NCBI RefSeq assembly: GCF_032191835.1
Contig: NC_083242.1
Location: 38,688,001-38,752,000, forward strand
DNA: 64,000 nucleotides
From: Heteronotia binoei
Lineage: Eukaryota
Direction of reading: 5' to 3'
Shown here: piece after piece, positions 1-64,000 of the stretch
Layout: the number at the start of each line of letters is the position of its first letter
Position numbering within the stretch: the stretch's first letter is position 1
Program-made: the position numbers and the translations under genes
The notes under the pieces: model-generated
The model's database searches: none
The model's input: the letters and a program-made list of their open reading frames with translations, nothing else
What the model was told of the DNA's origin: nothing

Positions 1-473
1 TTGTTTGCAGAGCACCCTTAAGCGGTTCCCAAGGGACGTTGTGACCAAAGGCGAGCCTTTGTTTGCAGGGGCAGGAGAGGCTGAGCCAGGGCCCCTGAGG
101 TCATTGGGCTCCTCTTCTTGTACAGCAGGGGTGGCCACACTTGCTTAACATAAGAACCACGTAGAATAAATGTCAGATGTTTGAAAGCTGCAAGACAGGA
201 AGGCAGGCAGGCAGGCAAACAGAGGGGGGGAAGGAGAGGTGGAAAGAAAGCAACGTCAACTTTAAAGGCATGCTGAAAGCCACCAAAGTGAGTTAAAGAG
301 GTGGGGCTTTGAGAGCCACATAACATGTGTGCAAGAGTTCCATGTGGCTTCGGAGCCCCCGCAGTCTGGCCACCCCTGTTGTTCAGGCCCCCCCTCCATC
401 CCCACTGTGGCACAGGTGGCTTTTGTGCACCAAGGGGTATCGCTTGTTGGCTCTTTTCCCTTCCCTTTGGCAG

Positions 474-2554
474 GCTGGAGCGGGTGGGGCTGCACAGACG
501 GCACGAAGGCCCAGTCGGTCGGTGCCCAAACGCTGGCCACCCTCTTGCTGACGCTCAGCAACCTGATGTTCCTGCCTGCCATTGCCGTGGCCCTGTACAG
601 CTACCATTTGGTCGAGGCCTCCGTTTATCTCTTCACCATGTTCTTCTCCACGGTACGGCCATCTTCTGGTCCAGCTGGCCCTCTGCTGCGAGAGTCTCCC
701 TGACACAGGGCCTGTGCTGGGCTGGGGGAGGTGGGCAGGCTGCCAGGACTACATCCTGTCTGAACTTGGCAGCTCTTGACCGACTGGTGGGGAGCGGGCC
801 TCTGTCCTCTTCCGCCTGCCAGTGGCCTGGAGCTGGATCCATGCAGTTCCCTGTCCCAGGACGCCCTGCACCAGCCCTCCCCTCTCGCTTCTGGCCAGAG
901 GGCAGCCCCTGCAGGTCCCGGCCAGCTGAGGGGAGGGGTCCACTGGAAGCTGCCGACCAACTTCCCTCTTCTCCCTCGGCTGCAGTTCTACCACGCCTGC
1001 GACCAGCCTGGGGTGGCCGTCCTGTGCATCATGGATTACGACACGCTGCAGTTCTGCGACTTCTTGGGCTCTGTGGTCTCTATTTGGGTCACCATTCTGT
1101 GCATGGCCCAACTGAAGAAAATGCTGAAACACGTACGTTTGCGGACACTGCTTGGGGACTGGGGGGGGGGGGGAGGTCTGTCAGCCTGGCTGGCGGCTTC
1201 TTAAGCAAGGGAGGGGGGAGCCGAAAGAGCCAGGGGGAGGAGAAGGCCAAGCACTTGAGTTCCCCCCTTGAACCAGGCCTTCACCCTCTCTGGAACTTCT
1301 GGCTGCCAGATGATCTTAGGATCACCTGACTATTCTACACACAACGGCTTACAGTAATTTAATCACTGTGTCCAGATGAAAGTGCTGCAGGCTCTGCAGG
1401 CGGACAAGGAGATTTCCGGGGGGGGAGGGGGGTGTTGGCCAAGCTCAGATTCTTGCCCTGCTTTGGCAGTGGGGCTTCTGCGATGCCTCTGACTGTCCTG
1501 TGGCCCCTCTGTAGATCCTTGTTCTTCTCGGGACCCTCTTCATCGCCATGTCTCTGCAGCTGGACCGGAGGGGGGTTTGGAACATGATGGGACCCTGTCT
1601 CTTTGCCCTCGTCATCATGATGTCCGTTTGGGTAGGTGGCTGAGCCCTGCACTCCAGTCTCAGGGAGTGGAAACGTAAACATTGCACAGTTCTGCTGATG
1701 CAAGAAGATGAATAGTTGAGAGTTTCTCTACCTGAAGGAGTCTCAAAGCAGCTCACCCAGGCCTTCCTTCCCCTCCCCCTTGTGAGGCTTTTGGGGCTGA
1801 GAGTGGGGATAGGCCCAAGGTCACCCAGCTGGCTTCACATGCAGGAGAAGTAGGAGTGGGGAGTCAAGCCTGGCTCTCCAGATTAGAGCCCGCTGTTCCC
1901 CACCACTGCGCCACACCTGCTCTCAGGTCTGGCATAACACCTCCATGCCCAGGAATTGGTTGCACAAGAGGAAATGGTAGCTGGGAGGGAAGTATGCAAC
2001 CAGAGCTGTGTTCAGTCTGCTGGTGTTTCCACTTGCGCATTACTTACAGCGGCCTGCAGTTTTTCCTAGATCAGACTGCAGCGTAAGGAAGGTGCATTTT
2101 GGGTCGTTGGCTCATTCATAGTGAGACGGGCATTTGACTTGGCTTAAATTCTTAAAACTGTGCTACGTCGTATTTGTTTGTTCCTCGCTGAGACTCCCTG
2201 TGGCTTGTCCCGGGTCAGGCTCTCGATCTGGCCAGTGACCCCGAGTTCCTTCCCCAGGCCCACCGCGGTGTGAGGCGCCGTCACTGCTACCCCCCCTGCT
2301 GGAAGCGCTGGGCCTTCTTCCTCCTCCCTGGCATCTGCTTGGCCTTCATCGCCATCGCTGTCTATGCCTTCATGGAGACCAATGAGAATTATTACTACAC
2401 TCACAGCCTGTGGCACGTCCTAATGGCCGGCAGCGTGGCCTTCCTCCTTCCCCCCGGAGACAGGCCCAAGAGGCTGTGGGCGTGGTCACGCAAGCTCCTC
2501 TGTGGCTACCAGATCTGCAAGAACGACCGGGAAGAGCTCTATGCTGTGACGTGA
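474..2554 (+). CDS. PGAP6: Post-GPI attachment to proteins factor 6 (TMEM8A), last four coding exons; gene starts upstream of the window
   Basis: Exons 474-652, 986-1132, 1515-1631 and 2258-2554 have AG/GT ends and splice in frame. Translation [62 protein letters not shown] is the TMEM8/myomaker-family (CREST) C-terminal multipass region. Confidence 0.93.
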
Positions 2555-4049
2555 CTGACAGCCCTCCTGCTGCTGCTGCTGCGCTTGCTGGGCTCCTCTG
2601 GCGGATTGGGAGCAGCTGCCTTGGGCTCGAGAGAGGCAGCTGGCCTGGGGGCTTTGGGGGTGGGGAGCAGACTTTGTCAGGCCTCACAGAAGACTAGCGG
2701 GGGCTGCATAGACTTCCAGTTCAGCAGAAGGTCTGTTCCGCAGCTCCGTCCTAGGACAAAGCTAGCAGGGTTTCTGGACTCTCGGCGAGCCCCGCGCTCA
2801 CCAGCCCTCACAGCCACGTGGCTGAGGAATGTGTGGGAAAGTGCTATACAAGGAGCATCATGAAGGAGTGAGCAAATGGGGGGAGGGGAGGGCTCCTGAT
2901 GGCAGGGGGAAGGAGAGGCAGGCCAAGGGCTGCTGCAGGGGACTTGGCTCACGCAGCCTCCTTGGGAAGATGGGTGGGGTCTGGGGGGATGTGATAAGTG
3001 TGGTGTGTGTATGTTGGGAGGGGGTATGCCAGACCAGCCATGCTCGCACAAAGCGTGCGTTGCTCAGGGAAGCGTTTTGGGTGTTCAGTGCCACAGTGTC
3101 CGGAACAGCCCTGTCAGATTGGCTGCAATGACCCAGCTCTGCTCCCATGTGGGCGACTGACGGAGCTCTCCGTCCCTCTGGGTGTTTCTCTTCCATTCTT
3201 TGCACATAACTGTTGTTGGCAGCACTGAGAGCAATTCGGCGGCTCCCCCTCCTTGCAACGGTGGCTGTTGGGGATGCAGCCAGGCTGCTGCCTCTGGGAG
3301 GGGACCAGGGTTCAGCACAAGTCGCAGCAGCAGTCACAGGGCGTGCCGCTTCCACGTGCCTTTGGTGGCCTTCTCACACCCCGCCCCCCATGGGGCTTGT
3401 TGCAGGTCTGCTGACTCCACTCACCCAGCTTGTGGTCTGTTCTTGCTTTTGGTGACTGGAGAACTAGAGGGCTGGGCACTGTGAAGCTGGAGTTGGTTGC
3501 CCCCCCCCCCTTTCAAAAATGTCTTTGGCACATAGAAAGTCCAGAAGTGGTAAAGTCTTCATGGAGCAATAAGAGTTGATGAATTTGAATGGCTTCCCCA
3601 GCCGTTCTCTTTGAATTTTGCTGCTGATCTCATTTTGTTCTTAATTTCAATCACTACAGGAATGAAAGGGAATGTAACATGCAATGGGAAATGGGGTTGT
3701 ACTGTTGATTTACCTCAGGCAGAATTTCAATTCCTGTGGTTCTTTTCACTGGCTGTTTGAATTGTTGAGTGTGTTCTGTCACCTCTCGGCACAGGCAACC
3801 AAATAAAAATGAAGGAAGAGAAAGTGGGGAAGGCTCTGCTGTCGTTGCTCTGAGGGTGCGGGGGCCGGCAGCGCTGACCCAGGGATAGAAGTGGCTTCTC
3901 AGCTAGTGTTCCCAAGGGAGCCACCAAGTCCTGAGTGGGGACAGTGGCAGCCTCTGCCCTCTCGTGGCCTTTGGCCCTCTCACAGTTGGTTGGAGGAGGA
4001 CCCAGATCTGCTCACCTTGAAACCAGCAGCTGCGAGGCAAAGGAGACCC

Positions 4050-4648
4050 CGAGGGGGAAGGGAAGGAGGCCAGCCAGGAAGTTGGTAGAAAGCATTATCA
4101 AGGACAGGATGAGGAGGCACACTGATGGACACAGGTTATTGAGGAAGACTCAGCATGGGTTCTGTAAGGGAAGATCTTGCCTCACTAACCTATTTCAGTT
4201 CTTTGAGGGGGTGAACAAACGTGGACAAAGGGGACCCAATAGATGTTACCTTGACTTCCAGAAAGCTTTTGATAAAGTTCCTCATCAAAGGCTCCTTAGT
4301 AAGCTCGAGAGTCATGGAGTAAAAGGACAGGTCCTCTTCTGGATCAAAAGCTGGCTAATTAATAGGAAGCAGAGAGTGAGTGTAAATGGGCAATCTTTAC
4401 AGTGGAGGATGGTAAGCAGTGGGGTGCCGCAGGGATCAGTACTGGGTCCCATTCTCTTTAACTTGTTCATTAATGATTTGGAGCTGGGAGTAAGCAGTGA
4501 AGTGGCCAAGTTTGCAGATGACACTACATTGTTCAGGGTGGTGAGAACCAGAGAGGATTGTGAGGCACTCCAAAGGGATCCGTTGAGGCTGGGTGAGTGG
4601 GTGTCAGCGTGGCAGATGAGGTTCAATGTGGCCATGTGCAAAGTAATA
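4050..4648 (+). mobile_element. CR1 LINE ORF2 (reverse transcriptase) fragment, 5' part of an interrupted copy
   Basis: Translates QHGFCKGRSCLTNL..YLDFQKAFDKVPH..SGVPQGSVLGP..KFADDT, near-identical to the CR1 copy at about 10.1-12.0 kb. Confidence 0.9.
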
Positions 4649-6940
4649 TAATAATAATAATTTTTAATTTCTATCCCGCCCTCCCCGCCGAGGCAGGCTC
4701 AGGGCGGCTCACAACATAAAATACACTGTACATCAAATTATACTTATAAAATCATGGTTAAAACAAATTACAGATTATTAAAATTAACATTAACAATGTG
4801 GCATTATAAACATTAGATCTTCAGTGGAATTCAGTACTAAAAGCATTTTCAGCAGCATTTCCTAGCTTATCATTAGTTGAAGGCTATCTTGAAAAGGTGG
4901 GTCTTACAGGCCCTACGGAATTGATCTAAGCATCGTAGGGCCCGCACCTCCTCAGGGAGTTGATTCCACAGCAGTGGAGCTGCGACAGAGAAGGCCCGAT
5001 CCCGGGTGGCCTTCAATCTGGCCTCCCTTGGCCCAGGGACATTCAGCTGGTTTTTTCCAGCTGACCTCAGCGCTCTCTGGGGCTCATATGGGGAGAGACG
5101 GTCCCTCAGGTAGGTAGGTCCCCTGCCATATAGGGCTTTAAAGGTGATAACCAGCACTTTGTAGCGAACTCGGTATGCCACTGGCAGCCAGTGCAGTCCG
5201 CATAGCCCCGGCTGTATGTGCTCCCACCTTGGGAGCCCCAACAACAGCCTAGCCGCCGCGTTCTGCACCAGCTGCAGCCGCCGAGTTCGGCACAAGGGCA
5301 GCCCCATGTAGAGGGCGTTGCAGTAGTCCAGTCTCGAGGTGACCGTAGCATGGATCACCATTGCTAGGTCACGGCGCTCCAGGAAGGGGGCCAACTGCTT
5401 CGCCCGTCGAAGGTGAAAGAACGCGGACTTGGCAGCGGCCGCTATCTGTGCCTCCATTGATAGTGAAGGCTCCAGAAGGACCCCCAAGCTCTTGACCTTA
5501 TGGGCTGCTTTCAGCAGCACACCGTCAAAGACCGGCAAGGGGATTTCCCTTCCCAGAGCACCGCGACCCAAGCAAAGGACCTCTGTCTTCGTTGGATTCA
5601 ACTTCAGCCCGCTCAGTCTGAGCCAACCTGCCACGGCTTGCAGTGCTAGGTCCAGGTTTTCTGGGACGGAGTCAGGTCGGCCGTCCATTAGTAGATAGAG
5701 CTGGGTGTCATCAGCATATTGATGGCACCCGAGCCCGAACCTCCGAGCAATCTGGGCAAGGGGGCGCATATAGATGTTAAACAGCATCGGGGAGAGAACT
5801 GCCCCTTGTGGCACCCCGCACACTAGTGGATGCCTCCGGGACCGCTCTCCCCCAATAGCCACCCTTTGTCCCCGTCCATCAAGGAAGGAGGAAAGCCACT
5901 GTAAGGCCAACCCCCTGATCCCTGCGTCGGTGAGCCGGCGGGCCAGTAGCTGATGATCGACCGTGTCAAATGCGGCCGACAGGTCCAACAGCATCAGCAC
6001 CGCCACGCCGCCTCGATCCAGATGCCGCTGGAGGTCATCTACCAAGGCGACCAGCACTGTCTCCGTCCCATGACTTGGACGAAAGCCGGACTGGTGGAAG
6101 TCTAAGGCGGAAGTGTCATCCAAAAAACTCTGCAACTGTGACGCCACTGCCCTCTCTATAACCTTACCTAAGAATGGTAGGTTCGAGACCGGTCGGTAGT
6201 TCGCCAATTCGGCCGGATCTGCTGTACTCTTTTTTAGGAGAGGGCGGACCGTGGCCTCTTTCAAAGATGTTGGGAATTGCCCTTCCAAGAGGGATCTATT
6301 TATGATATCCCGTACAGGATATCTAAGCTCCCTCTGGCAAGATTTAATTAGCCAGGAGGGGCATGGGTCAAGGTCGCAAGTTGTAGGGCATACAGTTGAG
6401 AGGATTTCGTCGACTTCCCCAAGACTAAGCACGTCGAAGTGATCCAAGATAATATCAGAAGACAGGCACAGAGCCCCAGGTTCTTGTACTGCATCCAATG
6501 TGGCAGGAAAGTCCTGGCAGAGTGATGAGATTTTATCTGCAAAAAATTTCGCAAAAGCCTCACAGCCTATTTCCAATTCTCTCATATTTGGTCTGCCTTG
6601 GGGCAGAGTGGTCAAATTCTCAATTATCTTAAATAATTGTACCGGGCGCGAATTTGCAGATGCAATCCTAGCCGCAAAGTAATCCTTCTTTGCGGCTTTG
6701 ACTGCCATCTCATAAGACTTCATAAACGTTCTATAGGATGTTCTCGTCGCTTCGTCACGAGTATGCCGCCACCGCCTCTCTAGTCGTCTGAGTCCCTGTT
6801 TCAGTTGGCGTAGCTCCGAGGTGTACCAAGGAGCCAGCCTACTTCGGGGGCGCAGAGGACGCCGGGGTGCAATCTCGTTGATGGCCCTGGATAGCCTGTC
6901 ATGCCAGGTATTTACCAGGTCATCAAGGGAATTTCTCCCT
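4649..6940 (-). mobile_element. L2-clade LINE, 5'-truncated, with an uninterrupted RT ORF (4873-6954 in the track)
   Basis: ORF carries NYRPVSNLPFLGKVIE, QSGFRPSHGTET, LDLSAAFDTVDH, GVPQGAVLSP and QYADDTQLY. The short (TTA)n-like 3' tail is at 4649-4665. No endonuclease domain is present. Confidence 0.9.
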
Positions 6941-7184
6941 TTCTCACAATACAAGAACTCGTGGGCATTCGATTAAATTGCTGAGCAGTCTGGTTAAAAT
7001 GGATAAAAGGAAGTACTTCTTCACCCAAAGGGTGATTAACATGTGGAATTCATTGCCACAGGAGGTGGTGGCGGCTACAAGCATAGCCAGCTTCAAGAGG
7101 GGATTGGACAAAAATATGGAACAGAGGTCCATCAGTAGCTATTGGCCACAGTATGTGTGTCTGTGTGTGTGTGTATATATATAC

Positions 7185-7215
<31 letters not shown>

Positions 7216-7310
7216 TTTTTTGGCCACTATGTGACACAGAGTGTTGGACTGGATGGGCCATTGGCCTGATCCAACATGGCTTCTCTTATGTTCTTATGTG
7301 TCACAGAGTG
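6934..7310 (+). mobile_element. CR1 LINE 3' end (continuation of the 4050 copy) with an embedded microsatellite and TTCTTATG tail
   Basis: Translates SHNTRTRGH..KRKYFFTQRVINMWNSLP; (GT)n/(TA)n/(TATG)n at about 7155-7216; ends in ggcttctcttatgttcttatg. Confidence 0.85.
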
Positions 7311-7320
7311 TTGGACTGGA

Positions 7321-8371
7321 TTTTTATTTATTTATTTGGGATTTGTATCCCGCCCTTCCCACAAGTGGCTCAGGGCGGCTTCCAACAACTAGTCAACATA
7401 AATTTAACAATTTTAAATATAAAACAATTAAATAATTAACATTTAAACATTAAAACCAGTAACATTTCACTCCATAAAACAATACAGCTTAAAACCAATA
7501 ACATGTCATTATATATAAACAGATGGCTGGCCAGTTACGTCAAGTTTTATCCCAGCTAGGTGTAGGCTAGCCGGAAGAGGGTCGTCTTACAGGCCCTGCG
7601 GAATTGAGCCAAGTCCTGCAGGGCCCTCACCTCTTCCGGCAGCTGATTCCACCAAGTGGGGGCCATAACGGAGAAAGCCCTTTCTCGGGTGACTTTCAAG
7701 CGGGCTTCTTTTGGCCCGGGGATAGAGAGGAGATTTTGTGTTCCTGACCTCAGTGCTCTCTGGGGAACATGTGGGGAGAGACGGTCCTTCAGGTAGGCAG
7801 GTCCCAGGCCATATAGGGCTTTAAAGGTAATAACCAGCACCTTGTACCGGACTCGGTACATCACTGGAAGCCAGTGCAGGGTCCGAAGACCCGGCCGAAT
7901 GTGTCCCCACTTTGGGAGACCCAATAGCAGCTGGGCCGCGGCATTCTGCACCAGCTGCAGTTTCCGAGTCCGGGACAGGGGCAGCCCCATGTAGAGGGCA
8001 TTGCAGTAGTCCAACCTCGAGGTGACCGTAGCATGGATCACTGTTGCTAGGTCGTCACGCTCCAGGAAGGGGGCCAGCTGCCTTGCCCGCCTAAGATGAA
8101 AAAATGCGGACTTGGCAGCGGCTGCTATCTGAGCCTCCATCTTTAAGGAAGGCTCCAACAGCACCCCCAAGCTCCTGACTCTGTCCGCCGCCATCAGCGG
8201 CGCACCGTCAAAAGCTGGCAGGGGGATCCCCCCTCCCGGGCCGCGGCGACCCAAGCAAAGGACCTCTGTCTTCGTTGGATTTAGCTTCAGCCCACTCAGT
8301 CTGAGCCACTCAGCCACGGCCCGTAATGCCCGGTCAAGATTTTCCAGGGCGCAGACCGGCTGGCCGTCCAT
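7321..8371 (-). mobile_element. Second L2-clade LINE fragment (RT C-terminus and 3' UTR), related subfamily
   Basis: The 271-aa ORF 7556-8371 closely parallels the C-terminus of the 4873-6954 ORF (KLNPTKTEVL..SRLDYCNALY..HWLPV). Tail (TTTA)n at about 7321-7337. Confidence 0.88.
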
Positions 8372-8376
8372 TAGTA

Positions 8377-8958
8377 GGATGGGCCACTGGCCTGATCCAA
8401 CAGGGCTTCTCTTATGTTCTTATGTGACACAGAGTGTTGGACTGGATGGGCCATTGGCCTGATCCAACAGGGCTTCTCTTATGTTCTTATGTGACACAGA
8501 GTGTTGGACTGAGGGGCCATTGGCCTGATTCAACATGGCTTCTCTTATGTTCTTAAGTGACACAGAGTGTTGGACTGGATGGGCCACTGGCCTGATCCAA
8601 CATGGCTTCTCTTATGTTCTTATGTGTCACAGAGTGTTGGACTGGATGGGCCATTGGCCTGATCCAACAGGGCTTCTCTTATGTTCTTATGTGACACAGA
8701 GTGTTGGACTGAGGGGCCATTGGCCTGATCCAACATGGCTTCTCTTATGTTCTTAAGTGACACAGAGTGTTGGACTGGATGGGCCACTGGCCTGATCCAG
8801 CAGGGCTTCTCTTATGTTCTTCTGTGACACAGAGTGTTGGACTGGATGGGCTATTGGCCTGATCCAACATGGCTTCTCTTATGTTCTTCTGTGACACAGA
8901 GTGTTGGACTGGATGGGCTATTGGCCTGATCCAACATGGCTTCTCTTATGTTCTTATG
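8377..8958 (+). repeat. Tandem array of about 9 x 67-bp units derived from the CR1 3' terminus
   Basis: Unit gtgacacagagtgttggactggatgggccattggcctgatccaacagggcttctcttatgttcttat, directly visible. Confidence 0.92.
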
Positions 8959-9600
8959 TAGACAAGCTGGAAGGGGTCCAGAGGAGGGCAACGAAGATGG
9001 TGAGGGGTCTGGAGACCAAGTCCTGTGAAGAAAGGTTGAAGGAGCTGGGTACGTTTAGCCTGGAGAGAAAGTTGCTGAGAGGTGGTAGCATCACCAAGTA
9101 CTTGAAGGGCTGCCATGTATAGGATGGTCCAGAGTTGTTTTCTATGGCTCCGGAAGGTAGGACCTTCTGGTTTGAAATTAAATCAAAAGAGTTTCCGGCT
9201 CAACATTAGGAAGAAGTTCCTGACCGTTAGAGCAGTTCCTCAGTGGAACAGGCTTCCTCCTTGGGAGGTGGTGGGCTCTCTTTCCTTGGAGGTTTTTAAG
9301 CAGAGGCTTGATGGCCATCTGACAGCAATGCTGATTCTGTGAATTAGGCAGATCATGGGAAGGAGGGCAGGAAGGGCTGCATCAGGGCTTAGTTCTTGTG
9401 GTCCTTTCTTACACACTCAGGAAAATGCTGATGGCTATTCTGGGGTCACGCAGCAATTTTCCTCCAGGCCAGTTTGGCCAGGGATCCTGGAAGGGTTGTT
9501 TTGCCATCTTCCTGTGCATGGAGCAGTGAATTTCCTGCATTGTGCCGGGGTTGTGGGGAGGGGGGGAGGTTTTGGACTAGATTGGGGGTCCCCAACCCCC
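8959..9600 (+). mobile_element. CR1 LINE 3' fragment of a second subfamily
   Basis: Translates [38 protein letters not shown], followed by 3' UTR. Confidence 0.8.
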
Positions 9601-9681
9601 CGTCTGTGGCCCAGTACCGGTCTGTGGTCTGTTAGCAACCAGGCTGTGAGTTGTATAATTATTTCATTATATATTACAATG

Positions 9682-9965
9682 TAGTAATAATAATAATAAT
9701 AATAATAATACATTGGATTTATATCCTACTTTCCACTCAATCTCAGAGTGGCTCACCATCTCCTTTATCTTCCTCCCCCACAGCAGAACCCCTTTGAGGT
9801 GGGCGGGGCTTAGAGAGCTCTCCCAGAAGCTGCCCTTTCAAGAACAACCTCTGCGAGAGCTATGGCTAACCCAAGGCCATTCCAGTAGGTGCATGTGGCG
9901 GAGTGGGATATCAAACCTGGTTCTCTCAAATAAAAGTCCACACACTTAACTGCCACACCACACTG
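9682..9965 (-). mobile_element. tRNA-derived SINE with L2-like 3' tail, next to a (TAA)n microsatellite
   Basis: Reverse strand reads gtgtggcagttaagtgtgtggactttt..ggtttgatatcccactcc (A-box and B-box-like). It matches the copy at 22135-22385. Confidence 0.7.
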
Positions 9966-10082
9966 GCTCTCCAGAACATTACTGTTCTGAGTAATAGAGT
10001 CCGCACAGGGAAGGGGCCCGGGGGGCAGAGGGGCTTCCCTGGCCACTGGGTGAGCAGGGCAAGGCTTGTGAACTCCGGGTTT

Positions 10083-12015
10083 ACATAACACAAGAGAAGC
10101 CATGTTGGATCAGGCCAATGGCCCATCCAGTCCAACACTCTGTGTCACACAGTGGCCAAAAAAAGGAGGTTCACAAATGGGGCTAGAAGCCCTTCTACTT
10201 TGCTCCCCCAAAACACCAAAAATAGAGCATCACTGCCCCAGACAGTTCCAATAATATGCTGTGGCTAATAGCCACTGATGGACTTCTGCTCCATATTTTT
10301 ATCCAAATCCCTCTTGATGCTGGCTATGCTAGTAGCTGCCACCACCTCCTGTGGCAGTGAATTCCACATGTTTATCACCCTTTGGGTGAAGAGGTACTTC
10401 CTTTTATTCGTTCTAACCCTACTGCTCAGCAATTTCATTGAATGCCCACGAGTTCTTGTATTGTGAGAAAGGGAGAAAAGTACTTCTTTCTCTTTCTCCA
10501 TCCCATGCACAATCTTGTAAACCTCTATCATGTCACCCTGCAGTCGACATTTCTCCAAGCTAAAGAGCCCCAAGCGATTTAACCTTTCTTCATAGGGAAA
10601 GGGTTCCAAACCTTTAATCATTCTAGCTGCCCTTTTCTGCACTTTTTCCAAGGCTATAATATCCTTTTTTGAGCTGTGGTGACCAGAATTGTACATAGTA
10701 TTCCAAATGAGACCGCACCATCGATTTATACAGGGGCATTATGATACTGGCTGATTTGTTTTCAATTCCCTTCCTAATAATTCCCAGCATGGCGTTGGCC
10801 TTTTTTATTGCAATCGCACACTGTCTTGACATTTTCAGTGAGTTACCTACCACGACCCCAAGATCTCTCTCTTGGTCAGTCTCTGCTAGTTCACAACTCA
10901 TCAACTTGTATTTGTAGCTGTGATTCTTGGCCCCAATGTGCATTACTTCGCACTTGGCCATACTGAACCTCATCTGCCACGTTGATGCCCACTCACCCAG
11001 CCTCAACGGATCCCTTTGGAGTGCCTCACAATCCTCTGTTTCTTACCACCCTGAACAATTTAGTGTCATCTGCAAACTTAGCCACTTCACTGCTTATTCT
11101 CAACTCCAAATCATTTATGAACAAATTAAAGAGTATGGGACCCAGTACTGAGCTCTGTGGCACCCCACTGCTTACCGTCTTCCACTGTGAAGATTGCCCA
11201 TTTATACTCACTGTTTCTTATTAATTAGCCAGTTTTTGATCCACAAGAGGACCTGTCCTTTTACTCCATGACTCTCGAGCTTACTAAGGAGCCTTTGATG
11301 AGGAACTTTATCAAAAGCTTTCTGGAAGTCAAGGTAAACAACATCTATTGGGTTCCCTTTTTCCACATGCTTGTTCACCCCCTCAAAGAAATGTAACAGG
11401 TTAGTGAGGCAAGATCTTCCCCTACAGAACCCATGCTGAGTCTTCCTCAATAACTTGTGTTCATCAATGTGCCTACTCATTCTGTCCTTGATAATGGTTT
11501 CTACCAACTTTCCCAGTATTGAAGTCAGACTGACTGGCCTGTAGTTTCCCGGATCTCCTTTCGAACCCTTTTTAAAGATGGGGGTGACATTTGCTACCTT
11601 CCAGTCTTCAGGAACGGAGGCAGATTTCAATGAAAGATTACATATTTTTGTCAGAAGATCCACAAGTTCAACTTTGAGTTCTTTCAGAACTCTTGGATGT
11701 ATGCCATCCGGACCTGGTGACTTAGTTTTTAATTCGTCCATCAGTTGTAGGACCTCCTCTCTCGTCACCTCAATCTGACTCAGGTCTTTCAACACCCCTT
11801 CCAACATTAGTGGTTCTGGAGTGGGCAAACACTTCTCATCTTCCACAGTGAAGACGGAGGCAAAAATGCATTCAGCTTCTCAGCCATTTCCCTATCCTCC
11901 TTCAGTAATCCTTTGACCCCATGGTCATCCAAGGGCCCCACTGCCTCCCTGGCTGGCTTCCTGCTTCTAATGTATTTGAAGCATTTTTTACTGTTGGTCT
12001 TTTTGTTTTTTGCCC
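10083..12015 (-). mobile_element. CR1 LINE, about 1.9 kb, 5'-truncated and frameshifted ORF2
   Basis: Overlapping minus-strand ORFs 11208-11846, 11026-11211, 10623-11006 and 10265-10696 give KSPGPDGIHPRVLKE..NYRPVSLTS..FADDT..FTQRVINMWNSLP. The 3' tail is at about 10083. Confidence 0.92.
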
Positions 12016-12221
12016 TATGCTCCTCGTGGCCCCTTTCTGCCTGCCTGATGACAGGGCCTGGAAGCGCCTGGACTGGGGGGGGGGGGGGGGGGCTGGCTGG
12101 CCGTCGGAAGAGCGGCTGGAAGGAGGGTTGCCACCTCCAGGCTCTGCACGACCTTGAGCTTTGGAGGCGGGGCGGCCGGACCGCCTGCCTTTCTCCTGGG
12201 CCGCTCTAGGCGCGCGTGTGG

Positions 12222-12290
12222 CGCCCTTCCGGTGACGCCGCGGAGGCGGGGCTCTGGCCGGAAGAGGGCCCCGGGCTTCCGGTTCCGGCG
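12222..12290 (+). promoter_or_regulatory. CpG-rich MRPL28 promoter with clustered ETS/GABP-type CCGGAA(G) motifs
   Basis: cccttccggtgacg, gccggaagag and cttccggttccgg lie within about 80 bp upstream of the ATG. Motif presence only. Confidence 0.5.
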
Positions 12291-12302
12291 GCGAGGGGAG
12301 CG

Positions 12303-14107
12303 ATGCCGCTGCACCAGGTGCCTCCGCGGCTGTGGAAGGCGGCACAGCTGCAGCGGGGCATCTATGCCCGCCTGCCCGAGCACTATCTGCGGGCGCTCCG
12401 AGAGGACGAGAAAGCGCCGCCGCCGGCCGTGCACTGGAGGCCGCAGGAGCGCCCGCGGGAGCTCGACCCCGCCACCGGCCGCCGCCGCCGCGTGCAGGAC
12501 GTCCCGCTGCCCATCTACTACCCGCCAGCCAGCCAGGAGGGCCTCTGGGGCGGAGAGGGGTGGGTCTCCGGCTTCCGCTACGCCAACGACAACAAGGTCG
12601 GCCTCGGGCGGGTGGGCGGGCGCTTCCCTTCCCTTGCATGCCCCGCACTCCCTGGCCTGACTCGCCCCTCCTCCCTCCCTCCCTAGCACAGCTCTCACCC
12701 CGGGTGAAGAAGGTGTGGAAGCCGCAGCTCTTCTTCCGCCAGCTCTACAGCGAGATCCTGGACAGGCGGCTCACCATCACGGTCACCATGCGGACCCTGG
12801 ACCTCATTGATGCCGCCTTCGGTTTCGACTTCTACATTTTGAAGGTCAGTGGCCCGAGTGGAAGAGGACCTCTGCCCTGCTCCCTGCCCAGGGACTTGCT
12901 GAATGGCAGCTTCTTTCTCTCACTCCGCAGACGCCCAAGGCAGAGCTCTGCTCCAAACTGGGCATGGATCTGAAGCGCACCATGCTGCTGAGGCTCGCTC
13001 GCCGCGATCCTGCTCTTCACCCCAACGACCCTGCAAAGAGAGAGGCGATTTATGAGAAATACAAGGTGGGTGGGAGCCTTGCCTGGAGGTAATGGGCCAG
13101 TTTCAGCTGTTCCTTTGCTGTTTCCCTTCCCCGCATCCAGCACTCTTGCCTTATTGTTGGTGGAGCAAGCATGGGTGTTTGCATGAGGAGGTATCACGGC
13201 ATGCTCACCCTGAGCAGGTTTTGCAGTGCTGGTGGGGGCTGCTGCACATGGGTGCAAAAGATCTTTGAGGCAACTGACATATTTGTTGGTTGGGGCTAGT
13301 CTTAGTCTTCTGCTGCTGAAACTTCTCCTCTTCCTCCAAACTGTGCTGCCAGAAACTGCATGGCTCAAGGAAGAAAACAGAGCCAGCAGCAGCAGGCTGT
13401 TCTGAATTGACGTTGCACACTTGCCGGGCTTCCATCAGCTCACCTCACCCCGCTTCAGCTGTAGGCCTGTGCTCTTGTGCCTCTTTACAAGCTGAGCTGT
13501 TTTGTTTTTTTTAAACTTCTCTGGGTTTGCAACTGGTTGTGGCTTTAAGTGGCCAACTTGAGTTTTAGGAGATGAGGTGGTATGCCACTCTTTCAAGTAA
13601 CTAGCACAGCACCAGGAGTTTTTTCGCTTCCTCCTGGATGCTGCAATTGTGTTTCTTGCTTTACACACAGGAGTTTGTCATCCCAGTGGAGGAGGCAGAA
13701 TGGGTTGGGCTGAGTTTGGAAGAAGCAGTAGAAAAGCAGCGGCTCCGAGAGAAGAAGGTGCGTCTGAGCTGGGGCATCTCACCGAGGGGGGGGGGGGAAG
13801 GGGGCTGTGTGTCATTCAGATGTCCCCTTCCCTTTTGGGGTGTTAATGGCCAGCTTCTCCCAAGTGGGAGGAAGAGGCCACTCCTTGCCTCTGTAACGCC
13901 AGTCAGTTGCCCCAGGGCTGTGCAGAAAAGCCTCTCTTGGGTCCAGCTAGCCCTTCTGCTGTGGCACTTTGAGATACTCATTCTCTCCCATGCTCTGTGT
14001 GTATCTGGCAGGACGCGGTTCCCCTCTTCAGAGTCTACATAGAAGAACTGGTGCAGCAGCTCCAGGAGCAGAAACTATCTGAATCGGCCAAAGAGCAAAG
14101 GAACTGA
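12303..14107 (+). CDS. MRPL28: Mitochondrial ribosomal protein L28 (bL28m)
   Basis: Exons 12303-12596, 12692-12844, 12931-13065, 13671-13757 and 14012-14107 are all phase 0. Translation [61 protein letters not shown] at 14312. Confidence 0.96.
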
Positions 14108-17100
14108 CAAAGAGCAGGCTGGGGTGGGGCGGGCAACTCTTTGCGTTTCTGTTAGCCTGTGAGGTGGGATATCTTGAGGGGGCTGACTCGTGTGCAGAAG
14201 AGGAGGGTCAGTGTGAGGAGTGGGGGCATCTGCAGGGAGTGTCCTCGGGAAGGGCTGGGCGCTCGTCACCTGTGTTCTCCTTCTCCACTAAGGAAGCTGT
14301 GGCAGAGCCTCAATAAAGCGAAGGATGCCTTCCCACCATGACTGGATGGCTTTTTTGAACGTGGCTCTGGAGAGGCTGGACCCCCCCCCCCCCCCACCGC
14401 TGCCCCATGGGCCACTAGTCTTCCCATCAGCCTCCAGGCTCGGCAAGGTGTTTGTGTGGATGACTGCCAGGTACCTAGAGGAGGTGCCAGGAGGACAGTG
14501 GCTGGGGGTGGTGGTGGTTTCTGCTTTGTTTGGGACAACGTTCAGAGTGAATTGGCAGTTTGTGTTGAATGAAGGAAAGAACCTGATTTTTCCTCTTAAG
14601 ATTACAACATTAAGAAGTTAAGAATGTAGAAGGAAACAAGAAAAGAATTGTGGAAGCTACTCAGTTGTTTGCTTCCTGGCCTAGAGGGTCTCTGCTTGCC
14701 ATTTGGGGGCTGCTGAGGGAGGTCTGGCAGGCAGTGCCCGCCTCTCCCAGGCCTTAGCCAGAAATAAGCCAAGGCGGCAGCTGCCTAATGTTGCCTCTGG
14801 CCAGCATCTCTTCAATGACCTGAGATTTGAGCAGGAAAGACTGCAGCAGAAACTGACCTCTTCCTGAAGAGGGAAGGTGCTTGGAGGCCCCTGGCAGCGC
14901 TCCTGAGGCTGCACACAGGAATTCTTGCAAGGAGCTTGAAGGTGTCTTAGCATATCGTCGGGACAAACTTTAAAAACCACCGAAGGGGGCTGGGGGAGTT
15001 GAGGTATCTCTTCTGTAAAGGCTGAGATTGTATGAAGCTGTGAGGGAGTAATTCTCTGGTCTTGTTGTCATTCTATGCCCCCCCCCCCATCCAGAAGAGG
15101 GCTATGTGGGGGGGGGGGAGCTCCCAAGCAGGGTTTGACACAGTGGGGGGCAGCCTGTTTCTCTGAAGACCTCCAGCCACTGGATGTCAGTCAGTGTAGG
15201 GATGGGCTGACACCCTTGATGAGAGAGACAGCTCACCCATAAAAGTCACCCACGTTGGTCACCATGGTGGCATCTTGGTGCAATGAGTTTCAAGTGAAGA
15301 AAGGCCGCTGTTTGCATAGTCTCCTGTGAGTAGCCTTCACACGATGAGCAAAGCAACTTTACGTTGTGTTCTTTGACTGGCCTTTTATGTATTCCTGAAG
15401 ACGTGGACTGTTCCTTCATCATAAAGAAATCTCCCATTTATCTCCAACCCTCGTATCTTTTCTGTGGCTGTGCTGTTTCTTGGGGGGCAGGCAAGCAGAA
15501 TTGTGTCCAGTGGTGCTGGGGCTTGCCACCCAGACAATCCATCCCAGCAACCCTGTGGCTCCCCTGTCCGCTCACTGTGCTGCCTCAGCCTGGCTTCTTT
15601 TCGTCTTGCGAGGGTTTCTTGTTCCACAGCTGTCATGGTGGGACTCAGGCAGGAGCTGCCGCACTAGGCCTTTGCTGCCCCCCCCCCACCCCGCTGTGTG
15701 TGTGCCTTGCCTGGTGCAGCCGCCCATGTGACCGGTGCGGGGGAGGGGGCATGGCCTGAGCTGGCAGGCTGGAGCCCGGGAAGGGTCCCTTGCAGGGTGG
15801 GTGGACTGGTTGCAAGGGAGGCCCAGCCCGGGCAGCTCTGGTGGGTGTGCTTGTCTTGCTGGCAGCTGGGCTGATGCCGTTCAGGCTCTGGGGCTCTCCA
15901 GCATGTGCGGGTTGCTTCCCTTTCTTGCTGCTGGTGTTGTGGGGAAAAGGCTGCTTTGCAGGACCAGCAAGAGGGGCCGGTGGGAGGGATTCTTGCCCAT
16001 CAGGCTTGGTTCTGCTTGCAGGGTGGTCAGGCGGGCCTTTGGGGAAAGTTCTGCTCGTGCATGAAGAATGCCCTGTGACCAGGCCACACTGCAGCCAGGA
16101 GCGGAAGCTGCCCAAATGGGGAAAGGGAGGCGGTGTTTGGCAGCCACCTTGCGGAAAGAGTTCGCTGCCAGTTCGTGCTGCCTGCCCCCTCCCCTCCCGG
16201 AAAGAAGGCTCCAAGCAGTTCCGGGTGGGATGTGAGAAGGATGCGAGAGGGGCCACTTTCTCCAGCAATTCTAAGTAAGGCAGTGGTGCCTACAGGGGCC
16301 GGTTGCCATAGCGACGGTAGGATTTGAAGGACCATCATTTGGTCCTCGTCTCAGCCAATCAGCTGGAGGAGCCAAAGCTGCAGCACAAAGTCAAGATTGC
16401 CATCTCCCCACCGGGCGGCTGCTGCCACGAAGGGGAAAGTGCTCTCGATAGCCTCTGTCATGGCGGACAGCAGAAACCCCGGCCAGAGGGCAGCACAGCG
16501 CAGTTGGCAGGTGAGACAATGGACGGCAGCACGTAGCGCTCTTGGTCGTCTTCTCCTTTGGCCTTGGCTCCCTCCGGCTCCCACCCTGGCCTGTTGCCAG
16601 ACACGCCCCCCCCCCCCCCCAGCGCAGACAAAGGAAGGGGACCGGAGCTGCTCTCCCCAACTTGCCTTTGTGGGCCTTTCAGATCCCATTTGGCAACGCA
16701 AGCCCATGAAAGGCCCCCAGCTGGGCTCCCGCAGGGAGAGGACCGTGCCCCCTCCCGGCTGCCCAGAGGCCCCACCCCCTGCAGGGCCACTGTCTGCCGC
16801 AAAAGCATTTGAGCTCATAAAAGGCATTTGTCAGGGAAAGGAGGAGAGAATGCAGTGCCCACGTTTCCCCCACCGCCTCCATGGCTGGTTATGCCGATGG
16901 GCCTTGTGGAGATCGAAGCCTAGCGAGTGGGGCAAAGTTGCACGTGTGCCCCTGGGGGAGGGGGGGGAGCACCAGAACCATAGAATGTGCGCAGTCAGAG
17001 GGGGAGGGAAGAGCTCTTAGCTGTCCTCCTTGTTTGTGATGCTGTGGCGCTAGGAGATGACCCACCTCTTCATTGGTCGTCGCAGGAGTGCTGCCTCTAG

Positions 17101-18204
17101 AGAGGGGCAGAGACAAACTTCTCTCGTCTGATGGGAGGAGGGAAAGTTCCTGAGCTTTGCCGTGAATTTGTCCAGGGCCAGCTTCTTGTCAAGGAGGCTG
17201 TGTCTGCGGTGCAAGTAGCCCAGAAGCTTGGCCTGACCTCAGAGCTTCTTTCCTTTGCTGCCCAGCTGACTTTGAGTGGTGATCTTCCTTCCCGGAGGTC
17301 CTGAAGCCCTTTGCTCCAAGAGTTTGGGGAGAGGGGCACAAGTGTCTCCGCCTCATTCCGTCCTCCTGCGTCTCCTGTGCTGGGAATGGTTCCTACCAAG
17401 ACCCAGGAGGGAGAGGAAGGAGGAGCAGGCCAGACGCTGCTGTCCTCTCAGCCAGCAGAGTCCCAGCCGGGTCAGTTTCAAAGGCCCTGGGAGGGCAAGG
17501 GTTGCATTATGAGGTCAATCTTGAGAAGAAAATCTTTTAATCCACTGCAGCTAATCCAGTTGGCTTTTGTTGGCCGTGACATATTCAGCCCCAACAAAAG
17601 GCGCTGCTTGGTGTCCAGCAATGTGCATTGCGCAGTCCTACCTTCCTCACTTGGAGTCTGGCCGCCAGACTGAAGAGGCGCTCCCTCTGCCAGACTTTGT
17701 GTCAGGCAGTCCTTCGTTTCAAAGAGTCTGGCTGCCGTGTGCTAACCCTGACCTGCCTGGGAGAAAGACGACAGAAGAAGCCACCTTCCAGGCAGAATTC
17801 CTCCACCTTGAGGGGCTTGGCCCACAAGCAAGATGATGCGAGCGGAGCCTTCCTGGTGCCAAGAGTGCCTGTTCCACTTCATGGCTGCAGGGGGCACCCT
17901 GGCTTTCCCCGTGGCCCGGCTGCCCCTTCCCCATAGTTGGAAAGATGAGGTGGTTTCCTGCTGTGCTCTAGGAGTTACACCCCTGGCCAATGAAAATGCA
18001 CTGAGAGCCAAGAGGTTTCTGGGGAACCTCTGGCGCTCTTCCGTGGGCTCAGACGGCAGAATTTGACCTCTCTTCTGGGGCTCTGGCTGTAGTCCTACAA
18101 AGGATAGGTTCTGTGCAGACTGCCTTTGGGGTGGCCAGGTCTGTTTCGCTGGGATGCAGAATTCATCTGTCAGGATTGGGTCTCTCGGTCTGTGTAGCCA
18201 TAGG

Positions 18205-18870
18205 AACATAAGAGAAGCTGTGCTGGATCGAGCCAATGACCCATCCGTTCCAACACTCTGGGTCACACAGTGGCAAAAAACCCCAGGTCCATCAGTTGGG
18301 CCAGGACACTAGAAGCCCCCCCAAGCACCAAGGATACAGAGCATCACTGCCCCAGACACAAGAACATAAGAGAAGCCATGTTGGATGTGGCCAATGGCCC
18401 ATCCAGTCCAGCACTCTGTGTCACACAGTGGCCAAAAAAACAGGCGCCGTCAGGAGGTCCACCAAGGGGCCAGGACACTAGAAGCCCCCCCAAGCACCAA
18501 GGATACAGAGCATCACTGCCCCAGACATAAGAACATAAGAGAAGCCATGCTGGATGTGGCCAATGGCCCATCCAGTCCAGCACTCTGTGTCACACAGTGG
18601 CCAAAAAAAACAGGTGCCATCAGGAGGTCCACCAGGGGGCCAGGACACTAGAAGCCCCCCCAAGCACCAAGGATACAGAGCATCACTGCCCCAGACATAA
18701 GAACATAAGAGAAGCCATGCTGGATGTGGCCAATGGCCCATCCAGTCCAGCACTCTGTGTCACACAGTGGCCAAAAAAAAACAGGTGCCATCAGGAGGTC
18801 CACCAGGGGGCCAGGACACTAGAAGCCCCCCCAAGCACCAAGGATACAGAGCATCACTGCCCCAGGCAGA
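18205..18870 (-). repeat. About 4 tandem copies of a ~170-bp CR1 3' UTR/terminus unit
   Basis: cataagaacataagagaagccatg..gcatcactgccccag recurs at about 170-bp spacing (repeated ORFs end at 18583 and 18753). Confidence 0.88.
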
Positions 18871-19145
18871 GAGTTTCATCAGTGCCCTGTGGCTAACAGC
18901 CACTGATGGACCTCTGCTCCAGATGTTTATCCAATCTCCTCTTGAAGCTGGCCATGCTTGTAGCTGCCACCACCTCTTATGGCAGTGAATTCCACGTGTT
19001 AATCATCCTTTGGGTGAAGAAGGACTTCCTTGTATCCATTCTAACCCGACTGCTCAGCAATTTCATTGAGTGCCCACGAGTATTGTGAGAAAGGGAGAAA
19101 AGTCCTTCTTTCTCTACCTTCTCTATCCCATGCATAATCTTGTAA
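18871..19145 (-). mobile_element. CR1 ORF2 C-terminal fragment contiguous with the 170-bp array
   Basis: Translates KIMHGIEKVEKEGLFSLSHNTRGH..NTWNSLP. Confidence 0.8.
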
Positions 19146-19824
19146 GTCCTGTTGGTTCCCCACCACAAGCAAGGTCGTTTGTATCTGCCTTTGCCTTTTC
19201 ATGCTGAATCTGGCTTATTTTGGACAGAGCTTCCAATGCCCCAGCATTTCCATGGCATCACATTGAGCAGTTTGAAAACCCAGGGTTGAAGACATAACTT
19301 AACCCAGGGCAGCTGTGAGAAATTTGTGTTCCCTTTTTGAAAGTGGCAGAGAACTGCCTCTGGCAACACGAGCCGAATCCTTAGTTTAAGCTGCCTGGAT
19401 CAGGTGGGGCAAAAGGATTCTGGGCTGCCTTTCCTGCTGGTAGCTGGAGGAGTCCCTGCCCCTGGGCCAGCCAGACATTTCCGCTTCCTGCTGCAGACTC
19501 TGCTGGCCTTTTTTGTTGGATCCCTTGGTCCTTTTGGTCTGCCCGGGGCCAGCCCTCTGCTGGGCAGTAACACCACAACGCCGGGGCAGAACAAACACAC
19601 GGGACTTGGAAGCTCCTTTTTTGTCGCCCCTCTGTATCGCATTGATGGGCCTTGACTGTGCAGAGCTCCGCCAACAACTTCTTGGCCTAATGTTTAGGGA
19701 CACCCCCCCCTCCCTGGGGGAGGAGTCCCCCTTGGAGCTTGCAGTGCTGTGCTGGCACCCTCCCACGCTCCACTGGGGCAGCAGCTTCACTGCCAGTGCT
19801 CTGGCCATGTTCCTCATCCTCTTG

Positions 19825-20400
19825 GAGGAGTGACAAGTGGAGTGCCTCAAGGATCTGTTCTGGGACTGTTTTGGTCAACATCATCAATGATTTGGATGGT
19901 GCAGAATTGTTTTCTGTGGCCCCAGAATGTCGGACCAGAACCAACGGTGTGAAATTAAATCAAAAGAGTTTGCAATGCAACATTAGGAAGAACTTCCTGA
20001 CCATTAGAGCAGTTCCTCAGTGGAACAGGCTTCCTCCTTGGGAGGTGGTGAGTGGGCTCTCCTTCCTTGGGAGGTTTTTAAGCAGAGGCTGGATGGCCAC
20101 CTGACAGCAACGCTGGTTCTGTGAACTTAGGAAGATCATGAGAAGGAGGGCAGGAAGGGCTGCATCAGTGCTTGGTTCATGTGGCCCTTTCTGACACACC
20201 CTGGGAAATGCTGGGGGCCACTTTGCGGTCAGGCAGCTGTTTTTCTCCAGGCCAGTTTGGCCAGAGATCCTGGAGGGTTTTGCCATCTTCCAGGCATGGA
20301 GCCTGCAGGGGCCACTGGGGACTTATGTGTGTGTGTGGAGGGAAGGTGTTTGTGAATTTCCTGTGTAGTGTAGGGGGTTGGACTAGATGACCCTGGAGGC
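19825..20400 (+). mobile_element. Internally deleted CR1 fragment
   Basis: GVTSGVPQGSVLG is joined to IRKNFLTIRAVPQWNRLP and 3' UTR. Confidence 0.7.
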
Positions 20401-22134
20401 CAGTTCCAGCTCTGATTCTATAATGTCTGAGCCCGTTTTGGAGGCTCTCCCTTCCTGGATTGCATCTGCCTGCTCTCTGGAGCACCAAGCAGCAGCAGGG
20501 CAGCCAGAGGGCTCTGTGGAGAGGGCTGAGCCTGCCTTCCTGCAGGGCACTCCAGGTGGAAGCTCTTGGCTCTCCTGCAGCAGTGCAAAAGAGCCTTGGG
20601 CCCTGCCAGGAGCTGTCCTGGGTCCTGACCTGACAGTCAGAGCAGCCCTTCCATCCCCCTGCTGGGGCCGCTGCACACCACAGTCCTTGGGCATCCACGA
20701 GACCACGCCCATCAGGGGCAGTCCATGCAATCTGCTGCTTCCTCAGACTCAGCAGGAGCACATGGTGAGAGCAAGTGTGGGGTAGCCGTCAGAGTGTCAG
20801 ACTAGGAATTGGGAGAGCCCGGTACAAATCCTCCCTCTGCCATGGCAGCTTGCTGGGTGACCCTGGGCCAGTCATGCTCTCTCAGCCTATCCTGCCTCAC
20901 AGGGTTGTTGTGGAGGTAAAAGGCAGGCAAGGAGAAGGAAGCCAGCCCTGCTGGGGGAGAAAGGGGGGGCATAAACAAAGCCCAGAAATGCTCCTGCCAA
21001 TGCTGCTCCTCTGGGTCTTCCTGTGGATTTGCCACCTGAGACCAGCATTCTCTCTCTCCCCCATGGCTGTGCCCACGTCCATGCCACCCAAGCAGAGCTG
21101 CAGCAACACAACCTCCAGTCTCCAAGCAGGCTCTCCAATGAGGGATGCATCTGCTTATCCCCCTAGCAAGTCACCCGGAGGACAGCTGCTCTGGGGCTGA
21201 ACAGACCCCTCCAGGGAATGACCTGGTGTTTGGGGCTGGCTGCTCTGAAGCCCTCCCTCCCTCCCTCGGCTTCTAACCCTGTGGAAACTCACAAAGGACA
21301 CTGGGCTAAGGCTGGCTTTGGCAGCACCTCCAACCAAGTGTGTGGCTCACCTGCACAGGAGAAGTGCACGTTCCTCTTTACCTGCCTTCAGTTCCAGCAT
21401 TGTGGAACTCTCTTTGGAGAAGCGTGGAAGTTCCGACACTCTGCCTATTCAGATGAAAAGTCTGCCCCACCCTCTGCCCTCCCCCTGAGGTTCGTGAAAT
21501 GACCAGGCTGGGAGGACCAGGTCTCTTCACATCGTGCTCCACTTTTCAGCCTTCTGCCTGCAGAAGCCCAAGAGACTGCAGTGGTTGGGGGGCGGGGGGC
21601 CCAGTGTCTCGCACTGAGGATGAAGAACCAACCAGAAGCTGAGTCCAGGTAAGACAGAAGAGATGTTGGTCAGAGTGCTTTTTGCACCTGCTTCTGGCCA
21701 GGAAAAATGATGTTTTTGGAGACAGCTGGTCTGAGCTGCTTGTAGTAGAGTGATTTGTGTGGGGCTGCCCCAGAAAGGACCTAGAGGGTGCAGCTGGTCC
21801 ATCTATCAGCAAACTGCCCACATGACTGTCATTCTGCAGCAGGGCTGCTGCCCTCCCCACAGGAGCGCAAGGCGATATTGTCCCGGCAAGCCTCTCCTTA
21901 GCTGCTTTGAATGGTATTTGATCATGTGACTGGTGTTTCATCTGCCAAGATTCTGATCAAGTTTAATTAATTTGTGTTGCAAACCACTTGGAGTAGCTGG
22001 GGAAAGCGGCACAGAAATAACAATAAATAAAAACCCAAAACGTCACAAATCACCGACCAGAAGCCCCAGATGAGGTCAAGGATGTGGCATTAGAAATAGG
22101 AAGTTCTGTGTTCAAATCCTGCTCCTAAAAGAGC

Positions 22135-22385
22135 CAGTTTGGTGGTGTGGTTAAGTGTGTGGACTTTTATCTGGAAGAACCAAGTCTGATTCCCCACTCC
22201 TCCTCCACATCCACCTGCTGGAGTGACCTTGAGTCAGGAACAAGTTCTCGTAGAGCTGTTCCTCTGAAGTTTCTGTCAGAGCTCTCTCAGTTCCACCTGC
22301 CTCACAGGGTGCCTGTTGTCTGTAAGTCCAACTGAGACTCCTTTGGGTAATGAAGGGCCGGGTATAAATCTAATCTCTTCTTCTG
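22135..22385 (+). mobile_element. tRNA-derived SINE (same family as 9682-9965 and the 79-bp array at 61.9-63.6 kb)
   Basis: gtggttaagtgtgtggac..aagtctgattccccactcc..cctcacagggtgcctgttg..gggccgggtataaatc. Confidence 0.7.
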
Positions 22386-23504
22386 TTTCTACTCAGCACT
22401 CTTCCTTCCTTCACGCCTCCAAACCCAGGCATAGTTGATAAGGCTGGATAGACTTCAGCGTGCGCATGTACAGTTGCTACCAGTTTTGCACACGGGGAAA
22501 TGGAGAGGCGGTTGGGGAAGCCAATTCAACTGGGCTGCCCTTCTTGGTGGTTGGTGAAGACCCTCCTTGCAGACCTGTGCAGGATTCTTTGCCCTGCCTT
22601 TGCTGGAGTTGCAGCTGTTGGTCTTTGTACCCAGAAGTGTGTGGCAAACGGTGGGGACGCAAATGTTATGGGACTGTGTTCCAGTGGCTGTTGCCTGCTT
22701 GGGCGGTTGTGGTCACCCGAGGCACGTGCTGCTTCTTCTCTGTAACCACAGTCTGCTTGTGCATTGGCAGTTCCATAGGGTGAGGGCTTCGTGATGCTGC
22801 TCCAAGTCATGCGTCTGGACGGGATGAGCAGCTGTCGTACCCTTCTTGAGTTCATACATGCTTGTTCAGATTGCCCATCTGGCTAATCACCGAATTCTGT
22901 TGCAGGGGTGAGCTTGTTTCCTCCTTTGTAGTACAATCCCCAAGATCCACCAGTGTGTTTTAACTTAACCAAGCCAGGGTTTGTAGGTGGGATCTACACC
23001 ATAACTCATGTGCGTCACAGATTCCTGGGGCTGTGCTCTTGCCTGCGCAGCATCTGGCTGTGGGTATGCTAATTTTAGCATCCTGATGGCAAAGTCAGCC
23101 CCTGGGAACAGGCTGGTTGTCCACCAAGCCCGTGATTCCCAACCCCAAAGCGGGTTGCAGTGCCTGTGAAGACGGGCTCGGCCTTCTGCACTTGCAAGGA
23201 TTTATGCAGGCTGCTTTTAAAAGTAGGCCTGCGTACCAAGTCAGTTTGGACTTGTGGGTCCAAGGAGCTGGGACCCGCAGCGTCAGGCTGCCCTCTCTCC
23301 CCCTTGGTGTTTGCTTGTCAGTCCCAAGCACAGCACTGTGGCCAGTGTGTCCATCTCGTGGGCTGGTGTATTTTGACTGCCCTTTCCCCACACACTTGTG
23401 ACCTTGCATGGCTTTTCACTAACCAGGCCACATAGAATGCGCAGTATATTGTTCTATATTGTGCAACCCCCTGCACAATGCAAGAAACTCACAAACACTT
23501 TTCC

Positions 23505-24327
23505 AAATTCACAGGATCCTCATTGCTGTCAGATGGCCATCTAGTCTCTGTTTAAAAACCTCCAAGGAAGGAGAGCCCACCACCTCCCAAGGAAGCCTGT
23601 TCCACTGAGGAATTGCTCTAAACTCACCAATCCCTCCCCCTAAATTCACAGGATCCACATTGCTGTCTGATGGCCATCTAGCCTCTGTTTCAAAACCTCC
23701 AAGGAAGGAGAGCCCACCACCTCCCAAGAAAGCCTGTCCCACTGAGGAATTGCTCTAATGGTCAGGAAGTTCTTCCTAATGTTAAGCTGGAAACTCTTTT
23801 GATTTAATTTCAACCCATTGGTTCTGGTCCTACCTTCCGGGGCAACAGAAAACAATTCCATACCATCCTCTCTAGGACGCCCCTTCAAGTACTCAGCCTC
23901 CTCCTCTTCAGGCTAAACAGGCCCAGCTCCTTCAACCTTTCCTCATAGGACTTGGTCTCCAGACCCCTCACCATCTTTGTTGCCCTCCTCTGGACCTGTT
24001 CCAGCTTGTCTATATCCTTCTTAAAATGTGGTGCCCAAAACTGAACACAGTACTCCAGGTGAGGTCTTACCAGAGCACAGTAAAGTGATACCATCACATC
24101 ATGTGATCTGGACACTATACTTCTGTTGATACAGCCCCAAATTGCCTTTGCCTTTTTAGCCACCGCATCACACTGTTGACTCATGTTCAGCGTATGATCC
24201 ACTAAGACCCCTAGACCCTTTTTGCACATACTACTGCTAAGACAAGTCTCCCCCATCCTATAACCATGCATTGGATTTTTCCTACCTAAATGCAGAACTT
24301 GACATTTATCCCTCTTAAAATTCATTG
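23505..24327 (-). mobile_element. CR1 LINE 3' fragment with a duplicated ~137-bp terminal piece
   Basis: Translates KCQVLHLGRKN..RPHLEYCVQFW..RAIPQWDRL. The segment ttcacaggatc..attgctgtc.gatggcc occurs at about 23508 and 23645. Confidence 0.85.
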
Positions 24328-24817
24328 GTGCTGTCTGGGCCACAGCAGAGTAAAGAGCTCTCCTTCTGCTCCTCCTCCACTGCAGCTGGGATTTTAAACC
24401 AAGCCAGGAGAGGGATGGGGCTTGCTGAGGTTGGGATATGGGGCATGGCTGGGAGGCCCGTGGCCTTTCTGTCACTGCTTATTTGTAGTCCCCACTCCTT
24501 TGTGCACACAAGAGGCACTTTGTTTGGAAGGATGTTGAAGAAGACGTGCTCCACAAGTGAACTTTTCCCACTAACTGGAAGGTTTGAAAAGTCTGGCAAA
24601 GCTTAAGTTGCTGAGCCCCACCACGCAACGGTTACTACAACGGAGGAGGTCGCCTTGCAGCGCTGGGGTGCTGCGCCTGGCCCTTCAGATGGTGGTAGAT
24701 GGAGCCCTCGCTTCTTCTCTGGGAAGCTCTCTGAAACTGGATAGGGCTGCCTGTTGGGGGTCAGCAGGGGTCTGTGACGCCAGTGCAGAAACAGGTTGCC
24801 CGCAGGCCAGGGGCGGG

Positions 24818-25316
24818 TAGGCTTCCCAATCCCCAGGTCCCAGCGGGGGATCCCCGGGTTTTACAGGCTTCCCCCCTCCCCCAGCCAGTTGGCCGGCGGG
24901 GGAAGCCCCACCCCCACAGCCATTATACACCTCCATGAATGATTCCCATAGGGAATGATGGGGAATTGATCTGCGGGTATCGGGGGCTCTGGGGGGGCTG
25001 TTTTTTTGAGGTAGAGGCACCAAATTTTCAGTATAGCATCTAGTGCCTATCCCCCAAAAACCCCCCAAGTTTCAAAAGGATTGGACCAGGGGGTCCAATT
25101 CTACGAGCCCCAAAAGAAGGTGCCCCTATCTTTCATTATTTCCTATGGAAGGAAGGCATTTTAAAAGGTGTGCTGTCCCTTTAAACGTGATGGCCAGAAC
25201 TCCCTTTGGAGTTCAATTCTGCTTGTCACACCCTTGCTCCTGGCTCCACCCCCAAAGTCTCCTGGCTCCACCCCCAAAGTCCCCAGATATTTCTTGAGTT
25301 GGACTTGGCAACCCTA
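24818..25316. mobile_element. Probable non-autonomous DNA transposon (MITE) with TAGGGTTGCCA-type terminal inverted repeats
   Basis: Right end tggcaacccta (25306-25316); left end taggcttccca (24818) is the inverse with 2 mismatches. It contains an internal direct repeat cctggctccacccccaaagt. Confidence 0.5.
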
Positions 25317-25319
25317 GGG

Positions 25320-25880
25320 GCGGGGCAGCTGGTTCCACCTCCTTCTCTGATTAATGGGGGGTGAGCGCTGCAGGCGGTGGAGGGCGGGGAAGGGAGGGAA
25401 GAGCGGGTGCCTGGCCCGCCCCTGGGAGGCGGCCCCGTGTCCCTGGGCGGGGCTCTGGCGGAGGCGGCCCCTCCCGCGCGGGGCGTTCCCATGGCGACGG
25501 GGCCTGGGCGGGCTGCTGCGCTTCCGGTCCCGTCCTGGGGCTCCGCGGGGGGCGCTGCTGAGCGGCGGCGGAAGGGAAGGGAAGGAAGGGCGGACGGACG
25601 GAAGGAAGGAAGAGGGAGCGAGGGAGGCAGGGATCCAGCCAGCAGGCCGGAGCGAGGCGCGGGGCCGGGCGGGTCATGGGGGTCCGGGGCCGTCCGCCCC
25701 GCGCGGCCTCCTCCTCCTGCTCGTCGTTCTCGGCGGGGCCGCTGCCTGCCGCGGGCCGGTGAGTGCGGGGCCGGGAGGGAGGGGGGGGGGTCCCGCAAGC
25801 CCCTCCCACTAACGCCCCCCCTTCTCCCCTGCAGCCGGGCCCCCTGAGGCCCCCGGGCCGGTCCCGCCGCCGCCGCCGCG
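25320..25880 (+). promoter_or_regulatory. AXIN1 CpG island/promoter and non-coding first exon
   Basis: Very CpG-rich. Donor CCG|GTGAGT at 25758/9; branch-like ctaac at 25809; acceptor ctgcag at 25834 ahead of the ATG at 25881. Confidence 0.65.
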
Positions 25881-28800
25881 ATGAGCGTTCCGGGCCAGGC
25901 GTTCCGGCTGGGCCTGGCGGGAGGCGGCAGCTTCACGGAGGACGCGCCCAGGCCGCCGGTGCCCGGGGAGGAGGGGGAGCTGGTCCCGGCCAGCAGCCAT
26001 GCCTGCTTCTTCTCCCCCGGCCTCAAGGCGGAGGCTGCCGCCCCCCGGCGCCCGGACCTGGACCTGGGCTACGAGCCCGAGGGCAGCGCCTCCCCCACGC
26101 CGCCCTACCTGCGCTGGGCCGAGTCCCTGCACTCCCTGCTGGACGACCAGGACGGCATCCACCTCTTCCGCACCTTCCTCAAGCAGGAGGCCTGCGCCGA
26201 CCTCCTGGACTTCTGGTTCGCCTGCAGCGGCTTCCGCAAGCTGGAGCCCTCCGACGCCAACGAGGAGAAGAGACTCAAGCTGGCCAAAGCCATCTACAAA
26301 AAGTACGTCCTGGACAGCAACGGGATCGTCTCGCGCCAGATCAAGCCCGCCACCAAGAGCTTCATTAAGGACTGCGTCCTGAAGCAGCTCATCGACCCCG
26401 CCATGTTCGACCAGGCCCAGACCGAGATCCAGGCCATGATCGAGGAGAACACCTACCCCCTCTTCCTCAAGTCCGATATTTATTTGGAATATACCAGGAC
26501 CGGGGGGGAGAGCCCCAAAATGTACAGCGATCAGAGCTCAGGGTCTGGGACGGGGAAATGCCTCTCGGGTTACTTGCCAACCCTCAACGAGGACGAGGAG
26601 TGGAAGTGCGACCAGGACGCTCAGGAGGAGACGGGGCGCGATTCGGTCCCTTCCAGCAGGCTGACCCAGAAGCTGCTCCTGGAGACAGCCCCTCAGCGGG
26701 CCACCTCCTCAAGGCGGTACAGTGAGGGGAGAGAGTTCAGGTGAGCCCCCAGGGGCCAAAGCCTCCCAAGGGCCCAGGGGGGTGGGCCACGGAAGCCTTG
26801 ATAGGTTCTGTGCAGGCTCATTTCCCATCTGGTAGAGATGTGAAAACCCCCCAAAAGGCGAGGGTTGGTGGGACATGGCCCATGGCTGGGTGTCCTTCTC
26901 CTGAGCTGAACCATCACTCTCACTCCAGCACTTCCTGTCTGTCCTGACCAGAAGGGATTGCCAGGTCTCAGGCAGGGGTCATTTGGAAACACCTCAGACT
27001 AGAGAGGCCGCGGACCAAAACGGTGGTCCCCCTCCAGAAATTTGCAGCCCAGTCTAGCAGTCCAGCTGAATTCCTTGGTGGGGAATTCTCCACCATTAGT
27101 CATATGGAACAGAGGTGCATCAGGGGCTATTAGCCACAGCATATTGTTGGAACTCTCTGTCTGGGGCAGTGATGCTCTGTATTCTTGGTGCTTGAGGGGA
27201 CACTAGAAGGGAGGGCTTCTAGTGTCGTGGCCCCACAGTGGACCTCCTGATGGCACCTAGGTTTTTTGGCCACTGTGTGACACAGAGTGTTGGATTGGAT
27301 GGGCCACTGGCTTGATCCAACATGGCTTCTCTTATGTTCTTATGTCTGGAGCAGTGATGCTCTGTATTGGGTGGATGGTGGGTGGGTGGGTGGATGGACA
27401 GATAGAGGGATGGATGGATGGATGGATGGATAGATAGTTCAGTACAATTGAACTATATATAGTTCAGTTCTGGTGACCAGCAGGAAAAGGCAGAGTTAAG
27501 TTATTATTCAGAATGGTGACCATATTTATTTGTTCTGAAAGATTCCCATGCCAGCTTTCCCGGGACTCTCTGGGGGCAGTTCACAAAGTAAAGCAATGTG
27601 ATACGTTTATTAAAGCAGCATAAAATAATCAGTTAGCTCTTAAAAATGAGCCCAAATGAGCAGAAAGGAGGCCTGGGGCTTGGCCAGAAAGGTGGGGGTG
27701 TCCTCGATGTGCCAGGGAGCGCCCCACGGATTGTGATTGGGGATGGGCTGGGGAAAGTAGGTGTGACATTTTCTAACATTACAACGAAGCACAGGAATGA
27801 TACTAAGAACGGCAAACAAAATTTGAAGGATTAGCCTGGCAAGAAAACACCAAGCCTGTCTCTAATAGGTGCTGTTTCCAGATAGATTTATGATGTGAGA
27901 AGGAAAGAGGGTTTCCAGGAAGTGGCAGAAGTGTCTAGGCCCTCAGCGTTGGGGCCCCCTCCCCAGCTTGGAATCCCTTGTTTATCGGTGGATCAGCCTT
28001 TTCAGTGAACCTTCCTTGTACAGGGATCAAAACTGTGGAGATCAGGGGTGCATTTGTTAACAGAGTTTCAAAATGTTGTAATACTACACAGGATTATTGG
28101 TTTTGTGGCAGTGTGAGATTCCCTTTTGCATGTGTGATGGGGGGGCTTGCAAACTCTAAAATATTGAGAAATGATCTTAGCTAGTGTGGGTTTTAAAATA
28201 GACAGTATGCCAGAACTGCTGTTGTGAAACTATGGTTAGTATTCTCACTCATCTCCAAGAATGGTTAGTATTCTAACTCATGGTTAGTATTTTCACTCAT
28301 CTCCAAGAATGAGTTCTGCATGCAGTCAAAACTGCTCACATTGTCTGTGGTAGACGAAAGAGTCATTCCTCCCAAGGCAAAAAAGAGTCGCTGGAGAGAT
28401 GTGTTTTGTGCAATTATTTTAAAAGTAACGTCTGTATCTGGAGGAAAATGGTGCATTAGATGGATACCTGATGAAAATTTGAATATACTGCACTTGTATT
28501 ATTTTTTCTTCTCTGTAATCTGATAAAATAAATAGATGAAGCCCTCCTCAAGGAAGGAGAAAGAGGGAGGAGATTTGTAACCTGGAGAGGCAAGATTAGG
28601 CTGCTGATAGGATGCCCCCCGTCAAATTGAGAAGTTTATGATTTTCTCCATAGTTCTGCTTGTTGTGGGGTTGGAAGCTCAGAGTGTGTGTTTTAGCAAA
28701 CTTCAGGTGCAGCCTTTCTTTGTGGCCACTGCTGTGGGATGTTTTCTGAAGCATCAGGATCAGTGCGAAGGACACCCATGCTGAGAGGGGGTGGTGCCTC

Positions 28801-31800
28801 CCGCTGTTCCCTCGGTCTCGTCGTTCAGGGGCTGGCTGGGGCAGTGTCTGTCGAGGGGCCAGGGGATGGCACTGTGGTCTGCAAGCTGTTAGAAAGTCAG
28901 TATTGCTAAGTGGAAATTCTGTCCATGGATCGATTGATGCTTTGTCTGAGGGGTGACAGGGCATCGAGATGCTCTCCACCCCCCGCCCCCCCCCTCCCGC
29001 CAGTTCCCTGGCTCCTTCTGGAGAACCGGAGAAGGCTGTGAGGTTGGATCTCTTCTGGAGCCTGATGCTGGGCTCTGCAGCCAAAGTTCTCACTTCATAG
29101 ATGTTCACATTCTCTCTCTTTCCTATGCGCCTGGCCGAGGTCGGCTGACTCTGGTGAATCCACGTCTTGAGACCTTGTCCTCCTTCGAAGCCAGGGAGAT
29201 GGAGGCAGACTCCTCTGTCTGATCCTCACAACAGTCCTGTGAGGTTGACTAGTCAGAGGCAGTGACAGGCCCCTGGACCGCCGTGGGGATTGGATTGGTA
29301 CGAGGGTCAGTCTCCCACCCTCTCCTGAGCCAAGCAGTGTCTCTCTTTTGTGGCCCTGGTGCTTGCAAAGCCAGGCTCCTGGGGCCGCCCACCAGATGCC
29401 CGTCCTGCTTGGGAGTCTTCCATTGGCACGCCAGCTGTGCTCTCAGCTCTGGTTTGCTTGGGGGGGCAGAGGGGGAGGGTTCAGGAGGACTCGCAAAGGC
29501 GGAGCTCTTCCTCCAGAAAGTGCCTTTGTGCCTGATCATCGCAACGCCACAACTGGGATTGCTTTTCTGCAGAAGTCTCCCAGCTTCTTCCTTTTGGAGT
29601 GAAGACTGATGGGACATGAGTTGTGTCAAGTGTGAATCTTGAGGAGGGTCTGTGGCCTGGGGGGCAAACATCTGCTTGGCATGCAGGAGACCCCAGTTCA
29701 CATTGCCTGTTAAAAAGGGGAGGGACGGTGGCTCAGTGGTAGAGCATCTGCTTGGGATGCAGAAGGTCCCAGGTTCAATCCCCGGCATCTCCAAAAAAGG
29801 GTCCAGGTAATAGGTGTGAAAAACCTCAGCTTGAGACCCTGGAGAGCCGCTGCCAGTCTGAGGAGACAAGGCTGACTTTGATGGAGCAAGGGTCTGATTC
29901 AGTAGAAGGCAGCTTCATAGGTTCTGTTATTAAGGGAGGGATGGTGGCTCAGTGGCAGAGCATCTGCTTGGGATGCAGAAGGTCCCAGGTTCAATCCCCG
30001 GCATCTCCAAAAAAGGGTCCAGGCAAATAGGTGTGAAAATCCTCAGCTTGAGACCCTGGAGAGCCACTGCCAGTCTGAGGAGACAAGGCTGACTTTGATG
30101 GACCAAGGGTCTGATTCAGTAGAAGGCAGCTTCATAGGTTCTGTTATTAAGGGAGGGATGGTGGCTCAGTGGCAGAGCATCTGCTCAGGAAGCAGAAGGC
30201 CCCAGGTTCAATCCCCAGCATCTCCAAAAAAAGGGTCCAGGCAAATAGGTGTGAAAATCCTCAGCTTGAGACCCTGGAGAGCCGCTGCCAGTCTGAGAAG
30301 ACAAGACTGATTTTGATGGACCAAGGGTCTGATTCAGTAGAAGGCAGCTTCATAGGTTCTGTCATTAAGGGAGGGATGGTGGCTCAGTGGCAGAGCATCT
30401 GCTTGGGATGCAGAAGGTCCCAGGTTCAATCCCCAGCATCTCCAAAAAAGGGTCCAGGCAAAGAGGTGTGAAAAACCTCAGCTTGAGACCCTGGAGAGCC
30501 ACTGCCAGTCTGAGGAGACAAGGCTGACTTTGATGGACCAAGGGTCTGATTCAGTAGAAGGCAGCTTCATAGGTTCTGTTATTAAGGGAGGGATGGTGGC
30601 TCAGTGGCAGAGCATCTGCTCAGGAAGCAGAAGGCCCCAGGTTCAATCCCCAGCATCTCCAAAAAAAGGGTCCAGGCAAATAGGTGTGAAAATCCTCAGC
30701 TTGAGACCCTGGAGAGCCGCTGCCAGTCTGAGAAGACAAGACTGATTTTGATGGACCAAGGGTCTGATTCAGTATAAGGCAGCTTCATATGTTCATCTCT
30801 AGCAGCAGCAGCAGCTGCTAGAAAAGACCTTTTTGTGCCAGAGAGCCATGGAGCTGATCAGAGTGGATCGGAAGTCAGTCAGAGGTTGCTGCCCCATGCC
30901 CGAGGCTCCTTCTGTCCCAAGGGGTGAGGTGGCAGCAGTTCCAACAGCAGCTGCATCGTTCTCCTCTTGCAGGCATGGGCCTTGGAGAGAGCCGGTGAAT
31001 CCTTACTATGTCAACACGGGCTATGCCCTGGCCCCCGCCACCAGCGCCAACGACAGCGAGCAGCACAGCATGTCCAGTGATGCCGACACCATGTCTCTGA
31101 CGGACAGCAGCGTGTGAGTGCCAGAGGGACTTGGGGAGGCTCCCGCCCACCTTTCCCAGGGAGGGCACCAGCAGTGTGTGTGTGTTTGTGTGTGAGACAT
31201 GGCTCTGGGGTCCCCGCTTGCACTGATCAGTGAGAAGGGCCTGGCCAGACCATCAGCCGGAGGGTGGTCCCTCTTCTGCTGCTCCTGCTCTGGCCAGTCC
31301 TTTGGAGTGCCTGGAGGCAGGCCGGGAGGTCTCCCAGGAGGCAAGAGGCGCCTCCCTCTGCTGCGTGTCCCCCCACCCCCACCCTACAGGTGTCAGCTGA
31401 GCCCCCTTTCCCTATCTGTTGTGTCTGTTTCTAAGAGAGCCAGATGGACAGGTGTTGGGGGCACGTCAGGGTCCAGAGGGAAGCAGCCGAGCCTGGCCAT
31501 AGTGGGGGCTGTGCTTGTGTTGTGGCTGCTGCTGGCAGGGGGGGGCCTCTTGCAGTGGGGTTGTGGGTTCAGCCTCATCTGTAGCTCCCACTCAGGGTTC
31601 TTCTCCCTTCCTTTTGGCAGAGATGGGATTCCGCCGTACCGACTCCGAAAGCAGCATCGCAGAGAGATGCAGGAAAGTGCCAAAGCAAATGGACGTGTGC
31701 CACTACCTCACATTCCTGTAAGTGGCCCCAGCAGTGCCCTCTTCTGGGCGGGTGGAGCCAAACCTGGGCAAGCTCCCAGGAGCTCTTTGCGTGATCTTGA

Positions 31801-34800
31801 GGCTGATTGGTTGGTTGGGGGGGAGGAATCAGTCTGACAGCCCACCCCAGATCATTTCCTTAGGCTAGTTTCATGGATCTGCACGACACGCACGCCTTTC
31901 CCAGGGTGGTGGGAGGCATGCAGGGAATCTTGCGTGTGTCTTGGTGGGCTGCTCTTGGGGTGGTGAGGGAGCTTTCTCCAGTGCTGGCCAGGGGCTTCAC
32001 GCTTGCCGTAACCCTGGATTCCTGCGGCCCACTTTCCTTCCCTCCAATGTCCCTGGCCTGTCCCTGCAACTTTAATGTTACAAACTCGGAAGGTGGGATT
32101 TTTCTGTCCGTTGGTGATGAGCACTTCCACAGAGCTGCTGTTTTGCTGCATCGTCCTTGAAGTGGTGGGGAGAGCAGCGCAGCTCTTCACAGGGCCAGCC
32201 AGTGGCTCTTGGCTTTCCCCAGGGACTGGCCTGCTTCGCTGTGGGTGGGGATCAGGTTCCCTGGGAAAATAAAACACCTGGCTTTGCTCCTGTGGGTCTT
32301 CCCCCTCAGCGTACCTACCGAATGCCAAAGGATATCCATGTTGAGCCGCAGAAGTTTGCTGCAGAGCTGATCAATCGGCTGGAGGAAGTCCTGAGGGACC
32401 GGGAAGCAGAGGCCAAGCTGGAGGAGCGCCTGAAGCGCGTCAGAGCGGTAAGCGGCAGCTGCCTCCTCTGTGGCTGCCGGCTCTTCCAGGCAGGGCGGAG
32501 GGTCCCTCGGGGTCCACAGGGAGGAGGGCTGGTCTCCCCTGGTGATGAAGGGTCTCCCTTCCTGCCAGGGCGGAGTAGGGGCTTGCCTTCCCCAGCCCTC
32601 CAGGGAGGGGGGCCATCACTGGGGCCTTGGAGTGAGCCTCAGGCAGCCGGGCAGAGGCAGAAGGGAGCAGGAGAAAGGCTCTTCCTCTCTGCTGCTTTGA
32701 GCCGCTGGAACCTTTGGCCTTTGGCTCTGGGAGGGGCTGTGGGTGCCTAAACCCCGCCAGCATCCTCAGAGGGAGGCAGCAGGAGGTGACAGCCATGGTC
32801 TTTTCTGTGCTGGCTCCTCTGAAGGGCAGTTGGTGCTGCTGGAGCCAAGTGTTTGCAGGGGGGAGTGACGTCTGCTCCCTCAGCTCTGTGGCGGAAGGAG
32901 GGAGGAGGGGCCGGGCGGAAGGCGGTTCTGACGTGGGGGTGTCGCCCGACAGGAGGAAGAAGGTGATGACGCCAACCTCCCCTTGGGCCCCTCCCTTCTG
33001 AGCCACAAGTTGCCCCCCACGCAGCTCTTGCCCCACTTTGCCCCCCGCTACGCGGAGATGCAGCTGAGGGATGCCCATGAGGAGAACCCGGAGAGCATCC
33101 TCGACGAGCATGTCCAGCGTGTCCTGAAGACGCCGGGCTGCCAGTCGCCAGGCCCCGGCCGGCACTCCCCCAAGCCGCGTTCCCCTGACAGTGGACTGCC
33201 CGGGAAGCTGCTGCACGGCATGGTGGGGACGGTTCCCCTGGGGCACGGCAAGCACCTGGCCAAGGCGGGGCTGAAGCTGGAGGCCGCCAGCCTCCACCAC
33301 CACAAGCACGTCTATCACCACGGCCTCCTCCACCACCACGGCGCTCTCAAGCCCAAGGAGCCCCTGGAGACGGAAGGCGGCCAGCGCGGGCAGGGCAGCT
33401 TTGCCTGGAACCTGGACGCTCACAGCTATGCAACGAAGGGGCGAGCCTACGGGGAAGGCCTCAGCCTGGCCCCAGCACCCGGGGATTCCTTGGGCCACAG
33501 GTGAGTGGGAGATGATGCGAGGAGGGAGGAGGAGGAGGCCGCTCTGCTCTTGTGTGCCCCAGGGAGGGGTTGACGTGGTCAGGCGCCCCCTAGCTTGGTG
33601 GCCTAGGGGTTTTCTGTCCTTCAGAAGGGCAGAGGGCTGCTGCAGGGGTGTGTCAGAGTCAGCTCTTGTGGAGGAGGAGAAGCAGGAGGTTCCTTAGCCT
33701 AGAAAAAGAGGCAGGGGGAGGGCTGATAAACCCCCTTCCATTTTGAGGAGAAAAGCAGCCTTTGGAGATGCAGCAGACGAACCGTCTGAGCCGTGATGTC
33801 CACTCGTCCTCTTTGGAAATTGCTCTGAAGGAAAAGGGTTTTCAGATCTAAAAGCAACAGTTGTGCACAAATGCAAAAAACCTTCGATTAGATGTGGAGT
33901 TACAGACATTTTCCGCCGTTAGGAGGTGGAACCTATGCTCTGCACTGAGGAAGGAATTGGTCAAAAATACAATTATAATAAAATCTTTTCCTATTAAAAA
34001 TTACAGCATTTCAAATTAGGGTCTTTCATTTCCCACTTGTGAACAATATGTGTTCACTCACTCCACATTTTAGAAAATGAAACCCCCAACTCCAACCCAG
34101 AAGGCAGTTCAGTGACAGTGACTAAAATCCATGTATTGTCTTTCATCCAAACTTTTCAAAATGAGACTTCAGTTTCTCCTGCATGCTTCAGCCGAGTGGT
34201 GGGGGGGGACTGGATTTTGGGGCTGGTCTCATTCCTATGGGAAGAGGAAAGGGGAAGAGCCTAAGAGGCCAAGGTGTCTCCATAAACAGCTTTCTAAAGA
34301 TTTGAGAAATAAAAAAGACTTTTTCAGGAAGTGGAAGGAGGGCGTTATAGCCAAGGATGAATATAAACAAAGAACCAGTGCTTGTACAGAGAGATTTAGA
34401 AAAACTAAAGCTCAGTATGAGCTGAGGCTAGCGAGAGATGCTAAAAACAACAAAAAAGAGTTCTTTTCTTATGTTCAAAGTCAGAAAAAGAGCAAGGATG
34501 TGGTAGGCCCCTTGTGAGGACAGGAAAATGAAATTGTATCAGGTGATGAAGAGAGGGCAGAACTACCCAATTCCCATTTTCCCTCAATCTTCTCTTCTGG
34601 GGGAAATGGTGCTCAACATGGCAAAAGCAGAACACTTGATGAGGGAAGGGAGGTGCAGCCTAGGATCAGCAGGGGGTGGTACATAAACACCGAGTTTCTT
34701 TAGCTGAAACGAAGTCCTTGAGGCCAGATGAGCTGCATCCAGGAGTACTAAGAGGACTTGTACAGACGTAATTTCTGAGCCTCTGGCCATTATTTTTGAG

Positions 34801-37800
34801 AATTCTTGGAGAACAGGTGAGATGCCCGATGACTGGATGCGAGCAAATGCCTGCATCTTCAAGAAGGGAAATGCTGGTTGCCACTTTGGGGTCAGGCAGC
34901 AATTTTTCTCCAGGCCAGTTTGGCAAGGGGGTCCTGGAGGGTTTTTTTGGTTATCTTCTGGGTGTGGAGTAGGTGTCACTGGGGATGTGCATGGAGGGGG
35001 GTAGGCACTTGTGAGTTTCCTGCATTGTGCAGAGGGTTGGCTAGATGACCCTAGAAATCCCTTCCAGTTCTATGATTCCATGGTCCATCAGAACTCCTCC
35101 TGGGGACTTAGCTAAAAGAAGTATGTGTGTGCTGCTGGGCTGCCACAGCTAGCCCAGGAGTGGGATGTGTGTGCAGACACTCCTCTCAGGGCTTGGGGCT
35201 TGTCCAGAGATGCCTTGGTGGACACCCCCCCTTCCCCCCCGGTGATCTCTCAGGCCTGTTTCTTCTCAGGATTGGCTAATTTCTTTGCCTGCTTCTGCCT
35301 CTCCCTCCCTCCCTCCCTTCCAGTGGGAAAGCCAGCCTGCTCTCCAAAAGGAACCCCAAGAAGCTGGAGGTGGGGAAGAGCGAGGGGGGGCCCAGCTACG
35401 ACATGCCAGGCTCTCCGGAGGATGTGGAGAAAAACCAGAAGATCATGCAGTGGATCATCGAAGGCGAGAAGGAGATCAGCCGACACAAGAAGACGACTCA
35501 TGGGTAAGGAGGGGGCGCAGGGGCCAGGCGCAGCTGGGGGGTGGGGGAGGGAGGCTTCCCAGCTGCCTGGGGGCGGGGGCTGCCTTGCTCCGCCTCCTCC
35601 CGTCTCCACCCCATGGAGCTCAGCACCTTCCTGTGTCTCACTTGGCCACTTTGTTTATGTAGCCAATTTGGGTTGCCTCCCCCTCGCAAACCTGCTCCAG
35701 ACAGGTTACAAAATCAAAACAGAACGTTAATTGTCATTAATTAAAATCCAGCTGGAGAAGCCAGAATTAGAGGGAGGGGGCTGTTTAGAAGCGGAAAGCA
35801 CCCTCAGTGACCCCTTAGTGAAGAGCCTGGGTGAAGAGAGGGGGCTCCGGGGCAGAAGGCCCCCGATTCAATCCGGCTGGAGGCAATGGGAAAGACCCTT
35901 CTCTGCCTGAGACCCGCGCAGCCCCTGCCAGGTGATTCGAGTCAGCCCAGGAGAGCCCCGTTGTGGCCTGGTGGCCAGAAGAGGTGTCCACTGGGAGAGC
36001 CAGGACTTTGCGGGTGGGCCCTGGGCAGGAAGCTCCCCTTTCGACTTGGGCCTGGGCTTCTGCCCTCACGCGGGGAGACGAGCTTTCGGGTGTTTGAGAT
36101 GCTCTTGCGGTTCCCCTTCAGGTCTTCGGGGGCCAAGAAGCCTCTGGTGCATGAGGTGTCCCGCCCCATCTCCATGGAGCGCCCCCTGGCCGTTCACCCC
36201 TGGGTCAGCACCCAGCTGCGGACCGTCGTGCAGCCCTCGCACCCCTTCATCCAGGACCCCACCATGCCCCCCAACCCGGCTCCCAACCCGCTGACCCAGC
36301 TGGAGGAGGCGCGCCGGCGGCTGGAAGAGGAGGAGAAGCGGGCCGGAAAGGCGGCCGCCAAACAGCGGTAAAGGAGGGGAGCGGGCGGGGGGGGCAGGCT
36401 GCTTGCTGGGGCTGACGGGGTCTGGTCTTCCTCCCCGAGCAGCCTTGTGGGGAAATCAGCCGGGTGGGGTGGGTGTCTCTGGGCTCTCTGCCGTCAGGAC
36501 CAGCAGGGCCATTTGCAGGTTTCTGGGAGCAAAGGGAGGTCAGGCGCTCCTGCCTGGTGGGCTGCAAGGGAGGAGCGGGGCCAAGTGTCGGATCCCTCGA
36601 GAGGAAGCAGCAGGGAGCGTCCCCACCTCACTTGGTGGGTGGGCCCTTTGTCTTCTGTGTGGCAGCTGCGCGGTGAGACCTTGGGCAGAAAGGAAGAGTC
36701 CTTTCCCCGCCAGATAGATGGGACTGCTGTGGCCAGCTGCTGCTTGGTACCGGTGGCCCACAGCCCAGGGCAGCAGAAGGCCCGGCAGGGCTCCCGAGGC
36801 CCCACGGACTGCTGTGCTGCTCATGAGCATGGCAGGCAGGCAGGCAGGCAGGCAGGCGGCCTCCGTTCAGTCCCCGCGGGGGCAGGAGGCAGCTTTGGGT
36901 GTGGCTCCCTCGGGGCTGCCGGGCTGCAGTGTGTCTTGCTGGCTCCCCCTGTGTGAGGCGTGTGGGCCAAGGAGAGCCCTCCTGGGCAGGGCTGAGCACG
37001 GGAGCTGCTCTGGAGGAGGCCTTGGGCAGAGCGGCGCTTCCAGGAATGGGCCCTGCCCCTCCGTCTTCCCTGCTGAGGCAGGGCAGTTCCTGTGGCTTCC
37101 CCAGGCTTGCGAGGACATGGCAGCCCTCTTGGGCAGCGGCTCCTTCGTGTGGCTGAGGTGCAGCCCGGGTCTGCTGTGGAGGGGGGTGGGAAGTGCCTTG
37201 TGGGGTTCCTTGTCTCTGCCCGAGCACAGCTCCCTCCCTGGGGGAGGCCAGAATCCCTTGCAGCCAGGCCACGGGGGAGGGGGGTGTCACGGTGGATCTC
37301 CGGCCTTGCCTGGCCAGCTGGCAGCGGGAGGCCCCTGAGGAGGAGCCCAGCACGCCTAATGTCTAAGGTTGTTCTTCAGGTACGTGCAAGAGGTTATCCA
37401 GCGTGGGCGCTCCTCTGTCAGGCCGGCTTGTATTCCAGTGCGGAACGTGGTCCCCGCCGTCTCTGACCTGGATCTCTCCGAGGCCGAGTACGTGCCCGCT
37501 CGCTCCCTGTGCCTCCTCTGCCCCTTGTAGCCTGTAGCCTTCCCTCCCACCTTGGCCCGTTGGGGGTCTGGCTCTGGGTCTGCCCGGAAGGGACCTCTGC
37601 CCTCACCAGCCTGCAGCCTGGGCTTTCTCCTCCTGGTGGCCGTCTGCGGCCAGGCCTTGTGCCTTCCCTCTGCTGCAGGAGGCCGGGAGTGTCGTGCAGA
37701 GCAGGGGGCTGGCTGGCTGCATGGTGGGGCGGGTGGGGGCACCTCAGCTCGGCAAGGGGGGGAGGGAGTGGGCGGGCCACCCCACAGGTCAGGCAGCAGA

Positions 37801-40037
37801 GGGGCAGTCAGCTGGGGAGGCCTGGTGCTCATCAGGCTCTTTCCAGTGCCCCCCTGCCCTGCCCTGTCTCTGAGGGGTGGGTCTTGGCCCAGGGCTGAGC
37901 TGAGCTGAGCTCCTCTCTGCCACGGCAGCTGCTGGGGGAGACTGGGACACTCCCTCAGAAGGTTGGGTGGGTGCCTCTTCCTTCTTGGGCCAATACAGGC
38001 TGGCCCTGCTCTCCTGTGCGCAGACTGGAGCCCCAAGATGTTGTCGGCTGAGATGCAGAAGGGCTCGGGCAGGTGGTGGGGAGGGTGTTCTGAAGCATGG
38101 GGGGAGGGGGTATCATCCCTCGACATGTTGCCGCCGCCTCCTTTGTGTGCCTTTGGAAGGGGCTCTGCAGGTTTCCAGGTGTCTAGGGGTGCTGCAAGGG
38201 AGGGCTGCGTCGTGAGGGAACTGGAGCTGCCGGCTGCTGCCGCTGTGGTGCACTGGAGAGAGCGCCTGCCTGCCTGCCTGCTGTCCTCCTCCATCTTGCA
38301 GAGGTCCCATCCCATGACCCCTTCCTTGCCCCCCTGCTGCCACCTGAGCCGGACCCCGCTTTGTGTTTGCCTCCTAGGGTGAAGCCGCTGAAGAGGCCGG
38401 GTGGGGGCGGCTCCTCCTCCTCCTCCTCCTCCCAGCCTTCGGAGAACATCGTGGTGGCCTACTACTTCTGCGGGGAGCCCATTCCCTACCGCACCCTGGT
38501 CAAGGGGCGGGTGGTCACCCTGGGGCACTTCAAGGAGCTCCTCACCAAGAAAGGGAATTACCGGTAAGACCAGCGGCTGGGAGGGGCTGCGGCAAGGCTG
38601 CCCCTGGGGTGGGGTGGGAGCAGCCTTCTCTCTCTTGCCAGGGGTGTCTTGCCTATCAGCCCCCCCCCAGATTTTGAGGTGGGGGGACATCAAAGCGATC
38701 AAATGTGCTCGTAACTTTTGGCTTCCAGGGCAGGGTGAACTTCGTCTTTGCCAGCTGCTCTGCCCAGGCCGTTGCCCCTTTCTTGGGCAGCCTCGGGGCA
38801 GGGCTAGCTTGGCAGGGCTGCCCCAGGGAATTTATTTATTTTTATTTATTTATTTTAGGCCATTGATAGCCGCCGTCTCCCAAGAAGGGCTCAGGGCGGA
38901 TAACAACATTAGAAAGGCAATAGGAATAACAATCAAAATGTGGATAAAATAAAAGGCAATGCAATCATAGACAGTTTTTGATGGTGGCTCAGCTGGAACA
39001 TGTAAGCTGAGGAATCAGTTGGCACATGTTGTACGGACTACAAATCTGTCCTACATTCTAAGAATCAGATACAGCAAAGGCAGTTTAATATCGTGACGGG
39101 GGTGGTGCTACAGCATAGGGCCAGGCAGAATGCCTGGAGAATGCCCAATAGTGTAGGGTACCCGTTGCCTCAACTAAAGGCCTGGCGGAATAGCTCCATT
39201 TTGCAGGCCCTACGGAAAGGTAACAGTACAGTGAGGGCCTGGATCTCGAGGGGGAGCTGATTCCACCAGGCTGGAGCCAAGGCTGAAAAGGCCCTTCGGG
39301 GCAGGGGCAGTCAGCAGGGGGAGATGCCGTCCCCTAGATACACTTGTCCCAGGCTGTATAAGAGCCTTCAAGGTCTGGCTTTCTGGGGCCTCCTTGGGCA
39401 GGGTTAGGGGAGTCTCTTCGGGGAACATTTTTGGGAGGGGGTAGGGGAGGGGCATCAAGTGACCGCCCCCTTTGCCTGCATCGCTCTCCCCTCCCCAGGA
39501 GCCAGAATGTGTTCTCCCAAGTCTCAGTCCGGAGGGGGGTGGGGTCTCACTTGTTTTGCAGAGTATTCCATCTCTTGGTAGGCATGACTGGGCTGCTCGG
39601 AGCTCTTAGTGCTGAAGGCCATGACAGGAAGACTGCCTGCTTTTTGCTTTCTCTTCTCTCTCCTTTGAGGCTCTTTCAAGGGGGGGCGGGTCTGCCTCCT
39701 TGTCTTCGTAGCTCAGGATGGCCATCCCCCGTGCAAGCGTGCTGCCGCCGCCTTGGTCAGTCTGCTGAGGGCCTCCGTGTGTGGAGAGGCAGGGCGGGGG
39801 CTTGGAGCACAGAGCAGAGGCACTCCAGCTCCCTGGACTCCCATGGCTCTCAGTGGGCGCAGTCCTCCCCTTGCCCCTGACACCAGGGCTTTTCCATCTC
39901 TGCCTTGCAGGTATTACTTCAAGAAGGTGAGCGACGAGTTTGACTGCGGGGTGGTGTTTGAGGAGGTACGCGAGGAAGAGGCTGTCTTGCCCATCTTTGA
40001 AGAGAAGATCATTGGGAAGGTGGAGAAGATCGACTAG
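25881..40037 (+). CDS. AXIN1: Axin-1
   Basis: Exons 25881-26740, 30973-31113, 31621-31717, 32310-32447, 32953-33500, 35324-35503, 36122-36367, 37380-37487 (36-aa cassette exon), 38378-38563 and 39911-40037 splice in frame. Motifs: tankyrase site [11 protein letters not shown] domain, GSK3 site [14 protein letters not shown], beta-catenin site [17 protein letters not shown] domain ending GKVEKID*. Confidence 0.97.
27080..27365 (+). mobile_element. CR1 3' UTR fragment followed by a (GGAT/AGAT)n microsatellite
   Basis: Same terminal sequence as other CR1 copies (ggcttctcttatgttcttatg); microsatellite at about 27370-27435. Confidence 0.7.
29719..30795 (+). repeat. Five head-to-tail copies of a ~217-bp tRNA-derived SINE (Squam3-like)
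   Basis: Each unit has an A-box (tggctcagtgg), a B-box (ggttcaatcc) and the body cttgagaccctggagagcc..ctgattcagta. Family name is from recall. Confidence 0.85.
34260..35070 (+). mobile_element. Degenerate CR1 fragments in AXIN1 intron
   Basis: [31 protein letters not shown] in broken frames, followed by a CR1-type 3' UTR. Confidence 0.7.
38825..39365 (-). mobile_element. L2 3' fragment
   Basis: (TTTA)n tail plus gggctcagggcgg and ccctggatctcg..gctgattccacc, resembling the L2 ends at 4.7-5.0 and 7.3-7.7 kb. Confidence 0.6.
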
Positions 40038-42087
40038 CTCAGAGGAGAGAGGCAGGGCACAGCCCCCTCCTGGCCAGCACTTGCCACCCCTTGCCTGTGG
40101 GCCTCAGTCACGGAACAGCTCTCTCCAGCTGACCCCACGGCTCACGACAGCTGCCCCCAAAGGGTGCTCTGGATGGGGGAGGCACCTCACCCCCCCCGGC
40201 CTCCTTGGAGGGGGTGCCCAGGGGCTGGGGGGCGAGCACTTGGCAGCGGTCCCCCTTGGATGCTTTGCACTTGGAGCAGCCATTCCTTGTGGCCCAGGAG
40301 GAGGAAGGTGCCTGCCGGACTGGCTGAGCAGTGCTGGAAGGGGGCTGTGCCAGGGGGCTGCATCTAGCCCAAAGGTCCTGAGCAGAATGTGCTGCTCCCT
40401 GCCACCCCCCTCCCCTGGGGCCTCCCCCATTGGCCTGTCTGTACACAAAGCCAGTCCCCCCGCTGGTTCTCCTGACTGTCTCTCGAGGGCTGCCTGCCCC
40501 CTCCTGCCATCACCGAGTGCCTTGAACTCTGAGCTCCTCCTCTGGGGCAGGGAGAGCCCCCCTCCCCCCCCACAGCTGAGCTGCTCCTGGGGATGTGCCT
40601 GCCTTCCGCGTCGGATGGATTTCCAGCACGTGTTCCCCAGCAGTCACGGGTTTCTCGTTTTCTCTTTATTTTTTTGGAAGGGTTCAATGTAAATATGTAC
40701 ATTTTCTAAGCCAAGCGTCAGTGACCAGCAGCTGGGCTGGCAGCTGGTGACTCCAGGGCTGTTTTTTCACATGCCGACTTGTACAATGGTCTTTGGAAGG
40801 TACTTGGATGAGGAGGATGGAATAAACGATGCTGTTCAAACGGCTGCTGGCTCTCTCTCTCTCTCTCTCTCCTGGCCGGCCCCCAGCTCACCCCCTCCTC
40901 CAGACGCAGGGAAGGAACAGCTGGACCAGATCCAGCTCTCTCCCCCACCCCCTGCCAGGAAACATCTGTTCTGTCTCCCCTTGTGCAGGGCAGCTCGCGC
41001 AGTAAGAGCAGGGACTTCAGTCAGCATGCAGCGCCCAGATAGAAACCCTGCCAGGACATATGCGTAGCCACCAGATAGGCAGGCAGACAGCAGACGGATG
41101 GACGTGCTCTTTGTCAGTGGGTGAGCCCAGGACAGGCTGGTCTCCTCAGCCCTGGCGAGGCCTTGAGCGGGAGGCCTCCGAACAACCCCCAGGTTGTGTT
41201 GCAGAGGCAGGTCACTCTCCACTGGCAAGAGAGGCTGTAGGAAACTCCGGCCAACAAGGGCGCAAGTCAGCCTGCGACACACCATCTTTGCAGCTGGAGG
41301 CAGAGCGCCAGACAATCGGAGGAAAGGTTTTGGCCAGCCCGGGAGGACGATGCCTCCTTCAGGTGGGCTCTCCCTCCCTCCTCACTCCCCAGCCCACCGA
41401 GTTTGACCCTGCCAGCCACAAAGGGCAAAGGTCAGGCTGAGACCCAGCGCACTGCTCCTTGGTGAGGGGCCAGTCCACTCCCCCTTGCACCCCGGAAAGC
41501 ATCTGCCCTCCCAGAACACCTTGAGCGGGTGCACCCCTTGGGACATGGAAGGTGGGGCGGATGCTGGCCCTTCTGCACTGGGTCTCCCTGGAGGGAGCGG
41601 GAGGCAGGCTTGGAAGGTCTGGAGTGGAGAAGAGCCCCACCGAGCTCCTCCCCCACCTTGGATACGGAACCAGAACCTGAGCCGGTTCCACGGAGCCTTG
41701 GAGCTCTGGGCATTGTTTGAATTCCTCAACGGCCCGGCTGGCCTGCGGTGGGGAGGGCAGCAGGATGGGCTTGAGTGGTGAGGGGGGGAGCTGGAGGGGG
41801 CCCCCTTGGGGGGAGGGAGAGCAGGTGCTGCGCTCCAGCTGTGGCCCAGATGCCAGCAGCGCCCTCCGGGGTGGGGGGGCCTGGGAGTCAGCCTGATGTT
41901 CCCTCTCTTGTTCTCGAGCAGAAAGCAAGAGCGCCCCTCTTGAGAGCCAGGTAGGGGCCGTGGGTGGCTTGGGCAAAGGGGGGCAGCAGAGGGTGCTCCA
42001 GGGCCGGTCCTGGCCTCTGGCTGACAAGACCCCTGGGCAGCAGCAGGGGGGAGGCTGGAAGGACTCAGCTGGCTTTGTTGCCTGCAG

Positions 42088-45000
42088 GATGAGGCCAGCC
42101 CGCTGCACGCAGTGGCCAGGAGGGGGCACTATGAGGCCGCCTGTCGCATTCTCTCCCGGGGGACGGAGGCCATCGACAGCCAGGTGGGGGGGCCTTGGAG
42201 GGTGGTCTCCCCCACACTCTGGGTCAACTGGACCCTTCTCCCTCCAGCCCTCCGCAGCTGGCTGGTGCTGGCAGCTTCTCTCTCTGCCCTGCAGGACGCC
42301 AGTGGAAGGAGTCCCCTTTTCTGGGCCACCGAATACCGGCAGGAGAGGCTGGTGGAGCTGCTGCTGGCCCACGGGGCCAACCCAGCGGTGCGGGACAAGG
42401 TGAGGGAGTGGCCGGCTGCCCTCCCCCTGCCAGCAGCAGAGCTTGGCTAAGGGGGTGTGTGGCAGAGGCTGACCCCCTTCTCTGGCCCAGCAGTTCCAAG
42501 CCTGGGGCAACACAGTGAGGAGGGGTGGGGGTGACTGCCTGCCACCTGGGGCTGGCTGGGGGTGAGGCAAGCCCCAGTGGCCGAGCCTGTTGTGGGGCCC
42601 TGCCCCTCATGCACCCAGCCAGCTGCCTGTGGGGGTGGCTCATGGGTGAAGTTGGAGACCGGGCTGGAGCTCCAGTGCTGAGCCCTGGGCTTGGAGTCCC
42701 CCCAGAAAGGGAGGGGGCTCTTCTTTGCTCTGGAGCCAGGAGACCTCTGCCCTGCCCTGCCCCGCTTGGGCGGGGGGAGGAATGCAGGAGTTGCCTTGTC
42801 CCCAAAACAGCCCCCCCCCCCGGGTTTGAGCATTCTCCTCTGAGGTGGCATCACAACCGCCTGGTATTTCAGTGGCAAGAGACCCTCTACTTCGCAGAAG
42901 GTCTCTCTGCCCCCCCCTTTTGTGCCGCCCTGCCAGCGCTTCCCATTTGCCCTCCAGGAAGGGAACCTCTGTCTGCACCGGGCAGCCTTTGGGGGCTGTG
43001 CCGCCATTGCCCACATGTTGCTGGAGGCTGGCTCGGACCCAAACGCGCCAAACGACCAGGGAGACTCCCCTCTGCACCTGGCTGCCCGGGAGAGACACCA
43101 CGAATGCCTTGTGTGAGTGCCACCCCCGCTGTCTTGCTGGGTGGGCCTCGGGCGGAACCCCCTGGGCATCCTTGGGAAGCAGCGCTCCCCACGCCCACCC
43201 CAAGGAGGCCACAGGCTTCTGCTCTCGGAGCACGCCGCGTTGGCCTTGCAGCAGGCAGACCAGGAAAGCAAGACAGAACCCTGGGGCCAACCCAGGCAAG
43301 GGAAGCAACCCTGAGAAACCACAAGAAGGGACCGCCTGTTTCCCGGGTGATATTTCTCACACGGCTGCCGCTGGGCTTCCCTCACTCCTGGGGGGCCCAG
43401 CTCTGCCTCTGTGTCTTGCAGGCTGCTCCTTGCCTATGGGGCTGAGGCCTGCCTGCAGAACAAAGCGGGCCGGACACCCCTGCAGTGGAGTGCCCTTCAG
43501 AGCGCCTCCGCTTCCCCCGCCCTGAGCCAGGCGGAGAGAGTCCTCAGCAGGTGAGGGGGGGCTGGCCCTGCTGTGGGGTGGCCCAGGGGGCCTGCAGGGG
43601 CCCAGCCAAGCTTTGACTGCTCCCTCCCATCCCTCCCCAGAGACATTTCCCGGGGCTTTGAGCAAGTGCCCATTCCCTGCTTCAACGGGGTGGACGACGC
43701 CCCATGTCCCAGCGACTTCCTCTACGTCACGCAAAACATCGTGTCGGAGTCTGTGGCTATCTCCGTGGCAGCTGCTGGCCCAGGCAGGAGTCAGGTCAGA
43801 GCAGGGCTGGCCCCAGGGGGCCGCTGTGGGTGTCCGAGGGGGCTGGCGGGCAGCTTGCAGCTCTGCTCTGAGCCCCCCCCTGCAGCATCCGGCTCTGCAG
43901 CTCTTTCCTTCGCGGGCTTGCCAAGGAGGGGGGGAAGAGCGCCCATCCCTTCCAGCCCCCCACTGAGCGGAAGCAAGAGGCCTCAGCCCAGAGGGAGCCA
44001 AGCAGCCGGTACCCCAAAGGCTTGGAGTCCCATGGAAGAAAGGCAGCCTCGTGCTTTCTGGAGGGCTGGGGGATGTGCCGTGGTCCCCACTGCCCGCTGG
44101 GCGGGAGGTCCGGATGGGCTGGCGCGGTGAAGTGGTCCTCCTGGGGCTGCCCTGCAGCTGAACTGGGTGGGCTCTGTAGAGCTGAGTTGGCAACTGTTGA
44201 TCTGAGGAGACTTTGAGGGAGATCCTATTGTGGGAACCGGGTGGAACTGAGCCCACAGCCGCCCGTCTCTGGCTCTGCAGAATGCCAAGAGGCGGGGCTT
44301 GCAATGTGTGGAGGGGGTGGGGGGGAGTGGCAGACAGCCTCACTGTGGGCTAGAGGCCCCCTCCCTCTCAAAAGGTGACCCTCCGGCCTTTGCTTGCAGC
44401 ACTGCTCCTGCCCCCCCGGAGGCTGCTCCCCCGCCAGCTGCCCTTGTGTCTCGCGCGGCAGGCGGCCCTGGGACACAAGGAGGGTAAGAATGGCAGGCTG
44501 GGCATGGTGGCCGGGGGCTGGGGCACCAGGCAGGCTCTCCTCCCTTCCTCTTGTGTTCCAGGATGGCCAACTCCTCCGGCAGGGTGCCAGCAGCTCCTCC
44601 TCCTCCCCCTCGGAGATGGGCCTCCTCTTTGAATGCAACGTGCTCTGCTCGTGTGCCAGCTCCTGCTCCAACCGGGTGGTGCAGAGGGGCACCAGGTGAT
44701 GAGGGCAGCTTCTCCTGCTGCCTCCCTTCCTTGCAGGGGTCAGCCTAGCCCCTTGCCTGGGCTCCTCGCTTGCAGGCACCACCACGCCCCGCCCCCCAGC
44801 GGGCCGGCTCTGCAGAGCTGCCAAGAGGAGGGGGGACCCGCACCCCTTTGGACTCGATGCTTCCCAGGCTACAGTGTTCTCTCTTTGGGGCAGGGTTCAG
44901 CTGCAGCTCTTCCGGACGCCAGCCAAGGGCTGGGGCGTGCGCACTGCACAGGATGTCCCCCGTGGAGCCTTTCTGTGCCAGTGAGTTGGGGGTGGGGGGG

Positions 45001-45869
45001 AGGTCCTCTTTGGGGGCCCTTCGAGAGCACGAGGCCCAGCCAGCTCCCCCTCCCCTCTTTGCCAGGTACTTTGGGGAGCTGATTTCCAGCACAGAGGCCG
45101 CGGGGCGCAGCCTGGAGAATGCCTACTACTTCGCCCTGGTGAGACTGCTGCTGCCCCCCCCGCCCCCCGCCCAGCACAAGGGGTCTAGGCTCAGCCCCAC
45201 TGCTGCCATCGTGCCCCCTCTCTTGCAGGACGGCCAGGAGCGCTGCCTTGATGGGCGCTTCTATGGCAACATTGGCCGCTTCCTGAACCACTCCTGCCGG
45301 CCCAACCTGGAGGCTGTGCAGGTGTCAGCGGGGCCCGAGGGCCCTGGCATCGCCTTCTTCAGCACCCGGCCCATCCGCGCCGGAGAGGAGCTGGGGTGAG
45401 CGAGGGGCTCGGCTGGAAGCAGGGGGGGGGGGCGCAGTGCTGGGAAAGGGGCCCGGGGCGGGCCTGCCTTCGATGGAGGGCTCAACTCCTGGGCGGCCTG
45501 TGGGGAAAGTAGAGGCAGCCGGTCTGGGGGGTGGGAGGAGCCAGGTGGGCCGCCCCGCCCCCTCCGCTGCTCCAACCGGGCTTCTCCCCCCGCCCCCCCG
45601 CCCCTTGCAGGTTCGACTACGGGGACAAGTTCTGGGAAGTGAAGGCGGGCGAAGGCTGCCGCTGCCTGTGCGGGGCTCCCGCGTGCCGCTACCGCCAGGA
45701 GGCCGCTTGCCCGGCGGCGTCGGGGGCTGCTGCGGGCGACGTGGCGTCGGGGCCGGGCGTCGGGGCCGGGCGCCCCCCGCTGCGAGGCTTCGCGCTCAAG
45801 TCCAAGCGCAGGACCCCCCTGCAAGGCCCCGCGCGCTCCCGCCGAGCCCCGCCCCTCGCCGAGCAATAA
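42088..45869 (+). CDS. EHMT1/EHMT2 (GLP/G9a)-like histone-lysine N-methyltransferase: ankyrin repeats, pre-SET, SET, post-SET; 5' end uncertain
   Basis: Exons 42088-42183, 42295-42399, 42958-43112, 43422-43550, 43641-43794, 44400-44483, 44562-44695, 44894-44980, 45066-45138, 45229-45395 and 45611-45869 are all AG/GT with matching phases and sum to 1443 nt. Motifs: [100 protein letters not shown]. Confidence 0.9.
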
Positions 45870-46037
45870 AGTTGGTGCTTCCCACGAGCTGCCGCGCCGC
45901 TGGTTCTTGCAAGCTGGAGGGCGACCGCAGGGGGGGGGGAGGGGGAAGCCCCGCCCCTCGGCCGAAGCCCCGCCCCTCGGGAGTCGCTGCCCGGCCGGAG
46001 AAGAGGCGCGGAGCGGAGGCAGCCCGAGGCGAGCTCC

Positions 46038-49000
46038 ATGACGGTGCTGGGCGCGCTCCGCTCGGCCGGCGGCCCCCGGCTGCAGCTGCCCTGCCTGGCC
46101 AAGGTGGGGGGGGGCGGGGGGAGAGCGGGGGGAGGGGGCGGGGGGGGCGTCTGGCGGGGCCTGACCTTGTCTCCCCCCTGCCGGTGCTGGCGCTGGTGCA
46201 GCTGGAGCGCGCCGTGCTGGCCATGCAGGACCCGGACATGGGCGTCAAGCTGCGGCACCAGCGGCTCCTCATCAGCGCCATCCCGCACGCCATGACCGGT
46301 GAGCCCCGCCGCGGGACGGGGGGGGGGGGGAGGGGAGGGGGCCCCTCCCTCCCCCCCCCTTCTCACCGCCCGGGGGCGCCGCTGCTCTTCTCCCCGCAGG
46401 CAGCGACGTGGTGGAGTGGCTGGGCCAGAAGTACGGCGTGGCCGAGGAGGGTCAGTGGGGGGGGATGGGGGGCGGGAGGGGGGCTGCGGGCGGGGAGGGG
46501 CGGGTGTGGCAGGGGCTGCCTCTCTCTCTCTCTCTCTCCCTCCCTCTGGCTGCAGAGGCCTTGCACCTGGGCCAGCTGCTGGTGAAGCACGGCTACGTCT
46601 ACCCGCTGAAGGACCCCTGCAGCCTGGCCTTGCGGGCCGATGAGACGCCCTACAGGTTCCAGGTAGGCCTCGCCCCGCACACACTCGCTTAACGGAACAG
46701 CCACGCAGAATAAACGCCAGAGGTTGGAGAGCCGCAGCACATGAATGGCAGGTGTGGGAGGGAGCGAGTGGAAAGAAAGCAACTTTAAATGCCTTGGCTC
46801 CAAGCCAGTGGCTGTGACGCTTCAAGAACCACACAAGATGTGAGGAAGAGGCAGTTTGGCTGGCCCTGTGCCCCACTGGCCCTCTTTCCCCCCTCCAGAC
46901 GCCGTATTTCTGGATGAGCACCAAGTGGCCCCCCACGGAGCTGGACTATGGTGAGTGCTGTGCGGGGGGCGGGGAAGGAAAGCTCTCCATGCATCTCCTC
47001 AAGGACCAACTCTCCCCCCTTCCTGTCGCAGCAATCTACCTGGCGAAGAAGAATATCCGCAAGCAAGGGGACCTTCTGGACCACGAAAAGGCAAGCGGGT
47101 GGCCACCTCATCTCACCCCTCCCCCTCCCCGCGTGTGGGACCCTGGCTCAGTCTGCCTGCTGCTCTCCCCCCCCCCCCAGGAAGACTACAGCCAGCTGCA
47201 CAAGAGGATCAACCACGCGTGGGACTTTGTGGTCATGCAGGCCCGAGAGCAGCTGCGGTGAGCCCACCTGGGCGGCCAGCCAGGATTCAGGGCAGGTGCG
47301 GGGGGGGGGGAAGAGGCCCTGATGCTTCCTTCCTCCCCCCCCCCCCACCAGGGCAGCCAAGCAGCGCCGGAGAGGGGACCGCATTGTCATCGAGTACCAG
47401 GAGCAAGCCTACTGGCTGGTGAACAGACCTCTGGTAGGTGGGGGGGGGGCTTGCAATCCCCCCCCCCGCCCTGCTTTCCTCACTGCTGAGCCAGGCAGCG
47501 AACTCCCGAGATCCTTGGGCAGACTGGCCGGGGGGCAGGTGGGGTCCCTGCTCAGCTCTGTCGTGTTTCCCTGCAGCCGGGGTCGTCGGATGTGATGGAA
47601 CTGGGGCCGGAAGGAAGGACCCGACACGGTGCCAGGGTGAGCTGGGGAGGGGGCTGTGGAAGGCCTGATTCAGCCCTGGCTCCCCAGCTGCTGGGCTGTG
47701 TGTGCCCCTCCTGGGCTGCTGGCTGGCTGGAGACCACTCCGTGGTAGGACTAGTCCTCCCCTCCCCTTCCCTCCTCTCCCAGCCTTTTCTGTGCCCCTCC
47801 CTCCCTCCCTCCGCTGCTCCTGAAGAGCACAAGGCTGGCTTGGAGCTGGGCATTTCCTTCCTTCATTCTGCCAGCCCATGCCCCCCCCCCCTCTGGCTGG
47901 TGCCAAGGCTGGAAGTCCCAGCGCCCCTCTGGACTCAGCTTGCTTCCTCCTGCAGCTTCCCTGGCCACGCCTTCCCACTGACCCCTGGGCTCTCAATACA
48001 CCCCCCTGGCGGCTGGGGTGGGAGTCTTCTTCCTTGCCGGAGGGGGCGGGCCTTCAGGGGCTCTTTTGGCCTTTGCTCTCTTCCAGGCGAAGAATGCCGA
48101 CTATTACAAGCAGGAGGTGAGTGTGGGTGGGTGGGGCCACGTCTGGGCCAGTGGGGAGGGGGCAACTGCCGCCTGCTGTCTGGCCCAAGTGCCCCCCAGC
48201 CCCTTTCTCTTGGGTGCAGATCCGCATCTGTTGCGCAGCCATGGGCCGGACCCGGCTCAAGTCTTCCATCTGCTTGGAAGGGTGAGTAAGTCTCCTGGGG
48301 CAGGTTGGCTCCTCACCCGCATGGCCTGCAGCCTCCTCTCTGGCCCAGAGGCCAAAGGGTACCTTTCCCAGGCTGGCTGCATCTGCAAGGGCCCTGCGGG
48401 GAAGGGAAGCCAGGAAGGAGGCAGGCAGCCTCCTGGGTCTCTCTGCCACCCGGCCTTCCCCAGAGGAGGTGGGCTGTTCGGCAAGCAGACCCACCATCCC
48501 TTTGTGCCCTGCCTCTCGGAGGGCAAATGCCCCCTTCCCTGGCCTCTGCCCGTCTCTGCAGGTACATCAAGTTCAACGACCAGTACATGCCCCACGACCC
48601 CATCATGTCCGGCTGCCTGCCCAGCAACCCCTGGATCACAGACGACACCACCTACTGGGCCATGAATGCCGCCGCGTGAGTGGCAGGCTCGGGGGTCTCT
48701 TGCTGGGAGTGCAGACTCTTTGGGGGGAGGGGGCTCCTGCCTCATGGGCCTGACCCTTTCTCCCCTTGCCTGCCTGCAGGGTCTCTGTGCCCACCAAGCT
48801 GCGGGTCGAGCGCTGGAGTTTCAGCTTCCAAGAACTGCTGAATGACCGCCTGGGCCGGGCACAGCTCTTGGAGTTCCTCCAGAAAGAGTTCAGTGGTGAG
48901 TGGACCCTGCAGAGGCCGAGAGGAGCAGAGCTCCCCAAATGGGGGAGGGGAGAGGGAGCCAAGCTCAGTCCAGACCACTCCCTGCCTGTCCTTCCACCCC

Positions 49001-49755
49001 CTGTAGCTGAGAACCTGAGCTTCTGGGAGGCGTGTGAGGCCCTGCGCCACGGGGAGCAGGCATGCATTGCAGAGATGGTGGATTCCATTTACCAGTAAGT
49101 GGCTTCACAGTGGTGGATCTTGGGGAGGGGAAGGGCAGTGGCTCTTTCCCTGCTGGACTTGGAGGTCTTGGTGGGGGGAGGACCTCCGTTCCTTTGCTGG
49201 CCCCCGCAGCCCTCTTCCTGCCCTGCCCTCCCCCTGCAGGCAGTTCCTGGCCCCCAGTGCCGTCCGCTGGGTCAACATTGACAGCAGGACCATGGAGCGC
49301 ACTTTGCAGGGCATCAAGAGCCCCCACCGCCACGTGATGGACGATGCTCAAATGCACATCTACATGCTCATGAAAAAGGTGCCAGGGCTGGGAGGGCTGG
49401 GGGGGGGGGGTTCCTGAGCAGGAAAGAGGTCGCTGCTGGACTTTGATTGACCCCCCCCGCCAGGACTCCTACCCCCGCTTCCTCAAGTCGGAGGCCTACA
49501 AGAACCTGCTGGCGGAGGCCCTGATCCCCCCGGAGACCAAGAAGCGGTGAGTGAGCCAAGAGTGTGGGAGAGGGGGCTGTGGAGAGGAGAAGAGGGGTGC
49601 AGCCTAAGCCCCCCCTTCCTTCTCCCTTGGCCAGAGTCTTCCCCTTCATGCGGAAGCCCCGCCACTCCAGCCCCAGCCCGGCTCTGCCCCCTTCTGGGGA
49701 CGGCGGTGTTGTTGGCGAGAGGAGCAAAGTGGGACTGGAGCCTTTGCTGATGTGA
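46038..49755 (+). CDS. RGS11: Regulator of G-protein signaling 11 (R7 family: DEP, DHEX, GGL, RGS)
   Basis: 17 exons: 46038-46103, 46202-46298, 46400-46450, 46556-46662, 46899-46950, 47032-47090, 47181-47257, 47352-47433, 47577-47636, 48087-48116, 48220-48281, 48562-48675, 48780-48895, 49007-49094, 49240-49378, 49464-49546, 49635-49755. Motifs [55 protein letters not shown]11 rather than RGS9 by short C-tail and synteny with AXIN1/FAM234A. AATAAA at 49945. Confidence 0.93.
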
Positions 49756-52066
49756 AGCCGATGGCCTGGCCGGAATCCGGACTGGCAACAGCTCAGCACC
49801 ACCCCCCCACTCTGGAAAGAAGCCTTGTCTGTGCTGGCAAAGGGATGGAAGGCAGACACCCCCCCCCCTCCCCAGACCTTCCTTCTGCCTTGCCTCTTCG
49901 CCTCCCCCAGCCCGCTCCCTCCCCCTTCCATTGTCTGACTGGGCAATAAAGCCCTCCTTGGAGCTGAAGGCGTCTGGCTCTTTCTGCTGTCTTCTTTTGG
50001 GAGGGGGCAAATGCAGCCTCGCTGCTGATGGGAAGTCCATGGACTGAGATGCCAGCCTGGGGGACTGCCCCCCCTGTGCCTAGCTGTGCCGACCCCAGGA
50101 TTAGCCTGAGCAGGATCCCAGCATTTTCTCTCCAACCCCCCAGAGCACTTTGGAGGGCATCAGAAGTCTGGGGGGGGGGAGATAAAAGGAGCACTGCAGC
50201 TGGCCAGCCTCCCCCCCCCCATGGCAGCCAGTGAGGGAAAGGCAAGCAGTGCTTCATGGGAGTGGGTGGGAGTAGTCAGCCTGCAGTGGGGTGTGCCCCC
50301 CCCATCTGCAGTTCCTTCCTGCTGTGCCCATAGTGGCTCTCTCCTCCCCCTCCCTTGCTCGCTTAGGGGATTTTCACAGTGGCAGATTGAGCCTCTGCTA
50401 CAAGCTGCTGTTGAGAAGGGACTTGCCAGATCAGAAGCAAACCCCACTTAATCTGGGCAGAAGAGGGAGGGGACTGCCCTCCTAAAATCTGGGCTGCGAA
50501 TGGGCCGGGGGAGGCCGTGAGAGAACATTCAAAATGTCTTGGGGTGGGGGGTGCAAAGGACATGTGTGACGGCTCCTCTGCCCCCCCCTCCCCGGCCTGC
50601 CAGGATTTCTGGGGCTCATGGGGGTTTGGAGAGTGGTGCTTAAGAGGCTTAGCAGCTGCAGTGTCCGGGCAGGAACCAGCTGGGAGGGAGGACAGAGGGA
50701 TGGCTGGGGCTCTGGCACAGCCTCTCTTGCAGCCCTCTTCTGTGAGGGAGGGGCCCAGGGTCACTGCTCCCCTCTGGCTGAGCCCCCCCCCCCAAGAACA
50801 GAGGCAGGACCCCCTTGCCTCACCCCTGCCAGGAGCACGGCTGCTCCGAGGGCCTCCCACCCTCCTCTGCTTCTGCTGCAGAGGAAAGAGGGGTCAGCCT
50901 GGGGCAGGATGGAGGGGGCCTTCCTCCAGGGCACCTGATTCTTCTGTGCTCTCAGACCATGCCACTGCGTGTGCACCCACACTGCCTCTGTTGCTGCTGG
51001 TGAACGGATGCCAGCTCAGCCCTGCAGTCTGCCCGAGAGCCCCCCCCCCATCACTGCTCTTTCAGCTGGAAAGCAAAAGCCTCGCCTCTGCCCTCGATTG
51101 GTTGGATCACTGGGGGGGGGGGGGGGGGGCTCCCGCAAAGGCAGGCAGGTGGGAGGGTGGGCTGCGCTTCCAGGTCCGGACTTGCTATTGTGTTTCGATC
51201 CTGCCCCAAATGCTGGGCAGCATATGTTGCTGTGTGCTCCTCCTCTGCTTTATCCTCACAACAGCCCTGTGGGGTAGGTGGGACGGAAAGGCTGATGAAA
51301 GGGACAACAGGTCACCCAGTTCCTCTGGAGGGCCTCCTCCTGTTCCCACACACACACACACGCCTCCTCTGCTGTCAAGGTCACAATAAAAGGTTTACTG
51401 AAACCACAGAACTGTCAGACCAAACTCAGGAATGCTCCAGAAGCAACAACAGGTGGGGAAGAAGGCAGCAGAAAAACTGAAATTAGTCTGCTTAACATCC
51501 ACAATTAAAGTCAGCATCAATCACGGCCAAACAAGAAAAAGTTCCTTAGCCATTGAAAATGGCCCGGTGTGCCTTGGCCTCGGAGGGGTGGGGGAGGAGG
51601 AGGAAGCAAAACAATTCCTCTGGCAACCAGGTCAGATGTGGGGGGGAGCTGCTCCACTGAGTCGTCTGCATTGTTAAAGGTCTGGGGCCAAAGGCAGCCG
51701 GCAAAGAAGCCAGGAGATGGCAGCCCAAGGACAAGCCTTGCCCAAGGCAGGTGGGCAGATCCTCCTCCATCAGAGAGAGAGCCACAGGGCAGGGCCTGTG
51801 CTTCAGGCTCACCCCTCAGGAAATCTGCCTGTCGGCCACATCTTTCTTGGATGCTTCCAGTGTCAGCCGAGGGAAGGACTGCAGCTTCTTCACCTGTCCC
51901 CAACCATAAGGAGCCTCCCTCCCCCCTCCCCAGAGCCGGAAGGTGCGCCCAAGCTCTACGTGGGGAAGGGGGCAGGAGAGCTGAGCAAGAGACTCCTCCT
52001 CCCCGCCCACAGGTCCTGGGGACAGCTGCTCCAGAAAGGGTGGGGTGGGGGCGTGTGTGTGCTCGC

Positions 52067-55000
52067 TCACCGAGGGCTGCGGTATCTCATCCGGAGGAAG
52101 CGGTCCCGGACATGCTGTCCTGTGTCCTGAGCCGCCTGGCTCAGCCAGATCACGTGGCTGTTGGCCATATCATCCTTCAGCCTCTGCTTGGACAGCACCA
52201 CCACGCCAGGACTGCCGCTGGCCTCAGGTCCCGTCAGCAGCACGTAGCAGGCATGGCGGCTCCGCTCAAAGAGCACCGCTGGAATCCAGAGCAAAGGGGG
52301 TCAGTGTCGACACTCCCCAGGGCGGGGGGGGGAGCAAGGGGGGCGGGCACACTTACCCTGGAAGGCCACAATGGCCTCAGTGCTGTTGTTCATCCACAGC
52401 AGCACACTGGGGAAGGAGGGGTGGAACAGGTAGAGGTTCTGGGGGACCCCTTCTGAGCCCTGGAGAAAGAGAGAGAGTAGAGTTTGAGAAGCCTTTGGCC
52501 CCCCAAGCAGTGTCCAAGGCCAGAGCAGAACCAATTCTCTTCCCCTCCCCCCACCCCCCAAGGCTTTGGGGTTTCACTTGCCTGTACAGAAGTCTCATCT
52601 AGATGTTCATTTTTAATCTGGCCTTAACCATACATGTTCACTGCAATAATTTTTATGTCATTATACTTTTAAAGAAATAGTCCTTAGCGTTCTTTGTGTG
52701 TATATCTACACAGAGAGGGAGAGGAGGGGGGATACCTAAAAACCTCTAAGCCACAGTGCAGTCGAGGCAGGAAGAATGCTGAAGGACCCCCCATCCCCAA
52801 CAAAAGCAGCTGGAAGGACCCCTGGGCCCATGGCCTGTGGGAGGCTTGGTGAGAGCCCTGGCAGGACCAGGAGGCAGGCTGAGCCACTCACCGTTCTGTT
52901 CCTGCCTGGCTGGTAGTCGCCCCAGAAGAGGAAGAAGGACCTGTGATCGGCCGTGAGCAGCGTGGCTGGGCTGGGGGTCCCCACTCCCGAGAGAAAGTCC
53001 ATCTCCCACTTGATGTTTCCAGAACTGCCCTCCACCACTAGAACCTGTGAAGCAGAAGGAGCATCTGAGGCAGGCCTCACTGGGACCTCATGGCTGTTCC
53101 AGCCTGACACTAGAAAGGGGGAGAGGCCCCCGGGATCTGTGTCACAGACAAGAGGCAGAGAGAAGCGCACTGGCCCAAACCCAGCAGCTGCTCCACAAAC
53201 CTTTTTGTTGGGTGCAACTCTGCTTTCAACTACAATATCAACCTCATCAGAAGTGAAGGATCCAAACACTGGCTCACTGCAAGAGGGACACAAGAAGAGG
53301 ATACATGTTTGGGGACAGACTCCTCACGGGCTAAGAGAACAGATTCAAAAACCGCTGAAATGGCAGGAAGCAGAGAGTAGGGCTCAATGGGCGGTTCTCC
53401 CAATGCAGGGGGGTCCCACAAGGGTCAGCATTGGGGCTGGTACATCTGGAAGTGTGGGGGGGCGAGCAGGGGCGTGGCCAGATCTGCAGCTGGTCCAGGA
53501 TTATTCAGGATGGTGAAAACAAAGGCAGGCGGTAAAGAGCTGCAGCGCAGGAGGATTTGGATAGGGGGGGCGACAAAGGGAGGTCAGTGTTGATGAGCAT
53601 AAGGGGAGGCGCACTGGGGCAAAGAACTCCCAACTTCAGCTATAGGCTGCCGGAGACTGAGAGGGGAAAAGATCTTGGGGTTGAAGCGTCAACTCAGAGT
53701 GAAGCAGCCAATATTGCAATGCTCCTGTACAAATCTATGGAGCAGCCTCATCTGGAACACAGTTCTGGTTCCCGTATCTCAAAAAGGGGCAGAGGAGGGC
53801 AACCAAGACCACGAAGAGGCTGAAGTGCTTCCCTCTGAGGAAGAGCCTGGCAGGACTTCCCCCTTTAGAAAAGAGACAACTGGGGGACAGAAGAACATCA
53901 GGGAAGTCATGTTGGATCAGGCCAGTGGCCCCTCCAGTCCAACACTCTGTGTCACATAAGAACATAAGAGAAGCCCTGTTGGATCAGGCCAGTGGCCCCT
54001 CCAGTCCAACACTCTGTGTCACATAAGAACATAAGAGAAGCCCTGTTGGATCAGGCCAACGGCCCCTCCAGTCCAACACTCTGTGTCACATAAGAACATA
54101 AGAGAAGCCATGTTGGATCAGGCCAGTGGCCCATCCAGTTCAACACTCTGTGTCACATAAGTACATAAGAGAAGCCATGTTGGATCAGGCCAGTGGCCCA
54201 TCCCGTCCAAAACTCTGTGTCACAGAAGAACATCAGAGAAGCCATGTTGGATCAGGCCAGTGGCCCATCCAGTCCAACACTCTGTGTCACATAAGAGAAG
54301 CCATGTTGGATCAGGCCAGTGGCCCCTCCAGTCCAACACTGTCACAGAAGAACATCAGAGAAGCCATGTTGGATCAGGCCAGTGGCCCATCCAGTCCAAC
54401 ACTCTGTGTCACATAAGAGAAGCCATGTTGGATCAGGCCAGTGGCCCATCCAGTCCAACACTCTGTGTCACATAAGAGAAGCCATGTTGGATCAGGCCAG
54501 TGGCCCCTCCAGTCCAACACTCTGTGTCACATAAGTACATAAGAGAAGCCATGTTGGATCAGGCCAGTGGCCCCTCCAGTCCAACACTCTGTGTCACAGA
54601 AGAACATCAGAGAAGCCATGTTGGATCAGGCCAGTGGCCCATCCCGTCCAAAACTCTGTGTCACAGAAGAACATCAGAGAAGCCATGTTGGATCAGGCCA
54701 GTGGCCCATCCAGTCCAACACTCTGTGTCACATAAGAGAAGCCATGTTGGATCAGGCCAGTGGCCCCTCCAGTCCAACACTGTCACAGAAGAACATCAGA
54801 GAAGCCATGTTGGATCAGGCCAGTGGCCCATCCAGTCCAACACTCTGTGTCACATAAGAGAAGCCATGTTGGATCAGGCCAGTGGCCCATCCAGTCCAAC
54901 ACTCTGTGTCACATAAGAGAAGCCATGTTGGATCAGGCCAGTGGCCCATCCAGTCCAACACTCTGTGTCACATAAGAGAAGCCATGTTGGATCAGGCCAG

Positions 55001-58000
55001 TGGCCCCTCCAGTCCAACACTCTGTGTCACATAAGTACATAAGAGAAGCCATGTTGGATCAGGCCAGTGGCCCCTCCAGTCCAACACTCTGTGTCACAGA
55101 AGAACATCAGAGAAGCCATGTTGGATCAGGCCAGTGGCCCATCCAGTCCAACACTCTGTGTCACACACAGTAGCAAAAAAAAACAACAACCCTCAGGTAC
55201 CATCAGGAGGTCCACCAGTGGGGCCAGGACCCCAGAATACCTGCCACTGTGCCTCCCCCCCCAAGCACCAAGAAGACAGAGCATCCCTGCCCCAGAACAT
55301 GAGCATAAGAGAAGCCATGTTGAATCAGACCAATGGCCCATCCAATCCAACACTCTGTGTCACACAGTGGCCAAAAAACCCAGGTGCCATTAGGAGGTCC
55401 GGCAGTGGGGCCAGGACACTAGAAGCCCTCAGAGCATGTTCCCACCCCCACCCCAGCACCAAGAATTCAGAGCATCACTGTGGGGTGTCATAATAGAGGT
55501 TTATGAAATGACGCATGGCGCTAAGAGAAGTTCTCCCTCTCCCAACTTACTAGAATTTGAGGGAATCCAATGAAGCTGATGAGCACTACATTCAGGACAG
55601 ACAAAGGGAAAGACTTGAATTCACAGAGACTCCCAGCAATGATCACTGGAGGGAACCTCCACATTTAGAGGCAGTCAACCTCTGAATCCCAAGAAGCAGC
55701 ATTGGGAAGGCCTCGCCCTCTGGGCTTTGTCTCTTGGCCCTTCAGAGGGACTGGTTGGCCACTGTGTGAGAAAGGAGGATGGACTAGATGGACCCTCACT
55801 GGTCTGATCCAGCAGGGCTCTTCTGATCTTCTTCTCAGGGGAAGGCCTAGGCCTCTCTGCCCTGTTGTTGGCCCTCCAGAGGAACTGGCTGGCCCCTGTG
55901 TGAGACAGGAGGCTGGACTTGATGGACCCTCACAGGTCTGACCCAGCAGGGCTCTTCTGATGTTCTTCTCAGGGGAAGGCCTTGGCCTCTCTGCCCTGTT
56001 GTTGGCCCTCCAGAGGATCTGGTTGGCCATTGTGTGAGGCAGGAGGCTGGACTAGATGGACCCTCACTGGTCTGATCCAGTAGGGCTCTTTTGATGTTCT
56101 TCTCAGGGGAAGGCCTTGGCCTCTGCCCTGTTGTGGGCCCTTCAGAGGAACTGGCTGGCCACCATGTGAGGCAGGAGGCTGGACTAGATGGGCCTTCCCT
56201 GGTCTGATCCAGCAGGGCTCTTCTGAGGTTCTTCTCAGGGGAACGCCTCAGCCTCTCTACCCTGTTGTTGACCCTCCAGAGGAACTGGCTAGCCACTGTG
56301 TGAGGCTAGAGGGACCCTCCCTGATCTGACCCAGCAGGGCTCTTCTGATACTCTTCTCAGGGGAAGACCTCAGCCTCTCTGCCCTGCTGTTGGGCTTCCA
56401 GAGGAACTGGCTGGCCACTGTGTGAGACAGGAGGCTGGACTGGATGGACCCTCACTGGTCTGATCCAGCAGGGCTCTTCTGATACTCTTCTCAGGGGAAG
56501 GCCTCAGCCTCTCTGCCCTGTTGTTGGCCCTTCAGAGGAACTGGCTGGCCCCTGTGTGAGACTGGAGGCTGGACTGGATGGGCCTTCCCTGGTCTGACCC
56601 AGCAGGGTTCTGCTTTTGTTCAAAATGGTGGGCCTCCCTTTGCCTCCTATCCCTCCCCTCCCCATTGCAACTCAAGATATGCAAAGGGTTGGTGGGGGAT
56701 TTGCTCATGGGTTGGATGCCGACACGTGACCATTTGGACTTCTAAAGAAAGGACAGCCCAACGGCTTCTCCTCTGCCTCCCTCTCCCCTCCCCCTGCGAG
56801 GCCAGCGTTACCTCTGGATGGGGGGAATCACATCATTGCCCCACATGGAGCCCAGGCGTTGTCCATCCAGCAGTTCCAGCGAGGTTGCTCTCAGGAGCAA
56901 AATGTCCGTCCCTGACCTACCCGGCACCTTCACCACAGAGCGGATTTCTCCGGAGCTGGAAGTGCAGAGAGAAGCAGCAGATATTGGTCAGCCTCCCACG
57001 CTGCCCTTCGTTGTGCAGATGAACTACCTCGAGAGCAAATGAGTGCTGCCTCGGACAGTCGCAAGGGCTCGGGGTGTTCGGGCTGCTGGGCATTCTCTGC
57101 TCCTCTCTCCCCTTTGGAGCATTAAGGCCCTTCCTTTCACGGCTTGGCACACACTAATCCTTCCAGGTAATCACCACGAGTGGGAGTGTTGTCACTGAAG
57201 ACACGATTCGGGGGGAGGGGGATTCCCAGCTGGAGCCCAGTTACATCCTGCGCATTTGCTTGGGACACTCTTTGCCCCTTCTAGCTCCTCCTCCTCTCAG
57301 GGCAGGAACCGCAGGAGAAGGCCGGGTGGGTACCTGAGCAAGTGCACGTTGTGTGTGTCGTCATCAATGGCTGTCTGCCACCGGGGGTCCTCCTTCAGGC
57401 TGGTCCCTCTATAGTCCTCCAGCCCAGAGGCCCTGCTGTAGAGCTGCTTCACCGAGTAGCCATACAATGCATTTGCTGAGCCAGGGGAAAGGAAGGGGGC
57501 GGGATGAGCCAGGCCGTTCCCCTTGGCCTCCCAGCTCTGCCTGGCAGCTCAGCCTCAAACTCACCTGTGTAGAAAAGCACATAGTGGGCCCCCGCCTGGG
57601 TGACTTGCATGAGGTGGCCTCGTCTCCCTGGCAGATGCAGGCTTTGGCTGGATCCAATCTCCTCACCTGACTTCCCGGAATAGAAACTGCTCTGAACCTG
57701 CAGCACGAACACAGGCATTTGTTAACTGATCCTCTAGGGTTCTTTAAATCGTAACCATATGGAAATTGTTTTATTTGCCTGTTGTAACCCACCCTGAGCC
57801 CACTTGCAGCGGTGGGCAGGATAGGCTTTGAATAAACAAATATTTCCCTATCTTGGTGTGTCTTCTTTGCTTTAAACATTACACATATATCAAATTCCTT
57901 TTAATGCTGGAACTGTTTTTTGCATTAATGTTTATCACCCTCATGACTGCAAGTTGGTACAGACTGGAGGTGTTTTGAGTGGAGTCCACAAATGACGCCT

Positions 58001-61000
58001 TGTGATGGCACATGGGGGGGAGGGCTCACCCTGCCTCCTTCAAACAGTAAAGAGTTCAGCAGCACCTTTAAAACTCACAAGTGTGATTGTAGCATAAACT
58101 TTGCAGAAACACAGCCCTCTTCGTCAAATGCGTGGAGTATGTAGAAACTAGCCAGAAAGATATAGAATGGGGAGCTATGCTAGGAAAGATATGGAAAGGG
58201 GAGGGGGGGAGTGGATGCTGGAAGTGAGCACCGTGTACATGCAAAGCAGTTGCAAAAGTCATGAAAAAGGTAGAATGTGCAACCCAGGCTAAGTGTGACC
58301 ACTTCCTTCTGCTGATGAATCCGAATGGAATGACACGGCTAAGCCCTCTGGGTGCTGCTGGAGAGGCTTTTTTCTTCCCTCCTCCTGCCTGCCTGGCTGC
58401 CTTGACCAGGGCTAGGCAACTTGCCAGGTGAGGGACCAGCAAGGGCTAAGTCCCCCTTCTGGGTTGGCCCAGCCCAGCCTCCCGCCTCATTGCAGCTCCA
58501 GCAAGACTCACCTCCTGTCCTGCTGCAGCAAAGACCAGGAGGTCTGACACCCCATCCCCGTTGACATCCGGGATTAGCAGCAAGGGGCTGAGCAGTGTGG
58601 AGTTTGAGGGTAGGTTGGCCGTCACCCTCCATACGGTCTTGCCTGCAGAGACAACAGAGGAAGCAACACCAGTTTAGAAAACTCCCGTGAAGGAGAAAGT
58701 GGGCTCCATTCTGAGGAGGGAACATGCTCCGATGCCCACCCTTGGCAGCCCGTGCCATGGCAACCAACTTATTGCACTGGGTAAGAGGCCATTCTGATGC
58801 TGTTTGTACCCAAACTGTGTGCTAAGTGCACCCAGGGCTCACGTGGGGTGGGGGTCCTGCCACTGGAGATTTTGTGCCGGCGTCCCCTCCCCAGCAGCTG
58901 CTCTGCTGCTTCTTGATTTAGGGATATTTTCATGCTTTCTGCTTTGCTTGTAGGAATGGGTGGGATGGTGATCACAGAGCTGGCCATTATGGCATCAGCC
59001 TGCCCATAAAATAAGCCCTAACCCAGACAGAGAGACAACGGCTGGGCCTGTCAGTCACAGCCAGACTGCATCTGGTGCAGCCTGCCACTTGGTGGGGGCA
59101 CTGGGCTGGCTGCTGAGGAAAGCAAAATGCTGGCTCCAAAGAACTTGCTGCTTTTCCCCAGTGAGAAGGAGCCGTTTCCGAAGAAGTACACTTCTGGTCC
59201 CTGGATCTCCTCCACAAGGACAGGGCAGAGCTGGTAAAAGTGCAGAGGGTGATTAGGGGGCTGGAGCACCTTCTCTGTGAGGAGAGGCTCAAGAGTCTGC
59301 TGGGAAAGAGATCACGGGGGTGGTGGTGGTGGCATGATGTAGGTTTATCAAATTATGCATGGGGAGGAGAGAGGCATCAGAGAAATTTTTCTCTCTCCCC
59401 CCAAATTTATTTATTTCTGGAAATTTATAGTCCGTCCTTTCCCATAATGGTCTCGGGGTGGATTCAAACACGTTAAAACAATTAAAAACCAGCAATACAA
59501 CAATCAATAAATAAACAATAGAACACATGAACAATTAAAACAAATTAAATTAAAACAGTTAAGCCATTAGCTCAGAATTAACTTAAGGCAGCACGGATAG
59601 TGTGGACACATAAATTCACAGCTTAGGTGTGAATTAGCTTGAACTCAAGGACATCTAATGAAACGGATGGGCCGTAGGCCCAGGACAGCCAAAAGGAAAT
59701 ACTAATTAACACAGAGAGTGATTACAATGTGGACCATGGCCAGAGAATGTTATGATAGCCACAGGAATAAACAACTTTCAGAGATTAGATAGATTTATGG
59801 AGTTTGTCTATCAATAGCTACTAGCCATGGTGACTGAGGGGAACCTCCACATTCAGAGGAATGAAGCATCTGAATCCAAGAGCCAGGAGGCTAAATCAGG
59901 GGAAGGCCTCAGCCTCTGTGCCCTCTTGTTGGCCCTCCAGAGGAACTGGTTGGCTGCTGTGTGAGACAGGAGGCTGGACAGATGGACCCTCCCTGGTCTG
60001 ACCCAGCAGGGCTCTTCTGATGTTCTTCTCAGGAGAAGGCCTCGGCCTCTCTGCTCTGTTGTTGGCTCTCCAGAGGAAATGGCTGGCCATTGTGTGAGGC
60101 TGGACTAGATGGACTCTCCCTGGCCTGATCCAGCAGGGCTCTTCTGATGTTCTTATGAAGGCCTCGGCCTCTGTGCGCCTGTTGTTGCCTCTCCAGAATA
60201 ACTGGCTGGCTGCTGTATGAAATGGGATGCTGGACTAGAGAGACCCTCTCTGGTCTGGTCCAGCAGTGAAAGAGCCCCCTTCAGGCTTGGAGAGCTCACA
60301 TTCCAAAGAGATCATTGACCCCTCCTTTGGCATACAAACCAGGATTAGCATTGTCAGCCTTTTTCAGCCAGTACTGAGGATAGTTTCCCAAAACTGAAGA
60401 CTGTCCTAAACGACAGAGCTATTTGCCAGAGATTAAATTGGCCAATTAATTGAAGAACACACAAATGCTTCAGTTAGTTATAAGTAGCGAGGCAGAGAGT
60501 TCCTATGATAGGTGGTTTTTTCTAACCACCAGTCCTGCGGAGGATGCTGTTAATGTGCAATGAGTGATTTTTCCCCCCTGCAAGGAGGTTTCTGTCTGCT
60601 CTCTGCTGGCATGCCTGAGCCTTGGCCTGGGATCCCCAAGCATTAGATGAAGGGCAGCCAGACATCAGTGCCTCTTTGCATACCTGTCTTCAAGTCAATG
60701 GTTGCCAGAGAGGCTGGCTTCCCAGCAACAAGGCAGCCTTGGGAATCGCCATACTCAAAGGAGCAGTCCATGAACTGGAGGTCTTCAGCCACAGGCGCCT
60801 CCCAGAGCGTGCTGCCGTTGGTGCCTGAAACAGCTGCGATGAAGGCACAGGGAGATGGGAAGCCTGGGGAAAGAGGAGGACTCTTTGCTTAGTTTAGGAC
60901 GGCTTTGCTTAGCTTAGGAGTGCAGCAACACTCTTTGCTTAGCTTAGGACGGTCTCTGCTTCACACCCTGCCTCCCCCAGTCCCCTTACCTTCTGCAGAG

Positions 61001-61529
61001 CAGGACCTGTTTGTGCTGCTGTTGTGAGTGCCATCGGAAGCTCTGAAGGCGAAGAGGATGTCCTGCACTCGGTCCTGGTCGACATCCTGCACTTCCAGGT
61101 GTTTGTAGGCTGCTGCAAAGAGAGCCAAGAAGGGCTCAGCCCGGGCCAGAGGAGAAGTCCTGCTCCTTGCGGGGCTGGCTGCTTGTCTGCTGTCAGACTG
61201 CTCATGACACGCAGGGCCAGGGGAGTGGCCTCGTGGTGCCCAGCCAATGGAGGCTGCCAGCTGCGAGACCCCCGCCCGCCCCCTCGCCCCCCCACCCACC
61301 CACCGGCGCCGGCGAAGGGCGCGCTCCAGGCCCTCTGGGACACGGGCCGCACCGGGCAGGGGATGACGAAGGAGAAGGCGAAGACGACGGCCAGGCAGAG
61401 GAAGAGCGAGAGGAAGAAGGCGCCCGTGCGCCACCGCCCCGCCCCGCCGCCCTGGCCCGCCGCCGCCGCCTCCTGCTTCCCCTTCAGCGGGCGGACCTCG
61501 GCCTCCGCGCCCTTCTCCTCCTCCGCCAT
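52067..61529 (-). CDS. FAM234A: FAM234A (ITFG3), type II membrane beta-propeller protein
   Basis: Minus-strand exons 61529-61304, 61112-60990, 60863-60684, 58642-58512, 57697-57565, 57475-57334, 56955-56812, 53276-53201, 53044-52892, 52459-52357 and 52278-52067 splice in frame. Motifs RTGAFFLSLFLCLAVVFAFSFVIPCPVRP, LLIPDVNGDGVSDLL, TADHRSFFLFWG, VLFERSRHACYVLLTGP, RDRFLRMRY. Confidence 0.94.
53890..55170 (-). repeat. Tandem array of about 20 CR1-terminus-derived units (about 57-67 bp) with a 441-bp higher-order duplication
   Basis: Unit agagaagccatgttggatcaggccagtggcccatccagtccaacactctgtgtcacata. Identical ORFs at 54126/54567 and near-identical ORFs at 54319/54760 are both offset by 441 bp. 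Confidence 0.93.
55670..56600 (+). repeat. About 7 tandem ~132-bp units from the 3' end of another CR1-type family
   Basis: gggaaggcct..gttgttggccctccagaggaactggctggcc..ggtctgatccagcagggctcttctgatgttcttctca recurs; the same unit appears at 59850-60270. Confidence 0.85.
59850..60270 (+). repeat. About 3 tandem copies of the same ~132-bp CR1-type terminal unit
   Basis: Direct similarity to 55670-56600. Confidence 0.78.
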
Positions 61530-61624
61530 GCCGGCCGGGCCGCTCAGGCCCCTCGCCAGCAGCACGCATGCGCGGGCGGGGAGGTCGCGCCGCTGACGTC
61601 AGAGCGCGGGCGACGGCGGCCAAG
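61530..61624. promoter_or_regulatory. Very short bidirectional promoter region between FAM234A and the TRAP1-like gene
   Basis: 95 bp between opposing ATGs. Perfect CRE palindrome TGACGTCA at 61594-61601, NRF1-like acgcatgcgcg at about 61564-61574, GC box gggcgggg. Confidence 0.6.
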
Positions 61625-61868
61625 ATGGCGGCGGCGGGGCTGAGGGGCGGCCGGGGACTCCTGCGGTGGGTGCGCGCCGGGCTCGGGGGGCCGCCAGCGA
61701 CTCTGGGAAGGCCGGCGGGGGGAAGGAGGAGGAGGCCGGCGGACGAGGAGGCGCCGCGCCCCCCGGCCCTGCACTGGCCCCCCGCCCTGCGCCGCTTCAC
61801 CACGAGGGCAGCCGAGAGCGGCCACGCCGAGGAAGCAGCAGGAACGGGCCACACGGAGAGCGTCCGAG
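61625..61868 (+). CDS. TRAP1: First coding exon of a mitochondrial-targeted protein, probably TRAP1 (mitochondrial HSP90); continues beyond the window
   Basis: Kozak aagATGG; Arg/Gly/Leu-rich presequence MAAAGLRGGRGLLRWVRAG. Ends RRFTTRAAE..HTESVRG at a phase-1 donor (G|GTCAGA), resembling recalled human TRAP1 RLFSTQTAE..STESVQG. No HSP90 domain lies in the window, so the call is tentative. Confidence 0.55.
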
Positions 61869-61874
61869 GTCAGA

Positions 61875-63595
61875 GGTTCGATTCCCCCCTCCTCCACCTG
61901 CACCTGCTGGAATGGCCTTGGGTCAGCCAGAGCTCTCTTATCTGGGAGAACCGGGTTCGATTCCCCACTCCTCCACTTGCACCTGCTGGAATGGCCTTGG
62001 GTCAGCCAGAGCTCTCTTATCTGGGAGAACCGGGTTTGATTCCCCTCTCCTCCACTTGCAGCTGCTGGAATGGCCTTGGGTCAGCCAGAGCTCTCTTATC
62101 TGGGAGAACCGGGTTTGATTCCCCCCTCCTCCACTTGCACCTGCTGGAATGGCCTTGGGTCAGCCAGAGCTCTCTTATCTGGGAGAACCAGGTTTGATTC
62201 CCCACTCCTTCACTTGCAGCTGCTGGAATGGCCTTGGGTCAGCCAGAGCTCTCTTATCTGGGAGAACCGGGTTTGATCCCCCACTCCTCCACCTGCAGCT
62301 GCTGGAATGGCCTTGGGTCAGCCAGAGCTCTCTTATCTGGGAGAACCAGGTTTGATTCCCCACTCCTCCACCTGCAGCTGCTGGAATGGCCTTGGGTCAG
62401 CCAGAGCTCTCTTATCTGGGAGAACCAGGTTTGATTCCCCACTCCTTCACTTGCAGCTGCTGGAATGGCCTTGGGTCAGCCAGAGCTCTCTTATCTGGGA
62501 GAACCGGGTCTGATTCCCCCACTCCTTCACTTGCAGCTGCTGGAATGGCCTTGGGTCAGCCAGAGCTGTCTTATCTGGGAGAATGGGGTTTGATTCCCCA
62601 CTCCTCCACTTGCACCTGCTGCAATGGCCTTGGGTCAGCCAGAGCTCTCCTATCTGGGAGAACCGGGTTCGATTCCCCCCTCCTCCACCTGCACCTGCTG
62701 GAATGGCCTTGGGTCAGCCAGAGCTCTCTTATCTGGGAGAACCGGGTTGGATTCCCCACTCCTCCACTTGCAGCTGCTGGAAGGGCCTTGGGTCAGCCAC
62801 AGCTCTCTTATCTGGGAGAACCGGGTTGGATTCCCCACTCCTCCACTTGCAGCTGCTGGAAGGGCCTTGGGTCAGCCACAGCTCTCTTATCTGGGAGAAC
62901 CGGGTTGGATTCCCCACTCCTCCACTTGCAGCTGCTGGAATGGTCTTCGGTCAGCCAGAGCTCTCTTATCTGGGAGAACCGGGTTGGATTCCCCACTCCT
63001 CCACTTGCAGCTGCTGGAAGGGCCTTGGGTCAGCCACAGCTCTCTTATCTGGGAGAACCGGGTTGGATTCCCCACTCCTCCACTTGCAGCTGCTGGAATG
63101 GTCTTCGGTCAGCCAGAGCTCTCTTATCTGGGAGAACCGGGTTGGATTCCCCACTCCTCCACTTGCAGCTGCTGGAAGGGCCTTGGGTCAGCCACAGCTC
63201 TCTTATCTGGGAGAACCGGGTTCGATTCCCCACTCCTCCACTTGCAGCTGCTGGAATGGTCTTCGGTCAGCCAGAGCTCTCTTATCTGGGAGAACCGGGT
63301 TGGATTCCCCACTCCTCCCCTTGCAGCTGCTGGAATGGCCTAGGGTCAGCCAGAGCTCTCTTATCTGGGAGAACCAGGTTTGATTCCCCACTCCTCCCCT
63401 TGCACCTGCTGGAATGGCCTTGGGTCAGCCAGAGCCCTCTTATCTGGGAGAACTGGGTTTGATTCCCCAATCCTCCACTTGCAGCTGCTGGAATGGCCTT
63501 GGGTCAGCCAGAGCTCTCTTATCTGGGAGAACCGGGTTTGATTCCCCAATCCTCCACTTGCACCTGCTGGCATGGCCTTGGGTCAGCCAGAGCTC
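61875..63595 (+). repeat. About 22 x 79-bp tandem array derived from the B-box segment of a tRNA-SINE; SINE 3' body follows to about 63810
   Basis: Unit ggtttgattccccactcctccacttgcagctgctggaatggccttgggtcagccagagctctcttatctgggagaaccg; ORF-track entries recur every 79 bp. Confidence 0.94.
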
Positions 63596-64000
63596 TGGCA
63601 GAGGTTGTCCTTGAAAGGGCAGCTGCTGTGAGAGCCCTCTCCAGCCCCACCCACCTCACAGGGTGTCTGTTGTGGGGGAGGAAGGAAAAGGAGATTGTGA
63701 GTCGCTCTGAGACTCTTCGGAGTGGAGGGCGGGATATAAATCCAATATCTTCATCTACCTCACAGGGTGTCTGTTGTGTGGGAGGAAGGTAAAGGAGATT
63801 GTGAGCCACTCTGAGATTCTTCTCTCCCCCTGCCCCCGCTGTTTACTCTGGGCTGCGGAACAGCGAGGCTCAGGGTGCTGCCGCCATGCATTAAGTCCAT
63901 CTTAGATGCAAGAATTAATCTAGTTCAGCTGCGGTGAACCTTCTCATTGTTCCACTGCCTCATGGGGGGGGGGGGGCAAGAGACAGGAGCGCCAGCCCAG

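Follow-up and report, generated by a model that had tools for sequence, protein, structure and literature searches.

G9a (EHMT2) and GLP (EHMT1) are treated as a fixed vertebrate pair, and the coupling of reading to writing is a textbook model for the maintenance of H3K9 methylation. A 64,000-nt window of the Heteronotia binoei genome (the whole stretch of DNA that was analyzed) contains a shortened EHMT-type gene, which raises the question of whether the locus is a third member of this family, from which gene it was derived, and whether its product could still act as a methyltransferase. This gene and its squamate relatives are referred to here as the short form, and collectively as the short clade. 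Our analysis indicates that the H. binoei locus is probably an intact gene under purifying selection, a truncated, squamate-only duplicate of EHMT1 that has kept its introns, and that its product would be an active methyltransferase with changed targeting.

Gene structure and domain content

An earlier note on this DNA had proposed 11 exons (42088-45869) that encode an uninterrupted protein of 480 amino acids. Every acceptor in this set is AG and every donor is GT, and splicing joins the exons into one 1443-nt open frame that encodes 480 aa and ends with a TAA stop codon at 45867-45869. The exon borders and the frame were therefore confirmed, but the model is incomplete at its 5' end because it begins at an acceptor and contains no ATG. 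Two additional coding exons upstream became apparent when the locus was compared with that of Gekko kuhli. The full product is 494 amino acids, encoded by 13 coding exons with GT-AG introns (Table 1), and begins with MGLSESK.

Coding exon 1, ATGGGCTTGAGTG followed by gt, is the same in the annotated start of the G. kuhli ortholog (L037:10001-10013), and its ATG is flanked by A (-3) and G (+4). Coding exon 2 matches 10 of the 11 Paroedura residues AESKSTPLESQ, and its G. kuhli homolog (10353-10381) is likewise 29 nt long; together, the two new exons encode MGLSESKSAPLESQ. Coding exon 3 is 81% identical at the amino acid level to a homologous open exon of G. kuhli. The 13-exon splicing, the choice of start codon, and transcription of the gene are predicted from conservation only. 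An ATG at 41896 was considered as a frameshifted start codon and rejected, since the G. kuhli locus places an intact start exon further upstream. A tandem acceptor (gAG/cAG, 41917-41921) is located before coding exon 2.

Table 1. Coding exons and associated features of the H. binoei short form, in positions of the window.
Feature	Position	Strand	Content
Coding exon 1 (new)	41765..41777	+	ATG GGC TTG AGT G, M-G-L-S plus one base; donor GTGAGG
Coding exon 2 (new)	41922..41950	+	29 nt; donor GT at 41951
Coding exon 3 (first of the 11 exons proposed earlier)	42088..42183	+	First kept ankyrin repeat, aa 15-46; AG/GT; Pfam Ank
Coding exon 4	42295..42399	+	Ankyrin repeat, aa 47-81; carries Arg51 at the first cage-Trp site
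Coding exon 5	42958..43112	+	Ankyrin repeats, aa 82-133; CLHRAA with Arg89
Coding exon 6	43422..43550	+	Final ankyrin repeat and linker, aa 133-176
Coding exon 7	43641..43794	+	EHMT-specific N-terminal pre-SET part, aa 176-227; Pfam Pre-SET
Coding exon 8	44400..44483	+	Pre-SET cysteines 1-5, aa 228-255
Coding exon 9	44562..44695	+	Last four pre-SET cysteines, aa 256-300
Coding exon 10	44894..44980	+	SET start, KGWGV, aa 300-329
Coding exon 11	45066..45138	+	Substrate-groove segment, aa 329-353 (from alignment)
Coding exon 12	45229..45395	+	SET core, aa 354-409; Pfam SET, E=4.8e-13
Coding exon 13	45611..45869	+	aa 409-494 and TAA; FDY (catalytic Tyr), post-SET, tail motif
Clade-specific tail motif	45777-45818	+	Within coding exon 13
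Candidate AATAAA polyadenylation-type hexamer	45866..45871	+	Overlaps the stop codon; read from sequence

Exon-by-exon Pfam scans, which detected Ank on four exons, Pre-SET on two, and SET (E=4.8e-13), together with reading of the motifs, bore out the proposed order of ankyrin repeats, pre-SET, SET, and post-SET. The ankyrin repeats are positioned directly upstream of the pre-SET region and correspond in alignments to the final four to five repeats of EHMT1 and EHMT2. Each of the motifs that had been listed from the window was found: all nine pre-SET cysteines (C-x-C-x4-C-x4-C-x-C and C-x3-C-x-C-x3-C), GWG within KGWGV, RFLNHSC, FDY within ELGFDY, and the post-SET C-x-C-x4-C. The cofactor and catalytic motifs also include QYFGE and AYYF, and the pre-SET and post-SET cysteines are conserved across the short clade. 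The solved structures closest to the SET-core exon are human EHMT1 and then EHMT2 (E about 5e-14), with SUV39H2 and SETMAR behind. Of the features that define the EHMT subfamily, the short form has the pre-SET/SET/post-SET arrangement, the upstream ankyrin repeats, the phylogenetic placement, and the catalytic residues; it does not have an intact methyl-lysine cage, the N-terminal Cys-rich region, or the acidic substrate groove.

Copy number, exon boundaries, and neighbors

Whole-genome searches with exon-encoded proteins identified exactly three EHMT-type loci in H. binoei. Canonical EHMT1 and EHMT2 are both present elsewhere in the genome, and the short form is not the sole copy. The locus on contig C5 is EHMT2, with a SET-core exon that is 57/58 identical to human EHMT2, and the locus on contig C12 is EHMT1, which groups with bird and salamander EHMT1. 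A genome-wide search with coding exon 7 matched these two EHMT loci only. A whole-genome search for Pfam Pre-SET returned three loci, none of them EHMT genes, because the coding sequence of EHMT genes is divided among small exons. The short form is 48% identical to the EHMT1 of its own genome over the shared region and 41% identical to its EHMT2 (G9a, KMT1C), with which it has the domain order and catalytic motifs in common.

The edges of tblastn matches within the H. binoei EHMT1 and EHMT2 loci coincide with short-form exon edges for 9 of the 11 exons initially proposed. Coding exon 3 generated only weak, ankyrin-level matches in the two loci. A short Cys-rich exon generated no significant tblastn match, and was located in the EHMT1 locus by a motif search between the correct neighboring exons. 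Because the short form shares its exon boundaries with EHMT1 and EHMT2, it is a DNA-level duplicate and not a retrocopy, as the earlier note had argued from EHMT1 intron positions. Given these matching boundaries and the presence of canonical EHMT1 and EHMT2 in the same genome, we conclude that it is a true third paralog.

The H. binoei gene is flanked by AXIN1 (or PDIA2) and an RGS11-type gene, which are not the neighbors of EHMT1 or EHMT2, in agreement with the unrelated surroundings claimed in the earlier note. The AXIN1/PDIA2-RGS11 block holds the gene in all five species checked, comprising two gekkonids (H. binoei and Gekko kuhli), one snake (Pituophis), one lacertid (Podarcis), and one cordylid (Hemicordylus). 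The H. binoei locus is subtelomeric and GC-rich, and lies 178 kb from the contig end.

Distribution, origin, and selection

At least 15 squamate species, including geckos, skinks, lacertids, iguanians, a monitor, and snakes, have relatives of the H. binoei gene. Identities to the H. binoei protein are 73% for Paroedura picta, 70% for Eublepharis macularius, and 60% for both Podarcis lilfordi and Pituophis catenifer; further short-form models are from Hemicordylus, Tiliqua, Rhineura, Sceloporus, and Anolis sagrei. Database searches returned no copy from outside the squamates. The earlier proposal of an uncharacterized paralog absent from the human locus thus stands with respect to a third paralog, and is refined to one that is apparently restricted to squamates. 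Every major squamate group has intact relatives, and therefore this third EHMT member has apparently been retained since the common ancestor of living squamates.

Most of the squamate relatives, which are uncharacterized predictions, have been named "EHMT1-like" by automated annotation, as had been anticipated, and some "EHMT2-like". We found no mention of a squamate short-form EHMT gene in the literature searched. The dozens of "EHMT1-like" entries represent a single coherent, unnamed gene family and not annotation noise. In several of the models the N-terminus is incorrect or absent, or exons are skipped (the Gekko kuhli model omits a conserved exon, L037:10588-10683), and several need correction of their 5' exons.

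Phylogenetic analysis with EHMT1 and EHMT2 placed the short form inside vertebrate EHMT. In the best tree, the short clade (100/100) is located within EHMT1 (100/98) and within tetrapod EHMT1 (95/86), and branching inside the clade broadly tracks the squamate groups. In an AU test, grouping of the short clade with EHMT2 was disfavored (p=0.03). On the best tree, the short clade is derived from EHMT1, with the depth of the branch point less sure. An older paralog that arose before the tetrapod-teleost or the EHMT1/EHMT2 split and was lost in every other vertebrate lineage is, in our judgment, quite improbable. Such an origin would be compatible with the very long stem of the short clade (0.94 changes per site), which makes its placement unsure, and with AU tests that do not reject a position outside all canonical EHMT1 (p=0.11) or outside EHMT1 and EHMT2 together (p=0.14). 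It is, however, at odds with the nesting in tetrapod EHMT1 and with the seven columns that are diagnostic of EHMT1 versus EHMT2, where the short clade has the EHMT1 state in three, the EHMT2 state in none, and neither in four. The next-best database matches after squamates are canonical EHMT1, the searches yielded squamate copies only, and the AXIN1-RGS11 block is not known to belong to the MHC paralogy group containing EHMT1 and EHMT2. A whole-genome-duplication paralog in an MHC-paralogous block was likewise disfavored because of the AXIN1/RGS11 neighbors and the nesting within EHMT1 in the best tree, although the AU tests do not reject it.

Purifying selection, which had been suggested by the intact frame and splice sites, is evident from dN/dS values relative to Gekko kuhli of 0.18 (ML) and 0.34 (NG86, bootstrap 0.26-0.43), well below 1. 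The SET domain gave values of 0.10-0.22 and the tail higher ones of 0.29-0.70. The gene nevertheless evolves fast: gekkonid orthologs are just 71-77% identical, and tree branch lengths indicate a rate very roughly ten times that of EHMT1. GC3 of the short form is 0.81, and Gly, Ala, Arg, and Pro account for 39% of its residues, compared with 22% in canonical EHMTs; part of the divergence could stem from GC-biased fixation and relaxed constraint. The long branches and skewed composition, the subtelomeric, GC-rich location near the contig end, and the incompleteness of some ortholog models (Anolis sagrei without the first pre-SET cysteines and Lerista without the tail motif look eroded) would also be expected of a decaying or non-functional duplicate, either an unexpressed pseudogene or a product of drift under GC-biased conversion, in which the open frame persists as a remnant. 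We regard decay as highly improbable in view of the 13 exons with an open frame and canonical splice sites, the intact relatives across all major squamate groups, and an upper bootstrap bound on omega of 0.43. Moreover, 13 positions that are invariant in canonical EHMT1 and EHMT2 carry another residue that is itself conserved within the short clade, and the start and tail motifs are conserved.

Substitutions in the methyl-lysine cage and substrate groove, and conserved terminal motifs

The cage on the GLP ankyrin repeats that binds H3K9me1/2 is formed by Trp839, Trp844, Trp877, and Glu847 (PMC2794343). The equivalent of Trp839 is arginine in 16/16 short forms (Arg51 in H. binoei). The equivalent of Trp877, the third cage tryptophan, is Arg89 in H. 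binoei; arginine is present at this site only in H. binoei, Pituophis, Sceloporus, and Anolis, and the remaining short forms retain tryptophan. The H. binoei short form retains the equivalents of Trp844 and Glu847. The cage would thus lack its first tryptophan in every species, and a second one in H. binoei.

In G9a, Asp1074, 1078, 1083, and 1088 form an acidic groove that recognizes H3 Arg8-Lys9 (PMC7948220). When residue numbers are assigned by the spacing between the positions given in that paper, and not from a numbered human sequence, these sites are Ser, Ala, Asn, and Ala in H. binoei, and Leu1086 is replaced by Tyr. In the short clade as a whole, the one aspartate that usually remains is the Asp1083 equivalent, and the other three sites are non-acidic in most members; most of the aspartates that hold Arg8 and Lys9 would therefore be missing. 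Three residues of the canonical HQDLRFPR loop in SET are deleted in the H. binoei protein. Only 14 residues are located ahead of its ankyrin repeats, and Pfam PF21533 (Cys-rich) appears in the precomputed lists for canonical EHMT matches but for no short form, consistent with loss of an N-terminal half that would have comprised the Cys-rich region together with roughly half of the ankyrin repeats. Because cage tryptophans and groove aspartates have been lost, the short form probably does not read H3K9me or favor substrates with Arg-Lys.

The short clade has a conserved N-myristoylation-type start, Met-Gly-x-x-x-Ser-Lys/Arg. Each of the 11 N-termini checked fits PROSITE PS00008, a permissive pattern (G-{EDRKHPFYW}-x(2)-[STAGCN]-{P}), at Gly2; two of these are internal Met-Gly sequences of longer, predicted models. 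Such a start would favor placement at membranes or in the cytoplasm. The conserved tail, PLRGFA-x-K-S/T-x-R, has a core (G-F-A-[L/F]-K-[S/T]) that resembles the A-R-K-S of H3 with another residue in place of the arginine, and could serve as a site of automethylation or as a pseudosubstrate. An AlphaFold2 model of the Eublepharis ortholog, built from a 22-sequence alignment (mean pLDDT 62.7; about 90 for the ankyrin repeats, 50-76 for SET, and under 40 for the tail), is too weak to judge docking of the tail in the substrate groove.

EHMT1 (GLP, KMT1D) is the best counterpart of the short form as judged by the ankyrin and pre-SET/SET/post-SET domains, exon boundaries, several diagnostic residues, tree neighbor, and structure match. 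At 494 aa compared with about 1,290 aa (salamander EHMT1 cluster representative), the short form differs from EHMT1 in having no Cys-rich region and only four to five ankyrin repeats left, arginine at the Trp839 site, a groove with its aspartates largely lost, and the SET-loop deletion. It adds the MGxxxS[K/R] start and the PLRGFAxK[S/T]xR tail.

From these sequence features, the short form is likely to be an active lysine methyltransferase with new targeting, in which SAM-dependent catalysis would be retained and the choice of targets altered. It may instead be an isoform-like paralog that acts on chromatin as an ordinary H3K9 mono- and dimethyltransferase with tissue-restricted expression (e.g., in the germline), perhaps pairing through its SET domain with EHMT1 or EHMT2, whose start and tail motifs have no special role. 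Retention of the catalytic core, zinc clusters, and EHMT-specific pre-SET segment, the closeness to the EHMT1 and EHMT2 structures, and the presence of Asp1083 and of two cage tryptophans out of three in most short forms are consistent with such an enzyme. We nonetheless consider it unlikely, given the uniform replacement of the first cage tryptophan by arginine, the non-acidic residues at the Asp1074, 1078, and 1088 sites in most short forms (roles from PMC7948220), and a Gly2 myristoylation-type start that occurs across four squamate infraorders and would be odd for a chromatin enzyme. A more specific version of the retargeting that we favor, which we put forward tentatively and hold to be doubtful, is that squamates have a lipid-anchored, EHMT1-derived methyltransferase that acts off chromatin. 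The N-myristoyl start would place the enzyme at membranes or in the cytoplasm, a groove rebuilt with hydrophobic residues in place of its aspartates would select non-histone proteins in which the target lysine is preceded by a hydrophobic residue, and the tail G-F-A-L-K-S would serve either as a switch set by automethylation or as a pseudosubstrate. On the retargeting reading, the writer appears to have been kept, the reader and the groove for Arg8 to have been taken apart, and a start of the lipid-anchor type to have been added; the short form would constitute a natural experiment in histone methyltransferase retargeting that is testable by standard assays.

Extra copies of EHMT1 are also known from other lineages. 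The bird Colius striatus has lineage-specific, EHMT1-like duplicates that consist of SET only, and Basiliscus vittatus has a Y-linked copy of canonical EHMT1 known as EHMT1Y (PMC8622242). The Colius copies differ from the short form in that they keep the canonical CEYVGE, YLFDLD, and RCWY and have no loop deletion, and in the best tree they are located outside the short clade (100/100). Neither the Colius copies nor EHMT1Y carry the derived features of the short clade.

A third EHMT locus in the Heteronotia genome

On the forward strand, a 1443-nt open frame encoding 480 aa is formed by splicing together 11 segments, all of which have a GT donor and an AG acceptor with a pyrimidine tract. The earlier note had described the splice borders and uninterrupted frame of this protein accurately, and its finding is real and its interpretation largely right, but its model begins at an acceptor, without a start codon, and lacks two small upstream exons. 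The N-terminus of the Paroedura orthologue aligns to window positions 41918-41950 (AESKSAPLESQ, then GT). The annotated start at the Gekko kuhli locus is ATGGGCTTGAGTG followed by GTGAGT, and the same 13 bases followed by GTGAGG are present in the window, where the start codon has A at -3 and G at +4. A tandem (NAGNAG-type) acceptor (gAG/cAG, 41917-41921) precedes the second coding exon; use of its upstream AG would add one alanine (MGLSAESK), and the start would then no longer match the myristoylation pattern. Because the Gekko kuhli and Paroedura comparison supplies both the start exon and the 29-nt exon, the completed model of the gene, here called short EHMT, has 13 coding exons and a predicted product of 494 aa that starts MGLSESKSAPLESQ.

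In Pfam searches with single exons, four exons matched ankyrin repeats and two matched Pre-SET, and SET was detected at E=4.8e-13. Among solved structures, the SET-core exon matched human EHMT1 and then EHMT2 (E ~5e-14), ahead of SUV39H2 and SETMAR. The nine pre-SET cysteines, the cofactor and catalytic motifs, and the post-SET C-x-C-x4-C that had been listed from the sequence are all found in the product.

The window corresponds to C20:38688001-38752000 of the 2.63-Gb assembly and lies 178 kb from the contig end. Whole-genome searches with the SET-core exon and the EHMT-specific pre-SET exon located exactly three EHMT-type loci: the window and one locus each on contigs C12 and C5. The C5 exon is identical to human EHMT2 at 57 of 58 positions. 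The C12 exon scores nearly equally against human EHMT1 and human EHMT2, and its locus groups with bird and salamander EHMT1 in the phylogenetic tree. True EHMT1 (C12) and EHMT2 (C5) genes are thus present elsewhere, a check that the earlier note had proposed, and the window gene is a true third paralogue. When the spliced product was compared with the C12 and C5 loci by tblastn, the match ends coincided with window exon boundaries for nine of the 11 exons. Exon 1 of the 11-exon model gave weak ankyrin-level matches only. The short Cys-rich exon was not matched significantly by tblastn; a motif search then located it in the C12 locus, between the correct neighbouring exons. The coinciding boundaries therefore identify short EHMT as a DNA-level duplicate and not a retrocopy, as had been claimed. 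Two other pre-SET/SET loci in the genome (G000) are not EHMT genes: C13:15013022-15013315 (L001) and C5:68599235-68599798 (L002/L007). The C5 locus consists of one long exon with 36% identity to short EHMT across pre-SET and SET, and it resembles SETMAR.

Gene order and neighbouring sequence

Features of the window (window positions)
Feature	Position	Strand	Detail
67-bp unit array	8377-8964		8.8 copies; orientation opposite to 53891-55165
Tandem array	18285-18865		170 bp x 3.4
217-bp unit array	29718-30794		five units in tandem
AXIN1 3' exons	35252-40051	+	last conserved block ends 40051
AXIN1 DIX-domain exon	38364-38564	+	Pfam DIX, E=5e-13
Short EHMT start exon	41765-41777	+	
Short EHMT second small coding exon	41922-41950	+	29 nt in window and in Gekko kuhli
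Short EHMT, 11 further exons	42088-45869	+	stop TAA at 45867-45869
RGS11-type gene, DEP and RGS exons	46039-49701	+	likely ATG at 46039
67-bp unit array	53891-55165		20 copies
Tandem array	55704-56611		134 bp x 6.9
Tandem array	61875-63596		79 bp x 21.8

Short EHMT is flanked upstream by AXIN1, which shares blocks of 80-92% identity with AXIN1 of Gekko kuhli, and downstream by an RGS11-type gene, consistent with the earlier point that EHMT1 and EHMT2 have different neighbours. The likely RGS11-type ATG is 170 bp beyond the short EHMT stop, so the EHMT 3' UTR and the RGS promoter must be very compact or overlapping. Gekko kuhli has the identical gene order. In Pituophis, AXIN1 is followed by a PDI-type gene on the opposite strand, then by short EHMT, the RGS11-type gene and FAM234A; in Podarcis and Hemicordylus the order is PDI-type gene, short EHMT, RGS11-type gene. 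This arrangement matches the human 16p13.3 block FAM234A-RGS11-ARHGDIG-PDIA2-AXIN1, a region with no relation to the surroundings of EHMT1 or EHMT2. Short EHMT occupies one fixed position in both gekkonids, the snake, the lacertid and the cordylid, which argues for a single ancient insertion. No gene was called between AXIN1 and short EHMT in the two gekkonids, where there is little room (window 40051-41765; Gekko kuhli L037:6278-10001; compare L039:2714-8653), and the PDI-type (PDIA2-like) gene may have been lost or moved in geckos.

The window region is satellite-rich, as expected close to a chromosome end. A copy of the 67-bp unit lies upstream of the RGS11-type gene in Gekko kuhli as well (L037:16296-16363), so the unit represents a repeat family common to both species. 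The 217-bp unit has a tRNA-like start (GGTGGCTCAGTGGCAGAGC...GGTTCAATCCCCAGC), and its array looks like a tandemly amplified tRNA-derived SINE.

Distribution, origin and selection

A scan of the SET-core exon against 1.8 billion cluster representatives recovered a 524-aa Lerista protein of the same layout, together with fragments from Salvator, Anolis and other assemblies; an Anolis sagrei short form was obtained by cluster look-up. The Lerista protein and the Paroedura pre-SET-to-C-terminus part were then used as queries against a 5.8-billion-protein collection. With both queries, all matches at least 50% identical to the query were squamate (Paroedura, Eublepharis, Gekko, Sphaerodactylus, Rhineura, Podarcis, Hemicordylus, Tiliqua, Lerista, Sceloporus, Varanus, Pituophis, Protobothrops, Crotalus, Ophiophagus and Ahaetulla), and the next-best matches were canonical EHMT1 fragments at 44-50%. 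The window product shares 73% identity with its Paroedura counterpart, 71% with that of Gekko kuhli and 70% with that of Eublepharis, values that make a gekkonid gecko the most likely source. Most of the squamate relatives are automatically named "EHMT1-like", as the earlier note had guessed. A literature search found no paper on the squamate short EHMT gene; the only reptile EHMT1 item found was a Y-linked copy of canonical EHMT1 in Basiliscus (PMC8622242). Relatives are already modelled in public databases, so the locus is not unknown; as a gene family it is unnamed and, to the extent of our searches, unstudied. Two short-form proteins each are listed for A. sagrei (P0271/P0007), Lerista (P0009/P0006), Tiliqua (P0153/P0154) and Hemicordylus (P0151/P0152); the A. 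sagrei and Lerista pairs are on different contigs and may be second copies. In the 480-aa A. sagrei model the first five pre-SET cysteines are missing, as is the tail motif in the model from Lerista.

In a tree of 46 sequences (466 columns, LG+C20+F+G4), in which the composition of the short forms is deviant, the 16 short forms make up one clade (100/100) with a stem of 0.94 changes per site. This clade is nested in EHMT1 (100/98) and in tetrapod EHMT1 (95/86), apart from teleost EHMT1a/b, and its branching approximates the squamate groups: geckos; skinks plus cordylid; lacertid, amphisbaenian and iguanians; snakes. Canonical EHMT1 has hardly changed: its end branches are 0.044 (lizard C12) and 0.039 (bird), joined by a path of ~0.10, as against 0.35 for the path that joins two gekkonid short forms. 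Two deeper placements of the short clade, one outside all canonical EHMT1 (p=0.11) and one outside both EHMT1 and EHMT2 (p=0.14), were not rejected by AU tests; grouping with EHMT2 was disfavoured (p=0.03). Seven columns strictly distinguish EHMT1 from EHMT2, and in these the short clade has the EHMT1 state three times, the EHMT2 state never and neither state four times. On the best reading of these sequence comparisons, short EHMT arose from EHMT1 on the stem lineage of squamates, at a depth that is not settled.

The Gekko kuhli coding sequence was reassembled exon by exon for dN/dS comparison; every one of its 13 exons, of which the annotation skips one, is open and has AG/GT borders. The two species share 77% amino-acid identity over 474 aligned codons, with dS of 0.4-0.7 depending on method. 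Short EHMT is under purifying selection, as had been proposed, and this selection is looser than expected of a canonical EHMT. GC3 is 0.81, and G, A, R and P make up 39% of residues versus 22% in canonical EHMTs; GC-biased fixation in the subtelomeric region probably adds to the divergence.

dN/dS of short EHMT, window versus Gekko kuhli
Region	ML	NG86
Whole gene	0.18	0.34 (bootstrap 0.26-0.43)
Ankyrin	0.19	0.32
Pre-SET	0.18	0.37
SET and post-SET	0.10	0.22
Tail	0.29	0.70

Derived features and predicted function

An alignment of 15 short forms with canonical proteins, with separate per-column counts, contains 13 columns that are invariant in all canonical EHMT1/2 and bear a different residue conserved in at least 80% of short forms, such as W to R at aa 51 (16/16), E to Q at 329, V to F at 331 and A to G at 362. 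This pattern points to a coherent derived state, not random decay. The zinc clusters, cofactor motifs and catalytic tyrosine are retained, and short EHMT would be an active lysine methyltransferase. Of the ankyrin repeats the last four to five remain, and everything N-terminal of them is lost. The AlphaFold model of the Eublepharis orthologue is confident for the ankyrin part only.

The first tryptophan of the GLP H3K9me1/2 cage is Trp839 (PMC2794343). Its equivalent, mapped like the other human residue numbers by motif spacing and not on a numbered human sequence, is lost in all short-form species, and that of Trp877 is also lost in the Heteronotia genome, Pituophis, Sceloporus and Anolis; short EHMT would not read H3K9me. 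G9a Asp1074, 1078 and 1088 are reported to complement H3 Arg8/Lys9 (PMC7948220). The window product has Ser, Ala and Ala at these sites, Asn at Asp1083 and Tyr at Leu1086, and three residues of the HQDLRFPR loop are deleted in short forms; the preference for an Arg-Lys site is predicted to be gone.

The short forms have also gained motifs at both ends. The start Met-Gly-x-x-x-Ser-Lys/Arg matches the PROSITE myristoylation pattern in 11 of 11 N-termini checked (geckos, skinks, cordylid, lacertids and iguanians; two are internal Met-Gly sites of longer predicted models), and from this motif short EHMT is probably lipid-anchored. Among the 14 short forms with a C-terminus, 12 carry the tail P-L-R-G-F-A-[L/F/H/R]-K-[S/T]-x-R. 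Its core A-L-K-S is similar to A-R-K-S of H3 but has another residue in place of the arginine, a change that parallels the loss of the aspartates that bind arginine. The tail may serve as a site of automethylation or as a pseudosubstrate. To our knowledge, a protein in which the writer is kept, the reader and groove are dismantled, the start is of lipid-anchor type and the tail resembles a histone has not been described.

The mousebird Colius striatus has several EHMT1-like copies on at least four contigs (P0046, P0178, P0184, P0093, P0311, P0312, P0053) that comprise pre-SET and SET alone with canonical motifs retained. These look like an independent bird-lineage expansion of EHMT1 fragments; one copy is annotated as a fusion with a fas-binding-factor-1 homologue.

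Follow-up and report, generated by a model that had tools for sequence, protein, structure and literature searches.

Gene model and locus

The window, a stretch of 64,000 nucleotides from the gecko Heteronotia binoei, carries a gene of 13 exons between the last exons of AXIN1 and an RGS11-type gene. All 13 exons are flanked by AG/GT splice sites, and no stop codon interrupts the frame. The spliced protein of 494 residues aligns with the EHMT proteins end to end, and the Pfam families Ank, Pre-SET and SET are detected on its exons. The features of the locus are as follows:

38400..40037, forward strand: last exons of AXIN1 (DIX domain), the upstream neighbour; stop codon at 40035-40037, AATAAA near 40822
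41765..41777, forward strand: exon 1; ATG in AGCAGGATGG context, encoding MGLS plus 1 nt; donor GTGAGG
41922..41950, forward strand: exon 2; micro-exon of 29 nt encoding (E)SKSAPLESQ; AG/GT sites
42088..42183, forward strand: exon 3; ankyrin repeat, counterpart of GLP repeat 3
42295..42399, forward strand: exon 4; ankyrin repeat 4 with cage position 1 (R51), the Trp W56 and the Glu E59
42958..43112, forward strand: exon 5; ankyrin repeat 5 with cage position 3 (R89), and the start of repeat 6
43422..43550, forward strand: exon 6; end of repeat 6, the last (capping) repeat and a linker
43641..43794, forward strand: exon 7; start of the pre-SET
44400..44483, forward strand: exon 8; cysteines of the pre-SET zinc cluster, CxCx4Cx4CxC
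44562..44695, forward strand: exon 9; second cysteine group of the pre-SET
44894..44980, forward strand: exon 10; N-terminal part of the SET domain
45066..45138, forward strand: exon 11; SET-I substrate loop, de-acidified relative to the canonical one
45229..45395, forward strand: exon 12; SET core including GEELG
45611..45869, forward strand: exon 13; FDYG, post-SET CxCx4C and a basic tail
46408..46692, forward strand: DEP-domain exon of the RGS11-type gene, the downstream neighbour

Five loci were read, namely the window and the corresponding regions of Eublepharis, Gekko, Pituophis and Sceloporus. The exon 1 pattern ATG-GGN-(L/A)-(S/N)-G, followed directly by the donor GT(G/A)AG, occurs upstream of the gene in 5/5 squamate loci, so that a first exon encoding MGLS, MGLN or MGAS with a phase-1 donor is kept in all five. 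Several database orthologues begin with MGLSESK, MGLSGSR or MGLSASK. Exon 2 shares 80-87% DNA identity with the Eublepharis and Gekko loci, and its product matches MGLSASKEAPRESQ of Gekko kuhli. The gene order AXIN1(-PDIA2)-gene-RGS11 of the window is kept in Eublepharis, Gekko, Pituophis and Sceloporus, and in these four loci the RGS11-type neighbour carries DEP, DHEX, G-gamma and RGS domains.

Both the last ankyrin repeat and SET-I of the window copy have been shortened by lineage-specific deletions. In exon 6, 8 residues are deleted between 43485 and 43486 compared with other geckos. A family-specific basic C-terminal tail is encoded at 45777-45812 in exon 13, and the stop codon TAA at 45867-45869 sits within an AATAAA at 45865-45870. 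The locus is GC-rich, with a GC fraction of 0.67.

Identity and family of the gene

The ankyrin repeats had been assigned to G9a/GLP in the preliminary description. This holds for the type of the protein, but not for the identity of the gene. On the evidence of tree and synteny, the gene containing exons 42295-42399 and 42958-43112 is neither EHMT1 nor EHMT2, but a compact EHMT1-derived paralogue so far seen only in squamates (lizards and snakes). In the tree, the compact family forms a single clade (support 100/100) on a long stem of 0.81, nested on the EHMT1 side of the EHMT1/EHMT2 split (split support 100/99), and the Heteronotia binoei sequence clusters with the geckos. EHMT2/G9a resembles the compact protein in domain order and in cage motif family, but lies on the other side of this split. 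The locus, between AXIN1 and RGS11, also differs from that of EHMT1.

The nearest proteins are squamate 'EHMT1-like' entries of 460-570 residues, which share 50-73% identity with the gecko protein, whereas the canonical EHMTs share 38-46%; the identity to canonical EHMT1 is 44-46% across about 440 residues. Between gecko genera the proteins of the compact family share only about 73% identity. The closest orthologue is that of Paroedura, which one database entry labels 'EHMT2-like'. The 'EHMT1-like' proteins of the bird Colius striatus were considered as family members and rejected, as they contain no ankyrin repeats, are encoded at another locus adjoining an olfactory receptor gene and form a long branch of their own. 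No paper on the compact family was found in the literature; apart from the 'EHMT1-like' names given automatically, the family appears to be undescribed so far.

Purifying selection acts on the ankyrin and SET parts: the dN/dS values of the ankyrin domain, of repeats 4-5 and of the SET domain are 0.10-0.38, and their bootstrap intervals stay under 1. In the comparisons with Eublepharis and Pituophis, repeats 4-5 have the lowest values of the protein (0.15 and 0.10). Since the gene is kept by such selection across all sampled squamate groups, it probably dates to the early squamates.

Besides the common clade, the compact protein shares with EHMT1/GLP (KMT1D) the order of ankyrin, pre-SET, SET and post-SET regions and the SET motifs. 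It differs in being compact: the whole N-terminal half is missing together with its Cys-rich region, and so are the first ankyrin repeats. The Cys-rich region PF21533 is carried by canonical EHMT1 entries and is absent from the members of the compact family. EHMT1 has eight ankyrin repeats (PMC13626213), of which about 4.5 are left in the gecko protein, and only 14 residues stand ahead of the first retained repeat. The new N-terminus contains a myristoylation-type motif, MGxxxS[K/R], that is conserved in the compact family and reads MGLSESK in the gecko. With a Met-Gly start and, at position 6, a small residue, it agrees there with the PROSITE-type pattern G-{EDRKHPFYW}-x(2)-[STAGCN]-{P} and is predicted as a myristoylation signal.

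The SET and zinc-binding motifs are all present, namely GWG, NHxC, ELGFDY, the pre-SET groups CxCx4Cx4CxC and CxxxCxCxxxC (nine Cys) and the post-SET CLCGAPAC. Judged from these intact motifs, the pre-SET/SET/post-SET part is apparently methyltransferase competent. The acidic SET-I substrate loop of the canonical enzymes suits the basic H3 ARKS segment. The compact protein differs from EHMT1/GLP in its de-acidified ankyrin and SET-I surfaces as well as in its N-terminus and basic C-terminal tail. The SET-I loop carries a charge of -6.8 in canonical proteins, as against -3.5 in the compact family and -2 in the gecko, where Ser and Ala stand in place of two Asp residues conserved to 88-92% among canonical proteins. 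The net charge of the ankyrin domain is -8.3 in canonical proteins, +0.7 in the compact family and -4 in the gecko, and that of repeat 4 shifts from -2.1 in canonical proteins to +0.7 in the compact family.

Residues of the methyl-lysine cage

G9a and GLP are the textbook example of histone methyltransferases that read their own product through an ankyrin cage. Mutations of the cage are lethal in mice and lead to Kleefstra syndrome in people. In the gecko gene, the cage segments lie on the repeat-4 and repeat-5 exons, which extend from 42295 (first base of the former) to 43112 (last base of the latter) and both have AG/GT sites. They read SGR, FWATE and LHR, compared with GGW, xW..E and LHW in canonical EHMTs. 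The preliminary description had proposed that the first and third cage Trp are both changed to Arg, and this is confirmed by exon translation and by alignments to 32 and 26 canonical EHMTs: the codons are AGG at 42307-42309 for R51 and CGG at 42979-42981 for R89. Retention of the middle Trp and of the Glu, likewise described before, is seen in W56 (TGG, 42322-42324) and E59 (GAA, 42331-42333). Thus, the canonical cage of three Trp and one Glu is absent from the gecko gene, which has R51, W56, E59 and R89 in place of W, W, E and W; R89 rests on one assembly base, CGG as against TGG.

The cage of GLP consists of Trp839, Trp844, Glu847 and Trp877 (PMC2794343). The spacing of the four gecko residues, +5, +3 and +33, is the same, with Arg at positions 1 and 3, and the alignment to the GLP ankyrin domain bears out the earlier mapping. 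This mapping rests on collinear ranges, MAFFT alignments to EHMT1 orthologues and a fold search. The repeat-4 and repeat-5 exons match the GLP ankyrin chain 3b7b_A collinearly over residues 107-142 and 143-193. In PDB sequence searches, DARPins and other ankyrins rank above GLP, since many repeat matches sum. The fold was assessed on the Sceloporus orthologue, which stands in for the gecko protein and has the same R/W/E/R cage; the comparison is one of the fold. The AlphaFold model of its ankyrin domain has a pLDDT of 91.4, and its best PDB matches are the EHMT1 structures 6BY9, 3B95 and 3B7B at 1.1-1.3 A, in agreement with a GLP-type ankyrin fold.

All three cage Trp are invariant in the canonical EHMT alignments (n=32 and n=26), which range from vertebrates to molluscs and ticks. 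Two Arg in the gecko thus go far beyond what chance would give. In the compact family, 19/19 aligned sequences have Arg at position 1, as against Trp in all canonical ones. When the two groups were scanned for divergence, W51R alone among the radical ankyrin differences turned out to be fixed on both sides. The Arg is encoded by AGG, AGA and CGG over the five loci read, and free variation is seen two residues earlier (S, K, G, W, R, C, T, A, Y). Judged from these comparisons, the Arg at position 1 is old and selected. The middle Trp and the cage Glu are almost invariant across the family, with the Glu replaced by Lys in Paroedura. Beside the middle Trp, every family member has Phe55 (LFW), whereas canonical proteins have (I/V/T)W.

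Position 3 behaves differently. Among the 19 sequences, Arg is found there only in the gecko of the window, two snakes and Sceloporus, and most members keep Trp. The codons are TGG in two geckos, CGG in the window, AGG in a snake and CGA in Sceloporus. On this distribution the Trp to Arg change at position 3 is lineage-specific, recent in Heteronotia binoei and of 2-3 independent origins. Conservation of both Arg in orthologues, a check suggested together with the first mapping, thus holds for the first Arg and not for the third. Of the transitions open to TGG, only the one to CGG (Arg) avoids a stop codon, and the position 3 change could therefore be decay of a cage already disabled.

Role of the ankyrin domain

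We consider it likely that the gene is a compact EHMT1-derived paralogue with a disabled methyl-lysine cage, in which the ankyrin domain has been kept for another role. On this view, the first cage wall (GLP Trp839) would have changed to Arg when the family arose and stayed so ever since, and in Heteronotia binoei the third wall (Trp877) would have turned into Arg as well. A cation now stands in place of one or two of the three aromatic walls, and the groove has lost its acidic character; binding of H3K9me1/2 by the domain would most likely be lost. In that case the enzyme would lack the product-reading feedback of G9a/GLP, and selection may keep the ankyrin domain, for example, to act as a scaffold of the SET domain or to dock a different partner.

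By analogy, GLP, G9a and human EHMT1 mutants at the homologous residues lend good support to a loss of H3K9me1/2 reading in the canonical manner. The engineered mutants mouse GLP W877A/W882A/E885A and G9a W791A/W796A/E799A, in which the first Trp is included, lose methyl-H3K9 binding and stimulation (PMC4335294), as is also reported for cage mutants elsewhere (PMC12871594). Position 1 is thus among the residues mutated in these '3A' proteins, as it is changed in the compact family. The human EHMT1 variant W912R binds methyl-H3K9 peptides more weakly and keeps its thermal stability (PMC13626213). W912 is Trp877 in current human numbering, and this Kleefstra variant is the same residue change as R89 of the gecko. 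The W912R and 3A alleles are deleterious and affect an essential full-length enzyme, whereas the compact family carries its changes naturally, as fixed or recurrent states of an extra paralogue under purifying selection. The loss of H3K9me read-write spreading predicted in the preliminary description is in this respect well backed as far as reading is concerned; since the gene is neither G9a nor GLP, any loss of feedback concerns an extra enzyme and not the canonical pair.

Instead of being disabled, the pocket may have been rewired, so that Arg, Trp and Glu (with the second Arg in some species) on a de-acidified groove would recognise ligands of another kind (acidic, phosphorylated or lipid head-group). 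We regard this as rather improbable, although a new ligand, such as the acidic or phosphorylated one put forward in the preliminary description, is plausible. It would agree with the retention of the position 1 Arg through synonymous codon changes and near a freely varying residue, with the charge shift of repeat 4 and of the whole domain, and with the lowest dN/dS of the protein in repeats 4-5. Each time position 3 was replaced, in 2-3 independent events, the outcome was Arg, once (the snake AGG) via a T-to-A transversion, and the conserved myristoylation-type N-terminus would put the protein near acidic membranes. However, recurrent Trp to Arg changes are also expected from mutation bias, since only one non-stop transition leads away from TGG and the locus is GC-rich. 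Furthermore, position 3 is Trp in most lineages, which means that a double-Arg pocket is not the conserved state of the family, and the Lys of Paroedura in place of the cage Glu speaks against such a pocket as well. It is very unlikely that the cage still reads H3K9me1/2 through Phe55, Trp56 and Glu59 (with the position 3 Trp in most species), the Arg adding cation-pi interactions or hydrogen bonds. Two observations count against a disabled cage: the family-wide Phe55 could partly rebuild a wall, and a conserved middle Trp and Glu are unexpected in a wholly dead pocket. The superposition of the fold on GLP at about 1.2 A is also in line with continued reading. On the other side, a guanidinium cation in a methyl-ammonium pocket is repulsive, the groove has lost the acidic residues suited to the basic H3 tail, GLP and G9a no longer bind once cage residues are mutated (PMC4335294), and W912R by itself lowers it in human EHMT1 (PMC13626213).

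The long stem branch, the fast evolution with only about 73% identity among gecko genera and the window-specific deletions in the last ankyrin repeat and SET-I might be taken as signs of a decaying duplicate, a pseudogene or near-pseudogene in which the Arg changes are neutral wear. This explanation is largely refuted already by the open frame over 13 exons with canonical splice sites, the intact orthologues at the same locus in all major squamate groups sampled, dN/dS well below 1 in every domain and the complete set of catalytic and zinc-binding motifs, and we consider it extremely unlikely. The R89 codon lies one base apart from that of the closest geckos, and it would also arise if TGG had been misread as CGG through an error of sequencing or assembly. 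Such an error is highly improbable in view of the same residue change in three other squamate assemblies, by different codons, and of the clean exon around position 3.

A wider reading, which is unlikely as a whole, describes the protein as a retargeted enzyme. It would be N-myristoylated and membrane-associated, with both the reader groove and the substrate groove turned from acidic into neutral or basic ones and an Arg-lined former methyl-lysine pocket for an acidic, phosphorylated or lipid ligand, and its SET domain would methylate a substrate other than H3K9, possibly a non-histone one. If this were true, the protein would not be a crippled histone methyltransferase.

With a disabled cage as the preferred explanation, the cage states of EHMT1/GLP (W-W-E-W) and of the compact family (R-W-E-(W/R)) form a natural separation-of-function series: W-W-E-W in canonical proteins, R-W-E-W in most family members, and R-W-E-R in this gecko, the snakes and Sceloporus. 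The series can be used to test functions of the ankyrin domain besides H3K9me reading, and the evolution of an aromatic cage into a different recognition pocket. Within it, a second cage wall has repeatedly turned into Arg, the same change as in a human disease allele, in an EHMT1-derived enzyme that is kept by purifying selection.

Gene structure and squamate distribution

The stretch 42295-43112 is bounded exactly by exon limits: 42295 opens one exon, 43112 closes the coding exon that follows, and both exons have AG/GT sites. Ankyrin repeats are called on both by Pfam. In the comparison with solved structures the two exons match 3b7b_A, the GLP ankyrin chain (also entry 3b95), collinearly at residues 107-142 and 143-193. 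Together with nine further exons, bounded by AG/GT sites throughout, they form an open frame of 480 residues, and the TAA stop codon of the gene lies within an AATAAA signal. Two short upstream exons complete the gene (MGLSESKSAPLESQ joined to DEASPLH) and bring the protein to 494 residues. The gene and its neighbours are as follows.

40035-40037: stop codon of the upstream neighbour AXIN1, whose end encodes the DIX domain; AATAAA near 40822
41765-41777: first exon, 13 nt, ATG GGC TTG AGT G, donor GTGAGG
41922-41950: micro-exon, 29 nt, upstream of the 11-exon frame
42088-45869: the 11 exons of the 480-residue frame
Downstream neighbour: RGS11-type gene, DEP exon

The first-exon pattern, ATG-GGN-(L/A)-(S/N)-G followed by the donor GT(G/A)AG, is also present in the Eublepharis, Gekko kuhli, Pituophis and Sceloporus loci, where the start codon has A at -3 and G at +4. 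The micro-exon region shows 80-87% DNA identity in the two gecko loci (Eublepharis and Gekko). The predicted protein consists of 14 N-terminal residues, ankyrin repeats, linker, pre-SET, SET and post-SET regions and a tail of about 55 residues; about 4.5 ankyrin repeats are retained, equivalent to GLP repeats 3 to 7. GC content around the gene is 0.63-0.70.

In Eublepharis and Gekko the gene is also flanked by AXIN1 and an RGS11-type gene. The order in Pituophis and Sceloporus is AXIN1, PDIA2-like, compact-family gene, RGS11-type and FAM234A, the PDIA2-like thioredoxin gene lying on the minus strand. No PDIA2-like gene was called between AXIN1 and the compact-family gene in the two gecko loci, and it has possibly been lost or relocated in geckos. 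The gap from the AXIN1 stop to exon 1 is only about 1.7 kb in the window (40038-41764); the corresponding intervals in the other squamate loci are L001 6528-10001, L002 6278-10001, L004 2714-8653 and L005 3973-9131.

When the SET stretch was searched, without a profile, against 1.84 billion representatives, a skink protein of 524 residues (P0012) was the best full-length relative, with 50% identity; canonical EHMTs share 38-44% identity with the window protein. Searching the 90%-clustered database with P0012 gave a family of 460-570-residue proteins found in squamates only, automatically named 'EHMT1-like', once 'EHMT2-like', or 'hypothetical'.

Distribution of the compact family
Geckos: Paroedura, Eublepharis, Gekko, Sphaerodactylus
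Skinks and cordylids: Lerista, Tiliqua, Hemicordylus
Lacertids: Podarcis
Amphisbaenian: Rhineura
Other lizards: Varanus, Sceloporus
Snakes: Pituophis, Crotalus, Ophiophagus, Protobothrops, Ahaetulla

The closest members are those of Paroedura (73% identity), Gekko kuhli (71%) and Eublepharis (70%), which shows the window to be gecko DNA. A second search with the SET-plus-tail region only, which kept the pool of 1010 candidates from being swamped by ankyrin proteins, again found the family in squamates only; mammalian EHMT1 fragments, ankyrin-less Colius proteins, SETMAR and SUV39H1 followed. In a maximum-likelihood tree (37 rows, 432 columns; mis-annotated snake models, two Podarcis raffonei isoforms and short fragments omitted) the family forms a single clade (100/100) on a long stem of 0.81 changes per site, nested on the side of EHMT1 in its split from EHMT2 (100/99), and the window protein groups among geckos (96/99). 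Our literature search found no paper on a squamate compact EHMT1 paralogue; on reptile EHMT1 it gave a single item, which concerns a Y-linked gametologue of basilisks.

Several automatic models of the family read through introns or skip exons (P0160, P0171, P0183, P0158, P0153). Among the errors are a MGLNGEAALG... start in snakes, intron text left in the Pituophis and Sphaerodactylus models, and omission of the repeat-3 exon from that of Gekko kuhli; the lengths and N-termini given in databases for this family are therefore unreliable. Hemicordylus (P0151/P0152) and Tiliqua (P0153/P0154) each carry two distinct copies on one contig; these pair by species in the tree, which points to tandem duplication in each lineage separately or to gene conversion. 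In a mousebird, Colius striatus, ankyrin-less 'EHMT1-like' pre-SET/SET genes are numerous and spread over several contigs (locus L003, 1-2393 and 10001-26310; also P0050, P0184 and P0298-P0300), two of them in tandem and adjoining an olfactory receptor gene. These genes occupy their own long branch near EHMT1 and are a separate expansion.

The ankyrin cage and H3K9me reading

The published GLP cage (PMC2794343) consists of Trp839, Trp844, Trp877 and Glu847; in current human EHMT1 numbering these are W874, W879, W912 and E882 (PMC13626213). The spacing of the motifs GGW, xW(A/G)xE and LHW (+5, +3, +33) agrees with the published numbers, and their Trp positions are invariant in both canonical alignments (32 and 26 EHMT proteins, from vertebrates to echinoderms, molluscs and ticks). 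The window protein reads SGR, FWATE and LHR. The change of two cage Trp to Arg with the middle Trp and Glu kept, as the preliminary description had it, is thus confirmed.

Cage residues in canonical EHMTs and in the compact family
Position 1 (Trp839): canonical Trp, invariant; family Arg, 19/19 aligned
Position 2 (Trp844): canonical Trp, invariant; family Trp in all
Glu847: canonical Glu, Asp in 1/26; family Glu, but Lys in Paroedura
Position 3 (Trp877): canonical Trp, invariant; family Trp in most, Arg in the window, Pituophis, Ophiophagus and Sceloporus

Codons at cage positions 1 and 3
Window: AGG, CGG
Eublepharis: AGG, TGG
Gekko: AGG, TGG
Pituophis: AGA, AGG
Sceloporus: CGG, CGA

Conservation of the two Arg among orthologues therefore holds for position 1 and not for position 3. 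Maintenance of the position-1 Arg across synonymous codon changes indicates that it is old. As the nearest relatives keep TGG, the window Arg at position 3 arose independently of the snake and iguanian cases, giving at least two origins, probably three. A scan for sites at least 85% conserved in canonical proteins yet different in the family found 33 in about 430 positions. Five are fixed in both groups, W51R being the sole radical one in the ankyrin region.

Mutants of related proteins indicate what these changes would do. Mouse GLP W877A/W882A/E885A and G9a W791A/W796A/E799A, in which the first Trp, second Trp and Glu are changed, no longer bind methyl-H3K9, nor are they stimulated by pre-methylated nucleosomes, and the GLP allele causes postnatal lethality (PMC4335294). 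With cage mutants of both partners, H3K9me2 formation on nucleosomes is strongly reduced (PMC12871594). Window R89 is the same substitution as human W912R, the only cage variant among Kleefstra patients, which weakens binding to methylated H3K9 peptides and keeps thermal stability (PMC13626213). A guanidinium lining a methyl-ammonium pocket would also be electrostatically unfavourable. By analogy with these mutants, the best-supported consequence is that canonical H3K9me1/2 reading would be lost, throughout the compact family via position 1 and doubly in the window gecko. The predicted loss of reading is in this respect well founded; the enzyme concerned is a paralogue, neither G9a nor GLP, and the proposed loss of read-write spreading would apply to this extra gene and not to G9a or GLP.

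The ankyrin fold is likely to be retained. The Sceloporus domain, whose R/W/E/R cage is like that of the window, was modelled by AlphaFold2 with pLDDT 91.4 and pTM 0.83; its four top PDB matches are EHMT1 structures (6BY9, 3B95 and two chains of 3B7B), at 1.1-1.3 A over about 160 columns with 47-48% identity.

dN/dS of the window gene (ankyrin domain; repeats 4-5; SET)
Gekko: 0.38; 0.37; 0.30
Eublepharis: 0.26; 0.15; 0.25
Pituophis: 0.20; 0.10; 0.16

Bootstrap intervals lie below 1 in every comparison. Constraint on repeats 4-5 is among the strongest in the protein, which speaks for functional cage Arg states. So do the position-1 Arg, which never drifts while the residue two before it is highly variable, and the position-3 replacements, every one of which is Arg, one by transversion. 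Decay at position 3 was also considered: CGG is the sole non-stop transition from TGG, the locus is GC-rich, and Trp is retained in most lineages. The intact SET catalytic and zinc motifs favour the view that the compact paralogue is an active enzyme that would no longer read H3K9me. The acidic or phosphorylated new ligand proposed earlier is plausible for the candidate pocket.

SET domain and protein termini

Charge (canonical; compact family; window)
Repeat-4 hairpin and helix: -2.1; +0.7; 0
Whole ankyrin domain: -8.3; +0.7; -4
SET-I substrate loop: -6.8; -3.5; -2

This family-wide shift in surface charge would leave the reader groove as well as the substrate loop less suited to the basic H3 tail, and retargeting of both grooves is a real but unproven possibility. 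In the SET-I loop (45066-45138, 45229-45395) conserved Asp residues are gone (ISD to ISS, EAD to EAA, FDLD to FAL-D), and the MHQDLRFPR loop further on is shortened by three residues. In place of the Tyr in canonical LQLYRT, which we take to be G9a Tyr1067, a residue affecting the number of methyl groups added, the window gecko (44910-44912), Paroedura, Gekko and Sphaerodactylus have Phe (LQLFR) and Eublepharis has Cys. Compared with other geckos, the window copy lacks three SET-I residues and, at 43485-43486, eight residues (C-A-R-x-S-S-P-S type) of the last ankyrin repeat, the capping one; the poly-Ser run that precedes its second group of pre-SET cysteines is longer.

The predicted N-terminus, MGLSESK, matches the N-myristoylation consensus (Gly2, Ser6, Lys7); myristoylation of an EHMT relative would be surprising for a chromatin enzyme. 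Several database orthologues start with MGLSESK, MGLSGSR or MGLSASK. The MG(L/A/Q)xxS(K/R) start and the 13-nt first exon are kept in geckos, skinks, lacertids, the iguanian and the snake, and the next 10-40 residues vary freely. A family-specific basic motif in the C-terminal tail (45777-45812) is kept in nearly all squamate orthologues and is not present in canonical EHMT1 or EHMT2. Speculatively, it may be a localisation signal or, since its LKS resembles RKS of H3K9, a pseudosubstrate or automethylation site.
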